A program made the position numbers and the translations under genes. A DNA stretch of 55,508 nucleotides, filler included, from Catajapyx aquilonaris (Eukaryota): the NCBI GenBank assembly GCA_000934665.2. It is 2 parts of 2 records of this genome, joined end to end, with 100 filler letters (N's around TTAATTAATTAA, not from the genome) between each part and the next. Parts side by side here need not be neighbours in the genome. Positions count along the whole stretch, not along the records: positions 1 to 27,725 come from KZ539267.1; 1 more part is not named here. One strand, given 5' to 3'. Numbering within the stretch: position 1 is the first letter of the stretch; every line of letters begins with the position of its first letter. Positions 1-55,508 of this stretch are shown piece after piece. The notes under the pieces were generated by a model. That model did not search any database, was not told the DNA's origin, and was given only the letters and a program-made list of their open reading frames with translations.

Positions 1-180
1 GCGCACTCACTCACTCGATTTGTAAACAGTGGCAACAATGGAAGCGCTCTCCATGTGCCGATGTTTGAATTGGCCCGCCGGACGGGGTTGCCAGGTAACG
101 GGCTAAACATAAGCAGCTTATGCCGAATTTGTCAATAACTAAAACGACAAAAAAGTTTGACCACCCTGTATAATATAATA

Positions 181-412
181 CCTAGAGGAGGTACTACCTA
201 TCCTTTTCCATTCGACAGGCTGAGGCAGCGGCCATCTTGTTGGAGGTCATATTGTTGTTCTAACAGTTGTCTAGCAACTGGGACAACAACCAATAATGAC
301 AACTGGGCGACAATTAGTTCAATAATGTCAGGCGTCCGCCATCTTGTTGGAGGTCATATTGTTGCCTGCATTGTTGCCTGCCTCACATTTCAGGCCGAGT
401 ACCTCCTCTTGG
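181..412. mobile_element. Small MITE with 15-bp TIRs in a TA-rich site
   Basis: CCTAGAGGAGGTACT (181-195) vs AGTACCTCCTCTTGG (398-412), 14/15 inverted match; internal direct repeat GCCATCTTGTTGGAGGTCATATTGTTG. Confidence 0.65.
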
Positions 413-439
413 TATATATATAATATAGCACAACTCTTT

Positions 440-612
440 GGCAAGGACACACGCGAATCAAAGATGGCGGACCCTATTTTTGCCTGTACCCTATTTATAC
501 CTCGTTGGCGTTGCCCCCACTTCAAAATGGCCGCCAGCCTTGGCAACACCCCAAACAGAGAGATGCGGAAATCGAATGTTAGCGCCTCTTATGTAGTATA
601 TATGCTCCCTAG
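440..612 (-). mobile_element. Solo arm of the 7506-7857 foldback MITE family
   Basis: ~170 bp closely matching the reverse complement of 7506-7675. Confidence 0.85.
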
Positions 613-1070
613 CTGTCACAGTGGACAATGCTCTTTGTTGAAATAAACATTGTCATTGATCGTAAATTGAGCTCCCTCGTCGGTAGGTGTTAAATACCTG
701 AGCGAGCCTGAGGCTAACCGGATGATTTACAATGAGTGGTTTATTGTTGCCTCGAGGCCCCCGTTTATTGTGTGTGGGACCTCCCGACGAGCTACAATAC
801 GGGGGCCACTGTTTGCGAAAAACACACACACAACAAAGACATTTATATGTTTATATCATCATCTTGGCAAAACAATTCACAATCGAATGTCTTCATTTTT
901 TCGCCTTCTGGACTTTTGCATTGTTGTGGGGGAGATGGCTACCATATCATGTCAACAGTGTATTGTCCAGCATTGTCCCCCAGAGGGGGGTCAATCAACC
1001 GGTGGCTAATTACATTCCAATTAATTAACCTGTACAGTACTGTACATTCCGCAATAGTTGGGTAGATGTT

Positions 1071-1195
1071 CACTAGATGGCAGCACCACCCGCACTGTAA
1101 CTTCTAGCGGCCATCTTCTGAACTAGAGGGACAACCAGTGCGCATGCGTCAGTTGGACACCGTGCACGTTCAAACTTGGGCTCAGAGCGCATGCG
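1071..1195 (+). promoter_or_regulatory. Putative housekeeping promoter of BSDC1: CTCF-like site (1071-1086), YY1/PHO-like GCCATCTT (1110-1117), two NRF1/ewg-like GCGCATGCG (1140-1148, 1187-1195)
   Basis: Motifs read directly, clustered 60-190 bp upstream of the ATG; function is inferred. Confidence 0.5.
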
Positions 1196-1256
1196 TATAC
1201 ACTAACTTGTAAGAAGCAGAAAGGAAGAGATCAGTGTCCGAAGAACAACAATCAAA

Positions 1257-3908
1257 ATGGCGGAGACGGACAATCCCTTGGACAATCCTCCACCTGGGAC
1301 ACCAACGAAGGGGTGAGTGGAACAGGGGCATTGTTGGGGTGGAACAATGGGCAGGTCAAAAGGTTGGGTCAGCAACAGGAAGTAGAGGTTAATGACATTT
1401 TGTTCCATTCAAAAGGGATGGACCAGAAGAAGAAGCAGGGGATGGAAACTGGATCGGGTCGTGGTTCAAAGCGGCCAAAGACAAGGTCAGGTTGATCCGC
1501 ACACTCTCAACAGCACAGGTTTTTATCCCAAGAAATATTGTCGCAGGAGAGCGTCGACTATGTCGGAATTATCCGGATCACCTTGTGCGGAACAAATAAC
1601 ATGGGTGTGGTCTTTTCAATTTTGTCCAAGGTCGAATATATCTACACATGTTCATTCCTCTGAATTTGAGAGGCATCGGTTGAGGCCAATAAATGTGAAG
1701 TAGCGGTAATTTACCAATCAGTCGGTCGAAGTTTAATTGCTTGGTGCTTTTTGTAGTCGACCGAGGTGCTGGGGTACATCAAGCAGGATGTTGGAGAGTT
1801 CAGCCGGACCGTGACGCAAGAAGCGTCGAGTGTCATGTCGTCAGCCACCACTGCCCTCAAGGATAAACTTACCGTGAGTCGGGGGCTTCGGAATTGTCAA
1901 ATGTTTTTAGATCAGTAATGAAAGCGTTGTTTTGACAGCTGGATGAACAGTCGGCATCTGCTGTCAAAAACGTGGCCAGCAGCATCTCCGGCAGTGTGTC
2001 CGGCAGCGTGTCCGGCTTCATAAGTCAAATGTCGTCTGTCTTCTACATTCCTCCGGATGATGAGGATGAGGAAGCCTATGTGATACAGGCCAAACCTGAC
2101 CAGCCCGAACAACCACCGCCAGACCCGCTCTCGGAGGACCGGGCTACATTTCTGGATGAGATTGACGACCCTCGCTATGAACAGTGGCTCCGGACGGTGG
2201 ACCTCGAGACCATCCAGGACCAGCTCTCGACCTTACTCGCAGCGGACGTTGCTCTGAGGCAAAACTACACTTCCCTAGTGCCAACCAGGGTGAGCCACAT
2301 GCTGTTTTGGCACAGGTACTTCTTCCGGCTTCACTTGCGAGAGGTTGAATCACCGGCGGAGGAAGAGGTCAAAGCGGAGGTCAAAGCAGAAGTCAAGACG
2401 AAGCCGGAAGAAAAAGCCGGTGATATCCACTGGGACGACGGTCAGTAGTGTCCACACGCCTTGGCCTGTAACTTGTCTCATTGTTATGAGACATGTGCAT
2501 CTTTTATGATAAATTTACTTAATTGCCTTCTAGTGGAAGTGATGCCGTATTTAAAATAATTACCTACATTATGTAGGCATTACAAATTCAGTTATATGAC
2601 AATTTACGGACACAACTTTACACTAATGATGCAGCGACACCATCAGTAATTTCAGTTCTATTTGCTGTACGATGCAGAAAAGGGATCGAAGTGCATAGGC
2701 TTACTCAGATGTGCTGCGTATATATTGCAACTCTAAAGTAAGAACACCTGTAACCTTGGCAGGGTATTGCAGGTGTAGCAGTTGCAAGTTGAGCACATCA
2801 TAACCGAGTTAAACAATGATTATGGTTGGTAATTAGGCGAAAGAGCAGAATTTATGCAAATTTTTTGCCCAATGAAATGACCGCAACTTGTCCCTGAATA
2901 TGCATCACATATGCTATGCTCACATCCTGTGCTATGCTTATCAGTAATTAATTACTTGCTTTCAAAGTGATTTGCAAAAAAAAATCATATACACTGTGAT
3001 AAAGATTCAATCGCATGCAATGATGAGGCAAACTTACGAAGTGAACCTAGATAACGTCGTGTATCTACAGTAATGATACCATATTGCCCCTGCAGGGTAC
3101 GTTTTAAAATGATCCAGTAAACGAGCAGCGGACTCCTGACCCTGGGAGATAATGGCGTAATGGTGATGTGCTTTTGTGAAATGCTGCAACTGCAGATATG
3201 ACATATCTCCTCGGAAAGTGAATGTTTTAGTAATGAGCGTTGTGATTACATGTATTAAAACAGGAAATTATCATGATCATACCTGCAATACCCGCGGAAA
3301 ATTGTGGTAATATTTTTGGTAAGGAATGCAACATCAGTTTGTGACTATTTGTGTGCTCTTAGTTGCATGCAAATTAGCACTGCCGTCATTTATTTCTGCA
3401 GAAAAGTTTGGAGGGAACTTGGACATACCGGAGGAGGAGCAGGCTCGCTTGCTAGCAGCTTACGAGAAGGAATGCGCTGAAAACGAATCCACTGCCAAGA
3501 AGGATGCCAGTTTGGAAGAAGAGCTCAGGGTTGCTGACGGAAAGAGAAGTGAACAGGGAAGCCAGAAATCCACTTCTTCCGGTGTAGGTAATGGCGTTAT
3601 ACGCTGACCCTTTTGTTCTCGCATCATTTTGGCTGTCTTTTTCTGTGCTTCTCTTTTTTTCTCTTGACCAAGATTGACATTTTTATGAGCCTATGTGTTT
3701 CAGGAAGCAATGATGATGAGTGGGTGAAAGAGTTTGAAGTCGACACGGAGAAGAGTAAAAGTGAGGTGAGTCACACTTGTCATGCGTTAAACTACTAATC
3801 CGAATGTATGATCTCATTTCAATAATTTACTGATGAATTCATCACTTTGTGCTTTAATTTGAGGTTCATTTTTAGGAGGACGACTGGGAAAAGTGTGGAG
3901 CAGAATAA
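1257..3908 (+). CDS. BSDC1: BSD domain-containing protein 1 ortholog; join(1257..1312,1416..1485,1757..1873,1939..2440,3402..3587,3704..3765,3876..3908), 1026 nt, ~341 aa
   Basis: All six introns are GT-AG with consistent phases (2,0,0,1,1,0). N-terminus GNWIGSWFKAAKDK/STEVLGYIKQDVGEFSRTV resembles BSDC1 WWRSW..AVKEKSSEALEFMKRDLTEF. The BSD domain LVPTRVSHMLFWHRYFFRLH is in exon 4. The acidic Trp-containing tail (DDEWVKEFEVD...EDDWEK) fits the family. Confidence 0.9.
1939..2440 (+). CDS. BSDC1: BSDC1 exon 4 encoding the BSD domain
   Basis: ORF 1972..2448; acceptor tttgacag|, donor |gtcagt; FWHRYF motif. Confidence 0.92.
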
Positions 3909-4607
3909 TCCCTGGAGTTTTGCATTTTTTGGGACTTGTTCATTGTAGATTGTGACAGGTCGAGTAGTTGTTGGTGATTTTTCTGGTGCAGACATCAAAT
4001 GGAACGGACCAAAAAAAAAACAAGTTTTTACCGCATCAACTAGACTGTTGATTGTACATATGGTGTAGTGTTTTCTGAACATATTATGCAGAATATTTTT
4101 CCCCAGATTCTATTTCATGTATAATGTATATGTAATTTCATATAACATGTCATAAGTTTTGGCAACAGACGAGAGAGGATTGGCATGCATCAGCTGCATA
4201 ATTTTTTTGGATTATTATCCGTAAGCTGCCAATGAGAACAAGAGGCTTGGTAAGGTAATACCGAGAAAGAATCATAGCAACAGAAGGTAGCAGAGGATCT
4301 GTATATTGTACATTATGAAATATATTGTTATTTCGCACCAGGAATGTTGCTAGTAATTGTGGTGGCTGAAGACATCTGTGCCAAAAAAAAAAAAAATGCT
4401 GTCTGATGTCCGGTGACACTTTTTAGTAATCACTGAAAGTCAGAATGTGCTACGATTGCAAGAGACGGAAGTAAATTTTCGTAAGGGAAGCTTGAAGATG
4501 TGAAATTTTGAGCCTGACATGTCGAGCGTTGCCACAACTTGGATTCACATTTTGACGGTTGTTACCATTACAAGATTACTTTTTTGTCACCAATGTATTT
4601 GCAAGTG

Positions 4608-4613
4608 AATAAA
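4608..4613 (+). terminator. Candidate polyadenylation signal (AATAAA) of BSDC1
   Basis: AATAAA ~700 bp after the stop, followed by GT-rich sequence (gtgttgtatt). Confidence 0.5.
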
Positions 4614-5110
4614 TATATGGAAGTGTTGTATTAAAAAAACTGGAACATGACCAGCTTTTTCACTTAAACATTTCAACACTCCTGACATTGAATGTGAAAT
4701 GCGGTTTACGTGAATTGTTGTTGTGGCATTGTATACAGTAATGTGAATATTTCGTAGATTTACTTGCCACTAGATGGAGCCGGCATTCCACTAGTGCGGT
4801 TGCGGCCTGACTATGCGTTCGATACGCGGACTATGCAATAATGTGTGTCTCTTTATAGGAAACAACCCACACTGCCTGCGGTTTTCCGACTAGTCATTCT
4901 CACCTCCTTTTCGCCTCTGATTTGCGCCGCACTCCATCCTCCTTAATTAGCTCCCATGGAGCCAACATGAGGCAACTTACCATCCAGTTTTTTTTTCTCT
5001 CTCCCCGGCCCCCCCTCTGGCTTGCACACCATTTTCATATATAAAAAAAAACTTGCACCATATTATTATCAGCTCAGAATTTAATTCATGCGCTCACCTT
5101 ATTCTCTTGA

Positions 5111-5135
5111 GTGTGTGTGTGTGTGTGTGTGTGTG
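5111..5135. repeat. (GT)n microsatellite
   Basis: About 12 GT units. Confidence 0.9.
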
Positions 5136-7337
5136 GTTCCTTGGGCATAAACAGGCCTTTTATTCCTTGTAATGAGGGTACCGGGAGTCTCCATTAGCAT
5201 TGATCTTCCTAGCGGGATACTAGATTCTGGGCAGGAATTATCGCCTCTTCGCCTTAGCTGACGATATTATTGGCAGCTGGTTTTTTTGCTTCATTCACTC
5301 AAGTGTTATTTTTTTGTGTGTGTGCATGAAACCCTCTGATTTTCTAAATTAGAGGCTTCGGATGTTATGGAGAGACAGGAGATGGTGGGGGAAGGCAAAA
5401 GTGATTAGGCGCGTGAGAATTGCCTTGTAGCCTGTGATTGGGATTGACAGCTGGGGGGAAGGATTCTAAATCAAAAACGGTTTCTATCTGATGACAATGT
5501 GAGTTACGAGGTAATTTAGAGAAGGGCCTAGAGAAAAAAAAGGGCTGCTGATGAGACTGGAATGCAATTTTTTATGTATACCGTACGTAACGTAGGCAGT
5601 AAAATGAGCAATAATTTTGCACACATCATAACACGTTAGTCGAAAAAGAGGATAACATCTTCACAAATTTTTTAACATTATTATTGGCGTCTGTGCCTGT
5701 TTGTCCGGGGTGAGTCATCTGTAGTACTGCTACTTCTCACACGATCCTAGTGGCAGCACTGTACAGAGAGGGCGGTTGCGCCATCTGTGTGACATATGGC
5801 GAACTACATTGACAGTTTTTTTAAAAAATTCTTCTCCTAAACTTATCCTTGGAAGTGTCAAATCTTTGTAGAGATGCCAAATATTTGGCAAACAAGCCAC
5901 TTACAAAGTTTACGCACGAACGATATGAATACGGCTGAAATGAAACCCGGTAATTTTCGAATGGGCGGAGAAAAAAAAAATATTGATAACCCCATGCAAA
6001 ATATCGGGGTCGAGCCATAACTCCAAGCATCATAAGTGATACATTATCGACCCAATCGATATTGGAAGAGTGATAAATATTCTGGGGAAGGTTGTATCTT
6101 GATTTTGAGGAAAACCAGTTGAGAGAGCCCGTAGAGAGGGGGGGGGGGGGGGGGAAANNNNNNNNNNNNNNNNNNNNNNNNNNNNNNNNNNNNNNNNNNN
6201 NNNNNNNNNNNNNNNNNNNNGAATCGATGACATATTCGATGGGGGAAAAAAATTATGATTTTTAAAAAAATGCTGTACAATAAGAGTGTGGCCGCCCGTT
6301 GAAAGAAAGTATAGTAATTTGTCCTTTCTAGAAACGAACGGTTAGTTGTCTGCGCTTATCAGAACTGGCGATTTATTTTGGACAACCTCCCCACTTTTTT
6401 TTTTTTTTTGTTTTTGTATGGTACCCTTTCACCCCCTACCACCCCCGTACATGATTTCAGCAATTAACCTGTCCAGTGCTCGCAATCACAATCCATCTGA
6501 AGGTAATTTATGAGCCCCCTTAGCGCTTTTCTCCTTCTTTTTTCTTTTTGTTATATTCTTCCCTCCGTCTTCTTTTTTTTCTTTTTTTTAAAAAGGGCTT
6601 CGAGAGGGTGATAACCGACTTTACCTTCTACTTACCCTTCGCCTTTCTTTCCTCCCCCCTTCTTCATTTTAAAAAGAAAACACAAAAAGGTTCTGGGAAG
6701 AAATGGGTGTTGCCGTTTGCTGAACCTTCCGGCTGTACAGGGTGTGCACACGAATTTCGTAGATATTCGTATAGATCACGTTTAGAGAAATTCGCAAACA
6801 AAATGATGGCCATCAGCAATTAGCGCTGATTATGAACGACCCTGTTGGAAAAATAATAATATTTTATTTTCATCATCAGACAGCCTGTGTCGGAACCTCG
6901 AGGGATGTTTATTAAAGAAAATGCGCACGAAAAATCATGCTTCTTCGATGTACAATATTTCAAACCTTCCCCCTGAAGGAACTCGCACACGCCATCAATC
7001 AAACAGCTCGTCAAGGATATATGGCCAGGTCGATCATGAACTTACAGGGTGGAATTTTCGTCCCACTGCTAGTTACTGCTACCTTAACATCCGTTATACT
7101 GCTAGTGACATTTTCCGAAGCGGCAGAAGTGCAAATAGAGCCGTGCGAATACGAAATGGTAGCCCTAGGGTGACGTCACTGGCTGGCGGGACAAGCCTTT
7201 TCTCCATTGCTCCCCCATCCGGTGACGTCAGTCAAGGCCTACCTCTTCTTACTCGCACTGCTCACACTTCGATTTGCACTTCTTCCGCATCAGAAAATGT
7301 CGCAAGCGGTATGACGCGATTAATGTCCAACACTGTA

Positions 7338-7499
7338 CAGTACTGGCCAATAATCGAGGTGACGACTAGCGACATTTTCCCGAAGCGGCAGAAGAAGGAA
7401 TCTTGCTCGCCCGGCTTGTAGCATGCCTATCTTCGATTCCTTCTTCTGCCGCTTCGGGAAAATGTCGCTAGTCGTTGCCTCGATTATTGGCCAGTACTG
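7338..7499. mobile_element. Tc1/mariner-type hairpin MITE with TA target duplication
   Basis: TA|CAGTACTGGCC...GGCCAGTACTG|TA; 68-nt arms including flanks (7335-7402, 7435-7502) with 2 mismatches and a 32-nt loop. Confidence 0.8.
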
Positions 7500-7505
7500 T
7501 ACTGC

Positions 7506-7857
7506 CAGGGAGCATATACTACATAAGAGGCGCAAACATTCGATTTCCGCTTCTCTCTGTTTGGGGCGTTGCCAAGGTTGGCGGCCATTTTGAAGTGTGG
7601 GCAACGCCAACGAGGTATAAATAGGGTACAGGCAAAAATAGGGTCCGCCATCTTTGATTCGCGCGTGTTCTTGCCGTGTAGTTGCCATGGCCGCCAAAAC
7701 CATCAAAGATGGCGTTGCCTGTACCCTATTTATACCTCGTTGGCGTTGCCCACACTTCAAAATGGCCGCCAGCCTTGGCAACGGCCCCAAACAGAGAGAC
7801 GCGGAAATCAATGGCGCTGACCGAAGTTTGCGCCTCTTATGTAGTACATGCTCCTTG
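7506..7857. mobile_element. Foldback MITE, P-element superfamily/Galileo-like, 7-bp TSD GTACTGC
   Basis: CA...TG termini, inverted arms of ~130-140 bp, identical GTACTGC at 7499-7505 and 7858-7864. Confidence 0.85.
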
Positions 7858-8613
7858 GTACTGCTAAGTTAGCAGTAACTAGCAGTGGGACGAAAAGTCT
7901 ATCCACAGTCACTAGACCTGAAAATAGCATCCAACAGAGGCTCTCTTGTCACGACTGAGTGCGCAGCTGCTGCGCGAATGTATGTGCGCACTTGTGAGTC
8001 AGGTACAGGTAGGAATGCCTCTCTTGGAGGCTCAGGTCTGCTACCTTACTCTTTTACGTGGCTGTATAGTGTACACAATTTGTAGGAGTGACTCATCCTA
8101 TGGAAACAGGTCATATCCTCGTACAATTCAGGCCGTAATGATCTTGCTCTCGGGGGCCATTAGCTCCGTTTATGATCACATGATTGCACCTTTGCGAAAT
8201 ATTTATTAGGGATGGAAAAACTGTGGGCAGTGTACCACCCTGTGGCAGAGAAAACCGGAATATATATTTTTTTCTATATACCACCAGCATATTGCTTGAC
8301 GTCGGATGTCATGTTTGTTGGCGGCCCTCGTCTGTTGGGTTGTCAACAAGTCATGGTGGTGAAGACAAGGCTTTTGGTCGATGAAGGCCCCCAATTTCTG
8401 GGGCGGATACATCTTCACTGACCTGGCCTTCCAATAACAGTTGGCGGATTTTGTGGTTGCCAGTCGAGTAATTTATGCGCATTTGGAGGTGAATAGAAGG
8501 CGCAAATGAACCTAATAGAATGCGTGAAACGTTTTACGACCCTGTGAAATTCCTACTCACTTTAAAACGACTATGCAAGAAGCACTACAACCATTTTTTT
8601 TTTTCAATATTTA

Positions 8614-9369
8614 CTATAGAAAAACCCTCGCTTCGCCCGTATTTTTCTATAGTGATGCGCATGCCTAGAAAGTCACTCGGTTTTTTTTTCTAGGCATGCG
8701 GCCTGCGATGGTGGACATATTGTCAATCATAATTGTCGTCCCAAAGGACACCATAGAATTCACTCTTCAAGTTTCAATGGAAATGATCTCAACAATATAT
8801 AAGTAAACAGCATGTCAACAAAAAAGACACTGTTCGCTCATATTGTTGTGTGAAAGGGGGGCCAATCGGAAGTGTCGCGGTAACAATATGCGGCGGACCA
8901 ATCAGAAGGCTTATACAAACAACGAAGGACTATAATATTATATAGACTAGAATCTAGAAAAACCCTAGCTTCGCTCGCATTTTTCTACTGAATGGATAGT
9001 TCCCCCTCCCAACTACCAGAGGCGCTGCCTCCACACCGTTGCGCAAGCGCAGAACTGGGCCAATAGGAAGCGTCGCGGTAACAATACGCGGCGGACCAAT
9101 CAGAAGTCTTATACAAACAACGAATAATTTTAATATTATAAAGGGGGTGGATTCATCAATTGTCGTAACTCAAATTTTCGTGGTAACGTACTAATTAATT
9201 AACCAACTATGGTTACGACCGGTTACGAAGAAAATTTGACTTACGACATTTTGTTGGATCTACCTCCTACAATATTAAAATTCTTCGCTGTTTGTGTAAG
9301 CCTTCTGATTGGTCCGCCGAATATTGTTACCGCGACACTTCCGATTGGCCCCCCCTTCACACAACAATT
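8614..9369. mobile_element. Cluster of Helentron/HINE-like fragments with ~95-bp foldback arms
   Basis: AACCCT(C/A)GCTTCGC terminal motifs at 8614 and 8954; inverted arms 8842-8938 / 9271-9369; ~9015-9106 is the reverse complement of the 96-bp unit at 24.2 kb. Confidence 0.65.
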
Positions 9370-9371
9370 TG

Positions 9372-9837
9372 GGGCCGAATTCAGAGAGGTTGCTTAACGT
9401 AAACGCGCCCGATTAAATCCTTTAGTCAGCCTCGATTAGCAAATTTAATTAACCTGCTAATACAAAGACGGCGATTAGCGCTAAATGCCCCCTAATCGCA
9501 CTTGCTAAAGGCCATTTCACAAAAAAATGTCGCGCGGCAAACGGCGCGACTTGCGGCAAATTTTTTATTTATATTTATTATTGGCAACAATTGGCAACAA
9601 TAAATATAAATAAAAAATTTGCCGCAAGTCGCGCCGTTTGCCGCGCGACATTTTTTTTGTGAAATGGCCTTAACACTTATAAATTTGCTAATCGAGGATG
9701 ACTAAAGGATTTAATCGGGCGCGTTTAAGTTAAGCAACCTCTCTGAATTCGGCCCTTAGAAATTTGCTAATCGAGGATGACTAAAGGATTTAATCGGGCG
9801 CGATTACGTTAAGCAACCTCTCTGAAATATTCGGCCC
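9372..9837. mobile_element. PIF/Harbinger-like MITE with 75-bp TIRs and a tandemly duplicated right arm
   Basis: GGGCCGAATTCAGAGAGG arm 9372-9446 inverted at 9681-9755; right arm repeated at 9760-9837. Confidence 0.8.
9509..9670. mobile_element. PIF/Harbinger-like palindromic MITE nested in the previous element, TAA TSD
   Basis: TAA|AGGCCATTTCAC...GTGAAATGGCCT|TAA; near-perfect ~70-bp arms. Confidence 0.85.
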
Positions 9838-10974
9838 ATGAGTTGTTGGATGCAATGCTGTGTACTTTATCGATACTTTGAATTATTATTATTTAATTTA
9901 AAAAAAAAATCACGACTCTTTTCTCACACAACTATCCACCTGAAACACACAAAAGAAAAATAACATCCACTTTGATTAATTACACCACTTTTATAGCCCT
10001 GTAAGTTCGTAAAAAGGTGCCCGTAAAAATCATCCTCGTCTGAGTCCAAATTGGGAAGCGAAGAGTACCGTATAGTCAAACGGGTTACTTTGTTCGAGAG
10101 AGAGAAAGGAAAAAAAAAAACATGCGTTACAAAAAGCCGCCATTATTCGCTTCAAATTACAAGACCTGCAGTGCAATATACCTCCCCCGCAATTATTATA
10201 CCAAAAAAAAAAAATCGAGGTGCATTTTTGTATGGAGTTTTTACATGAGTACGTGATGTTGGAAAGGTTTTTTTTTTCNNNNNNGAGGGGGGGTGTTTGA
10301 AGTAGAAGGGGGGGGGGGGGTTGTACCTTGGGCAGGTGGGAGAGTCGAAAAGAGTCAGTCAGTGGGCGCACGCACATCGGTGGAAGCGGTCGAATCTTGA
10401 ACAGTGCATCGGATTTTATATTTTCGCACACACACCTTGTACTGTGTGCATCGACAGTCCTTTAAAAAAGGCAGGTTCACACTACAGTCGTTTGGTCGTT
10501 GTGGTTCAACCAATAGGGGGCAGCTAAATGACGCGGAAAATTTATTAGGCACGAATGTATGAACCAAAAATTTGCTTAAAAAATTCGCCAATCAGTGTGT
10601 CGCAGTGTTCGTTTCTTTTGCGAATTTTGAAATTTTGCAAGCCCTTGCACGAATCCAACAGTGCTGGTGTCGTACTGGTGAAGGTTCGATTCGCCATTTA
10701 GCCGCCAGCTGCACAAGTACGACACCATTTTGCTCGTATAGGTGTCGGGTTTATTAGCGGATTGGTCCAATTGTTTTTGGGGGATTCTCCAGGAGGCGTC
10801 GAGGAGGCGTGGCGACGCCTGCGGTCGCCCCCAGCAAACCAGGGGATGGGGTTGGTGGAGGCGACAACCAAGATCAGCAGCATCCGGAGTGGACCATCAG
10901 TGGCCAAGGATGCACTGGAGGTCGTGGCTGCTCGTCGGTGTCGTTGGTGGGCTGCCCCAGAGTAGTGTGTCCAT

Positions 10975-11092
10975 ATGCTGGTCTTCGGCCCCTCGCCGAC
11001 CGCCAGCCTCGGGGCCGCCCTCGTGTCCTTCCTGGCCGTCGCTCTGGCCCTCACACCCACAGGACCTGCAGCCCATCTCCGGACCAGAAGAA
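10975..11092 (+). CDS. RSPO: R-spondin exon 1: signal peptide plus RTRR proprotein-convertase site
   Basis: MLVFGPSPTASLGAALVSFLAVALALTPTGPAAHLRTRR has a hydrophobic core then R-x-R-R. It ends at a phase-1 donor (A|gtgagt) matching the phase-1 acceptor at 27057. Too short for the ORF track; the link across 16 kb is inferred. Confidence 0.75.
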
Positions 11093-14000
11093 GTGAGTAT
11101 ATACACGCAATACGACACTTCCATCACCTGTGTCCAAGAGAAGGCCAGACGTGAGCAAACCCTGATCACAAAAGGGGTTTTAGTGCCTCTCGTTCCGTTT
11201 CATACACTTTGTTTGTGTTTAACGTCACGTTACATTAATTCCACCCAGAGTGATAAGCACGGTTCAGCCTCATGTTTGGATCCAACCCAAAAAAAAATGG
11301 TCAGACAGACACACTTGAAGACGGCGGAGTCAAAGTGTGTCTAGTCTCATCTCCTAATTGACTACCCGTGTCATTCCAAACCCCAACATCTTCACTCTGT
11401 GGGGTGGGCTTTGGGAGAGAGAAAAAAAAACTCATAAATGCGACGTGACTAGAAAATTCTATACATATGTGCGGCTTTGAATTCTTTGGCCTTTTCACAC
11501 TTTACATCAACGGGCACTGCCTTGTAAGGCTCGAGTAATTCCTGCGGTAATCTATAGCTAGCAAGGGTTTCCACTTTGCTGCCCGTTACTGTGGTGGGCG
11601 ATACGCTGCATTGTTGCACTTCGACAAGAGTATATATACACCGGGAGTAAAATAAACTTCCCAAAGGTGTACAGCAACATACATGTGCGTATATTGCACC
11701 TACAATAATAAATTTTGCTCATTTATTGCTATTCCCATACATCAATTGCATTGTTGCACTGGGATGTAAAATAAATGCGCAAATAAATTCCAAAAGATGA
11801 GCATCGTTGCACTCGTGTTGCTCATTTTTTTTTTGCCTAAATTGTACAATATGAATGGCCAAATTGCGTCATTTGCAATTAGTCGCAAAGGCGTTGCCTG
11901 TTGACAGAAAAAAATAGGTGCGAAGTTTATTTTCATGGAAACCACGCCTTCATGTACCGAGAAATATTAGCACCTTATCGTGACTTTTTTTGCACCAACT
12001 TTTCGAAGAATTATTTGCGTAAAGTACGTATGGCTTACCGATTCTGTTGTACCGAATCTTTTTTTGGCGAACGGGGCAGAAATATAGCCTCTTTTATTGG
12101 TCAGTAATGCAAGGAAACGATATGTACGCAACTGAATGGAATATATGTATTTTTTTTATTTTGTTCCTTTGAGTTTATGAGTCGTAAACTTAACGACGCC
12201 GTCTTAAACTTACATCATAAGACGCAACAGGGGTACACTTTTGATTTACAAGTGATTAAGCTAACACCTTCCAAAATATTTTCAACGTGGCTGCTGGAGA
12301 ACAGTTACAAGTTGCATAAACCATTAGCATCGTTTGCTAACCATAACATTGTTACTGCGGATGATGTTGGCAAATTGAGATATTAGTTTGCTATAGAATT
12401 ACATCGGAATCACCATGAAACACTGTTCATCTAGCATATATTTTACAATCTTCTGTATACGCTGGAAGTAAGTTCACATATGCATTGTTGCAATGTATAT
12501 GACATTACGAGGGGGGAAATACCTGCGCTGTTTTAACAACGCGAGTTTCTCAAGAAATATCAATATGTATCTAAGAGATTGTGTTTTACACTTTTACGAC
12601 CTGTTCACACGACACCAATATGAAAAGTTATTATTTTTAAAATGTAAGAATGCAGGTTTACGTCCCTATATTTGCAAAATGTGCTTTTTTTCATCTTTCA
12701 AGACTTCAGATCGCGTCACCTTTTGGCATTTTAGTACCGTGTATTTACAGTTACAATACCTCTCACACACGTAATTATGGCAGAACATATACTAAGCGAA
12801 TATTATTATCGGCCAGAAAAGTTGATAGAGAAGTCGGCCTTGCGCATATAAGGAGGATTGTTAAACTATTATTAAACCCGAAGATTTCTCGGCCATTACC
12901 CCAATAGTCGTATAGTCTCATTTTGGTTAAACTTTGTGTCGTATAGGCATGTCCAGTCCTTTAGAAAAATGTTGGAATAAACTGTGCCCCACATATTATT
13001 CAAACTTGGTTCATATCTCCAGATCTCTTCTGCTTCATAAATAATTCCGCCTGCAATGCGCAATTAATTCTTTGCAATAAGCGTCGGCCTGCGAAATAAT
13101 AGTGTTAAAGTGTGGGCGGCGCAATTGAACATTAAATTCGGACTGATATGGAATTAATTGGGGGTAAGACGTATTAACATGATAATGGAGAGAACTTGGT
13201 GATCTAGCAGGAGCTTTATGAAGAGCCAGTTATGCAAAAGCCAGTTAGTCTAGTACAAGGGCTGTGTTTGGAAGCCAGAAGGGGGTAGACGTGGTCTGCA
13301 CCAGTGATTAGTAATGTAGGCCTATCCCACTCTGCTTGTGGCAGCAGCAATGAGCACAAAAGGGTGTCTGGCCAGACACATGTTATCTCTCCAGGTGCTA
13401 TGTGACATGCAGGGTCGAGCAATTGTCGGCATATATTGAGACAACGCCCATTCATTGGTCACCAAAGCGATGATCCTTGAAGGTGTGTGCAGGTCGCGCA
13501 GGGAAATTAAATAAAAAGTATGTATGTCCTGTTGGGTGGAACTCGCGTGTCATTCCATTGGCTTATGCGCAATCACATCCGCGTTGCAGGTTACACATTC
13601 CTTCACCTTTTGCTGGTAATGTCTGTTCCCAACTGGTAGAAGCCACTGGTAACCCACACACACACACACTGAAGACATTACACGTCCGCAGCATATACAT
13701 GTCCTCAGATTATGATCTGTTTGTAGATGGGGAAGAAAGTAGCTTTGTGTTGCTCCCAAGACCGCGGCTATCGTGACTTTTTCGAGACTGATGCTTTTTG
13801 AAAGGGTCCATGGAACAAAATGGCCGCCCCATGCTGGGTGGGTTGGCACGATTTATAAAACTTTTTTTTGGATTGATAAATCGGCGAGATTTGAGCCAGA
13901 GAGAGCTAGTTCCATTCAGGGAGAGGACTGCTTTCTCTCTCTCACAGTAGAATATTCTCTCTCCAAAGCTCTTTTGTGTTGTGGAGCAAAGAGGCCCCTC

Positions 14001-17000
14001 CCCCGCCAGAAGATCAGCGGGTGTGGTACAGCATCACAACATATAACAAATGGACACAAAAATTTTTCCTCAATACTTTTTGAAGCACCCTGCAACTTCG
14101 GCGGTCGGAATGATCAAAAGGATGAGCATGTCGGAAATGAGAATTAATCCTGACTTATTGGCTTGGCCCTTATTGTCCCCGTTTTCTCTGAGCATGATTC
14201 CTCTTGCATGAATGGTCGGGGTATACATGTTTCCTCTTTTGGCTTGGTCAGACGCCGGCCCACGACCTGCACGTTTTGGACTCGTAAAATTTGCTGGATT
14301 CAAAACGACATCTTAGGGAAAAATAACCAGCCAGTATTTTCACATATGACGATACACTCTAAGAAATGTCTGGGTTAAATGTATTCATCCCGGAAAAAAG
14401 ATCACTTTTGTCATGGTTATTTAACCCGGACATTTCTTAGAGTGTATATACATTCTAAGAAATGTCCGGGTTAAATAACCAGCATGACAAAAGTGATCTT
14501 TTTAGAGTGTATAGGCTACACTCTAAGAAATGTCCGGATTAAATAACCATGACTAAGAAATGTCCGGGTTAAATAACCATGACAAAGTGATCTTTTTTCC
14601 GGGATAAATACGTTTAACCCGGACATTTCTTAGAGTGTAGGACCAGGTAGGACGATAGGAGGAAAAGATTCGATTATGCAGGAATTTGTAGTGTAAGCAG
14701 TGATCAAACCGTAATGATTACATCTCCTTCTGGCCTATGAGAAACCAGTTTGTATAAGATAGGCGGGCACTACCAGACACGAATTCAAAACACGGATTTA
14801 CTCCCCCAACAATACCCGGATTTTTCTTCACACAAAAATGGCCTCCATTGAGAAAGTCTTATAGGACCTCTTTTCAACTGGGGGCCCAACCGGTTCTTCC
14901 CCCAAAAAATCAGTGTATATATACACAAAAAAAGGGTAGGGGGGTTAGTTTCAATTACGAGGCAAAGCTGGCACTTATTCTATGTTTTATGTTAACATTT
15001 TTTTGTGTGTGTGTGTAAACCTGTGGGGTGGATTATGGTCCGTGGTTGTGAAGCCTGGTAATGAGCAAGCGGTGAGCAAATTGTATAGGAACCTGGCCAG
15101 GCCTGTTATTTGCAGACCTGTCATTTGCGTCTCAATCTATGGTTTTCCATGGCTCGCATGAGGGGGAAACCAAAGAGAAAGAAAAAAAAAACGTCCGACC
15201 CTCATACCCGGGTCATATAGAAAAACCTTTTAACATCTGGTGGCGGTGAAAGGATTTCACTTTATACCCCCGGAATAATATTGAAAACGTGGACTGAATA
15301 CAAGGCAGATTCGTCAAAACCGCAAAAGCCCCGCGGTTTGGCGTTGATTGACTTAAATTAATGAGACGAATTTGCGTGCAATATTTCTGACAGGAGATGA
15401 CACCATTTGAAATATTGAACCGCCAGTCAAAAGGTTGCATAGCATGTTTTAAAAGTCGGACAACTGCACAATTTTCGTTGAAATTTTCGAGCACCAAATT
15501 AGCGGGAAAATCGCTGTTAGTCATCTGAAACCCGGTTGCGTTTTATGACCCTCGTATATGCATAAATATAGAACCCATGGAAAATCTCATCAAAAATTGA
15601 CATCAATTTGGTTCTATTATCGTGATGGGAAAATCGAATATGCATTTTTGCTATTCTCGTCACACAATATTCCGCTGGGGACACGCGGTCAGTGTGCAAA
15701 AAAGAAAAACACGATTCGGCTGTTGTTTGCCATAGTTTTTTTGAGCAATTATGGGTCCTGTATTTTACGCAAAGTCATGCCGCATGGTGATCGGATTGGA
15801 CAAGGAACCTCGGTGTAATTGCCTCTCGCTTTGCTGGGTTTTCCCGAGATGCAATCAGACCAAGACTAGATGATGATGCATCCAGAAGATGAGCGATGCA
15901 AATTGTTAATGGGTCTCCTCCAGGGAATAAATATCGGGAAGATAACTTGCTCCTTTTGTCAGGATAGATTGACTCAGACATGTAAGGAAGAGATCCATTT
16001 TGTCTTCTGACAGATCAACACTGATGCGGAGGCTGCAATATTTGCTATAATAAGTGCGGTATGATCTGCTTGAACCCATGATGGGCTATCAACATAAGTT
16101 ACGATGATGGTCTTTAGGGGCGTGGCATCGTAGTTGCCTAAGTGTCGGACTAATAAGCTTGGCAACACAGCAATAGTGAAAAGAGTTTCTGCAAAAAATG
16201 GAGAGAGAGAGATTCCAGCATTAATTACCACCTGACACCTCCTGACGAATTTTCTCCGTGTCGCGTCCCCCCAGCGTCCAATTACCATTAAATGCTGTCC
16301 CGTAAAACGACAGTAATTTCCAGTCGAGGAAAAAGAGTTACGATGCGGACCGGACGGGAATTTTTTGATGGCCTCGCGATTGATGGAATGAGATGGAAAT
16401 TGGATCCGCGGAGACTCGTTAGCACCGTCACGCATCTCTTTTAAAAAAAGGAGGGGTCTATATCATAAAATATCGCTAGAATCACAAGATGAGACCGCGT
16501 AGGTCTTCATCACAACAATTGTGTGACGTCATCTAGACAAGAATTGGTCGCGGTCCATTCAGCAGCACAAATTGCTACTGCACCTAACCGGTTGTCCTGC
16601 CAAACTGATAGTTGGGCATCATCAGTCTGGGGGGGGGGGGGGGAGGGGAACATGCANTGGGGGGGGGGGGGGTGATGGGAACATGCAAAAAATAAAATAA
16701 AAGGTGGTTGCAGCATCCGGAATGGGTCCAGCTATCAGGCAGCTACAAGCAGGCGGGTCCCAGGTCCCAACATCCTTTTCCCAAATTCGTTCCGGCTGCC
16801 TGGCCGAATCGAATCGGGGGCGTTGCGATGGATACACCTTTCTGTCCCCCTTGATGATGAACACTTGGAGGACAATTTCGATAAGTTATTATACGGCATG
16901 GCGCGTCTGAAACATTGTTCTGAGACGTAGCCATCTCCGGATGTGATGTGTTTGACAAACAAACGTTAGAAAAGCTACTCACGTCCGGTTAGATCCCCTT

Positions 17001-20000
17001 GTTTTTCAAGGGCGGAGTGTACCGGTAGGTACATAGCACCGATGGGGGGGAAATGGCACACTTGTCACCCCTCGTGTCCTTCAGTCGCCGTGAACTGTCA
17101 CGACATCTCACGAATTAAAAGTCACCACTAAACACTATGCTGTGTGCTAACGAGCGATGTTCAACGTTGTAAAAATGAGAGCATACCCGTGTAAAGGTTG
17201 ACGACCGGCCCTAAACGTCCCCCTGGAAAAGTCATGTGCGTTTTAAACATTGAGAAGTGCACAAGTGAGATGTCAGCTACTGGACAGCAAAGAGGGCGTC
17301 TCCTTTCTTTCTTTTTTTTTCATTTCATTTTTTTTTCTCTCTTTCTATATGCATGTGTTTGTAAGGCTCCCCGTAGGGGGCAGACAGGAGCCCCTGCCAG
17401 TCAGCAGCCCATTCTGTCCATCTACTTTAGCCAAGGGAAATGACCCATCCAGTTGCAACTTCTGTGCGGTACTAATGCAAAACCAGATACAATTTTTTTT
17501 CTTCTAAAATTTTTGTTGAAGATGAGAGCTTCCAGGAAGGTTCCTCTTCCATCCGACCGTAGAGGTCTTTATTGACAACGAAGGCCTCCTGCTAGACGTG
17601 AAAACTGCTCCATGACTGACTGCCTGTCTGTCGGCCTGTCTGTCGACCTTTGACGTCCAGCAGGCGAGATGTAATGAGTACCCTGCGCACAGGTGTGTTT
17701 CCCCCCCCCCCCCCNCTTTGCTTCCATACGTATAATGGAGATGTGGGCTCTCCTCATTACATAGAAAAGGTGTTTTTCTGGCACAGTGAGGGGTGCCCTC
17801 ATTAGTTGGTTTTCTAACGTGCGGGGGAAGCTTATCATATACGTGGGTGATTGCAATTTTCTAGAAGGCGAGAGGTGGAGAAGAAGTAAAAAAAAAAAAT
17901 CAGCAATTATGTCAAGTTGGCACCACGTGGGTATAATTAGTGTGACGAGGCTGTTGAAAAACTCCGCCTCATTTGGTCACCTCCTTGCATTTATTTTACC
18001 GAGCACAACCGAAGTGCGCACCACAGTTAGCGCACCGTTGATATTTTCAGAAAGGGACGTGACGTATGTGACTTCTCAGAGAAAGCACCAATCAGAGGGA
18101 GACTCGGAAATGGATAGTTGAAGCTCATTGGGCGAGAGGTGTCTACTTATTTCCAACGCTACGCTTGGATAGGGGAAACAAAATGGCCGACGTTGTCAGC
18201 ACTAAGCTCACATTGCCTATGAGATAAAAACGTGCGAATCGTTCCATGATCATTCATGTATGTATGGTGGGGGAAGTGAAAGAAAAGAAGGATTAGTGTA
18301 AACAAAAAGGCGAGAGAGAGATTGGGGAGAGGGGTGGGGTTATCCGTAAGGGTAAGGTGGGTGTAAAAATGGTGGGAGGAGGTGGAATTTGGAAAGTTTG
18401 CCCCCCAGATGCTGCAGTCTCTAAAGCAAAAGCAAATGGGGGCCGGTTAAAAAGGCTGGGGTGCTTTTGGTTTAATGAGGCCACGGAGGTCCCGAACCAG
18501 TCTCAGAGTCAGTCCACGGTCATTTTTGCAGGGTCTCGGAAAAAGGGCAATGGGGATGATCAGCCGAGGTCACCACTCGTTTTTAAACGGATTCCATCCT
18601 ATGTATGATGATGGCGACCTGCCGGACCTGGGACTCCATTTTGCTAGAAGAAAATGCTCGTTCTGGCATGTGCTGTGCCAAATTAATTGCAGAGTGTGTA
18701 AGCAAACGTGGTTCCTATCACCTAAAGACAAATCAGTGTCATTGGAGCCGTTTCACACCCGACTGGTGGCCATGTCCTTGCTCTTTTTTTTTTTACCTAT
18801 TCTCCTTCCTCTGTGTCTGGCTGAAAGAAACACTCCGGTTCTCTTGTCTTCACCTAATCTAAGGATGTATCTTGGTGGTTAGGCCTATCAGTCAGCCCCA
18901 GCAAATGCCTCGAAATTGGACCGGACTCCCTTCCCAATATGGCCTACCTTACTCCTATTACATCACCATGGGTGGGCAGCACCCTTCGCTTTGATATGCA
19001 TGACTGGAAAAGACTAATAAAAGGAGATGGAGGCAGATTCTTTTTTTATTATTATTATACCTTCATCGAGGTCGTAAAGCCCTGTTTTTTTTTTCTTCTG
19101 GTGCCAAGAAGCAGCTTCTGACTTGCATGGTGGTTATGGTTTTATTGTGGTTGTGTGTGGGCCCCCCACTAAATCCCACGTGTGGCTTTTTGTGAATGGT
19201 TTGACCCTGATGCAATATCCATTCACCAACACTGGACACGTGCACTATAAGGCCACTTTAAGAACGCAACCGAGTGCGCAGACCAGTTCGCGCAACAATG
19301 TGCTCCCGTCAGCTGTCCGTTGATTGGCTCTGGCAACGTCGCAGAGTGTCATGCTCATCTTAGGCGCACATGCGATGCGCACTCGGTTGCGTTCTTATAT
19401 TGACCCGATCTTTCAAATTCCAAATTGCGGCATCGTGTGTGGGCATTCATGATATGAGTTTGTCCAGGTTATTGGGGCGGGGCAGAATTCTTCGTTTGAG
19501 TGGACGTCAAGGCTGTCCCATCCTGGACGGTGATGAACTGGCGTGTCCCGAGGAGGTGCGGTTGTCCACCTGTCAAAGTCCCTTTCCAGCAGGACGAGCC
19601 AGAAAAGACTGGACCTCATGTTACCTTTCACCAGACGGTAACCGTACAACAGTTCCCCAGAAGAAGAAAGAAGAAGAAAAAAATTCCGTGGCATTAATTA
19701 GCGTCTTGATTCCTTCTGGCCACTGGAGGTGGCAGCATTTCATGAGAACTCGTTTTCTTCACTAATTTTTTTTTTGTGTGTGTATGTCTTCAGTGGTGGT
19801 GGTGGTGGTGGTGGGTACACCAGGGCTTTCCTCGGCTGTAAATCAAAATAATGAATAATGGCTCTCGGTGGGAGCAGGGATGCCAATCCTGTTAAAATTC
19901 ACTCTATCTTGAGCTGGTTTGAAATTTATTGCTCGTATATTCAGACCTCTTTGTGCAGCTCGTACCATCCATCATGGGCTTATTTGCGGACGTCCAACTG

Positions 20001-23000
20001 AATAGCGGGACATGCCCAAGCACAGAAATAATGTGCGTTATTATTATTAAATATAGTATATGGAGCCCGCAATTGTCGGTTGCAATGCACACAACAAGCC
20101 GCCATTGTTGCTTTAATGAAATTTAACTAGTCCTAGTGGGAAAATATTCGACTTGGCAATGTGCATTGAATATGAAACATTGCTAATTAATTAATGAACT
20201 AATTAATAAGAATTATTCCTGAAATTCATTACTACATAGGGTACGTTCTGCCATCTTCTGAACTGAGCCACCCTGTATACAAATCGCACTTTTCCTCGTG
20301 CATGCGGATATACATATATATATATATATAATAAAAACTAGTCTTGCTAAATTGAATCTTGGTGAAGGCGAATTGTAATTGCACGCTATAAGCACCCCCC
20401 CCCCCCCTTCTTGTGCTGCCCACCCTTTTGCAATATACATAATGATATTTGAACAGTAGCACGGCATGTTAGACAAGGCTATCGCATTTATCAGGGCAGG
20501 GCTGAAATAGTCTTGACAGCAAACCTGCGCCAACTCCGATTTATATATATATATATATATTTTTCGAACCTATTTTTGCCAAATTCTGTTTTTCGCACGC
20601 ATAAAAAAGTATGGCTCGCGTTTGATCCAAGGTCTCATCCAGAATTTGGTGTTAAGGGGAAGGGAGTACGGATATACATAAAAAAAGAGAGCAATGTGTA
20701 GACAGGTGTAATTAAGTCGGGTGTGGGTCGGTTTGAGGGGGGGATCAATGGGGCCGATTACAATCCTGTTTACATAAGAGTGAGCACGGAGACTTGCGAT
20801 TCTTATCTCAAGTTGTAATCAACCATGTTTTTTTTTTTCTTGATCTGATCGGTTCCTGCTGCTGCCTGGATCAGAAACAACAACCTTTTTATCACATACC
20901 CAGCATAAATTACAAGTTGTCATATCGACTGTATGCACAGCTGAGTTTTATATAATTCATGTTCAGGTACGATAAAGTCGTGAACTAATTTTTTTTTTTT
21001 TGCAAAATTAAAAAGGACAACTGTTTACATCTCCCGAGTGTGCATGTTGCTTCTGGTTGGACGAGTCTTCTCCTCCCACACTCTTTTTTTTATTTCTCGG
21101 GATGAATCACACACAAGGCAATGCCCATTATCTTCTGACTGGGCCAGAGGACACCCGGAAGATTCTCCAAGAGCCTGTAATGTAAAACCCCATACCACAC
21201 CACCTCCTAAAGGTGGGCTGGACTCATCTTATTCGCCCCCTTCCGGTCACCTGCGCAACATTTTTTTCTTAACGCCTTATGTGTACCCCTACACTCTTCT
21301 TTTTTGTGCACACCTGTGGAAATCACATAGACCGTCATTGTCCTTAGGCAGATCATCATCATCATCGCCCACATCTGCCTACTCCCCAATTAAGGCCCCC
21401 AAAACTGATCCGTCACCAATTTGATGAAGCGCCCAAAGAAAAATATTTTCCGCCATAGAAATTTTCTAGGTGCGCGTGGGACGGTTTCGTTAATGAATTT
21501 GCTGAGAGCTAATTTACGGACCGAAAATAATTGGGAGACGCTTGATTAGTTCTTTCCACCAGCAAGTATTTGCATTTTAGAGGCATGTTTTACTGTGCAA
21601 TGTTGCATTGTTGTGGCATATCAGAGCGGAGGGAAATTATTAATAATGTGTTGGCATTCGGTCCAGATAAGGTCGTCCCATGTAACTCACTTTGTCCGAC
21701 TTAAACCTACCGAAGATTCCGCCTAATGGACGCTGAGCCCTGTAATAAATCCGCATAATGAGCTGTTTCGCCACTTTTTTTTTGTATGTGTGGTCGCGTC
21801 TCATCTGAGGCAAGAAGAATAATAATGCAGACAAACTCATTTTGTAGTTCGTCCCCACAAATTTTTTGGACGTGGGTTTGCTGCTGGGGATGGTCTATGT
21901 GGGTTTTAACATGGTGGGAAAAACACATTTCGAGGGAGTCTCCGCGGTCTTGACTTAATGTGCCTAGAAGAGAATATAACGCCAACCCACAACCAAAATG
22001 TCAATAGCCTATAATCCTGAATCTCCATGTAGGCGAAAACAGGGTGGCACATTGACCAAGTTGCTTCTGAAGACTTTTTTTTTTTTTTTGCAAAGAATGT
22101 ACCACCCTGCACATTTTTTTTGTCTGTAAAATTAACCATCGTGTTCATCACGTGGGCTTCATTTTTTTTGCCTGTTTGTCTCAGAAAGCGAGTGGTGCAA
22201 AAATTCGCGATATTTCGCGTTGGCGGTGTTGTCATATTTTTCAATGCGAAAGTTTGACAGGCGATGGTGTCTGTTGGATGTGTCTCGCCCATCAGCTGCT
22301 TCAGAGACAGGAATGTAAATGTGTTTGTTCCGAGAGGTAATTTATTGCCTGATAATTAAAACTTGTCGGAGAGATTATCATATCTGCGGTGGTAGAAGAA
22401 GAGGAGGGTTTTTCTTTTTCTTTTTTAAATTATGCGGTCTCCGCCCGTCTTTTAGCCTGTTTGCTGTTGACTGAGCAAATATCGGGGGGGCCTCAGGAGA
22501 GAGAGAAAAAAAAGGGTGTATATATATTCGACGGTGACAAGTGTCTCCTCAAAAGGGAAGTGACAGTAGGAGAATTCATTTTTGAAGCACCATATATCTT
22601 GAATCGGTGTGTTATATTGGCTAGAAGTGTGTGTGTGACTCCTTATTTGCAACAACTCGATATGGGCGGAGAAATTATTTGCACACTATATTTGCAACTG
22701 TCAACACTGAGGGTTTGAAAAATTTGCATTCAATGCTTGCAGTGTTTTTCTCTCCAAGTATTAGCTGGTTTTTCAACGTCACGTGAAATTGACAATAATT
22801 GCGATGGTAAATACAGCCTACGACATTTCCATCGTCTCCTGTGCCACTTTGTATTATCTTACCCTTGAAAATGAGTACCTGTGAGATAGTTTCCACCCCC
22901 ATTCCTATATACGTCTGATAGCACGTTATAGGCGTTACCAACACCTGTTCCAACAAACTGAGAAACTCACTGCCGTTTCGTGATGGGTGGGAGGAGGAGG

Positions 23001-26000
23001 AAAAGAGAATGGTAATCGACAACCCTCCCCATCACATCTCTCTGCCCTCCTCAATCCCCCCCATCATCGCAGCATCCTTTCCTTATCCCACTCGTGCTGA
23101 CTGGAGATCTGACCTCTAGAGGTCAGCTCCAACCTCCTCAGCGCCGTGCCTTCTCACCCATGGGCAGCTTCCGACCAATCAGGTTTAGGAAACACACTCT
23201 TGACCTTACCCAACAAACTGATCGACCCCCTGAGGATCCAGCATTGAACCACAAAATGTTGGAGGTCAATTCCAGCATTGAAGTCACTCGGATTATTTTT
23301 TGCGTGATTGCATTGCTTGTAGAGAGTGGGTAGGATTTGCTTCTGGTGGGGCAGGGTTGTCCTCCCACCTTTTTCTTTTTTGTTGTTGTTGAGCCAAAGA
23401 GAGCCAACCAAGCAAAAGCAGAGACATAAACTTACCTCCCCGTCCGATTTGTCAGAAATTACGCCTGCGTGATCTGGGTGGATAATAATCCTTCCCCATT
23501 CGGCGAAACCCGGTTTCTTCTATAGAGAAAAAAAAGAACTCTGGGGGAGCTCCATCCGAAAAGAAGAGATTTATGCTCCTGATGAGATGCGGAATAGAGA
23601 TGCAGGATTCATATTCGGAGCGATTAGCAATACGCGGCAAAAGACCCCACCGGGCGTGGGCATAAATCATTTTGTTGCTTGGACCTCTTTTCTTTCTTTT
23701 CTTCGCAACCCTGTACAGTTGGGGCAGGGATTCTCATATATTTATGGGCTGTCATACGGTGAGTTTAGCGTCGCCGGCGCATGTTAGGTACGGTCCTGCC
23801 CTCCGGACGTGAATACTTATCATCGAGTCATACTCGAGGGGACGGACATTATGCGGTGTGAATTGCAAATTATTCGTAATGGAATGGTGCTTCGGATAAG
23901 TGAAAGGGAAAAAACTAGATGTCCCGAATATATTTATGGCCCACAGTGCACCTCGTGATGATCCCGGCAGAATGTGTGATGAAACCTGAAACACCTGAGC
24001 GAAGCGAGTGGTTTCTCTATAACCGCAGGCGTAGAAAATGTGAGCGAATCGAGGGTTTTTTAAAGTCTATAATCGTTCGTTGCATGACCGAGGATTCTGA
24101 TTGGCTCGCTGTACGACGCATCCTATTGGCCCCCGTAACGGGGGCATTGCGCAGGCGCAGAACGGGGGCCCCGTTCTGCGCCTGCGCAATGGAGAAGGCG
24201 GCGCCTCTGGTCATCCCTTCTGATTGGTCAGGCTCATATTGTTACCCCGACGCTTCTGATTGGCCCCTGTTCTGCGCCTGCGCAATGGGTAAGGCGGCGC
24301 CTCTGGTTATCCCTTCTGATTGGTCAGCCTCATATTGTTACCCCGACGCTTCTGATTGGCCCCCGTTTTGCGCCTACGCAATGGGGAAGGCGGCGCCTCT
24401 GGTTATCCCTTCTGATTGGTCCGCCTCATATTGTTACCACGACGCTTCCGATTGGCCCCCGTTCTCCGCATGCGCAATGGGGGTGGAGGCAGCGCCTCTG
24501 GTGGGTGGGAGGAGGAACCATCCGTTCGATCGCTGTCGGCCGGAGGGTCTACCGTCTACATCTACAGTCTACCCTCAGTGAGCGAAGCGAGGGTTTTGCT
24601 ATAGTTACCTTTTAAAGTGTACTATCCGTATATGACCGTCCAAGCAATAAATGACACGAATGGCCCAGTATAAATCCGTCGTGTTTCGCCCACGGTGTTG
24701 GCCTAATTGAAACCTCCTGAGGCTGCAATCATAGTGCGCCCAGACAGCCATAAAGAGTGGAGCTGGCAGCACTTTATGGCACGGACAACAAGTACAATAA
24801 GACATGAAAGGGGTCTGGTCTTGCTCTGTCTGTTTTCTTCTTCACACAGCAGGGGCAGGTAGCGAAGAGTGGACTCGTCAGCCAGTAAATCTGTCGCGTC
24901 TTCAAATCCAGTCGTAAATTTTACGACTCTTACTTCTCAGGTGGGGGATAGCTGCGCAAGTGTCTTTTCGGGGTGGACCCGGGGTACGGAAGCCAAGAAT
25001 TATTAGTACCTGTCGCCCCGACCTGTAGGTGTCTGTCCTTTTTTTTCTTCTTCAAATGGGAACAATTTACGGTACACTGTCCCACTGGCAGGGCTTCACC
25101 TTCTTTCCACTTAGGGAAGGTCGTCTGAATTTGAGTTTTTTTTTCTCTCGGTAAAAAGATTTGGCCTCGCAAAAATGTCTGGAAATAAATATCCCCCCAA
25201 GTAATTGCTCAATTGGCATATTATGTATTCTGTTGTCTTTGTTATATCAAACCGTTTTTTTTTATTGCCAAGGACTCCCTCGTAAAAGTGTCAGAATTTT
25301 TAAAGAGTCCATATTTTAACTTATTTACAAGCGGAGTCATTGCCTCGAAAACCGTTAGAGACATAATTGAAATTTGACGTTAAATCATGCCGATTTTCAT
25401 AGTGATGCTACTCTCTTAAAAAAATGAAGATTTCACTCAAAAAAGGGAGCTATTTTTGAGTTAATTTCCCTCGGCAAAGGCATATTTCAACTCAAATCGA
25501 GTGGAATATTACTTGAAAGTGAGTGAAATGATTACTCATTCTGAGAGAAAATCAGTCCACGAGATCGAGTGATTTGCACTCAAAAACGAGTGGGATACAA
25601 ATCAAGTGGAAGAAAGAGTGACAATCACTCAAAACGAGTGGAAAAATACTCATATCTTAACCCCCCCAAATCGCTCGTATTTTTGTAGGGCAGAAAGTCA
25701 CTCCCTTTTTTCACTTTTTTTGTAGTAGTGATATAAACGAGCCCATGTAATAATTTTTACACCCATTTAAAACGGATCGTTTATTTTATGCCATATTTTG
25801 TGTCCTCTGTATATAACTGCTGCGATTTCCTGTAAAAGGCTCTTTCATTCACAGGCTTTCTCTCCATTACATTCTCTCCTTCGCATTCATCCTTTGGTTG
25901 TAAACAATCAAGTGTTGTGCATTCATGGCCGACCACCAGTTCATTAACTAACTCCTTCTCTCTGCTGATGCAACTTTCATTGAGTGTGCAGCTGGGACCA

Positions 26001-27725
26001 GCGGTCATGCCAAGTGTATAGAGTGTGTGCGGTATGGCGATGGTGGGTGGGTATGAAACAGCACCATAACTCACAGAGAATGCGGCTTTGCTTGCTTGGC
26101 TTTTCTGACTGGCTTGCCCGCAGCGTCAGGTAGTCTGGCCTGACCAGGTGGGCGGCTTGGACATGACTCGTCCCACACCTTTCTTCTTTCCACCTCCTTC
26201 CTCTTACCTCTGACTCATTCACCAGTTGGTACTTGCTGTGTAAGTCCAAGCTATATACATACACGCAACATTCCTACACCTGGCTGGAGCTCCAACTTCC
26301 CTCTTTCCAGATCTGACCGAGACTCTCACATGACCTTAGAGGAACAATGACATTATTACGAGTCACCCCCCCCTGTCTGATTTCCTATTTTGCTTGCACA
26401 TCCTCACACGACTCGGTGTCCTCCCAACAAAAGCCCGAGTGATGAATGGGGCCCGGTACTTAGTGTCACCCTGGGAAAGGTCCACCTGCATGGGGCACAA
26501 CAACAGGCATGAATGAAGAAGAAGCGACGGCTCATTTGAACTCCCACCCACACCTCAAATATATACGATGGTCGACTGTACAGTTTTGTGCACACCCTGT
26601 AACTGCTGTGCAAATAACGATTGATGAATAGCCCCCCCATCTGGTTGCCCAATTAAGGTGCTAAGTGCAAGAGAAGCTAATCGGACGACACGAAAGGGTA
26701 CTCTGCGGCACGTGTGTGTGTGTCCGTTTCGAGCAAGAGTCGTAAAAAAAGCGTTTTATCCGCGCTACGACTATCTGTGAGTCACTTATTTCCTAATGTG
26801 TCCACGCCCATTAGGAAGGAGCGTACATCAATTATCGCCAGCACACCTCTGGGGCTTCAATTACACGCATTGTCCCACTTACACAGCAGGTTACTGCGCC
26901 TCCGTTTCCAATCATTAGGAACTACACCCGCGATGTCCCCAATCGGTCCAATAAAATCGTGGATAGAAGTGGCTGTGACTCTGTCTGTCCACTGTTAGAA
27001 GCTTGGTACTACGTCCACTGGCGTGAATTATACTAAACAGTAATTTTAATTTTCCAGCTCTGTACGGACCTTCCTGTCCGACCGGATGTAGTGCCTGCAG
27101 TGCAGTGAACGGATGCGTGTCCTGCAAGGCTCCGTTGCTCCTGCAGTTGCATCGGACAGGCCCTCGACAGATAGGGTTGTGTCGGTCCACGTGTCCGGAC
27201 GGATTCTTCGCAGGAAGGGTCGGAAAGCCGTACTCCTTCTGCGCCAGTAAGTCGCGGATACAGCTTACGACACTTCCATCTTCGGACCTGTTTAACGTAC
27301 GATGTGTTTCAGAGTGTCGTCTGGAGCACTGCGAGATATGCTCGGGCAAGAACGTGTGTGTGCGATGCTCCAGACCTTACGTGGAGCATCGCGGAAAGTG
27401 TGTCCCGCCATGTCCGGCCCTCAACCTAGTGGACGCCAATGTGACGGACGGGGATTGCGTCTCTCCTCCAGGCCACCACACCAGACGTCGCCACTACAAG
27501 CCTGGTACGTCAAATGGGGCCCCTATATCTTGTATAACAATAATCTAAAGAATCGTGCGTGCGCAGGTGCGTGCCAGGTGAGCCAATGGTCTCCGTGGAG
27601 CTCGTGCAAGCCTCTCAGGAGGCCTGCCTGTAGAGGCATCCAGACCAGGCAGAGGGAGATACTGCTGGCGACATCTGGATCCGACGATGTCTGTCCTCCG
27701 ACCAATCAGACGCGACCGTGCAGGC
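10975..27725 (+). CDS. RSPO: R-spondin homolog (signal peptide-FU1-FU2-TSP1), 3' partial; join(10975..11092,27058..27246,27313..27504,27567..>27725)
   Basis: FU1 CPTGCSACSAVNGCVSCKAPLLLQLHRTGPRQIGLCRSTCPDGFF, FU2 KCRLEHCEICSGKNVCVRC..YVEHRGKCVPPCP and TSP1 CQVSQWSPWSSC..CRGIQTRQREIL match the R-spondin domain order and Cys spacing. All three introns are phase 1 GT-AG, one domain per exon as in vertebrate RSPO genes. Confidence 0.88.
14355..14637. mobile_element. Three adjacent mini-MITEs with CACTCTAAGAAATGTCCGGGTTAAAT TIRs and TA flanks
   Basis: Copies at 14355-14444, 14451-14509 and 14519-14637, each ending TTAGAGTG|TA. Confidence 0.8.
19251..19406. mobile_element. Short MITE (Harbinger-like ends)
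   Basis: Perfect 22-bp inverted repeat TAAGAACGCAACCGAGTGCGCA at 19259-19280 / 19376-19397. Confidence 0.7.
23991..24606 (+). mobile_element. Helentron/HINE-like non-autonomous element with internal 96-bp tandem array
   Basis: TGAGCGAAGCGAG(G/T)G motif at both ends; 3' hairpin ACCCTC..GAGGGT followed by CTATAGTT; ~3.4 units of 96 bp; related copies at 8.6-9.3 kb. Confidence 0.65.
24169..24500. repeat. 96-bp minisatellite, ~3.4 copies
   Basis: Unit CCCCGTTCTGCGCCTGCGCAATGG..GCGCCTCTGG..CTGATTGG..ATATTGTTACC..CTGATTGG; appears as a 32-aa repeat in ORF 23919..24581. Confidence 0.9.
25409..25730. mobile_element. Degenerate element with many short CACTC/GAGTG subterminal repeats (CACTA-like remnant)
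   Basis: Repeated cactcaa/gagtg words in both orientations; A-run and T-run inverted ends. Confidence 0.35.
27058..27246 (+). CDS. RSPO: R-spondin exon 2, furin-like domain 1
   Basis: tttccag| acceptor, |gtaagt donor, 189 nt, 8 Cys, SxxNGC and RxxxRQxGxC motifs. Confidence 0.92.
27313..27504 (+). CDS. RSPO: R-spondin exon 3, furin-like domain 2 plus basic linker
   Basis: gtttcag| acceptor, |gtacgt donor, 192 nt; KCRLEHCEIC aligns to RSPO1 KCKIEHCEAC; NVT glycosylation sequon at the position of RSPO1 NGT. Confidence 0.9.
27567..27725 (+). CDS. RSPO: R-spondin exon 4, thrombospondin type-1 domain (truncated by gap)
   Basis: gcgcag| acceptor; WSPWSSC and QTRQR motifs; runs into Ns at 27726. 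Confidence 0.88.
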
Positions 27726-27825
27726 NNNNNNNNNNNNNNNNNNNNNNNNNNNNNNNNNNNNNNNNNNNNTTAATTAATTAANNNNNNNNNNNNNNNNNNN
27801 NNNNNNNNNNNNNNNNNNNNNNNNN
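27726..27825. other. Assembly spacer: 44 N + TTAATTAATTAA + 44 N
   Basis: Exactly 100 bp; the palindromic 12-mer gives stops in all six frames. Confidence 0.95.
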
Positions 27826-28340
27826 TCGTAGCGGGAAGAACCACCATTGTTATGGTCTATTTGCACTGATGCAGGATATGATGCAAGTTTCACAAATAAT
27901 TATGTTACTTTACACTGCCGCAATATGAAACTGGAAAGAAACTCTCATCTTGCATGCAGTTTGATAGGTGTACATAGACTTATCACCAAACAGATTATGA
28001 ATGATTAGAAGAGTTTCCATACATTGCAAAAAATTCCTCCGATCAGTTTTGCTTAGCTACATGGTGAAATCTGTATATAGCAATTCCCCCAAAATTTTAC
28101 ATCCTGAACAGGTGTTCTGTAAGGGACAGAAATCCACAGAAAATCTACACCTGGGACCATTCAAGCTTCTCAACGAACAAGAGTCCAATGTATGCAGGAT
28201 CTGCTATGCACAGGCTTCACTGCATCACAATTGTAGTAAAAATCTCTGAAGTCAACTTTAATGCATTTAAGTTCGCTCCTTGGTGTCCAGCCTATACTTA
28301 TAAGGGAGTGATACAGATATATCAACTGCAAAGTGCTAAC

Positions 28341-28495
28341 CTGCTGGTATGGCGAGGAGGACGTGGCAACGACATCCTCCTTGAGCGTTGGGGTCTCTCG
28401 AAACACGACTGCCCGGATTACCCCTTGGATGTGGTCCTCAGGCCAAGATCCTAGCAGGATGCGTTGAGGTCTCCCCCTGCCCTTCGGCCGCAAAT
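28341..28495 (-). CDS. bab: bab module C exon 2: AT-hook region
   Basis: tctag| acceptor; DLRPKGRGRPQRILLGSWPEDHIQGVIRAVVFR; candidate donor CAG|gttagc at 28341, otherwise reads to the stop at 28170. Confidence 0.88.
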
Positions 28496-31400
28496 CTAGA
28501 AGAGAATTTTTGGCTCTCTTTGGTGCCTGGTCCCCTGCCTTTTCTCTTTTTTACTCTCATCTCTCACTCATGTGGGGAGCTAGCAGAGTGGGGGTCAAGA
28601 GAGTGGTTGGGGTGAAGTAGTAGAGAAGAGGAGACTGACCTGCAACTAAGGTTGCATGTCAGACATTTTTGGAATTACCAATTTCGGGACAGATGACGAG
28701 CTACTGTTGGAAGACGGAGTTGACTCCCTGCATATGTTCGAGTTAGCCAATCATCTCAGATCAGTGCTTGCTCTTTGCAACTTCGGACCTCATAATGTAG
28801 TACAGGTAATGTTACTTTGTTACTACTACTTATTGATGCAAATTGGCTGGTCCTTCAAGGCTTCCGTTGAGTCCTGTAGATCATTCATACAGCTTTCTAA
28901 CTCAAGTGCCTGCTTTGGAAAGCAATTATTTGGTGCTTCGCCGTTGAACAATAATTCCCAAATTTATTCATATGGACTACCTACAATTACATAAACAAAA
29001 CAATCCATCAGAATAGTGCCCTTTGAAAGCCATCAACCAAGTTCATTGCTGACAATCTAATAACACTTCTAATATTTCTTAATACGTAACTGCTTAATAA
29101 GCAGCTTATTGCCAAAAAAATTACTAACTGAAGCGAACACTCAATTGAAATTGGAACAGCATACAAGCAAATCCAAATTTAAGAATGACATGTCTCCCCC
29201 ATCTCCCTGCAGACCCTAATAATTACCTGTGCTAACAAGTCTGAACTAATAGAAGCATATTGCTTATCAAGTATTCACATTTGTTTAACTATTCTGTATG
29301 GCGGGTGGTGAAATGCTTATGACTACAAGTAGGACCTACAATCTGTCAGAGGTATGTAGCAGACTTACCAATCAGCTCTAAAACAGCTAGTCTTCAGCCT
29401 ACTCTAGCACAGTAGCACAAAACTTGTAACTGTCCAAGTGGAAGTCAGCACTGTCACAACTTGAGCTCGCCACCTGTCACCCATGTCAACATATCACAGG
29501 GAAGGCCAATTTCATCAGTCAATTCATCTGCTTAGTAAGGAAGGTAGAGGGTGGGGTAGTGCTGGTGACTCGAGGATCATGAACTGACCTGCTGCTCCAT
29601 CGCTGGATGGTCCCAGCATGTTGTGAACCCTGTTGGCGTACAGCACAAAGGTTGGGTAGGGGATGTCGTACTTCCTGGCTGCCTGCGAGAGGGACAGTCC
29701 CTCCTTCAGCACTGCATGTATGGCTTCTGCCATCGTCTCTGGCCTCCATGACTTCAGTGGTCCTCTTTCTCTGAACCGCATGCTGTGCAGCAGTCCTGGT
29801 GGGTTTCCTGCATTGGCACTCCAGCACTTCTGCCACATGCTCTGCAGCTGGTACTGGTAGCTGTCCACTGCTTGGCATGAAGGGGGGGGGGATAGATACA
29901 TCTCTACCTTTCTTTCCCATTTTTCACCCATCTCTTCCAACTACCCCCAACACTAACACTCAACCCTTTTGCCATACTGGAGTTGGTGAACACCTCAAAG
30001 TTTCCAGGCCTGGCACCCGGCTCAACAAGTTTTAAATAATTGATTGCAAGGCCCCTGGTAATAAATATGCATAGCCTTAATGCGCTTTGTATGGCAGTGA
30101 AGCTGTGCTTGAATTCTGCACAGGCATTGTTGTACAGAAGGGGAAGCAAATTTTGCTCCAGGACATTGTTGGACATTAAAACTGCTATCCATGATTAAAA
30201 TAATGCCCCATCAAAATTTTGCCTCACTGAATACTGTACTTCAAAATCTTCATCTCTTGAAAAGACTAATTTTGAAACCAAATTAGATTTCTCTCCTTCT
30301 CCACCATTATGTACAAACACAAATTGACTGCAAAGTGCTGTTGTTAACCAAACACTTTCTGCACCCATCCTGAATATTTACTCCCCCCAAGTCCTCACAG
30401 GATGCAAGTTGCCTCTTGGAAGTCATGTTTCCACTACAAAATGTTGAAAAGAGGGGCAAGTGTTTTGCGAGGTCCCTTGTCCATAAAAACTCCCTGGCGA
30501 GAATGAGCCGATGTGAGAGGAAAGAGGGTGGACATTTTGGGCCGCACGTGCATCAAATGGGGAGCCCCCCCATGATATGAAAAGATATGTGGGAATGTGG
30601 TGGGCTTGTTGGGAGGAAGGGGGAGGTGCTGCAGGGTGGGTGGGGTATATGGTAGTAGTGGGGTGGACGGGAGACAGACGGGTTGGCAGGCGTGGTCCAG
30701 GGCCTAATTCGATTTTTCGCCCGGCTCGGGCTGTCAAATCCTAACTCAATTTGGGGCATGCACTTGGGCGCCCAGGGAGCTGCAATGAGCCCGGGAAAAA
30801 CCAGAGCCCAAGCCTCCCTCTTTTCCACGCTCCCTCCCCTCACATCCATCTACTTTCCCACCAACTCCAAATGGACATACACATATGTTAGTACAGTACA
30901 TCACCCCCTCCTCCTCCTCCCTTCCCTCTTCCCACGTAACCGCTCCCCACCCGCCCTCCCAAAACTTCCCCACACTGAACAGACCCCAAGCGAGCTATCT
31001 CCATAAAAACAATATTCTGAGCTCGACTCTCATATGCCTTTCCGCTTATGGTCAGAATGGAATTTGCATCCATCTACGTACATTCTGAGAATCACTCAAC
31101 GGGCCCGTCACTAGAGGATCACTCTGCAAGTGTCAATACTGCTGGGCTCAACCGCATTCAGGACATGACAATAACACTGGCAATCTGAAATCGCGGGGAC
31201 TTACAGGCCCCCTGTGCGATCTGCGCATTTTATCGCGGGTGTTGTAACCCCGAGCAATCCGGGTCCAGTCCATTAGCATGGAGAAAAAAGTCTACGTAAT
31301 GTCGGGCCGTAATTAACAGGAGTTCATGCTTAAACTTTCCAGTCCGGTCAGAATGACACTGCTAAATGAAGACACCTCCCAATCCCCCCCCCCCTCGACC

Positions 31401-34400
31401 GCGGCATTACGCCCGACGCACCGATTGTCTGCGAAAAGTAGGATCACTCTCATTATGAGGAGTGCCAGTATGGGGCATGTGGCTATTGCTGCTTGGAATC
31501 AAGTTGCGAATATATTGCTTTGGTGGGCTATAGGCCAGGACTACAGCTAAGGCAAAACATTTTCTGAGTTTCGATTATCCGCGAATGAGGTTTGGCTGTA
31601 GTGATAATAAGTCGTGCGTAAGCAATTATTCTCTTAAATGGCCTCCATATCGGGAGAATCGACTCGGAAGTACGCACAATTACAGTAAAATGTTGGCGTT
31701 TTATTAATTATGGATAATAATCAACCGACTCATGCACAAATGCAGTGTACTTAGTAATGTCAGCAATGATTTTCTAACCAAAGCTTAGGAAATTTCCTGT
31801 TGAATGAACGTATGGCACATGACGGCCCCTAACAACATGGCCATTCAAAAATGAAGAATTCTATTGTTGTTTGCCTTCATCTCCGCATTATCTTCCTACA
31901 ACGCTCCATACATACAAGTTTTATTGCAGAACAATGACCACCTTCTTACAACGAGTGGCCTTAAGCATATACCAAGCTACCTAGATGGAAATTGCTTCTC
32001 ATCACACCAAGCTTGAGAAATGCGCTGCGGCCCGAAAGTACCTTTCCATTGGACCAGACCATATCATCTCCCGAAGAATTAGCGAGTCAATGAACTCTAT
32101 AATCTGCAATCTTCTCGAACTCGTGCTCTCTTCTCCTATCTCCCCGACAATCTCCGGCTGGCTGAGGCCGAGAGACGTAGGAGGTTAATATTTGTCTGTG
32201 GTCACCTTCGAAAATCGAACCTTAAAACCGGTTGAGATTGCCCTGCCGACTCAAACGAAACGCTGCCATGTTTGCCCAGCCAAGTCTCAACACCTGATGC
32301 TTAAATTAACCTGCCCTTGTGGTTAAGACCCTCTCCGAGCTTAATTACGAAATGTGCGCCAAAAGCAGCCATGTCCTGACATATTCAGCGTGTGCAGTCT
32401 AAAAATTTTATAAGAACATCTGTACTGCCTTACATCTAAATAGTCTGTCATTATTACGGATTGTACTTTTTTTCCCTGGCTTCAGAAAACTGATCACCTT
32501 TCACATGCTGTAAACTAACCTTCATTCTGACTACGAGTCAAGCTTGGAATCCATGAAGTAGGCCTAGAACACCTTTCATCCTGCCCTGTCCTCATTCTTG
32601 CCTCGTAAATATTGCTCTCAACTGCGTCATGGAATGTGAAAGACATTTATTTTCAACTCAGACTTACAATAAAGTTAACCATCATATATATAACCCAACA
32701 TGGAAGACTCTGTCACAACAACTTCAATAAGGTGGAAAACATGTGACAACTCTGAGCCCAAACTGAAATAAAAAACAGTCTGTCAAGACATATCGCTCCA
32801 TACAAAAATAGCCTGCAGTAATACATTAGTTGTATGGATGTTGAAATTTCAGTATAGGAGTTACTGTATATTATGCGCTTTATATACAAACGTCCGTGAA
32901 GACTTTATGTTATAGGGACAATATGTTCTGATCACGTAAATTAGCTCTTATTATGCTGTCAAACAAGAAATAAAAATAGCCACGATCAATGTCAATAGTT
33001 CACGTAAGTGTCACACACCGAAAGGAAAAACACTACGTTGGCCTATTACAATAACAATAAACAGTTTTACGTATCAAAAAAGGGCTCCAGTCTAAAAATT
33101 TGCACACTAACGGAATGCCAGCCTTTGTCAATGGGAACATAATTAAGTAGAAATTGCTTCCTCCTAACAAACATCCTAACTGACGGACCCATGTCCACTG
33201 TCAGTTTCAAATATAGTCACACTGTGTAACAAAGAGAGAAAAAAAAATGGTGGAATGTTCACGAGTTCGTCCGTCACCATACAACACCACAACGTTGCCC
33301 TTGAGAGTGTTTGCCCTGAGGTGTAACCCCAATGAAAAAGCCAGCGGGTCAGTTTCCACAGCCTATGTCACTACAAATACTCGCTAACTCATTTAGATAC
33401 TATTAACCCGTCTTGATTCCCGGAGACTTCGTCCGCATTAACATTTCAGTTTGGGCACAATACGTATCTGATTAATCGATATCAAATAAAACCCCTTATA
33501 ACTCAGAAACGACGTTGCATGAAATAAGCATGAAGTCCCAAATACACCGGACCAATTGCGAAACCTAAACTATCACATGACCTAAAAAAAAATTACTCCG
33601 GTGAATATTTCAGAAGCGCAGATAGTTTTCAGATAAATGCATAACTCATCAGAGCGGTCATAATTATTGCATGGGCGAGGCGAAGCAAGATTTTATCTCA
33701 GTTTCCCAATATCGCCTTCCCCTCAGCCAGAGTAACAATTTTACAGGAGGCAGAAGTTTTGTAATATTCCCCTGGATCGCGTTTCCTAAAAACTGGAGCT
33801 TATTACATTCATAATATCCGTCAAAAGTCGGCGGATTCCAGGTTTACTCGTATTATCAATGACTACGCTGCTGGGTTGGGGCAATCTTTTGGACTGGTAC
33901 ACTTCAGCCCGGGAAATAATAATAAGAGAGAGAAAGAGAGAGAAAATCAGACGTTGATAAATTTTTAAGTACAGGTGTGAGTGCAGTCCGTAATTCATGA
34001 CAACAAACTCGGTGCGTTCCAAGTCAATGCGCAGGCACCGCATACACTATTAATGCAGCTGTACATAAGACCCCCATAAATCATTCGCGACCTATTTTCT
34101 GACCATTGAGCCGCGCCAGTTCGAATAAAAAGAAAACGGCAGGCATGTTCATGTGCGTCTGCAATAAAAAAAAACAGCAGAGGTCAACCGATATGACGAT
34201 CAGATCGTGTACCATGCCTGCCTGAAAAGCGATGCTGTGGAAACATGACCACACTTCTGGAAATCGCGCGTAGGAGGGAAAAAAGAAGAGTGGACCATTT
34301 CTCCGTTGGCGTGTACAAGGATAGGAAAGAGAGGGTCATCACACACATAAAAAGATGCAGCGTGCAGAAAATATAAGCTTTTTTATATATAAAAAAGTAA

Positions 34401-37400
34401 GGGACTCTAGTAGGGCGGCTCCCTTTTCAAGGTAGGTGAGTTGTTGTAGTAGAGGGAGATGATCGTATGCTTCTTGCAGAAGGCCCACCACCATCTGAAT
34501 CCCCTCAGGCTGCCGAATTTAAACTTCGGCAAGCGCCGCTGCAACAGGCCTTCTACGAAGTTCAGCACCTCCAGCAACGACTTGTTGGTTCGTCGATTGT
34601 AAGGCATGACGGCGGTGTCGCAACAAAAGTCCAACACCGCTTCCTCCTCCTCTTGTAGCATGCTTATCTCGTCCAAGACAAGCATCCGTTTCGATTTGCC
34701 CAGGATGTTGTCGTAAAGAGTGCCTTTTGGGATGCCATAGTGGCTCGCGGCTTGGGTGAATCTCATTCGTTGGGACACCACCGCAGCCATTGCTTCCTGG
34801 AGCTGATCCTGACTCCAGGTCGGAGCCTTGACCTTCCACTGCCCACTTCCGGAGCCCATGACGCTGGCTGGGCCGTCTACCGCGTCAGAAAAGGCAGGAA
34901 AGGACCAGGGGAGGAACAAAAATAATCAACTAAGCAAAAAATAAATAAACGAACAAAAAAGTAGCCTGTGGTGTGGAACGGAGGGAATTCGCAACCAAAC
35001 AGCAAATGATTTTTTTTTTAAACGCGTGCAAAGACATGGCAACCAAAAATCTACGCGTAGCATTAGTAAATAAATATTAATCACAAAATAAATTAACTGC
35101 ATATACAGACCACCATGCATTTTATATAATCACTACAGTCATGTACCACAGGAAGAACGGAGGCTGTAACGTCCAACTGTCTATTAGGGAGACACAGAAG
35201 GCCAGCGCGACATACAGTACGTCCGGGGGAGTCAAAAAATGTGAACTTTTTAAAACATTTGCAAAAAACGGTAGTGAAGCCGTGTCACACCGATGAGTTA
35301 CTCGAGGCTTATCAGAGGATCGTCAGTAAATACCGGTATGATCACGAGTGATTGAAGTTTCCCTCTTTATATTTTAGCGCTATAGATGAGCAGCACTTGG
35401 AGTGGCTCGGTCGGGTGAGGATATATGCTGGGTAAAGGTGGACTATGAGCTGGATGGATGAGTAAATGGGTAGGACTACAAGGCGATTGAACAAACACGT
35501 TTCTAAAGATCGGCAGGGGACAAGAGCAGAGCAATCAATTCCGCCGCCTGATTACCTTCGGAGACACGTTGAGTTTACAAGCGTAAGATACACCAAAACT
35601 TGGGCACGACGAAGGTTGGATTAGAGTTTTAAACACAGTACATAAAACAATTGATCAGACCCAAAGCACAGTTAGTCAATGACACTGAACAGCGAACAAA
35701 AAATGCTCCCCATACGCCGGAGCCGCATTACGAGAGTGAGTCTTACAAATGTCACGAAATATTTTATTTAAAACACACCGGGGGTCTATCAAGCAAGACA
35801 AAACCTCACGCTTATTTTCAAAGCAAATAGATACTGCTCATCGATTCATTTCACTACCGACTTTACCGTCCCAGATCATTTCTCGTCACCTACACCACCC
35901 TAACTGAATGGGGAAACTTCAACCATTCGCACGCCAAATCCCTGAGGATACTCGAGCAACGCCTCCGTCAATGTTCAGTGCAAAACGTGCAACTTTTGTT
36001 AAATCTCTCTTGTTTAGCTCAGTGTGGTCAGTCCTGGCGAACTGTAGCACCAAAAGTGTTTGGCGACATCGCTTATTCCCACACAGGCTCTGTCTTTATG
36101 TACAGCCTCAACGGATCTTGCTCCTGTTGCTGCTGCTGTTGAGGTTGCTGCTGCTGGCCATGCCGTGAGGACGTCCCTTGCAACGGATCCGTCCTCAACT
36201 GTTCCATGGCACTCTGCACTTGCGCCGCCCCCCTCCCCCCGGCCCCTTGCCCCCCGGCCCCCCTCCTGCCCCCGCACGACACCTTGCTGCTGACCAACCC
36301 AAGGGCCCGCGTCCGCCTCCACAAGGTCATGACCGGGATGCGACACTTCTCCGCGGCAGGTTTGATCGGACTGCCTCTCTGGACCAACTGGATGGCCTCC
36401 AGGAGGTCCCGCTGGGTCCACTTGGAGTGGGCGCTCTTCGACACCAGGAGGGCCTTCGGGAGCTGGGACGGGGCTGGAGCCAGGGGAGGAACTGGAGGAG
36501 GTGCTGGGGGCGAGGCCGGAGCCGGAGGTGCTGGGGAATGAAGTGGGGAGACATTCCAGGACGCGCCCTCTGAAACGAAGCCCAGGAGCATTTTTTTGTT
36601 GTCGTTTTTTTTTTCCTTTGCGGCTTATAGACCCAACAAAACAAGCAGAAAATCGTCGAACGATTTTCTACCCATCAACATTTCGAGTGAAGGGAACTTC
36701 TGGAGCACTCGCCCTATTGCTGGTACCCTGTTACATTTCGCTCCAGTTCATCCCAAATGGCCCGATCTTCGTGCCGGCGTTATACAGTAAAAAAAAAAAG
36801 GAGAAAGGAATGGCCCATGTCCACGGTGGACAGGAATTTTAAAGGCGGCCACCAAATTACCCAGCAAATCGAACCAATGTGCTCCTGGGCTTCATTCTAC
36901 TCACTCCAAGGTACCCATTAAATATTCCTACGGTTAAGAAGTGCGCATTGTCTTTGCATTTCCGTGGGTTTCCCCGTCGGGTAAGCCCGCGACTTTGTCC
37001 CCCGTCCAAATTCCCTTCGTTCACACTTCCCGAGGTACACAGATTAAAGAAGAACAAAAAATTGCAGAAAAAAGTTGAGACATTGGACAATAAACACACA
37101 CAGGAATATAAATAATAAATGGTGTTATTTTGAGTACTTATATTTTTTTTGCGGAAAGAGATGGTTAAAAAGGGTGAGTCAAACCGTGGCTCAAGTGAGA
37201 AATGTTCCACTGGCTTCAATGTTTCCCCCCATTGATGCTTTACGTCTTTGATTTGAAAATTTCCACCTGGCCAGTTCCTTCCAGAGGCTCCCTCCACTGG
37301 AAATTTCCCCCACCGCCCTTTAAAATCCCTGTCCACCCCCAACCAACAACCCTCACAAAAACACCAAATCTCACCTTTCCGAAGTACAGTCCATGCTCCG

Positions 37401-40400
37401 CCTTTAGCCGGCCGTGTGGCCAGACCGAGAAGCCACCTTATTTACTCTCCTACATATAAAATGCACTTAACACCAAACGTCCTTGCCTAAATTAATATTA
37501 ATGATCTTGACCTTTGCTCCTTCGCGTTCGGTCGAGCCAAAACTACGATTCTTGCTAGTTGAGGGTGTGGTGGCTTGCCGGTCAAAACGTGCGGATCTCC
37601 GTTAAAAAATATAGAGGACGAGAGATTCTGCGGTGGGGAAGCATGGACGGAGAAAACCCACCTTACCTGTTCTCCTTTACAAAATGAATGAATGAACTAA
37701 TGAATAAGTTATTATACAGAGTCAAGGCGCAACTGCGGTCTAACCTTCTCCGGATAAGAATTCAGACCAAAAGCTAAACCGATTTCTTAAAAAATATCTG
37801 GTCTCAGCTATGGTGGTCTAGAAACGCAACTACCCTTCCTCCGAAATTATATGTTTTACGCGTATTATCGATCGGCTGAAATTTTGAGCGCAATATTTAT
37901 TGTAAAAACACAGTCCTTTCTCGCCAAAAAAACATATCGCCCGGGAATTGCAAACAGATGTCGTGCGACTGTTGTTTACATTATGGTTCTACCGTAAATA
38001 AGCAACCTTCCATAAGGGACAGGAACAAATTGGCCCTGTCAAAATAAACCTACCCTGCTTCTCGTACATATCCTTAAAAAACATTTCTGAAGCGATTGCC
38101 CATGTCTTTGGCCCATTCTTGGGCAGCAGCAGAACTCTTCCTTTCACAGTAGTTGCGAGAATGTTTACAGCCTCCCCTTACCAACCCCCCCCCCCCCGCN
38201 CCCCCCGACTCAAAAACACAGCCGCTTGATATCACATTAACGCGGGCGTTGACCCTTCCACCACCGCAAGGCACGTATTCATCTCTTTGGTCAAACCCTT
38301 GCTTTGGATACGTGTCAAAAATGTGGACTTACCAGTGATGGGCGACACCGACGCTCCGAGCCATCCATGGGAAGTCTCCAGCATTTTAGCCTGCGAAAAA
38401 CCAGAAACCAGATATACAAGGATGCCACTTTATTTCGGGCGCCGTCTTTCCACTTTTATGAGCGCACTCCCCTTCTGTAAACTCGCACGTGTGGGCAGCA
38501 TACCCCCTCCACTTTGGCTTACTTCTGGAGCACACACCCCCAACAAGTCATGAGAGGGTTATTCAAAATGGCCGCCATTTTGGCATTCCCTTTTCCCCCC
38601 ATATGTGCAACTTTTTTGACAACTGATGGGAGCAAGCAAGATGGTCTGCGCACTGCTATAGTGAGTGCGTGCACATTGAGAGGGGGTGGAGAGAGCTACA
38701 GGAACATGTGATGAGGGTGTAGTGTAGTGGGGGTATGTGCAGGGGGGGGGGGGGTCCGAAATTGGGTGCATGGGAGTGTGGTGGGGGAAGAGGGCGATCA
38801 ATGCCCTTCCTCACTGCCGACCAACATAACCTGGCACTCGGTCTGCTAACACGCAGCCCTAATTGAAACTAATCAACTGGGGAGCAGGCACATGCCCGCC
38901 ATCTTGTCCCAGCGCAATTCCGCCAATACGACACCCGATAAATCCGGATTTTTATTATGTTTTTCAGGGAGGAAGAGGGAACGTGGGGGGAAATGCAAAT
39001 TTTCATAAATATTTCCATCATCGCTGCAGGTGCCGTCTCCAGCAGCTTCCTGACAACTGGTGACCCGAGTGACACGAACAGGCTCATAATCAGTTATCAC
39101 AAAATAGATCACTGCATTTGAAAAAGGCACAAAAAATTCAAGAGGAACTGGACAATGGCAAAGCTTATGCAGGCCAGAATTAACACAAAGCAATAAGCCG
39201 ATTTTTCCCCCCTTCCAAAAGTGAACTAGGGTAGAATTTCTACGCTCGCTGCGGCGAACTTCACGCGTTGATTGGCAACTCTCATACATGCCAGCAATAA
39301 AACTATTCCTTTTATTGCCTAATGTGGTCGTGGCATTTATCACTGCGCGAGTTTTATGGAAGCGAAATCAGTTCAAGAACAAAAATATAATTGCCAAACG
39401 TAAAACTACAGGCCCAAGTGTTCTGAATAACCCAATATGTAGGTACATAATTCAAGTGCTCGTACACCCTGCGTACAGCAAATAAACAATGCAATGACTG
39501 ACATTTAAATTCAGTCTTGTCACACTTCTCCCAACCGTCCTCACCTACACACCCAGGAGTAAGTCGCTCCCCATGTACAGTACGCGCACTTCCACCCATT
39601 CTGCATAAAAAACCTAGTTCGGATTGAAAGAGACAGGGGCACCTTTTTATTTATTTTCCTTTTTTTTTCATCCCTTGAACAGCAAGTGTCGTTGACATGG
39701 AGACAAAACCACTCGAGTCGTGGGCAAGCGAAGAGGAGGGGACATAGGTGGTGGTGGTGAGGATGGGAAATTATTCACGTGTGGGAGTGTGTGTGTGCAT
39801 GTGTGTGGATTCTCTCCCTCCACGCCCCCCACTACCACACACTCCATTTCGGACAGTGCTTATTTATTCAGTGTGCCCTGCCTCCGACTAGACTCCCTTT
39901 AACCTCAACCATTCCCCTTTTGGAATTCATTTCATCACTTTCTATGCCTCCAGGCCCACCTCCTATTGCCGTCCACACTTTGTTCTGGATTCGGACAATT
40001 TTTCCGTGTCGCTATACCTTTCAGGACCAGTTCCCCACAACTTTTGTCTCTGCAATTCGGGTCGAACTACACTACCATATAACAGGTATCATATTATTCT
40101 CCGCCCCTCCGCAGTTAGAAAGTTTCATACTTTTCCACCCAGGTCGCAATGAAAAGAATTACGTAATTAGGATGCAGCAGCAATTTCCTCTCTGAATTTG
40201 AAATTAGTGCAAACTTTAATACCATCAATAATATTGACTATTAATAACGTTGTCCTAACTTCCGTACATTATGTGCAGAACTAATAACGAGATCAGAATA
40301 ATGTGGAAAGCCGCACGAACACACTTCTCCTATCATATACCTCCGAAACGAATTTTCCGGCGACATAATCCCATTGTAAATAAAGTACCGGTACATGACG

Positions 40401-43400
40401 TCACCAGAGTCTGCTGAGTAGACTAAGGTCAGACAGCTTTGCAACAGCACTCGTAGCTCTCAACCATGACAACACATTTCCTCATTCTCCTTCCTCTCTG
40501 CTAAAAACTGTGAAAGTTGTGCCATTTTCATCCAAATATGAACCCCTCAAGAAGCATGTCATAAAAGTCATATTTTGGCTCGCCTCTCATATAATGAACA
40601 CAAAAAACACATACAGGAACATAAGTTGACCATCCTGACATTGTGTCATACATGGCATGCAAAAGTGTCCTTGACTCTCAAGTCAAGTTTGGTGAGCAGG
40701 ACAGTTTGCCACTGTTCCATTTATCATATCAAGTGTCACCCTCTTTGCAAGGAGGAAGTGGCCTTAAAATTCTCATTCTCATGATAATTATCATTCTCTA
40801 AGTATCACTGTAATAAAAGTGTACCACTGATGTAAAATAGTCTGCAAATCCAAGTACACTTGGCAGCAGTGACTATGATAACGCATTGGATTCCGAACCA
40901 ATAGGCAAGCAGTAACCTGTAAAGTTGTTTCCTATTCACAGCTGCAGGCTGCCCTGATGCATTTGGCTAATCCAGTAGTAGTGGCCTCACACCATAACGT
41001 GCAAAGACATCATGTGAGAAACTGAGAACAAAGTGACTACAGAGAGGGTCCCTACACAGAGTTTAGATATGTGCCGCCAGAATATTGTGCACACTTCTGA
41101 CTCAATTTGATACCCATGCTCGAGACTCTTTCAGACTTAATGTGTGGCACAGGAAGTCATCTTGCCTTTCAGTCAGAGAGCTAACTTAATTCTGGAATAT
41201 GCAGAAGACTGCTACCAAAGTGAAACTGAACAGACTCTAGGGACATCCTCTATATGCCACTTCAAATCACACATATAAAGCACATATATCACATTCAATA
41301 TGCTGAAGTTTTTGTTTCATATGGAGCACAAAGCAAATCCTGATATTCCTCACATAGAGCCCCTTTAACGCTACTATGCAACATTATTCTGCATCACATT
41401 GCCTATAATTCACAAGTTCCCAGGAGTTTTTACAAGATTCATCCCCCATATCCTCATGGAATCCCACCATTTATGTCATGTCATTTGTTGGGGCAGGATG
41501 GTTTGTTTCACTATCTGCCACTTAAGTCTCCATATAATATCTTGTGGATGGTAACATACATCAGTGTCAAAACTCCTGTGACCCTGAGTGAAACATAATG
41601 TACACTTTTTCTCTCCAGTACAACAAAGTCGAGAGTGCATTACAGAAAAATATGGCACTGACCCTTTCTTCTTCCCGTATCATCTCTACAATTCCAGGCT
41701 TCAACTCCAAGTCGGATGGCTGTGGTGGGGCCTGCAGTGGAGGAGGCTGTCCCCCTGTTTGTGCAGGACCACCACCTCCCCGCTCTGCTGCCCCTTGGTG
41801 ATGAGGCCCATTTGGGGGTGGGTTTTGGCCCTGGGCAGGCTGTCCCTGAGACGTGCTGCCCCTGCTCTGGTCCACTCCAGAGGTTGCACAATTGGAGGTC
41901 GGAGTGGGGTGGGGAGGAGGTGGAGGCTGAGGAGACAGAGGGCAGATTGGTGGGGCCAGAGGCTGGGGAGGTGGTGAGTCAGATGGCGGTGAGGCAGATG
42001 AGGAGGAAGGGACACCTTGGGGCATGCCACCCATTGAGGTCACTACTCCCAAGCCTACACTCAGCTCAGCCTCCACCAGGTCAACAGGGGCGGTGGGAGG
42101 ACTGTCTGGCGGGCTGCCTCCCCCACAGCCTTCTTCCGAGGCCCTCCTTCGTCGCTTTCGTCCTGGTGGAGATGGGGTCGAGGAGCAGGCAAAGGACGGG
42201 GCCTGCTGCTGGCCCAATGATGATGACGATGATGCTGACACCAAGGCTGAACCCTAAGATGACAGGTTGGGGAATGTGATTCAACACATATCACCTCAGC
42301 AGTCAAATTAGTTTTACCAATGGCATGCACAGTATGATCCCAGACGTATACAATGATGATAATGTGCCTAGGCCCTAGGCCATGTACAGGCTGGTGTAAT
42401 TTAATATCCTTGGAAAGCACTGAAACCTTTCAATCCAGTGAGATGTCACTTTACAGTTTACACTATCTTATTAGATCATGTTCAATGACTTGTGCAGCTG
42501 CAGCTGATATGCAAGTGTCCATAACTCTTCACAACTCATCAAGTAGCACAGACTTTTATGAAGCCTACTGTATCAAATTCTTGTTGAAAATCTTTCAAGG
42601 AAGTCATGATCTGGACAAGTGCAACCATGTTAAGGTGGGCCCAGATGCAAAACAACTTATGTTTTACAACTCAATTACATCTGCATTGTTGTGATCACTG
42701 CTTACTACAATGCCTCCCCTTGCCTGGTCACATATGTCCAACACCACAGATGCTCCTAAATTATGGACTTGAGAACCCAAATTTGACCTCCCCCTTATCC
42801 TTATCCCAAGATACAATATATTCTACTGCCTTCTGGCAACCAATCATTTTTCTTCCAGAATAGCAACTACACCCTATCCAATACACATAATAAGCATAGA
42901 GTATACCTACCATTGTCAATCAGTGGCAGAATATCAGTAAGTTGCTACCTTTAACAATATAGGCATAATATCTGGTCCTGTTATTTACTATTATTAGTAC
43001 AGGATTGCATGCAAGCATGCCAATGTTCCCCATATATTTTACTGATCAGAATTTAGAAGTCTTCAAGATATGCCCATTTGATTACAAATCCATACTTCCG
43101 TTGTAAATAGGTTTTCTCTTCTGACATTATGAAACAAAATGACTACCCATACTATGGAATCATGACTTAACATGATTATTCCTATAGATTAGAACATGCT
43201 CAGTATCATGCACCTCACATCATTACAATGATATATAATCTCATAAGCAGACTTTATGCATTATTCTAATAAAAATCCCTCTCCATTATGAAGATTTGTT
43301 TCCTGCTATCAGAATATACAAAATGTGGCTAATTATATAATAGAGGTGATCCTTTCCTACATCCATAAAATATGGCACTAACTGCACCAGGTGTATAGTG

Positions 43401-46400
43401 TATTTCCGTAATGTACTTTCAAGCTCGAATCTCTATTCCAAGCAATTCACAGTTCCAAGTGAGAAAAATAATATAAAATTCACAGACACTGTCAATAGTT
43501 GGTGTGAGCAAAATTATGTAATACAGGGCTGAAAAGCTGCGTTACTTTTCATACTAAAATACTGCAGAGCTTCTGTTGAAACAGCAATCACAAAAAATCC
43601 CACTAATGTCAACAGACATCCGTACCACATTATCAAATGTGCAAACTATGTCCACGCAGTCACACTGCTTGAAAGGTTAATCAAAGAGAGCCCTCCACCT
43701 TTTCCCAGAATCCTTGCATTTCCATGCAATCCTGCTGGAGAGTTAATTACATGCCAGGGCAAATGTTTTGCATTAATTTGGACTTTCGCCCTTTGGCAAC
43801 TGAATCTCCCCATCAAAAGCAATTTTTTTTTCCTGACCCCCCACCATCCCCTCTAACCATCCCACCCCTCGCCACCTACAGTCCCCCCCTCCCCCTCTTG
43901 CTTTCTCAAAGGACCTCAATTGCTCATGCATGTGAAAATGGCAACACTGCTGGGATCTGGTCACCTGGCTTGCTATTATTTAAACTGCACCGGTGACCAC
44001 CATAAAATATGCAAATTAATGTCCAGTTACAACACACATGGCCAATGTGAACCCCATGATTTATTCATCCAGGTTACTTTACATTCTTATTGTGACGCTT
44101 CCGCTGTTTTAGTTTGTTTACTCTTTAATTGTGCGCCATTCCAGGGTAGCGCCTGAGGAATTATAGCAGGGACCCGACATAACAGAAACCCTGGGATAAA
44201 AAAATGACACATACTCGCACAAATGCTAAAATTGCTGGGAGAATGAATTCAGGACCAGATTTCCAGCTCAGTGTATGACATAGTGTGGATCCCAAATGTC
44301 CCACAAGCATCAAATTGCCCTGTTACAGATGACAACTGCTTTTTACCTAACCATATTATAAATGCTGTATTTATGATTTCATGCAGTAAAAATATCAAGC
44401 ATTTCTTTTCTTACACTTACACTTTGCTGTCACTAAACCTCTGCTGTTACAGATTGTTCGCACCCTTTGGTATCCTTTTGGTTACACACGCAATGAACAA
44501 TTTATAAAAATGATCCTAGCTCACATAATTCAAGTGTCCAACTTGTCAATGTGAATAAAGAGTACCGGCAAGTCCATTTAGTATTTTTAAATCACAATAA
44601 GTGTGATCATATTTTTTTCTTTCACAAAAGGTGACAACCAAATGTTGCACATAATTCAAATAGATTTACATTGCCATATCAATGTGCCATTTCATATTTT
44701 ATATAACTCAATCTAAAAGTACAGGAAATCCCAAATTGCAGGAAACCACACTAGAAACTTCACCTGTAAACAGAGCCACCCAGAGAAGCTATGTACTATC
44801 ATATTCCTATCAAGTTGTAGTACAACTGAAAAAATTCAGGGGAACCATATGTGACAACCTAACTTGGACATCCTGAAACTAGCCAAACTAAACAAGACAT
44901 ATGCCCCATATAGTGCATCCTACTCAACAATAATGTACAACTGCATGTTTTCAAAAAAGAAAACTGGTATTGCCTTAGTTATGGAAATCTTGACTGTCAC
45001 AGTAACTTTTACATTTAAGTGTATAATGTTTTGTGTGCCCCACATGTATAACCTCTGAACAAATCTTGACTAGTGGCCAGCATTGCAGCAAGGTCAATGA
45101 GAAGGAAAAACATTACTTTGAGTCAAATAAATCGACAACAAGTTAATTCCTAAATGCACTCCCCAAAGAAGCCAAAAAACACACACCAAGAGAAGTACAC
45201 TGATCTGCACTTACTATTTGCGTAGAATGATCATCGAGGAAGCATGCTGCTGGTATGATGGGCATGACCCCGTTGGTGCTGTTGCATGGGGCATGGTTGG
45301 GAGAGGTGGAAGATGGGACCGGGGAGGAGGAAGATGCAGGCTGGCCCTGGGATGACTGAGCCACTGTCTGCAGAGAAGGTGGGGCTACCAGGGTCTGCCC
45401 TACCCCGCTGGTGGATGGAGGAGGATGCTGTTGGATGGGGTTCCCACCGATGCCCACATCTGCCAGGCCTCGGATCTTGAGGGCCTCAGCTACCTTCAAG
45501 AGGGGGCCCAGCTGTTCCTGGGACACTGAGATCTCCCCCTTGTACACGAACTCGAGAACAGACTTCAGCTCTGACCATCCCACATCACGCAGGATCACAA
45601 TTGGATGCTGGCATGGGGTCTCTGTGAAGAGGGCCTGGCCAAAGAGAAGGGGAGATCCCTGGTTAATGTGTCCTTCTGGTTCTGGAACCTAACTATGCAT
45701 TTGATTCAGCTCAAGAGCATTCTACAGTATCCATGAGAAGTCATGTATTCTCATCTTTGAAAGCTGTAATAATATGAACCCTGTGGTTTTCAATAATCGG
45801 GCAGACAATTTAGTCCACAATTGCATCTATGATACATTATCAAAGAGCTATGAGAATGTTATCTTCTACCAAAACCAATGCGTAATGCAACACACCTCTC
45901 TTAACTGAATAAACTCGTGTTGTGACGGACATTACAAACCCCGCAATCCTAACTTCACAATATTACACATCATGTCTTTACACATTTTCCCACACCAATA
46001 TTGTATTACAGAACACAAATGTTGTAAAAACAACTTTAAAAACGGCAATGAAATGGCCCCAGAAAAACCATAATCCCAGAAATCTAATTAATATACTTTG
46101 TGAAATAATTGAGTTGCTCTTTGTAGTTATGATGCACCCCAATTTGATTTTCCTCTCTTGCTTTTGACAATGACAGTTTCATGACCGATGTGGTGAGCAT
46201 ATTAACAGATGCTCTAAAACTATTACTCATATGTTCAACCCTGCCGTTACCTGTGATTGCATCTGGGCCTAGGCCCATACTGGGTTTACCTTCCAATTTG
46301 CAAATATTCAGCACAAGCCATTTCTGCCCCTACCAACCTAACTTTTGGTACAATAATGTAATTTGCCATTCATAATATTAATATGAATGTAGAAGTTTGA

Positions 46401-46958
46401 AGCATTTACATGCACATTTGGCTAAAATTTACCGGGGAACTAGCTAACACATCATAATTCTGCCACTTAAATTAGTTCACAGCTAAATATTAAATATTAA
46501 ATGCTAAGTTCAGAATCATAAAAAATTATGCATCAGTATGCAAATGCATTACCATATTCAGAACGATGGCATCCATATTCAGCATGCCACGCATTGTGGA
46601 TACCGCTGCAGTTGCTTCCATTACATTTAAATCTAGCCAAAAATTTTAAAACAGCTCGCAAAGAAAGCTTACAAGTCACATGGCAGTTAAAAAAAATCGA
46701 GTAGCAATTACGACTTCAACGCCAGAATGCCACCCGAATGGGCGGTAAAAAAGAAAAAAAAAATCGAAGTCCGGATTCACTAACCTGGAAATAGGGGCTG
46801 CATGCGGCCAGAATGACCCGATGGGCCTTGACGGCGTGACCCTCACAGGCCAGGGTCACGTCCACCAGGGCTTCGTTCTGAAGCAGCTGGTCCAGCACCG
46901 TGGCCAGGTTGTTCTGGTAGTTGTTCCAGCGCAAGCAGTATTGCTGCTGCGCCGACAT
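28341..46958 (-). CDS. bab: bric-a-brac BTB/POZ-pipsqueak transcription factor, canonical BabCD isoform; complement join(46785..46958,45215..45634,41663..42253,38333..38390,29589..29867,28341..28495), 3' end uncertain
   Basis: Tramtrack-group BTB QQYCLRWNNYQNNL; bab linker KPGIVEMIREEERAKMLE; DSYQYQLQSMWQKCW; BabCD psq RERGPLKSWRPETMAEAI..YDIPYPTFVLYANRVHNMLGP; AT-hook RPKGRGRPQRILLG. All junctions GT-AG and in frame. Confidence 0.92.
29589..29867 (-). CDS. bab: bab module C exon 1: BabCD psq domain
   Basis: Phase-1 acceptor aagcag|, phase-1 donor |gtcagt, 279 nt; close match to the recalled Drosophila BabCD. Confidence 0.93.
34407..34876 (-). CDS. bab: bab alternative terminal exon B: psq HTH plus second, CENP-B-like HTH (isoform ~570 aa)
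   Basis: Long polypyrimidine tract and phase-1 acceptor gcggtag|; WSQDQLQEAMAAVVSQRMRFTQAASHYGIPKGTLYD then EEEEAVLDFC...GFRWWWAFCKKH; stop at 34407. Confidence 0.85.
36073..36569 (-). CDS. bab: bab alternative terminal exon A: single pipsqueak-type HTH, Gly/Arg and polyQ tail (isoform ~579 aa)
   Basis: Phase-1 acceptor gtttcag|; KWTQRDLLEAIQLVQRGSPIKPAAEKCRIPVMTLWRR fits HTH_psq; stop at 36073; minus-strand AATAAA at 35763-35768. Confidence 0.8.
38333..38390 (-). CDS. bab: bab coding exon 4, 58-nt last common exon (AKMLETSHGWLGASVSPIT)
   Basis: tttttcgcag| acceptor and |gtaagt donor; continues the conserved EEER-AKM motif and converts phase 0 to phase 1. Absent from the ORF track. Confidence 0.88.
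41663..42253 (-). CDS. bab: bab coding exon 3, Pro/Ser-rich linker with NLS-like RKRRRR
   Basis: atcttag| acceptor; ends DLELKPGIVEMIREEER|gtcagt; 591 nt, phase 0/0. Confidence 0.88.
45215..45634 (-). CDS. bab: bab coding exon 2, BTB C-terminal half
   Basis: ALFTETPCQHPIVILRDV..FVYKGEISV..LLKVAEALKIRGL; ggccag| acceptor, |gtaagt donor, 420 nt. Confidence 0.9.
46785..46958 (-). CDS. bab: bab coding exon 1, BTB N-terminal half
   Basis: MSAQQQYCLRWNN...AACSPYFQ|gttagt. An acceptor lies 9 nt upstream of the ATG (exon starts 46967), so a 5'UTR intron precedes it. Confidence 0.93.
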
Positions 46959-49900
46959 CTTGCCAGCCTGTCACAAAAAAAGAAACCACAATGTCCCACA
47001 TCAAACACACCTGTCTAGTTCGTGTTAATTAGACACCCCTCCCCCCTCCCCTCCAATTTCGCTCTAAACCTCCGATAAGAGACAGCCCGAGCTATAAAAA
47101 AAAAAAGGCGGCCCGGCTTTTTTGAAGCCCGTCCCGCACTCCACCAATCGTAAGAATGAACCTCCGATCCGGCCTGAGTAAGAATGAACGACCCACCTGG
47201 GTGGATGGCCGGGGGCCTCCGCTCCTAGTGTCACAACCTGCTCATGGGGCAGGTACAGGGTGTACGGGTGTGTGTGTGTGTAGGGGGTGTGAGAGAGTGG
47301 GTGGGATGGGTGAGGATAGGGCGGTGTGGGGGGGNGCCTCTCTCCAGCTGCCTTGCTCTCTCTGCACGGCACAACCAAGCCCCCCCCTCCTGCGCGCTCA
47401 TGATCGATTCCGCTCTATGCTCACACTAATTTATTTATATAAAATGTATATGGCGGAGGGGAGCGGTGCTGGTAGGGGTTGGTGGGTGGGCTGGGTGGAG
47501 GAAGGGAGAGATGGGAGGGGGGGGGGGTCGCCACCCCTTTCCCAACCCCCCCTCATCCCACCCACCCCATTATACATAATGCATGCCTTATTGATTTATT
47601 GATGGGGCGCCCCGCCTGCCAAAGGGGACGGGGCCCTTCCAAAAAATATATAACTTATATGTACATGCATAACAGATACGCTACATGTACTGTGACCTGC
47701 CCCCGGTGCCCTCTAGACTAATAGCCCGGACTCGACCGCGCCAGTGCTGGGGAATACCTAACTACACTTGAAATTAGCATTACATGCACTAACTCCGCAA
47801 TATCCAATTATACTGATTTGCAACTCTACAAACATTAAATACCAGAAAGCTTTTTACATAATCAACTAGCTTCCAGGCACATACACATCGGCGGGGGAAA
47901 AATGTACTTTATAGCTGCCGCTTCCACCTGGCAACTTTGGAGGGTAGAGGGGGGGAAAAAATGCTCGTGATGCAAATTAGGAAAACGGCGAAACATTTGC
48001 CGCCTTTTGATTCACACCATGCTTTTCATACAGCCCGTCGGTGTAAACCACCCAAAACTAGCTCAAACCCATCGCACCTGATAGTTAATTCATGCCGAAG
48101 TAGATCCTGTGTCCCATTCCGATAAGACAGGTGTATAGAAGACACGGATAGATCGCTATACAGTGTGCTTCTCTCGTCTACTTTGTATACAGTAATCCCA
48201 CAAGAGGGGGTATAGAGGGGGTGGCAGGGGGCTTCCAAATCGATGTGAATAGAGACGCAGTGCTAAATGTTACACGACTTCGATCCGCGCAAACTAAACC
48301 AGAAAATCATGACTTGTGCAACAACCTCCATTTCCCCGTTATTTGGCTTTGGAAATGACCGCGCTCGGCTCAAATATGTAGCTGAACTTTTTTTCCCCTC
48401 TCCCGGGACACATCTTTTCTATATTTTATTAATAAACGCCACTCTAGCTAATTAAGTCATGTGTACTGCTATTCCGTTTGTGCATTTAAAAGGTCAAAAG
48501 AGAGGATCCATTTTTAAAGGTCAGTCAATCTACATTTGACACACCCCACCGGCCGTGTGTCAGCGCACTTTGAACGGTGCTCTGCAACAATGCTGTAAGT
48601 GACATCTGCGAGTTTCCCCATGGGTATGGGCATGCTCATGTTAAGTTAAACGTAGGTAAAGATACATCTAGCTTTTGCGCACTACAATAACATGTTATGA
48701 AGTGCGGTATCGCAGTAACCTATCTGGCTTGCAGAATTATAGTCGGTAGTTCTACGGCTCAGAACTTGCCTCGTAAAATATCCTAGCGCAGTATCATACC
48801 TGCCATATTTATTCTTAAATTTTACATACTCCCACTGCAGCTGCCGGATAATAACGTTACATGCTCTCGCATGATACACCGCATTTACGCAGTCCGTGTT
48901 TCGGCAAATGACATACATAACATATCAAAAAGCTACATGGCAAATCGTTAAACGCCTCCAAAAATTACATGAAGCACTGCACTGTACATGACACGCTCAG
49001 TGCAGCCGCACCTGCATTTTTGATGCACCTACACCTCGTCTTATTAATATTCTCACGGGAGGGACGCAGTACATCCTGGGCTGGAAATTCCAAGATCTTT
49101 GCACCCGCGGCCTAAACGCACGAATATCCTAGCTACATCATATCATATTTTGATGAAAAACCCAAATCCCCCCTTGCAAAACGGGGTTACACCCGATGAC
49201 GTCACCTGTACTGTCCAAGTCTCATTAATTCGCTCCACCCACCAACCACCCCCTCTCCCCACCGCAAGGGTCTCCCAGACTCCCAAGGACCAAGCTTGAT
49301 ATCGATTCTGAGCGTTTCCACCTTTTGCACATAGTTACAGCACACCAATCATGGGTCCCAACAAGCAAGGTCACCCCATCGTTATATATACGTTTCTTAC
49401 AAACAACAATTAAACAGGCTGTAAATGGTCGGGAGGGGAAAGGGGGGGCAGGGAAGAAGGAAAACAAAACAAAAAAAAAAATCCAGCCTATACGGGTCAT
49501 TCTACTCTCGGGCCGAGTTCTTTCATAACGCTCAGGTCTCATCGATTCGGAGTCCATACAACAGCAAAACCCTGTTCAAATAAACACACGCATGTCTTTA
49601 TTTAGCCGCCTTGTTACGTGCAATTCCGGGTCCTATTTGCCAAGGGAGCAAATACACTTTTTGGTGCATACCAAAATCACGTGTACGCCTCTCAGATAGC
49701 TGTTCTCATGAGGCGATTTACCACTGATCGATTCTGTCATGCTGCCTTCAGGAAATCAAACACAACTAAATCACCGCATATGTAAGACAAACGTGTGTAG
49801 CACATAACACAGGATGTATTTCACTTATCGGACCCTCAATGATGCGCATGCGGTCATGCATGGGAACAACGGATTCTGACGAATGCAGCGCATTAAAATA

Positions 49901-52900
49901 TTTATTTATTTATTTATGAAGCACGTAGGTTTTTCCTCACGTGAATTTATGTATTTATTTATTTATACCGAGAAGGGCCTGTGAGAATTTCCGCTTGGAA
50001 AATATTAAATGTCCAAGGCTAGGGTGACTTGCTTGAAATGAGGCAAAACTTTCTAGCGTTGAAGTCGTCCAGATATTAACATGACGGTTCCACCCGGCAC
50101 TCTTGGACGAACTCAATGCACATTTATCACCAGTTTCAATTCGGCTGACAAAAAATTATACGCAAACATATTAGTGGGATGAGTTTTACAAAATATCGCC
50201 TTGCGACTGCAGTTCACGTTTGGAGGCACTTTGTGTATTTACTTAATAAATGCGATAACGCTGGATGCATCAACTGCGTATTCCAATATTTAACCATTTC
50301 TGGGCACAAATATTTATATAAACATTAAATCGCTTCTGTAAATAATTGTATCAATATCAAGCATGCTCCGAGTACAGGCACTATACACCAGCGTAAATAT
50401 GTGCAACATGTACTAATACTCTATTGAAATTTTGATTTCCAGTTGATATATATGGCCTCCCATGTGAAAGCAACATCCAACCAAAACCAATACGATAAAA
50501 TAGCAGAATAGGCAGAAAAAATAACCCCAGTAATACTGACCAGCAAAACGCTGCAATGCCACAAAGGAACCACTCCGCAGTAACTATACTGTGGAACTGC
50601 TTGACACACGAAGCGGCAATCAAATTATGATTTAAAATAATAATGATTCCAGTCAATAACGTGAATTATTCGTTTTGGCAACAATTAATATTGCAGCCCC
50701 ATTTCCATTACGCCTTCCCACTGTCCACGATTGCACATGACCGATTCGGGAAAATTAGTTCCGATCCTTCACATCGCTAAAAAATTAGCACGAAATAATT
50801 TCGACTACGCGCATTACACATCAAATTACGCGTAATAGCTTGTAATAATTTAAAGCCATTTACCACACTTGAACAGATTCGGAAATGAAAAGCCATAGGC
50901 CTCATTTCAGGCGCGAAAAGTGTCCATAGCACTCCAGGCGAAAAGAGTGGGGGGTGAAAAGGAGCGCAAAAAAAAGCGTCGATAGTAGTAAAAGCTCCGC
51001 GAGTGGTCGTGTGCTATAGACTGGCAAAATGGGAATAGCTGTGGGACTCCCTTGAGCCGCCCTCCTCCCTTCCCCGCCTCCCCCCGTCCCCCTCACGCGA
51101 ACTTGCAACACTTTCGCTATCTCTTCATTCACCAAAACTCTCCCCGACTCCCAGTCAAGTTCCTTCCCACCCCTGGAGAAAAACAACCCGCCGCCTCCAG
51201 ACCACGTGAGCGAGAGAGACGGGGAGGCCACCCCCTCCTCGTCTTGTCTTTTGGCCAAAATCTCTCCGGCTTTTTGGCTTCAATGTCGCCTCTGCGACTT
51301 GCAGTCTAGCATCTTCGTCCGTAAATCCTGCTGTCGAGATGCGAGTAAGCCGCAAATGTGTAGGCCCCGGATGAGCTGATATCTGCCAATTCGAAAGCGG
51401 GCGAATTGAATATTGCATTAACCTGCCGCCATAGCATAAATTGTCCCGGGATTAAATCATGACGTGACCGATAGTGCGCCGTCCTGTTTGGCGAGAGGGC
51501 CAATCACACGGTGTCCTGTTACCACCTGGCCTATAACGAGCCGTCCATCCCTGTCAAGAGTTGAGGTATTGCCAGTATGACCGTGCACGAATCACTCGTC
51601 TTTTACCAGTTATTTGCATACTAGGCTCGTGGCCAATCCGGGGGATGTCCCAAGCGTCCTTCGACTTCCTTGCCCCAATTAGTGACGTCCATTCCTTGCC
51701 CGCCACAGCCCCCATTCACTCCGTCCAAATCTCACGTTCAATCGCATCCTCACACAGTGCGGCCTGCATTTTTCGCAATACCCAGGTGCGATTCTTTCAC
51801 CCGAGCAAAAGCCTACACTTATCCATTATTAGGGCGTTAATATCTCATACACTGTTGTGTGATGTTTGGCAAGACATGGGTGTCGATGCGCGGCTCTTTC
51901 ACTTATTCAGTGCCGGCCCCCGCGGCCTACTTGTTTCCCGGAATTAAGACGTGTACTGTACATTATTCAGTGCACATTGATTACAGCAGTTCCGCTGCCC
52001 GGAAGGTATTAAATATGTACCATGCAGGTCCACATGTGGCGTTTCGAGACTTTTCTCACGATCCTCATCTTCAGCTAAAAAGTTAAGAAGTGGATTGGAA
52101 GGTATTGGCAGGTGCAGCTTTTTCGGTGTGTATGAGTACATGTGGGGGAGTTCACAGCGCCGTCGCTGTCAAATAGAAAGGGTTGTCCACATGAAGTGCA
52201 GGGGGGTGGATGTGAGGGTGATGTGGGGTTGGGAGGTGGGAGGTGGGGGGGGGGGGGAAATGAACGCCCATTTATGGCCCTGCTATTGATTTTTCCCCGC
52301 CGAAAGGCAGCAAACAGGAAGCAAAAAGTGCCCCCACCTACACCCCACCCCCCACCCACAGAGGGATGTGTCGCATACAAGCCACCCCATCCCACCCACC
52401 CTGCTCTCTCTCTCCCCCGCCACCCAACCATCCAATCCTCAAGCGAGGCAGAAAAATGGATTAGCGATTGGGCTGAGCGACTTTCCAGTTAGTTCCGGGG
52501 ATAAAACCTGCCTTACAGCCACCCAACCCCCTGTACCCGCAACGCACATACCTGCGTACCACACGCACCTTGACCCTTTGACCTTCGCCCCATTTTTTTT
52601 TCCTTCCTCCCCAGTCCCCACCTGCCTTCGGGACAGCATCCCAAGATTACGCCAGGCAAATCATTGTTGCGCAGACACCCCAAGTCAATAAATTACGTAA
52701 CGGGCAGATCTTACGCTGTCTCTTACATAAGGGGAGCGGGCTTAATATGACGTTAAACAAATTACACCGCTTTCGCTGTATTACATTTCCCTGTGACAGC
52801 TGAATTGATTTCACCTGAGAGATCGAACGCGTTTGATAGCAGCATTGCCAACCGCTCCGCTCCCAAGACATCAGCCCGACCCAGAAGAGCTCGGCAGAAA

Positions 52901-53059
52901 AAAAAAAAATGCTGAAGAGGATATCCAACAGGTAGCAGAAAAGTGTCAAGTTCTCGGCGCGACAGTGGAGCCGGAGGACGGGGAAGTGGGGAAGAGAGAA
53001 AAAAAAGTTCCCAATTTCCAACCCCGGCGCCTCAGCATGTCCCGCCAGCAGTCATGTGT

Positions 53060-53120
53060 CCAATCATCACCCGTCCCGTCACACGTCACCAATCACCACC
53101 CTTCATTCTTCGTGACCAAT
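53060..53120 (-). promoter_or_regulatory. Three regularly spaced CCAAT boxes; candidate distal bab promoter
   Basis: CCAATC at 53060, 53089 and 53116; possible minus-strand donor CAG|gtgaaa near 52815. Confidence 0.35.
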
Positions 53121-55508
53121 CGAGGTTTTGTCTTCTTCGCGGCTCAAGAAATCGAATGGAAAGCATTCCCGCGAAGCCTATACGTTCGATACTGATATAT
53201 CACTTTTACTAATCTAAAAAAAAAAGAGAGGCGATAACGTCTGCCGTGTACCGGAACTGTAAACATTTTCCAGCGCCCAACTAAACCCAACTTCAAAAAT
53301 AGCCCGCAAAATCCCAAAAGCGGCATGCAGATAACAGGATAGTACACCCTCCCACCACCGTCCGGCTTGAAAATACAAACCTTACGGTACGTGATTCAAA
53401 CGTCAATAACCCGCCTAGCATTGTACTGTTTAAATTACGCATAAATTACGGGCCCCATATATTTACGATTGCAGCAAGCAACATTAATTACCCGTTAATA
53501 TATTGCATAATTAACAATGCAAGTTATTAACGGTCATGCAACGCAATATTAGTTTTGTAAATAATAACCAGCGCAATTTAATAATTATTATCTGCGTGGG
53601 AGCAATAAATACATATCTATGTATGTACGTCGAAATTGCAGCGTACCGTACTACATAATTATGCTGTTGAAAATTTGGCCGAATCATTGGCGCACAATTA
53701 GTGATTTTCAAGGCTTCAGGGCACGTTTTGCTGTGATATGTCATATGGATGAATTCCGGGGAATTCCTCCATATGATACGACTTCTCCATCCACCTAATT
53801 CCCCGGTTTCTTTCCCTCTACGGGCCACTTGGCCCCTATCGAATCAGCTGGTCCCCCCTTTTCCCCACCCACCCCTGCCCTTGCAACCCCCACAAGATGG
53901 CACGCTCTCTCTCCCCCCCCATCCAATACTCCCCCAGGATCTCGATCATGCACTCACCTTTCCAGAGTCGACGTCGACGTCTCAGTCACCACCACGAAAC
54001 TTGCTGCTCACAGGCTGCAAATAAGAAAGCACCCAATTACCACGACTATCAACCTCTTTCGCCTCCCTCCCTCCACCCCCAGCCCCTGCCCCCCTTCCTA
54101 TCACCCGCACCTTCGCCATCGTGACAACAATCGGGGGGTGTCCCCCCCTGTCTATGGCGTGTGGTGTCCCCGATGACAAGTGCGGACAGCTCGGTTTTCC
54201 TTTGCTTTTCGGGCAGCTATGCTCGTGCACTACTCTGCGCCGCCGCGGTTATGCCCCCAGCTAGCTGCCGAGCTGCGCCCTGCCCATAAACCTAGCCCAT
54301 TAAAAACATTTTATAGCGAGCTATGCTGCTGGGGATGGTGGGGTGGGAGGGAGCTAGGGAGGGAGGGAAAAGCCTTGCTTGGCTTGCTATGTGGAGGGTT
54401 GCCTGGGAGGGAAGGGGGGGGGGNNNNNNNNNNNNNNNNNNNNNNNNNNNNNNNNNNNNNNNNNNNNNNNNNNNNNNNNNNNNNNNNNNNNNNNNNNNNN
54501 NNNNNNNNNNNNNNNNNNNNNNNNNNNNNNNNNNNNNNNNNNNNNNNNNNNNGGGGGGGGAAGCCGGGGGAAGAGCGTGATTCGCGCTCCCACCTCGGGA
54601 GTGCGGGAGTGTTTCTGGCAGATTCCAATCCCGGCCCTCCCCGAAGGCAATTCCTTCACGTGGGATGGTAATCAACGGTGCTTTTCACGCCTCGGGCGAC
54701 CTTTATGTATTTTGGCCACTTGCAAAAAAAATAAAAAAAATCATCGGTTTCGCGTTGTAGGCCTGTGGAAAACTGGCTGCTGAGACTAGGGGTTTTGCAC
54801 TGGGAGCATGTGAAAATTCCTGGTTGGGGTTCCGACGTACAGGTGGCACGGAGAGTCTGGCAGGTGTCAGCTCTACCTCGGCAACACTGAGGGAACTACT
54901 TTCAAGGACAGCCACGGGTAGTCTCCCGGGAAACCCTAATTTTATAAATATGACGGGCCTACGGAAGCTATTAAAATTTGATGCGGTGAATCCATAAGAT
55001 GGGAGGGGGAGTAATCCAGTTTCCTGGGGTGACTTCCCCTCTCGATCAGCTGATGTGTGTCACCCGCTAAGTAGATCGTTTCTAATGACTTTGGGTTGAC
55101 CCTGCTTCATTGTCACTAGTATTATATCGGCTACATCCCTTTCGGACAACTCCTCTAAGGTGATGGTTATCGAAATGTGTCTACGATTACCATATAGAGC
55201 GGAACTCTTATTTCCTGGATACATTGATCAAACTGTCGTTTTACCAATTCAAATTAGTAAGAAAAGCTCTGATTATGTATTGTTACATAATCTAAGGTTA
55301 ACTTGAGTTGATACAGCATAAGCATTAGTTTTCCAACATAACACCGCACATACGGTGAATTTAGTACAGCATTATGAAAAACGGTCCAAAGACGTGCTGA
55401 AGCCTAAGTTTGCACTTGGAGCTCCGAAACTGCCTTAATTGATATTCACCCCGGGTATGTTTAAAGATTCGCCAGCAGTCCTCCGTTCCCGTAAGAACTG
55501 GCCGTATC

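Follow-up and report, generated by a model that had tools for sequence, protein, structure and literature searches.

A Catajapyx aquilonaris R-spondin gene without the phenylalanine clamp of the LGR-binding face

The R-spondin locus

The window, which is the whole stretch of 55,508 nucleotides of Catajapyx aquilonaris DNA that was analysed, carries a four-exon R-spondin (RSPO) gene that encodes, in order, a predicted signal peptide, two repeats of the furin-like type (FU1, then FU2) and a TSP1 domain. Its features are as follows.

10975..11092, plus strand: exon 1 (probable), with an ATG, a hydrophobic signal-peptide-like stretch, an R-T-R-R furin-type site and a phase-1 GTGAGT donor
11093..27057, plus strand: intron 1 (inferred, about 16 kb), with a GT donor at 11093 and a TTTTCCAG acceptor ending at 27057
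27058..27246, plus strand: exon 2, FU1, including the long beta-hairpin by which vertebrate RSPOs bind ZNRF3/RNF43 (PDB RSPO1 stretch, i-E 3.7e-10; Pfam PF15913)
27132..27134, plus strand: proline at RSPO1 position 59 (Lys59, charged LGR site), from the PDB RSPO1 alignment
27153..27170, plus strand: hairpin tip R66-T-G-P69-R70-Q71, with R66, R70 and Q71 kept and proline at position 69
27247..27312, plus strand: intron 2, a phase-1 GT..AG intron of 66 nt that stays in frame and is stop-free, read from the sequence and outside the reach of the spliced contig
27313..27504, plus strand: exon 3, FU2 followed by the basic linker HHTRRRHYK, from the PDB alignment and reading frame
27342..27356, plus strand: loop 106-110, S-G-K-N-V, with both clamp phenylalanines gone (Ser at 27342-27344, Val at 27354-27356)
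27505..27566, plus strand: intron 3, 62 nt, GT..AG, spliced out in one contig
27567..27725, plus strand: exon 4, spondin-type TSP1 (WSPW), incomplete (Pfam PF19028 at 42.8 bits and E 6.3e-11, cut-off 41)
27726..27825, no strand: gap of 44 N, 12 bases and 44 N, which hides the end of TSP1 and perhaps a basic tail

The initial annotation had placed an R-spondin at 27058..27504. That span is coding, with FU1 and FU2 in one frame, but it is two exons split by the 66-nt intron, and both exon 1 and the TSP1 exon had been overlooked. Exon 1 is predicted from DNA, chosen out of 36 ATG/donor candidates for its strong donor, hydrophobic core and basic site, and its signal peptide is called by a hydropathy heuristic only. 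Joining it to exon 2 gives the sequence RR-TLYG, found otherwise in only two of 168 stored proteins, the RSPO of the centipede Strigamia maritima and P0018, a transcript-assembly protein. The intron 2 break point is implied in homologues as well, given that 46 of the 48 matches with FU1 but no contiguous FU2 leave the family at S or R there, as expected from read-through of a phase-1 GT donor. Exon 4 also matches F-spondin (1szl, E 0.0023) in the PDB search, and the linker together with the visible part of TSP1 holds 12 K/R against 3 D/E in 63 residues. Sequencing contigs extend beyond 27725. In 27826-29500, a region that lies beyond the filler joint and need not be a genomic neighbour of the gene, no plus frame has a stretch of 20 residues in which K/R number more than 6. 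A BTB-encoding exon next to the gene gave no PDB match.

All 13 PDB sequences that match at E<=1e-3 are RSPO1 or RSPO2 (best 2.4e-18), Pfam PF15913 (two furin-like repeats) scores 71.5 bits against a cut-off of 28 (E 7.5e-20), and Foldseek returned 34 matches at E<=1e-3, with RSPO entries throughout among the matches listed. Together these exclude chance similarity. Exon 2 is predicted at a pLDDT of 94-95 across residues 11-50. Because 22 intron-encoded residues are included in the structure model, its inter-domain geometry and its TM-scores of 0.35-0.39 mean little. Metagenome scans gave no RSPO and at most three furin-repeat arrays of other kinds (L001-L003), which served to reject a generic furin-repeat protein: these are long tandem arrays with a short hairpin, and a 7-residue gap is needed at the hairpin to align them. 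The Catajapyx protein has two repeats, a long hairpin and TSP1, unlike generic tandem arrays, which have neither R-x-x-x-R-Q nor TSP1.

Contigs from three runs of a single sample, which may be the source of the window itself, are identical at codons 106 and 110, and over 27343-27503 one contig from a second study agrees throughout, so that sequencing or assembly error at these two codons was rejected. A single contig, from run X5 of the second study at depth 3.5 (run kind unrecorded), skips intron 3 and joins the TSP1 exon to the FU2 exon; no contig in the three DNA runs skips it. All FU cysteines are present, the frames are open and the splice sites intact, and the exonic differences between runs, few as they are, are synonymous in three of three cases. 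A pseudogene was rejected on the open frames and splicing. The gene is a bona fide, spliced arthropod R-spondin orthologue, as had first been proposed.

The two binding faces

Aligned with PDB RSPO1, the following FU1 residues are all kept: S48 (27099-27101), N51 (27108-27110), R66 (27153-27155), R70, Q71 and G73. The first five had been recognised from the outset, as had the change of F106 to Ser (TCG) and of F110 to Val (GTG), and both positions and residues were borne out, with the contigs in agreement. Three further substitutions relative to RSPO1 had been missed, namely Pro for K59, Leu for F61 and, at position 69, Pro (CCT, 27162-27164) for the Met-finger. The Met-finger partly sets ZNRF3 affinity; Met68 enters a ZNRF3 pocket, and M68E nearly eliminates binding (PMC3905715). 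The claim that the ZNRF3/RNF43 face is kept thus holds for the polar residues but is overstated for the face as a whole.

On the LGR side, K59 is part of the charged LGR site of RSPO1, and LGR binding is abolished by single F106E/F110E or F106A/F110A changes (PMC3937510). Judged by its residues, the Catajapyx protein has lost the vertebrate-type LGR surface (F106S, F110V, K59P), and we may reasonably infer that it is LGR-independent. Part of the charged LGR surface survives, since R87, another residue of that site, and the FU2 R-G-K patch are kept.

Vertebrate RSPO1 (PDB 4kng, 4cdk, 8wvu) shares with the Catajapyx protein its fold, cysteine pattern, polar ZNRF3/RNF43 contacts and R87. However, RSPO1 relies wholly on LGR binding through F106/F110 (PMC5800842), and Catajapyx has neither phenylalanine. 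The LGR-independent, heparan sulfate proteoglycan (HSPG)-based signalling of RSPO2 and RSPO3 is the mode that the Catajapyx protein would resemble; it uses the polar face of FU1 and a basic TSP region, with FU2 dispensable (PMC5800842, PMC7239654). RSPO2 and RSPO3 differ in keeping the clamp, the Met-finger and nanomolar ZNRF3 affinity, whereas Catajapyx has Pro at the finger and its basic tail is unseen. Among vertebrate proteins, LGR-free signalling goes with high FU1 affinity, and only high-affinity FU1 domains manage it (PMC5800842).

The clamp across animals

Set beside protostome and deuterostome RSPOs, the Catajapyx protein is a family member, but its clamp-less state is shared rather than unique. 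The clamp, F106 with F/Y110, is kept in Strigamia (F-N-K-N-Y), in 8/8 molluscs, in 3/3 annelids, in the tunicate Styela and in hagfish. Both positions are aromatic in 71 of 98 alignable rows, a count that excludes 53 of 151 rows that do not fit the FU1-FU2 pattern, mostly intron read-through fragments. One protein scored as clamp-less, P0145, resembles a fish model with a third repeat where FU2 should be, and was not counted as a loss. F106 is absent too from a bryozoan, a nemertean, Clavelina, P0018, P0060 and P0110, and both aromatics are missing from P0060, P0110 and three of the 16 named malacostracan RSPOs. Position 110 is aromatic in 13/13 named lophotrochozoans, Strigamia and 13/16 malacostracans, and Val110 is thus derived.

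Residue-level parsimony on species trees places F106 and Y110 at the root in four of four topologies, by one step over the next state, although a binary aromatic test at 106 ties in one of the four. An approximately unbiased (AU) test does not reject a single clade of all F106-less proteins (p-AU 0.308), and so the case for an ancestral clamp rests on the species tree. These results suggest that the clamp-less state is a later loss and is unlikely to be ancestral, as it had been thought possibly to be, with parsimony preferring a clamp-bearing ancestor by roughly a single step. The named non-pancrustacean arthropods sampled comprise Strigamia only, with no chelicerates. A profile search of low sensitivity gave 14 matches with no named hexapod or chelicerate among them, word-index searches with the window ORF gave no homologue (94 and 11 candidates), and the ESM Atlas gave merely leads below 0.9.

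The Strigamia RSPO (UniRef100_T1JBV6, P0006) is 39% identical to the spliced Catajapyx model by BLASTP, and shares with it the order signal peptide-FU1-FU2-TSP1, a basic site followed by TLYG, and S48/N51/R66/R70/Q71. It differs in having F106/Y110, Met69, R59, F61 and a K/R tail, where Catajapyx has S106/V110, P69, P59 and L61 and carries a basic insert ahead of TSP1. The best BLASTP match, P0018 (150 bits), is likewise an RR-TLYG, FU1-FU2-TSP1 protein with a non-Phe residue (Leu) at 106, but has Y110, Ile69 and R59.

The malacostracan proteins, annotated in RefSeq/GenBank as R-spondin-1/3/4-like, come from Penaeus, Macrobrachium, Palaemon, Procambarus, Cherax, Portunus, Panulirus, Oratosquilla, Hyalella, Trinorchestia and krill. 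They share R66 (16/16) and Q71 (16/16) with Catajapyx, and all 16 combine P59, a residue other than M/I at 69 and a non-aromatic residue at 106. Position 106 is variable among them (S, T, D, E, R, A, L). In contrast to Catajapyx, which keeps TSP1 and has lost F110, 13/16 have Y/F110, most have long K/R tails, and the TSP1 W-x-x-W-x-x-C motif is in 0/16 (one record partial). Clamp-less RSPOs are retained and often duplicated across Malacostraca, several species having at least two genes. Among 140 scorable matches, M/I69 is missing in 18/18 with P59 as against 10/122 others. The changes common to Catajapyx and all 16 malacostracan proteins suggest a single pancrustacean remodelling of RSPO.

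In the tree, which contains RSPOs only and no outgroup from other families, the Catajapyx RSPO sits next to Strigamia, in a group (88/80) that also takes in P0018, Tubulanus and Malacostraca, within a mostly protostome group at 84/83. Its branch is long (1.4-1.5), despite which the polar FU1 residues are kept, and no starred group contains it. When the four trait columns are masked it is not joined to Malacostraca, and the grouping is merely unrejected (p-AU 0.447); this result and the unrejected F106-less clade both stand against the account favoured below.

Function, alternatives and significance

The likeliest mechanism, to which we give only slightly less than an even chance, is that of an RSPO orthologue with a secondarily lost LGR surface, acting independently of LGR, while tethered to HSPGs, as the ligand of a PA-RING ligase. 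The protein would be secreted and cleaved after RTRR, and its basic linker and TSP1 would hold it on heparan-sulfate proteoglycans. FU1, through S48, N51, R66, R70, Q71 and G73, would bind a PA-TM-RING ligase of the ZNRF3/RNF43/PLR-1 type, which would be cleared, and Frizzled would rise. A vertebrate precedent favours such a mechanism, in that RSPO3 F106E/F110E still signals, with FU1 and TSP/BR-HSPG required (PMC5800842, PMC7239654); like that mutant, the Catajapyx protein would act LGR-free, probably over a short range and with an FU1 affinity that is low or has co-evolved. A ligase of this type is present in ecdysozoans as PLR-1 of C. elegans (PMC3937510, PMC10686798). Against this model stand the proline at the Met-finger, the kept R87 and R-G-K patch, the basic tail not found downstream of the gap (27826-29500) and the lack of RNF43/ZNRF3 for Drosophila in the table of PMC10686798.

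As for history, the bilaterian and arthropod ancestors would have had F106 with F/Y110, the Met-finger and often K/R59, all of which the centipede has. At or near the pancrustacean stem, position 59 may have become Pro, the Met-finger been lost and F106 been replaced by a Ser-like residue. The Catajapyx lineage would then have lost F110 too and retained TSP1, and malacostracans would mostly have retained Y/F110, dropped TSP1 and come to carry long K/R tails. RSPOs are signals that boost Wnt, and to our knowledge Drosophila has none.

Of the other explanations, the one that survives best, though it is improbable, makes the protein an adaptor for a client outside the Wnt pathway, with FU1 recruiting a PA-RING ligase and TSP1 selecting another membrane protein, as RSPO2/3 do with BMPR1A, such that FU2 and LGR binding became dispensable. 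RSPO2 antagonises BMPR1A via FU1 and TSP1, without FU2 or LGR (PMC7642414), and FU1 and TSP1 are precisely what Catajapyx keeps. The FU changes, however, are common to malacostracan RSPOs that have no TSP1 motif, and clients chosen by TSP1 therefore cannot explain them. Less probable again is continued binding of a type-B LGR, of the bursicon-receptor family, through a co-evolved surface in which the kept charged residues, R87 and the R-G-K patch, replace the clamp. Insects do have such LGRs as bursicon receptors, but the single F106/F110 changes that already abolish LGR binding (PMC3937510) compare with a Catajapyx protein without both phenylalanines and K59, and position 106 varies among malacostracans, unlike a maintained binding site.

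Slightly less probable still is a weakened gene, decaying toward the loss seen in Drosophila and with little signalling role left, to which the long branch, the changes at K59, F61, the Met-finger and both clamp positions, and the low depth of the sole spliced contig (no measure of expression) would conform. It is opposed by the splicing, the open frames, the intact splice sites and cysteines, the kept FU1 residues (S48/N51/R66/R70/Q71/G73), the synonymous exonic differences and the malacostracan genes, which are retained and often duplicated. Very unlikely is an ancestral clamp-less state, with the clamp arising afterwards, or independently in chordates, molluscs/annelids and centipedes: generic furin repeats (L001-L003) are mostly non-aromatic at these positions, and the scattered F106-less proteins, the binary tie and the AU result fit it, but the parsimony root, the widely aromatic position 110 and the RR-TLYG N terminus that links the Catajapyx protein to the clamp-bearing Strigamia RSPO do not.

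The LGR-free, HSPG-tethered model also admits a broader reading, which is doubtful as a whole. The partnership of RSPO with type-B LGRs, rather than being an addition made by vertebrates, would date to the bilaterian ancestor, because molluscs, annelids and the centipede keep the exposed clamp and the Met-finger, and often K/R59 as well. Pancrustaceans would then have separated RSPO from LGR at a single stroke, through Pro59 and the absence of the Met-finger and of Phe106. Their RSPO system would by nature be LGR-free and tethered to heparan sulfate, perhaps with its ligase pocket remodelled, and the Catajapyx gene would be a surviving hexapod RSPO, an intermediate before the loss in flies.

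Arthropod RSPOs were already on record, in RefSeq and in a paper that reports the Strigamia orthologue (PMC4244043), and no paper on clamp loss in arthropod RSPOs was found in a literature search. Taken by itself, the gene is less of a surprise than the initial annotation held, since its state is derived and shared and its function putative. A 2025 survey of 430 animals calls RSPO absent from every arthropod analysed (PMC12111769); as a general statement this is contradicted by the Catajapyx gene, as it was before by the Strigamia and decapod records. A standard review regards the RSPO/LGR/RNF43 module as a vertebrate add-on (PMC3937510), a view that can be tested from both ends, given that full-clamp invertebrate RSPOs (oyster, centipede) should bind type-B LGRs and clamp-less pancrustacean ones should not. 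A natural family without the clamp, the Met-finger and, in Malacostraca, TSP1, in which S48/N51/R66/Q71 are kept, offers a series for defining minimal R-spondin function, and farmed shrimps and prawns carry such RSPO genes, as yet unstudied.

Gene structure and family identity

The FU1 and FU2 furin repeats of the R-spondin (RSPO) gene read through as a single ORF because the intron between them is in frame and free of stops. The gene lies among the following features.

Features of the RSPO gene and its neighbours
1936-2448, plus strand: BSD-domain exon upstream of RSPO (Pfam PF03909, E 1.3e-11)
27058-27504, plus strand: FU exon pair of one gene, split by intron 2
27247-27312, plus strand: intron 2, 66 nt, GT..AG, in frame and stop-free
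27567-27725, plus strand: exon 4, spondin TSP1 domain (Pfam 42.8 bits, cut-off 41)
29527-29940, 34410-34925 and probably 36076-36624, minus strand: psq helix-turn-helix exons
45146-45688, minus strand: BTB exon downstream of RSPO

By domain content, the window gene is a real R-spondin, as the initial annotation had held. The ORF matched 13 PDB sequences at E<=1e-3, every one RSPO1 or RSPO2 (best 2.4e-18), and Pfam Furin-like_2 at E 7.5e-20. An AlphaFold model that included the 22 intron residues has a pLDDT of 94-95 across most of FU1, and a Foldseek search with this model returned 34 matches at E<=1e-3, all RSPO among those listed, with the next at E 0.23.

Homologues appear to share the site of intron 2; 46 of the 48 matches having FU1 without a contiguous FU2 diverge there with S or R. 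Retention of the intron would add 22 residues at the FU1-FU2 hinge. In each of the three DNA runs, a stretch of 36 of its bases (27245-27280) matches a further contig as well, so the intron holds sequence repeated elsewhere in the genome. Intron 3 (62 nt, GT..AG) is skipped exactly by one contig from a second study (depth 3.5, run kind unrecorded) and retained in all three DNA runs; the gene is therefore transcribed and spliced, on the evidence of that contig. An assembly gap directly after exon 4 hides the rest of TSP1, along with a basic tail if there is one.

A scan for an ATG, a hydrophobic stretch and a phase-1 donor gave 36 candidates for exon 1. The candidate at 10975-11092, where we infer exon 1 to lie, combines a terminal R-T-R-R with a GTGAGT donor and yields RR-TLYG on joining exon 2. 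Of 168 stored proteins, just two carry this motif, the Strigamia RSPO and P0018, the best BLASTP match. Intron 1 holds a tandem repeat at 24166-24490 (96-bp period, copies 88-92% identical) within a 220-codon open frame, 23919-24581. The BTB and psq exons form a gene (29527-45688, minus strand) that lies tail to tail with RSPO, possibly with alternative psq exons, and that we take to be pipsqueak-like.

Binding residues and likely mechanism

The initial annotation described a protein that lacks the clamp by which RSPO1 F106 and F110 grip LGR and that keeps the ZNRF3/RNF43 face. Loss of the clamp is borne out. In an alignment with RSPO1, numbered after PMC3937510, the loop reads S-G-K-N-V versus F-S-H-N-F, its Ser encoded at 27342-27344 and its Val at 27354-27356. 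Both codons are without difference in three runs of a single sample, which may be the source of the window, and a second-study contig over 27343-27503, also with zero differences, rules out Phe106 and confirms Val110. The ligase face stands in part: S48, N51, R66, R70, Q71 and G73 are retained, as is R87, but the Met-finger (position 69) is Pro. Since RSPO2 Met68 occupies a hydrophobic ZNRF3 pocket, and M68E nearly abolishes binding, the face is only partly kept; Ile at the Met-finger position partly accounts for the weaker RSPO1 and RSPO4 (PMC3905715). Position 61 is Leu and position 59 is Pro, where Lys59 is part of a charged LGR site (PMC3937510). Judged from these residues, the protein does not belong to the LGR-binding type, nor does it clearly fit the high-affinity RSPO2/3 type.

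LGR-independent signalling is known for RSPO2 and RSPO3 (ZNRF3 affinity 25 and 60 nM), not RSPO1 or RSPO4, and requires the TSP/basic region and heparan sulfate (PMC5800842, PMC7239654). Building on the observed sequence, domains, splicing and distribution, the most likely mechanism, put forward at somewhat under even confidence, is that the protein would be secreted, would bind heparin and so be tethered to heparan-sulfate proteoglycan, and that its FU1 would engage a PA-RING ligase of the ZNRF3/RNF43/PLR-1 type without LGR, at weak or co-evolved affinity, to raise Frizzled. PLR-1 is present in C. elegans, and Drosophila has neither RNF43/ZNRF3 nor RSPO in the table of PMC10686798.

By analogy with RSPO2, which acts so on BMPR1A (PMC7642414), FU1 plus TSP1 may instead be a ligase adaptor for a non-Wnt client, although this is unlikely. 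An LGR interface that co-evolved, such that LGR binding is kept despite Ser106 and Val110, is rather improbable. Improbable too is decay of the gene, where each of the three exonic changes seen between runs is synonymous.

Distribution and origin of the clamp-less state

An exhaustive HMMER search found 279 proteins at E<=1e-3; with the best 150 of the 279 listed, the FU1-FU2 pattern fitted 98 of 151 rows, the window among them. In this library of one protein per 50% cluster, where divergent forms are over-represented, 71 of the 98 alignable rows are aromatic at 106 as well as 110. Seven rows have no aromatic residue at either position: the window, P0060, P0110, three malacostracans and a probable mis-model from a fish. 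Organisms were named for 30 matches looked up and for further ones from a profile search. F106 with F/Y110 is found in 8/8 scorable molluscs, 3/3 annelids, Styela and hagfish, and the Strigamia loop is F-N-K-N-Y. Asterias has Y/V; in Clavelina, a nemertean and a bryozoan, F106 is absent but position 110 is still aromatic. In Clavelina (P0130, P0159, P0160), R66, R70 and Q71 are gone along with F106, so the ligase face is eroded too. P0060 and P0110, a separate pair (100/99) with full FU1-FU2-TSP1, no clamp aromatics and Trp for R66, represent an independent double loss.

All 16 named malacostracan proteins share with the window Pro at the Lys59 site (P59), a residue other than Met or Ile at 69 and a non-aromatic 106 (Ser in 8); 13 have Y/F110, and none of the 16 has a TSP1 motif. 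Among 140 scorable matches, 18 of 18 P59 rows lack M/I69, versus 10 of the other 122, an association that, the rows being related, probably marks one event and does not amount to a statistical test. If the host is a hexapod, the simplest reading would be a shared pancrustacean remodelling of RSPO. The malacostracan proteins (P0014, P0028, P0031, P0040, P0043, P0073, P0091, P0093, P0103, P0117, P0163-P0168) mostly have very K/R-rich tails and come as at least two genes, with pairs on equal-length scaffolds in Hyalella, Oratosquilla and Penaeus japonicus; a krill record contains a second unit of furin repeats. Three metagenome contigs, probably from protists (L001 32-3730, L002 and L003), were rejected as R-spondins, being intronless arrays of >20 furin-like repeats.

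In a 56-row tree, Strigamia, P0018, Tubulanus and Malacostraca share an unresolved group (88/80) with the window, whose branch is long (1.5). A 31-row tree with positions 59, 69, 106 and 110 masked gave the same picture, with the window within no starred group. Vertebrate labels are presumptive, assigned by resemblance, except for P0016, which matches PDB RSPO1. AU tests rejected neither the window with Malacostraca (p 0.447) nor the union of all 13 F106-less rows in a single clade (p 0.308), and therefore the gene tree does not decide.

Parsimony was run on assumed species trees, in four lophotrochozoan arrangements. At residue level, F106, Y110 and M69 are placed at the bilaterian root in all four, with a margin of two steps for 69 and of one each for 106 and 110; binary coding of position 106 prefers aromatic in three and ties in one. 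With F106 and Y110 at the root, Val110 is clearly a derived state and Ser106 is probably one. Most generic furin repeats have non-aromatic residues at these positions, so the likeness of the window to a pre-RSPO state would be a reversion. The suggestion that the clamp-less state is ancestral thus loses ground and is very improbable.

A Strigamia orthologue has been reported in one sentence (PMC4244043), crab transcripts have been annotated as RSPO-1 (PMC4507985), and decapod R-spondin-like proteins are already named in RefSeq; a Palaemon gonad transcriptome reportedly yielded no RSPO (PMC6805652). As far as the accessible parts of the paper go, Cheng et al. 2025 (PMC12111769) describe RSPO in molluscs, annelids and brachiopods and none in the arthropods analysed, with F106/F110 near-universal; their filter demanded a TSP1 domain, and therefore the malacostracan proteins would be dropped. 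The available text of PMC9545775 and PMC7521923 has nothing on arthropod RSPO, and the open literature, covered mostly by listing and with subscription papers outside its scope, gave no report of arthropod RSPO clamp loss or of a hexapod RSPO. The broader pattern, in which invertebrates at large conserve the clamp and Pancrustacea have lost it, holds more interest than this one gene and can be tested directly.

Follow-up and report, generated by a model that had tools for sequence, protein, structure and literature searches.

Whether a single bric-a-brac (bab) gene makes one type of DNA-binding protein or several is the question raised by a minus-strand locus of Catajapyx aquilonaris (GCA_000934665.2). 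bab is much used in evolutionary developmental biology, where in flies it has been followed in sexually dimorphic pigmentation, in leg and antenna segmentation, and in ovary niches; it also figures in ultraviolet iridescence in Colias and male pheromone preference in Ostrinia. The literature covered treats it as one protein type with a BTB domain and the BabCD. Bourbon et al. 2022 (PMC8959175) define bab orthologues by these two parts and nothing else, and their main text has 0 occurrences of 'isoform' and of 'alternative'. The window analyzed here is the whole stretch of 55,508 nucleotides, filler included, in which two records of the genome are joined. A preliminary description made from its sequence had proposed that the last common exon of the gene is spliced to one of three interchangeable DNA-binding 3' modules, here termed A, B, and C; all of its coordinates were exact. 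We conclude that one bab BTB is very probably spliced to at least two, and probably three, alternative DNA-binding tails, the choices among them being mutually exclusive.

Judged from its encoded domains, the minus-strand gene is an orthologue of arthropod bab, as had been proposed, since it contains a BTB and a BabCD with psq and AT-hook parts, both of which match insect bab. The BTB is split over the first two exons (Table 1); E1 gives a Pfam BTB match with E 5.1e-12 on the ORF at 46719-46970 and is 69-76% identical to insect and shrimp bab by tblastn. It is bounded by the acceptor gtgacag|GCT and the donor TTCCAG|gttagt, and E2 by ggccag|GCC and CAAATA|gtaagt. The domain is of the TTK type, which is defined by an FxLRWN motif according to the available sections of Bonchuk et al. 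2024 (PMC11426971), and the motif reads YCLRWN here, with Y replacing F. The linker encoded by E3 carries the IxEMIREEER motif common to insect and shrimp bab. E4, with the acceptor tttttcgcag|GCT and the donor CACTG|gtaagt, is entered in phase 0 and left in phase 1, and direct reading bears out the earlier statement on this exit phase. This exon is the isoform branch point, and other arthropods have an exon of its type (AKLLE.SH.WLGAS...) upstream of A, B, or C. Every splice site in the gene model is canonical.

Table 1. Exons, candidate polyadenylation signals, and spliced contig joints of the bab locus in window coordinates.
Feature	Position	Strand	Description
E1	46785..46967	-	Short 5'UTR piece, ATG 46958, first BTB half (MSAQQQYCLRWNNYQ...SPYFQ)
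E2	45215..45634	-	Second BTB half and linker start; Pfam BTB E 6.6e-8
E3	41663..42253	-	Low-complexity linker with KRRRR, C-terminal ...LKPGIVEMIREEER; read from sequence
E4	38333..38390	-	Last common exon, 58 nt, AKMLETSHGWLGASVSPIT and carried G
Terminal exon A (coding part)	36073..36569	-	164 residues and stop taa 36073-36075
AATAAA after A	35763..35768	-	Motif scan; 305 nt past A stop; candidate poly(A) signal
Terminal exon B (coding part)	34407..34876	-	155 residues and stop tag 34407-34409
AATAAA after B	32646..32651	-	Motif scan; about 1.75 kb past B stop; next AATAAA downstream
Exon C	29589..29867	-	Canonical BabCD, psq part (VDSYQYQLQSMWQKCW...KSWRPETMAEAIHAVLKEGLSLSQAARKYDIPYPTFVLYANRVHNMLGPS); joints to E4 and C2 at depth 56.9
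Exon C2	28341..28495	-	BabCD AT-hook part (DLRPKGRGRPQRILLGSWPEDHIQGVIRAVVFRE...), RPKGRGRPQR
X1 joint E1-E2	45633->46784 (cut +1)	-	Contig
X1 joint E2-E3	42252->45214 (cut +1)	-	Contig
X1 joint E3-E4	38389->41662 (cut +1)	-	Contig
X1 joint E4-B	34876->38333	-	Contig, depth 9.35, 30 letters on E4 side
X1 joint E4-C	29867->38333	-	Contig, 30 letters on E4 side
X1 joint C-C2	28495->29589	-	Contig

The three tails differ in how closely they conform to known families. Exons C and C2 encode a psq helix-turn-helix (HTH) followed by an AT-hook, which is the arrangement of the BabCD. Exon C matches Pfam HTH_psq with E 2.5e-16 and aligns to Tribolium bab1 X4 over 92 residues with 82.6% identity; C2 aligns to insect bab with 73-78%. 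An X1 contig (see below) has a loose end at 28341, the donor of C2, and C2 is not the last exon because of this donor; no exon after it was found in the window, where C2 is followed at about 0.5 kb by two gaps of 44 N. Module B begins with an HTH_psq (E 2.4e-8, 34 bits against a gathering cut-off of 20.4), continues into a second helical subdomain ending GFRWWWAFCKKH, and has 143 relatives with up to 73% identity, many of which are BTB-fused bab isoforms. Its structure model (pLDDT 83.7) comprises two helical subdomains, the psq HTH spanning residues 22-58 and the second one 65-135, recalling the bipartite HTH of CENP-B and pogo proteins. Residues 70-131 of CENP-B(1-129) (1hlv) align to the second subdomain with a middling Z of 5.0 and an rmsd of 3.3 over 59 residues (VIA-align); Pfam HTH_Tnp_Tc5 and CENP-B_N do not match B, and Foldseek returned nothing for it at E<=0.001. 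The modeled resemblance of B to CENP-B and pogo would thus be likeness only, not membership.

Module A contains a three-helix HTH (SKWTQRDLLEAIQLVQRGSPIKPAAEKCRIPVMTLWRRTRALG) followed by poly-Q and IKTEP. AlphaFold places the helices of this single HTH at residues 52-63, 68-74, and 79-88 with a pLDDT of about 92, and 44 relatives at E<=0.001 are 55-72% identical over the HTH. Pfam HTH_psq (PF05225) gives no row for A even at E<=10; its best Pfam match is HTH_23 (E 0.0012, 21.1 bits), and since this lies below the cut-off of 24.6, the label 'psq-type' expresses resemblance in the case of A rather than a Pfam assignment. A is psq-like in its three-helix fold, in its phmmer matches to multi-psq proteins, and in relatives named 'HTH psq-type' by their sources; its nearest Atlas clusters are 90-99% HTH_psq (score 0.87-0.88), no more than a lead. 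The earlier count of three psq-type HTHs is therefore sustained at the level of Pfam HTH_psq for B and C, whereas A falls below the Pfam threshold. A, B, and C are three divergent HTH modules; compared in pairs, they are only 32-37% identical across 34-49 residues or have nothing alignable. No further HTH family was found on the 118 minus-strand ORFs of at least 45 aa in 25784-47595.

The splicing evidence comes from contigs of one public run (X1), whose record kind is given as '?'. We take X1 to consist of processed transcripts because six of its joints have GT..AG ends; all are CT..AC on the plus strand, i.e., GT..AG on the gene strand. The contig with E1-E3 reaches 57 letters into E4 and stops at the E4 end, as expected at a branch. 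The BTB and the tails lie on separate contigs, E1-E2-E3-E4 on the one hand and E4(30 nt)-C-C2 or E4(30 nt)-B on the other, and no single X1 contig spans the BTB plus B or the BTB plus C. Because X1 contigs join 38333 to both 34876 and 29867, B and C are real alternative 3' ends, and one donor thus serves at least two tails that exclude one another and bring separate DNA-binding modules. The junctions predicted from 38333 to three acceptors were found for B and C; no joint to the A acceptor at 36569 is among the X1 contigs listed. Tail choices exclude one another because A and B have their own stops and lie inside the intron that is spliced out of the C form. The exclusivity previously proposed for all three tails accordingly holds for B and C, from these joints and from isoform pairs elsewhere, and the part of it that did not emerge is the A junction in Catajapyx. 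Both A and B are followed by AATAAA motifs downstream of their stops, as had been reported, and the one after B may mark where a long B 3'UTR ends, with X1 contigs at 33287-33695 and 32811-33247 between the B stop and the motif. Another X1 contig lies beyond the AATAAA of A, at 35247-35608.

The acceptors read cgtttcag|AG for A, gcggtag|AC for B, and caagcag|TG for C, and each of them, with the carried G, opens an HTH-bearing frame in phase 1, in line with the preliminary description. Phase compatibility alone is weak support, the phase-1-compatible AGs in the open stretch before the HTH numbering 5 of 12 for A, 2 of 7 for B, and 8 of 24 for C. The layout stands above chance because contigs show the splices to B and C and because the junctions are conserved in other arthropods.

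Both A and B are conserved at other arthropod bab loci. Automated insect models read BTB - REEER - AK.LE..H.W - B, their junction falling on the same residue as here, and the B-like isoforms anticipated among such annotations appear in many insects as 'protein bric-a-brac 1-like isoform X3-X5' (Danaus, Aricia, Planococcus, Macrosteles, Leptopilina, and Diachasmimorpha; also Tribolium TC031038). Other names on such models are misleading or empty, e.g., 'NHS-like protein 1', 'unc-89-like', 'lola isoforms H/M/V-like', and 'uncharacterized'. In five of nine same-species pairs (Planococcus, two in Tribolium, Macrosteles, and Leptopilina), the B-type protein agrees letter for letter with its C-type partner as far as ...WLGASTSSIA, after which the two differ, and the B and C proteins of Phlebotomus (three sandfly species) have the same junction. 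Automated shrimp models (Penaeus 'isoform X6-X9') read BTB - REEER - AKLLESSHHW - A; isoform X9 of Penaeus vannamei runs ...IREEER-AKLLESSHHWMGTSMAD-GGGPVF... into the A HTH. Macrobrachium P0183 likewise has BTB - common exon - A, as does P0182, an 845-aa ORF on a 3023-nt cDNA-like contig, and krill and crab models of A begin with MAKLLESSHHW, which is the common exon.

The order of the modules also recurs. On an insect-like metagenome contig (L001), ttatttcag|AG opens the A exon, with the same split G|AG Glu codon as in the window, the spacing from the A acceptor to the invariant Trp is 52 residues against 51, and a B acceptor (tttcttag|AT) lies 170 nt past the A stop. The cricket model Gryllus GBIM_06042 contains the A HTH and then B in one model, so that A stands just upstream of B in both, and both keep the split Glu codon and the spacing. 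B followed by C is strung together in three models (bee, weevil, and sandfly), and all three tails on one gene occur in none of the automated models compared. Together with the decapod BTB-A transcripts, these correspondences indicate that the A-B-C array is old.

The reading that competes with ours most directly concerns A: only B and C would be spliced to the BTB, and A would belong to a BTB-less transcript from an intronic start or to retained-intron RNA. X1 covers A (bin 35812-36462, depth 8.4), and the adjoining bin 36463-37113 retains a depth of 2.84 as against none in the intron bins 37114-37764 and 38416-41019; moreover, one X1 contig matches the window as far as 36807 (238 nt upstream of the A acceptor) and then runs into unlike sequence. 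Some of the X1 cover around A is thus unexplained by an exon starting at 36569. A BTB-less A protein could begin at the ATG at 36591, which lies in frame before the acceptor (MLLGFVSEGASW...) and would be the start of any translation in this reading, and several A relatives are ORFs of 100-176 residues, although these may be cut by short contigs. However, there is no AG just before 36807, so the match does not break off at a splice site, and the contig runs at least 255 unlike letters past that point, which is unlike a transcription start. The decapod models and the cDNA-like contig join the common exon straight to A, the krill and crab models begin within that exon, and the acceptor, split Glu codon, and HTH spacing are kept in L001. 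We consider this alternative unlikely, and from the decapod models, the cDNA-like contig, and the L001 acceptor, A is probably joined to E4 in Catajapyx.

Two further explanations would remove A and B from bab altogether. They could be separate genes nested in a bab intron with their own BTB exons, as the B-type protein of mosquitoes appears to be: in the remaining four of the nine pairs (Wyeomyia, Sabethes, Topomyia, and Malaya), the B-type and bab1-like proteins have no identical block of at least 15 residues, and the B-type protein has no REEER or common-exon motif. In Catajapyx, however, only one BTB, split over two exons, occurs among the 118 ORFs, and the joint 34876->38333 to the bab common exon contradicts nesting for B, which makes this explanation highly improbable. 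psq-type HTHs are also found in transposase DNA-binding domains, and the first subdomain of B aligns to the HTHs of Tc3 transposase and IstA with a Z of about 5, as might be expected if A and B were pogo- or Tc-type remnants in the intron whose open frames are coincidental. Against this, the ORFs carry no transposase or DDE family, the relatives of B include many bab isoforms, the order and acceptors of A and B are kept in other arthropods, and B is spliced to bab in Catajapyx; an origin as transposon debris, which the preliminary description had named as a refuting outcome, is scarcely credible.

In the alternative-tail reading that we favor, the four common exons supply a TTK-type BTB and a low-complexity linker and close with a short conserved exon in phase 1, at the single donor 38333. 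Joining to 29867 would yield the classical Bab with its psq HTH, AT-hook, and further exons; joining to 34876, a shorter protein ending in B with a different psq HTH and the second helical subdomain; and joining to 36569, an A-ended protein with a third, psq-like HTH. The three HTH modules may read different DNA sequences, and the shared multimerizing BTB may allow mixed isoform complexes, BTB hexamers being reported for other TTK-type BTBs in the available part of PMC11426971.

Alternative C-terminal DNA-binding domains are a general trait of TTK-type BTB factors according to the same portion of Bonchuk et al. 2024. The likeness to lola, mod(mdg4), fruitless, broad, and tramtrack (PMC11426971, and a Penaeus fru-like gene in PMC8858584, each from the sections available) lies in common BTB-encoding 5' exons and exclusive 3' exons with their own DNA-binding module and stop. 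However, the lola/fru/broad kind swaps C2H2 zinc fingers or FLYWCH domains, whereas Catajapyx bab swaps HTH modules; lola and mod(mdg4) have 20-30 tails as against three here, and the trans-splicing reported for them is not needed by the bab layout. With Drosophila bab1/bab2 and the singleton bab of insects and crustaceans, as given in the available parts of PMC8959175, the gene shares the TTK-type BTB, the IxEMIREEER linker end, and the psq and AT-hook BabCD; it differs from that BTB-BabCD form in that the BTB is also spliced to the non-BabCD tail B, and probably to A. Alternative DNA-binding tails of bab are undescribed in the bric-a-brac literature searched. As far as these searches show, the layout is of a known kind and new for bab in print.

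We lean, with some reserve, toward the view that the ancestral pancrustacean bab was a small lola-like locus, with one BTB and ordered A-B-C HTH tails of distinct specificities, which underwent lineage-specific loss or separation. The array would survive in Catajapyx and be at least partly kept in crickets (A-B), in shrimps (A), and in beetles, bugs, wasps, moths, and sandflies (B-C); in mosquitoes, B would have become its own gene, and for higher flies, the source of most functional work on bab, C is the only tail described. On this view, unassayed isoforms may do much of the work of bab outside Drosophila. Should bab loci other than those of higher flies likewise encode BTB proteins with one or two further DNA-binding tails, knock-outs or RNAi of the common exons would remove every isoform together, antibodies to the shared parts, and ChIP with them, would mix isoform targets, and orthology tables that require a BabCD would miss half of the output of the locus. 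bab would then be a clean case of alternative isoforms turning into separate genes, as with mosquito B, or vanishing.

Read exon by exon, the four common exons E1–E4 of bric-a-brac (bab) and the modules downstream of them form one gene on the minus strand, in which all acceptors are AGs with pyrimidine-rich tracts and all donors begin with GT. The branch-point exon E4 carries one G and hence ends in phase 1. It is followed by three open frames, namely the alternative 3' DNA-binding modules A, B, and C, each placed after an AG compatible with the carried G. All coordinates given in the preliminary description proved exact, and, as it had stated, A and B end in stops with AATAAA downstream. Phase compatibility by itself does not exceed chance, as the open stretch ahead of the helix-turn-helix (HTH) has phase-1-compatible AGs in 5 of 12 cases for A, 2 of 7 for B, and 8 of 24 for C; the case beyond chance is therefore made by the spliced contigs of the public sequencing run X1 and by the occurrence of the same junction in other arthropods.

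Features of the bab locus and joints (places where an X1 contig skips window sequence)
Feature	Position	Strand	Remarks
E1	46785-46967	-	ATG at 46958; MSAQQQYCLRWNNYQ...SPYFQ; Pfam BTB E 5.1e-12
E2	45215-45634	-	remainder of BTB and linker start; Pfam BTB E 6.6e-8
E3	41663-42253	-	low-complexity linker, ending ...LKPGIVEMIREEER
E4	38333-38390	-	58 nt; AKMLETSHGWLGASVSPIT plus one carried G, phase 1
A	start 36569, stop 36073-36075	-	open frame after phase-compatible AG
AATAAA	35768	-	305 nt past A stop (motif scan)
B	start 34876, stop 34407-34409	-	open frame after phase-compatible AG
AATAAA	32651	-	~1.75 kb past B stop (motif scan)
C	29867-29589	-	open frame after phase-compatible AG; C2 next
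C2	28495-28341	-	AT-hook RPKGRGRPQR; 3' end is a donor
X1 joint	45633->46784		CT..AC on + strand
X1 joint	42252->45214		CT..AC on + strand
X1 joint	38389->41662		CT..AC on + strand
X1 joint, B to E4	34876->38333		CT..AC on + strand
X1 joint, C to E4	29867->38333		CT..AC on + strand
X1 joint, C2 to C	28495->29589		CT..AC on + strand

X1 is the sole public run with the stretch (share 0.32) and was used as Logan contigs; the type of its library is unrecorded. No run recorded as RNA was listed for the stretch, which has no bearing on expression. Six contig joints skip exactly the predicted introns, CT..AC on the plus strand corresponding to GT..AG on the gene strand. These include the joints from 38333 to 34876 and to 29867, both of which had been put forward as a check of the model, so that E4 is joined to B in one contig and to C in another. 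The contig with E1–E3 extends 57 letters into E4 and then ends, and the overlap of the B and C contigs with E4 is 30 letters in each case, a pattern that we take to be that of de Bruijn assembly at a branch common to alternative downstream exons. The depths of the contigs are 56.9 for C and 9.35 for B, values which in Logan contigs cannot rank parts of a gene.

The junction of B recurs across arthropods. Among 481 candidates, 143 relatives of B were found at E<=0.001, many of which carry the name "bric-a-brac 1-like isoform X3-X5" as NCBI models and have the layout BTB, IAEMIREEER, AKLLE.SHAWLGASTSSIA, and B module; the isoforms, including B-like ones as anticipated, are thus present in automated annotations under uninformative names. 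When B-type and C-type proteins of the same species were paired (n=9), five pairs (Planococcus, Tribolium twice, Macrosteles, and Leptopilina) were letter-identical up to ...WLGASTSSIA, past which the B-type reads ...LKLK.PTWTQ and the C-type DSYQYQLQSMWQKCW. B-type and C-type proteins of sandflies, drawn from three Phlebotomus species, likewise have a common N-terminus and the same junction. The four mosquito pairs contain no identical block of 15 or more residues, and the common-exon motif is missing from their B-type proteins, on account of which B most likely sits in its own gene in mosquitoes. In Culicidae (P0047, P0062, P0068, P0078, and P0079, compared with P0191, P0285, P0216, and P0205), the protein that carries the B-type tail has a divergent BTB of its own and lacks the common-exon motif; within Diptera, the isoform thus looks to have turned into a separate gene. 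No brachyceran names occur among the 120 B matches listed of the 143. A shrimp N-terminus query returned A-type shrimp proteins only, and no Penaeus B or C forms, among the 120 matches listed (lengths 496-1581).

The three modules are far apart in sequence, A and C sharing 32% identity over 34 residues and B and C 37% over 49 residues, with no meaningful alignment between A and B. With HTH_psq at E 2.5e-16, C represents the canonical Bab conserved domain; over 92 residues it shares 82.6% identity with Tribolium bab1, and the AT-hook exon matches insect bab at 73-78% identity. The description of all three as psq-type HTHs holds for C and for B, which passes HTH_psq at E 2.4e-8, and is for A a likeness rather than a Pfam assignment, since A falls short of this family; psq families make up the nearest Atlas clusters of A, at scores of 0.87-0.88, which is no more than a lead. 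A is confidently folded in the prediction at residues 50-90 only, with three helices. The predicted fold of B (pLDDT 83.7, 29-sequence alignment) comprises two helical subdomains, with helices at 22-33, 39-46, and 50-58 in the first and at 65-70, 74-84, 100-112, and 122-135 in the second. By VIA-align, the first aligns to HTHs of the LCoR, Tc3, and Hin type and the second to CENP-B residues 70-131 (Z 5.0). Since these scores are middling and Foldseek gave no match in the PDB at E<=0.001, a CENP-B-like bipartite domain in B is a lead only; a profile search of PDB sequences yielded LCoR alone, at E 0.017. Neither a further DNA-binding module nor a transposase family was detected by Pfam in 118 minus-strand ORFs of at least 45 residues between 25784 and 47595, which speaks against A and B lying inside transposons, a possibility raised at the outset.

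Use of A in this organism is likely, as judged mainly from its relatives. In the representative library, 44 were found at E<=0.001, 27 at E<=1e-10, and none at E<=1e-30, with 55-72% identity over a core of ~55 residues, SKWTQ.DL..A..LV..G.PIKPAAE.C.IPVMTLWRRTRALG; those with names are decapods and krill. Penaeus vannamei isoform X9 reads ...IAEMIREEER-AKLLESSHHWMGTSMAD-GGGPVF..., with the A HTH further on, and the same passage from common exon to A is found in Macrobrachium P0183 and in P0182, an 845-residue ORF on a 3023-nt contig that is too short for introns. Krill and crab models start with MAKLLESSHHW, i.e., the common exon. A is also present, at 71-74% identity, in five metagenome contigs (L001-L005) so alike that they count as one taxon, with B (64% identity, E 1e-62) ~170 nt past the A stop. 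The A exon of L001 starts at ttatttcag/AG, splitting a Glu codon as G/AG, the same as in the window, and the distance from exon start to the invariant Trp is 52 residues (51 in the window); its B starts at tttcttag/AT and reads DCPALLKLKAPTWTQ, the insect junction sequence. The B module of L001 is 86% identical to that of Gryllus GBIM_06042, a single model with the A HTH and then B, and B followed by C occurs within single models of Heterotrigona, Ceutorhynchus, and Sergentomyia (n=3). The A-B-C order of the window can therefore be pieced together from several lineages.

In X1, contigs cover exon A (bin 35812-36462, depth 8.4), and the joint 38333->36569 is absent among the joints listed; since rare forms drop out of contigs, this absence does not count against the A junction. 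One contig matches the window as far as 36807, 238 nt upstream of the A acceptor, and continues with at least 255 unlike letters absent from the window. As 36807 is not preceded by AG, the contig end is no splice site; unspliced RNA, an assembly join, or variation in sequence among individuals may lie behind it. Contig cover this far upstream, together with an in-frame ATG at 36591, would accommodate a BTB-less A transcript in place of E4-A splicing; we hold this transcript to be the less likely reading. E4-A splicing remains the preferred reading. The interchangeability of three 3' modules, as first described, accordingly stands for B and C, through the X1 joints and the conserved junctions, and is likely for A.

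Several further features of the locus were observed. The 5' boundary of E1 is an acceptor (gtgacag/GCT, near 46967-46970, minus strand), and the 56 additional letters of an X1 contig upstream of E1 do not fit the stretch compared; the promoter and one or more 5'UTR exons thus lie further upstream. In malacostracan models (P0131, P0170, P0182, P0183, and P0184), the residues RRRDAPDM or RRRELPDM are inserted between ...REEER and AKLLE..., and some Penaeus models read through VRILGWSPPLPFRPDN..., which suggests a micro-exon, and forms that retain an intron, immediately ahead of the common exon. In L001 (2590-2760), no AATAAA was seen in the ~170 nt from the A stop to the B acceptor, and the A mRNA of its source may run through B to a common 3' end. 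Metagenome contig L006 (247-1350, plus strand) holds an intronless 367-residue ORF in which a TTK-type BTB and an AT-hook-like KRKRGRPRRR precede a terminal A-like HTH (...IRPAAIKNNIPVMTLWRYAKKLG; 47% identity to A), so that the A-type HTH family has a further BTB partner.

At a poly-Q run (CAG/CAA) near the end of exon A (36100-36160, minus strand), X1 contigs show an 8-letter replacement, a loose end, and a non-canonical joint, probably through repeat-length variation or an assembly effect; the joint 30256->36124 (TT..TC, side 21) falls in the CAG/poly-Q stretch of A, as does the loose end at 36119, and both were set aside as repeat-assembly effects. The loose-end consensus strings at 36807, 28341, and 36119 each have 0 matches in the window (<=3 mismatches), which places the sequence upstream of the 36807 break and the next C-isoform exon outside it. 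An R-spondin-like gene piece (27027-27781, plus strand; Furin-like_2 E 1.4e-19; spondin-type TSP1 E 5e-7, under its cut-off) lies ~0.6 kb beyond C2 on the strand opposite to bab, with two 44-N gaps (27726-27769 and 27782-27825) between it and C2. Owing to this piece, the gaps, and the absence from the window of the next C-isoform exon, known from a 5953-nt contig, the scaffold may be mis-joined or incomplete here.

Most likely, one promoter and four common exons supply a multimerising BTB, and the donor at 38333 selects among three acceptors, of which the choice between B and C is shown and the use of A is inferred. With their own stops, and a position inside the intron removed for C, A and B leave each mRNA with a single tail. 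Each tail would presumably read different DNA, and the isoforms may mix through the BTB, given that TTK-type BTBs are described as forming hexamers and heteromultimers (PMC11426971). In the accessible text of the same paper, Bonchuk et al. report that the DNA-binding domain differs among isoforms of many TTK-type BTB factors, with lola and mod(mdg4) as extremes, and a shrimp fru-like gene is reported to have mutually exclusive zinc-finger exons (PMC8858584); isoforms with swapped DNA-binding ends are the kind also found at this bab locus. In the accessible text of Bourbon et al. 2022 (PMC8959175), orthologues are defined as BTB-BabCD (psq HTH and AT-hook), and "isoform" and "alternative" occur 0 times. 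The Ostrinia bab paper, as far as available, describes BTB, psq, and AT-hook over five exons, with a rare "exon 1.5" as the only addition, and "bab isoform" occurs 0 times in the available Colias bab paper. Searches of the open full-text literature turned up no account of bab isoforms with alternative DNA-binding tails, and bab appears there, as far as open papers show, as one protein type. The kind of system is well known, and bab is an added case of that kind and no new kind; its practical weight is for bab work outside higher flies.
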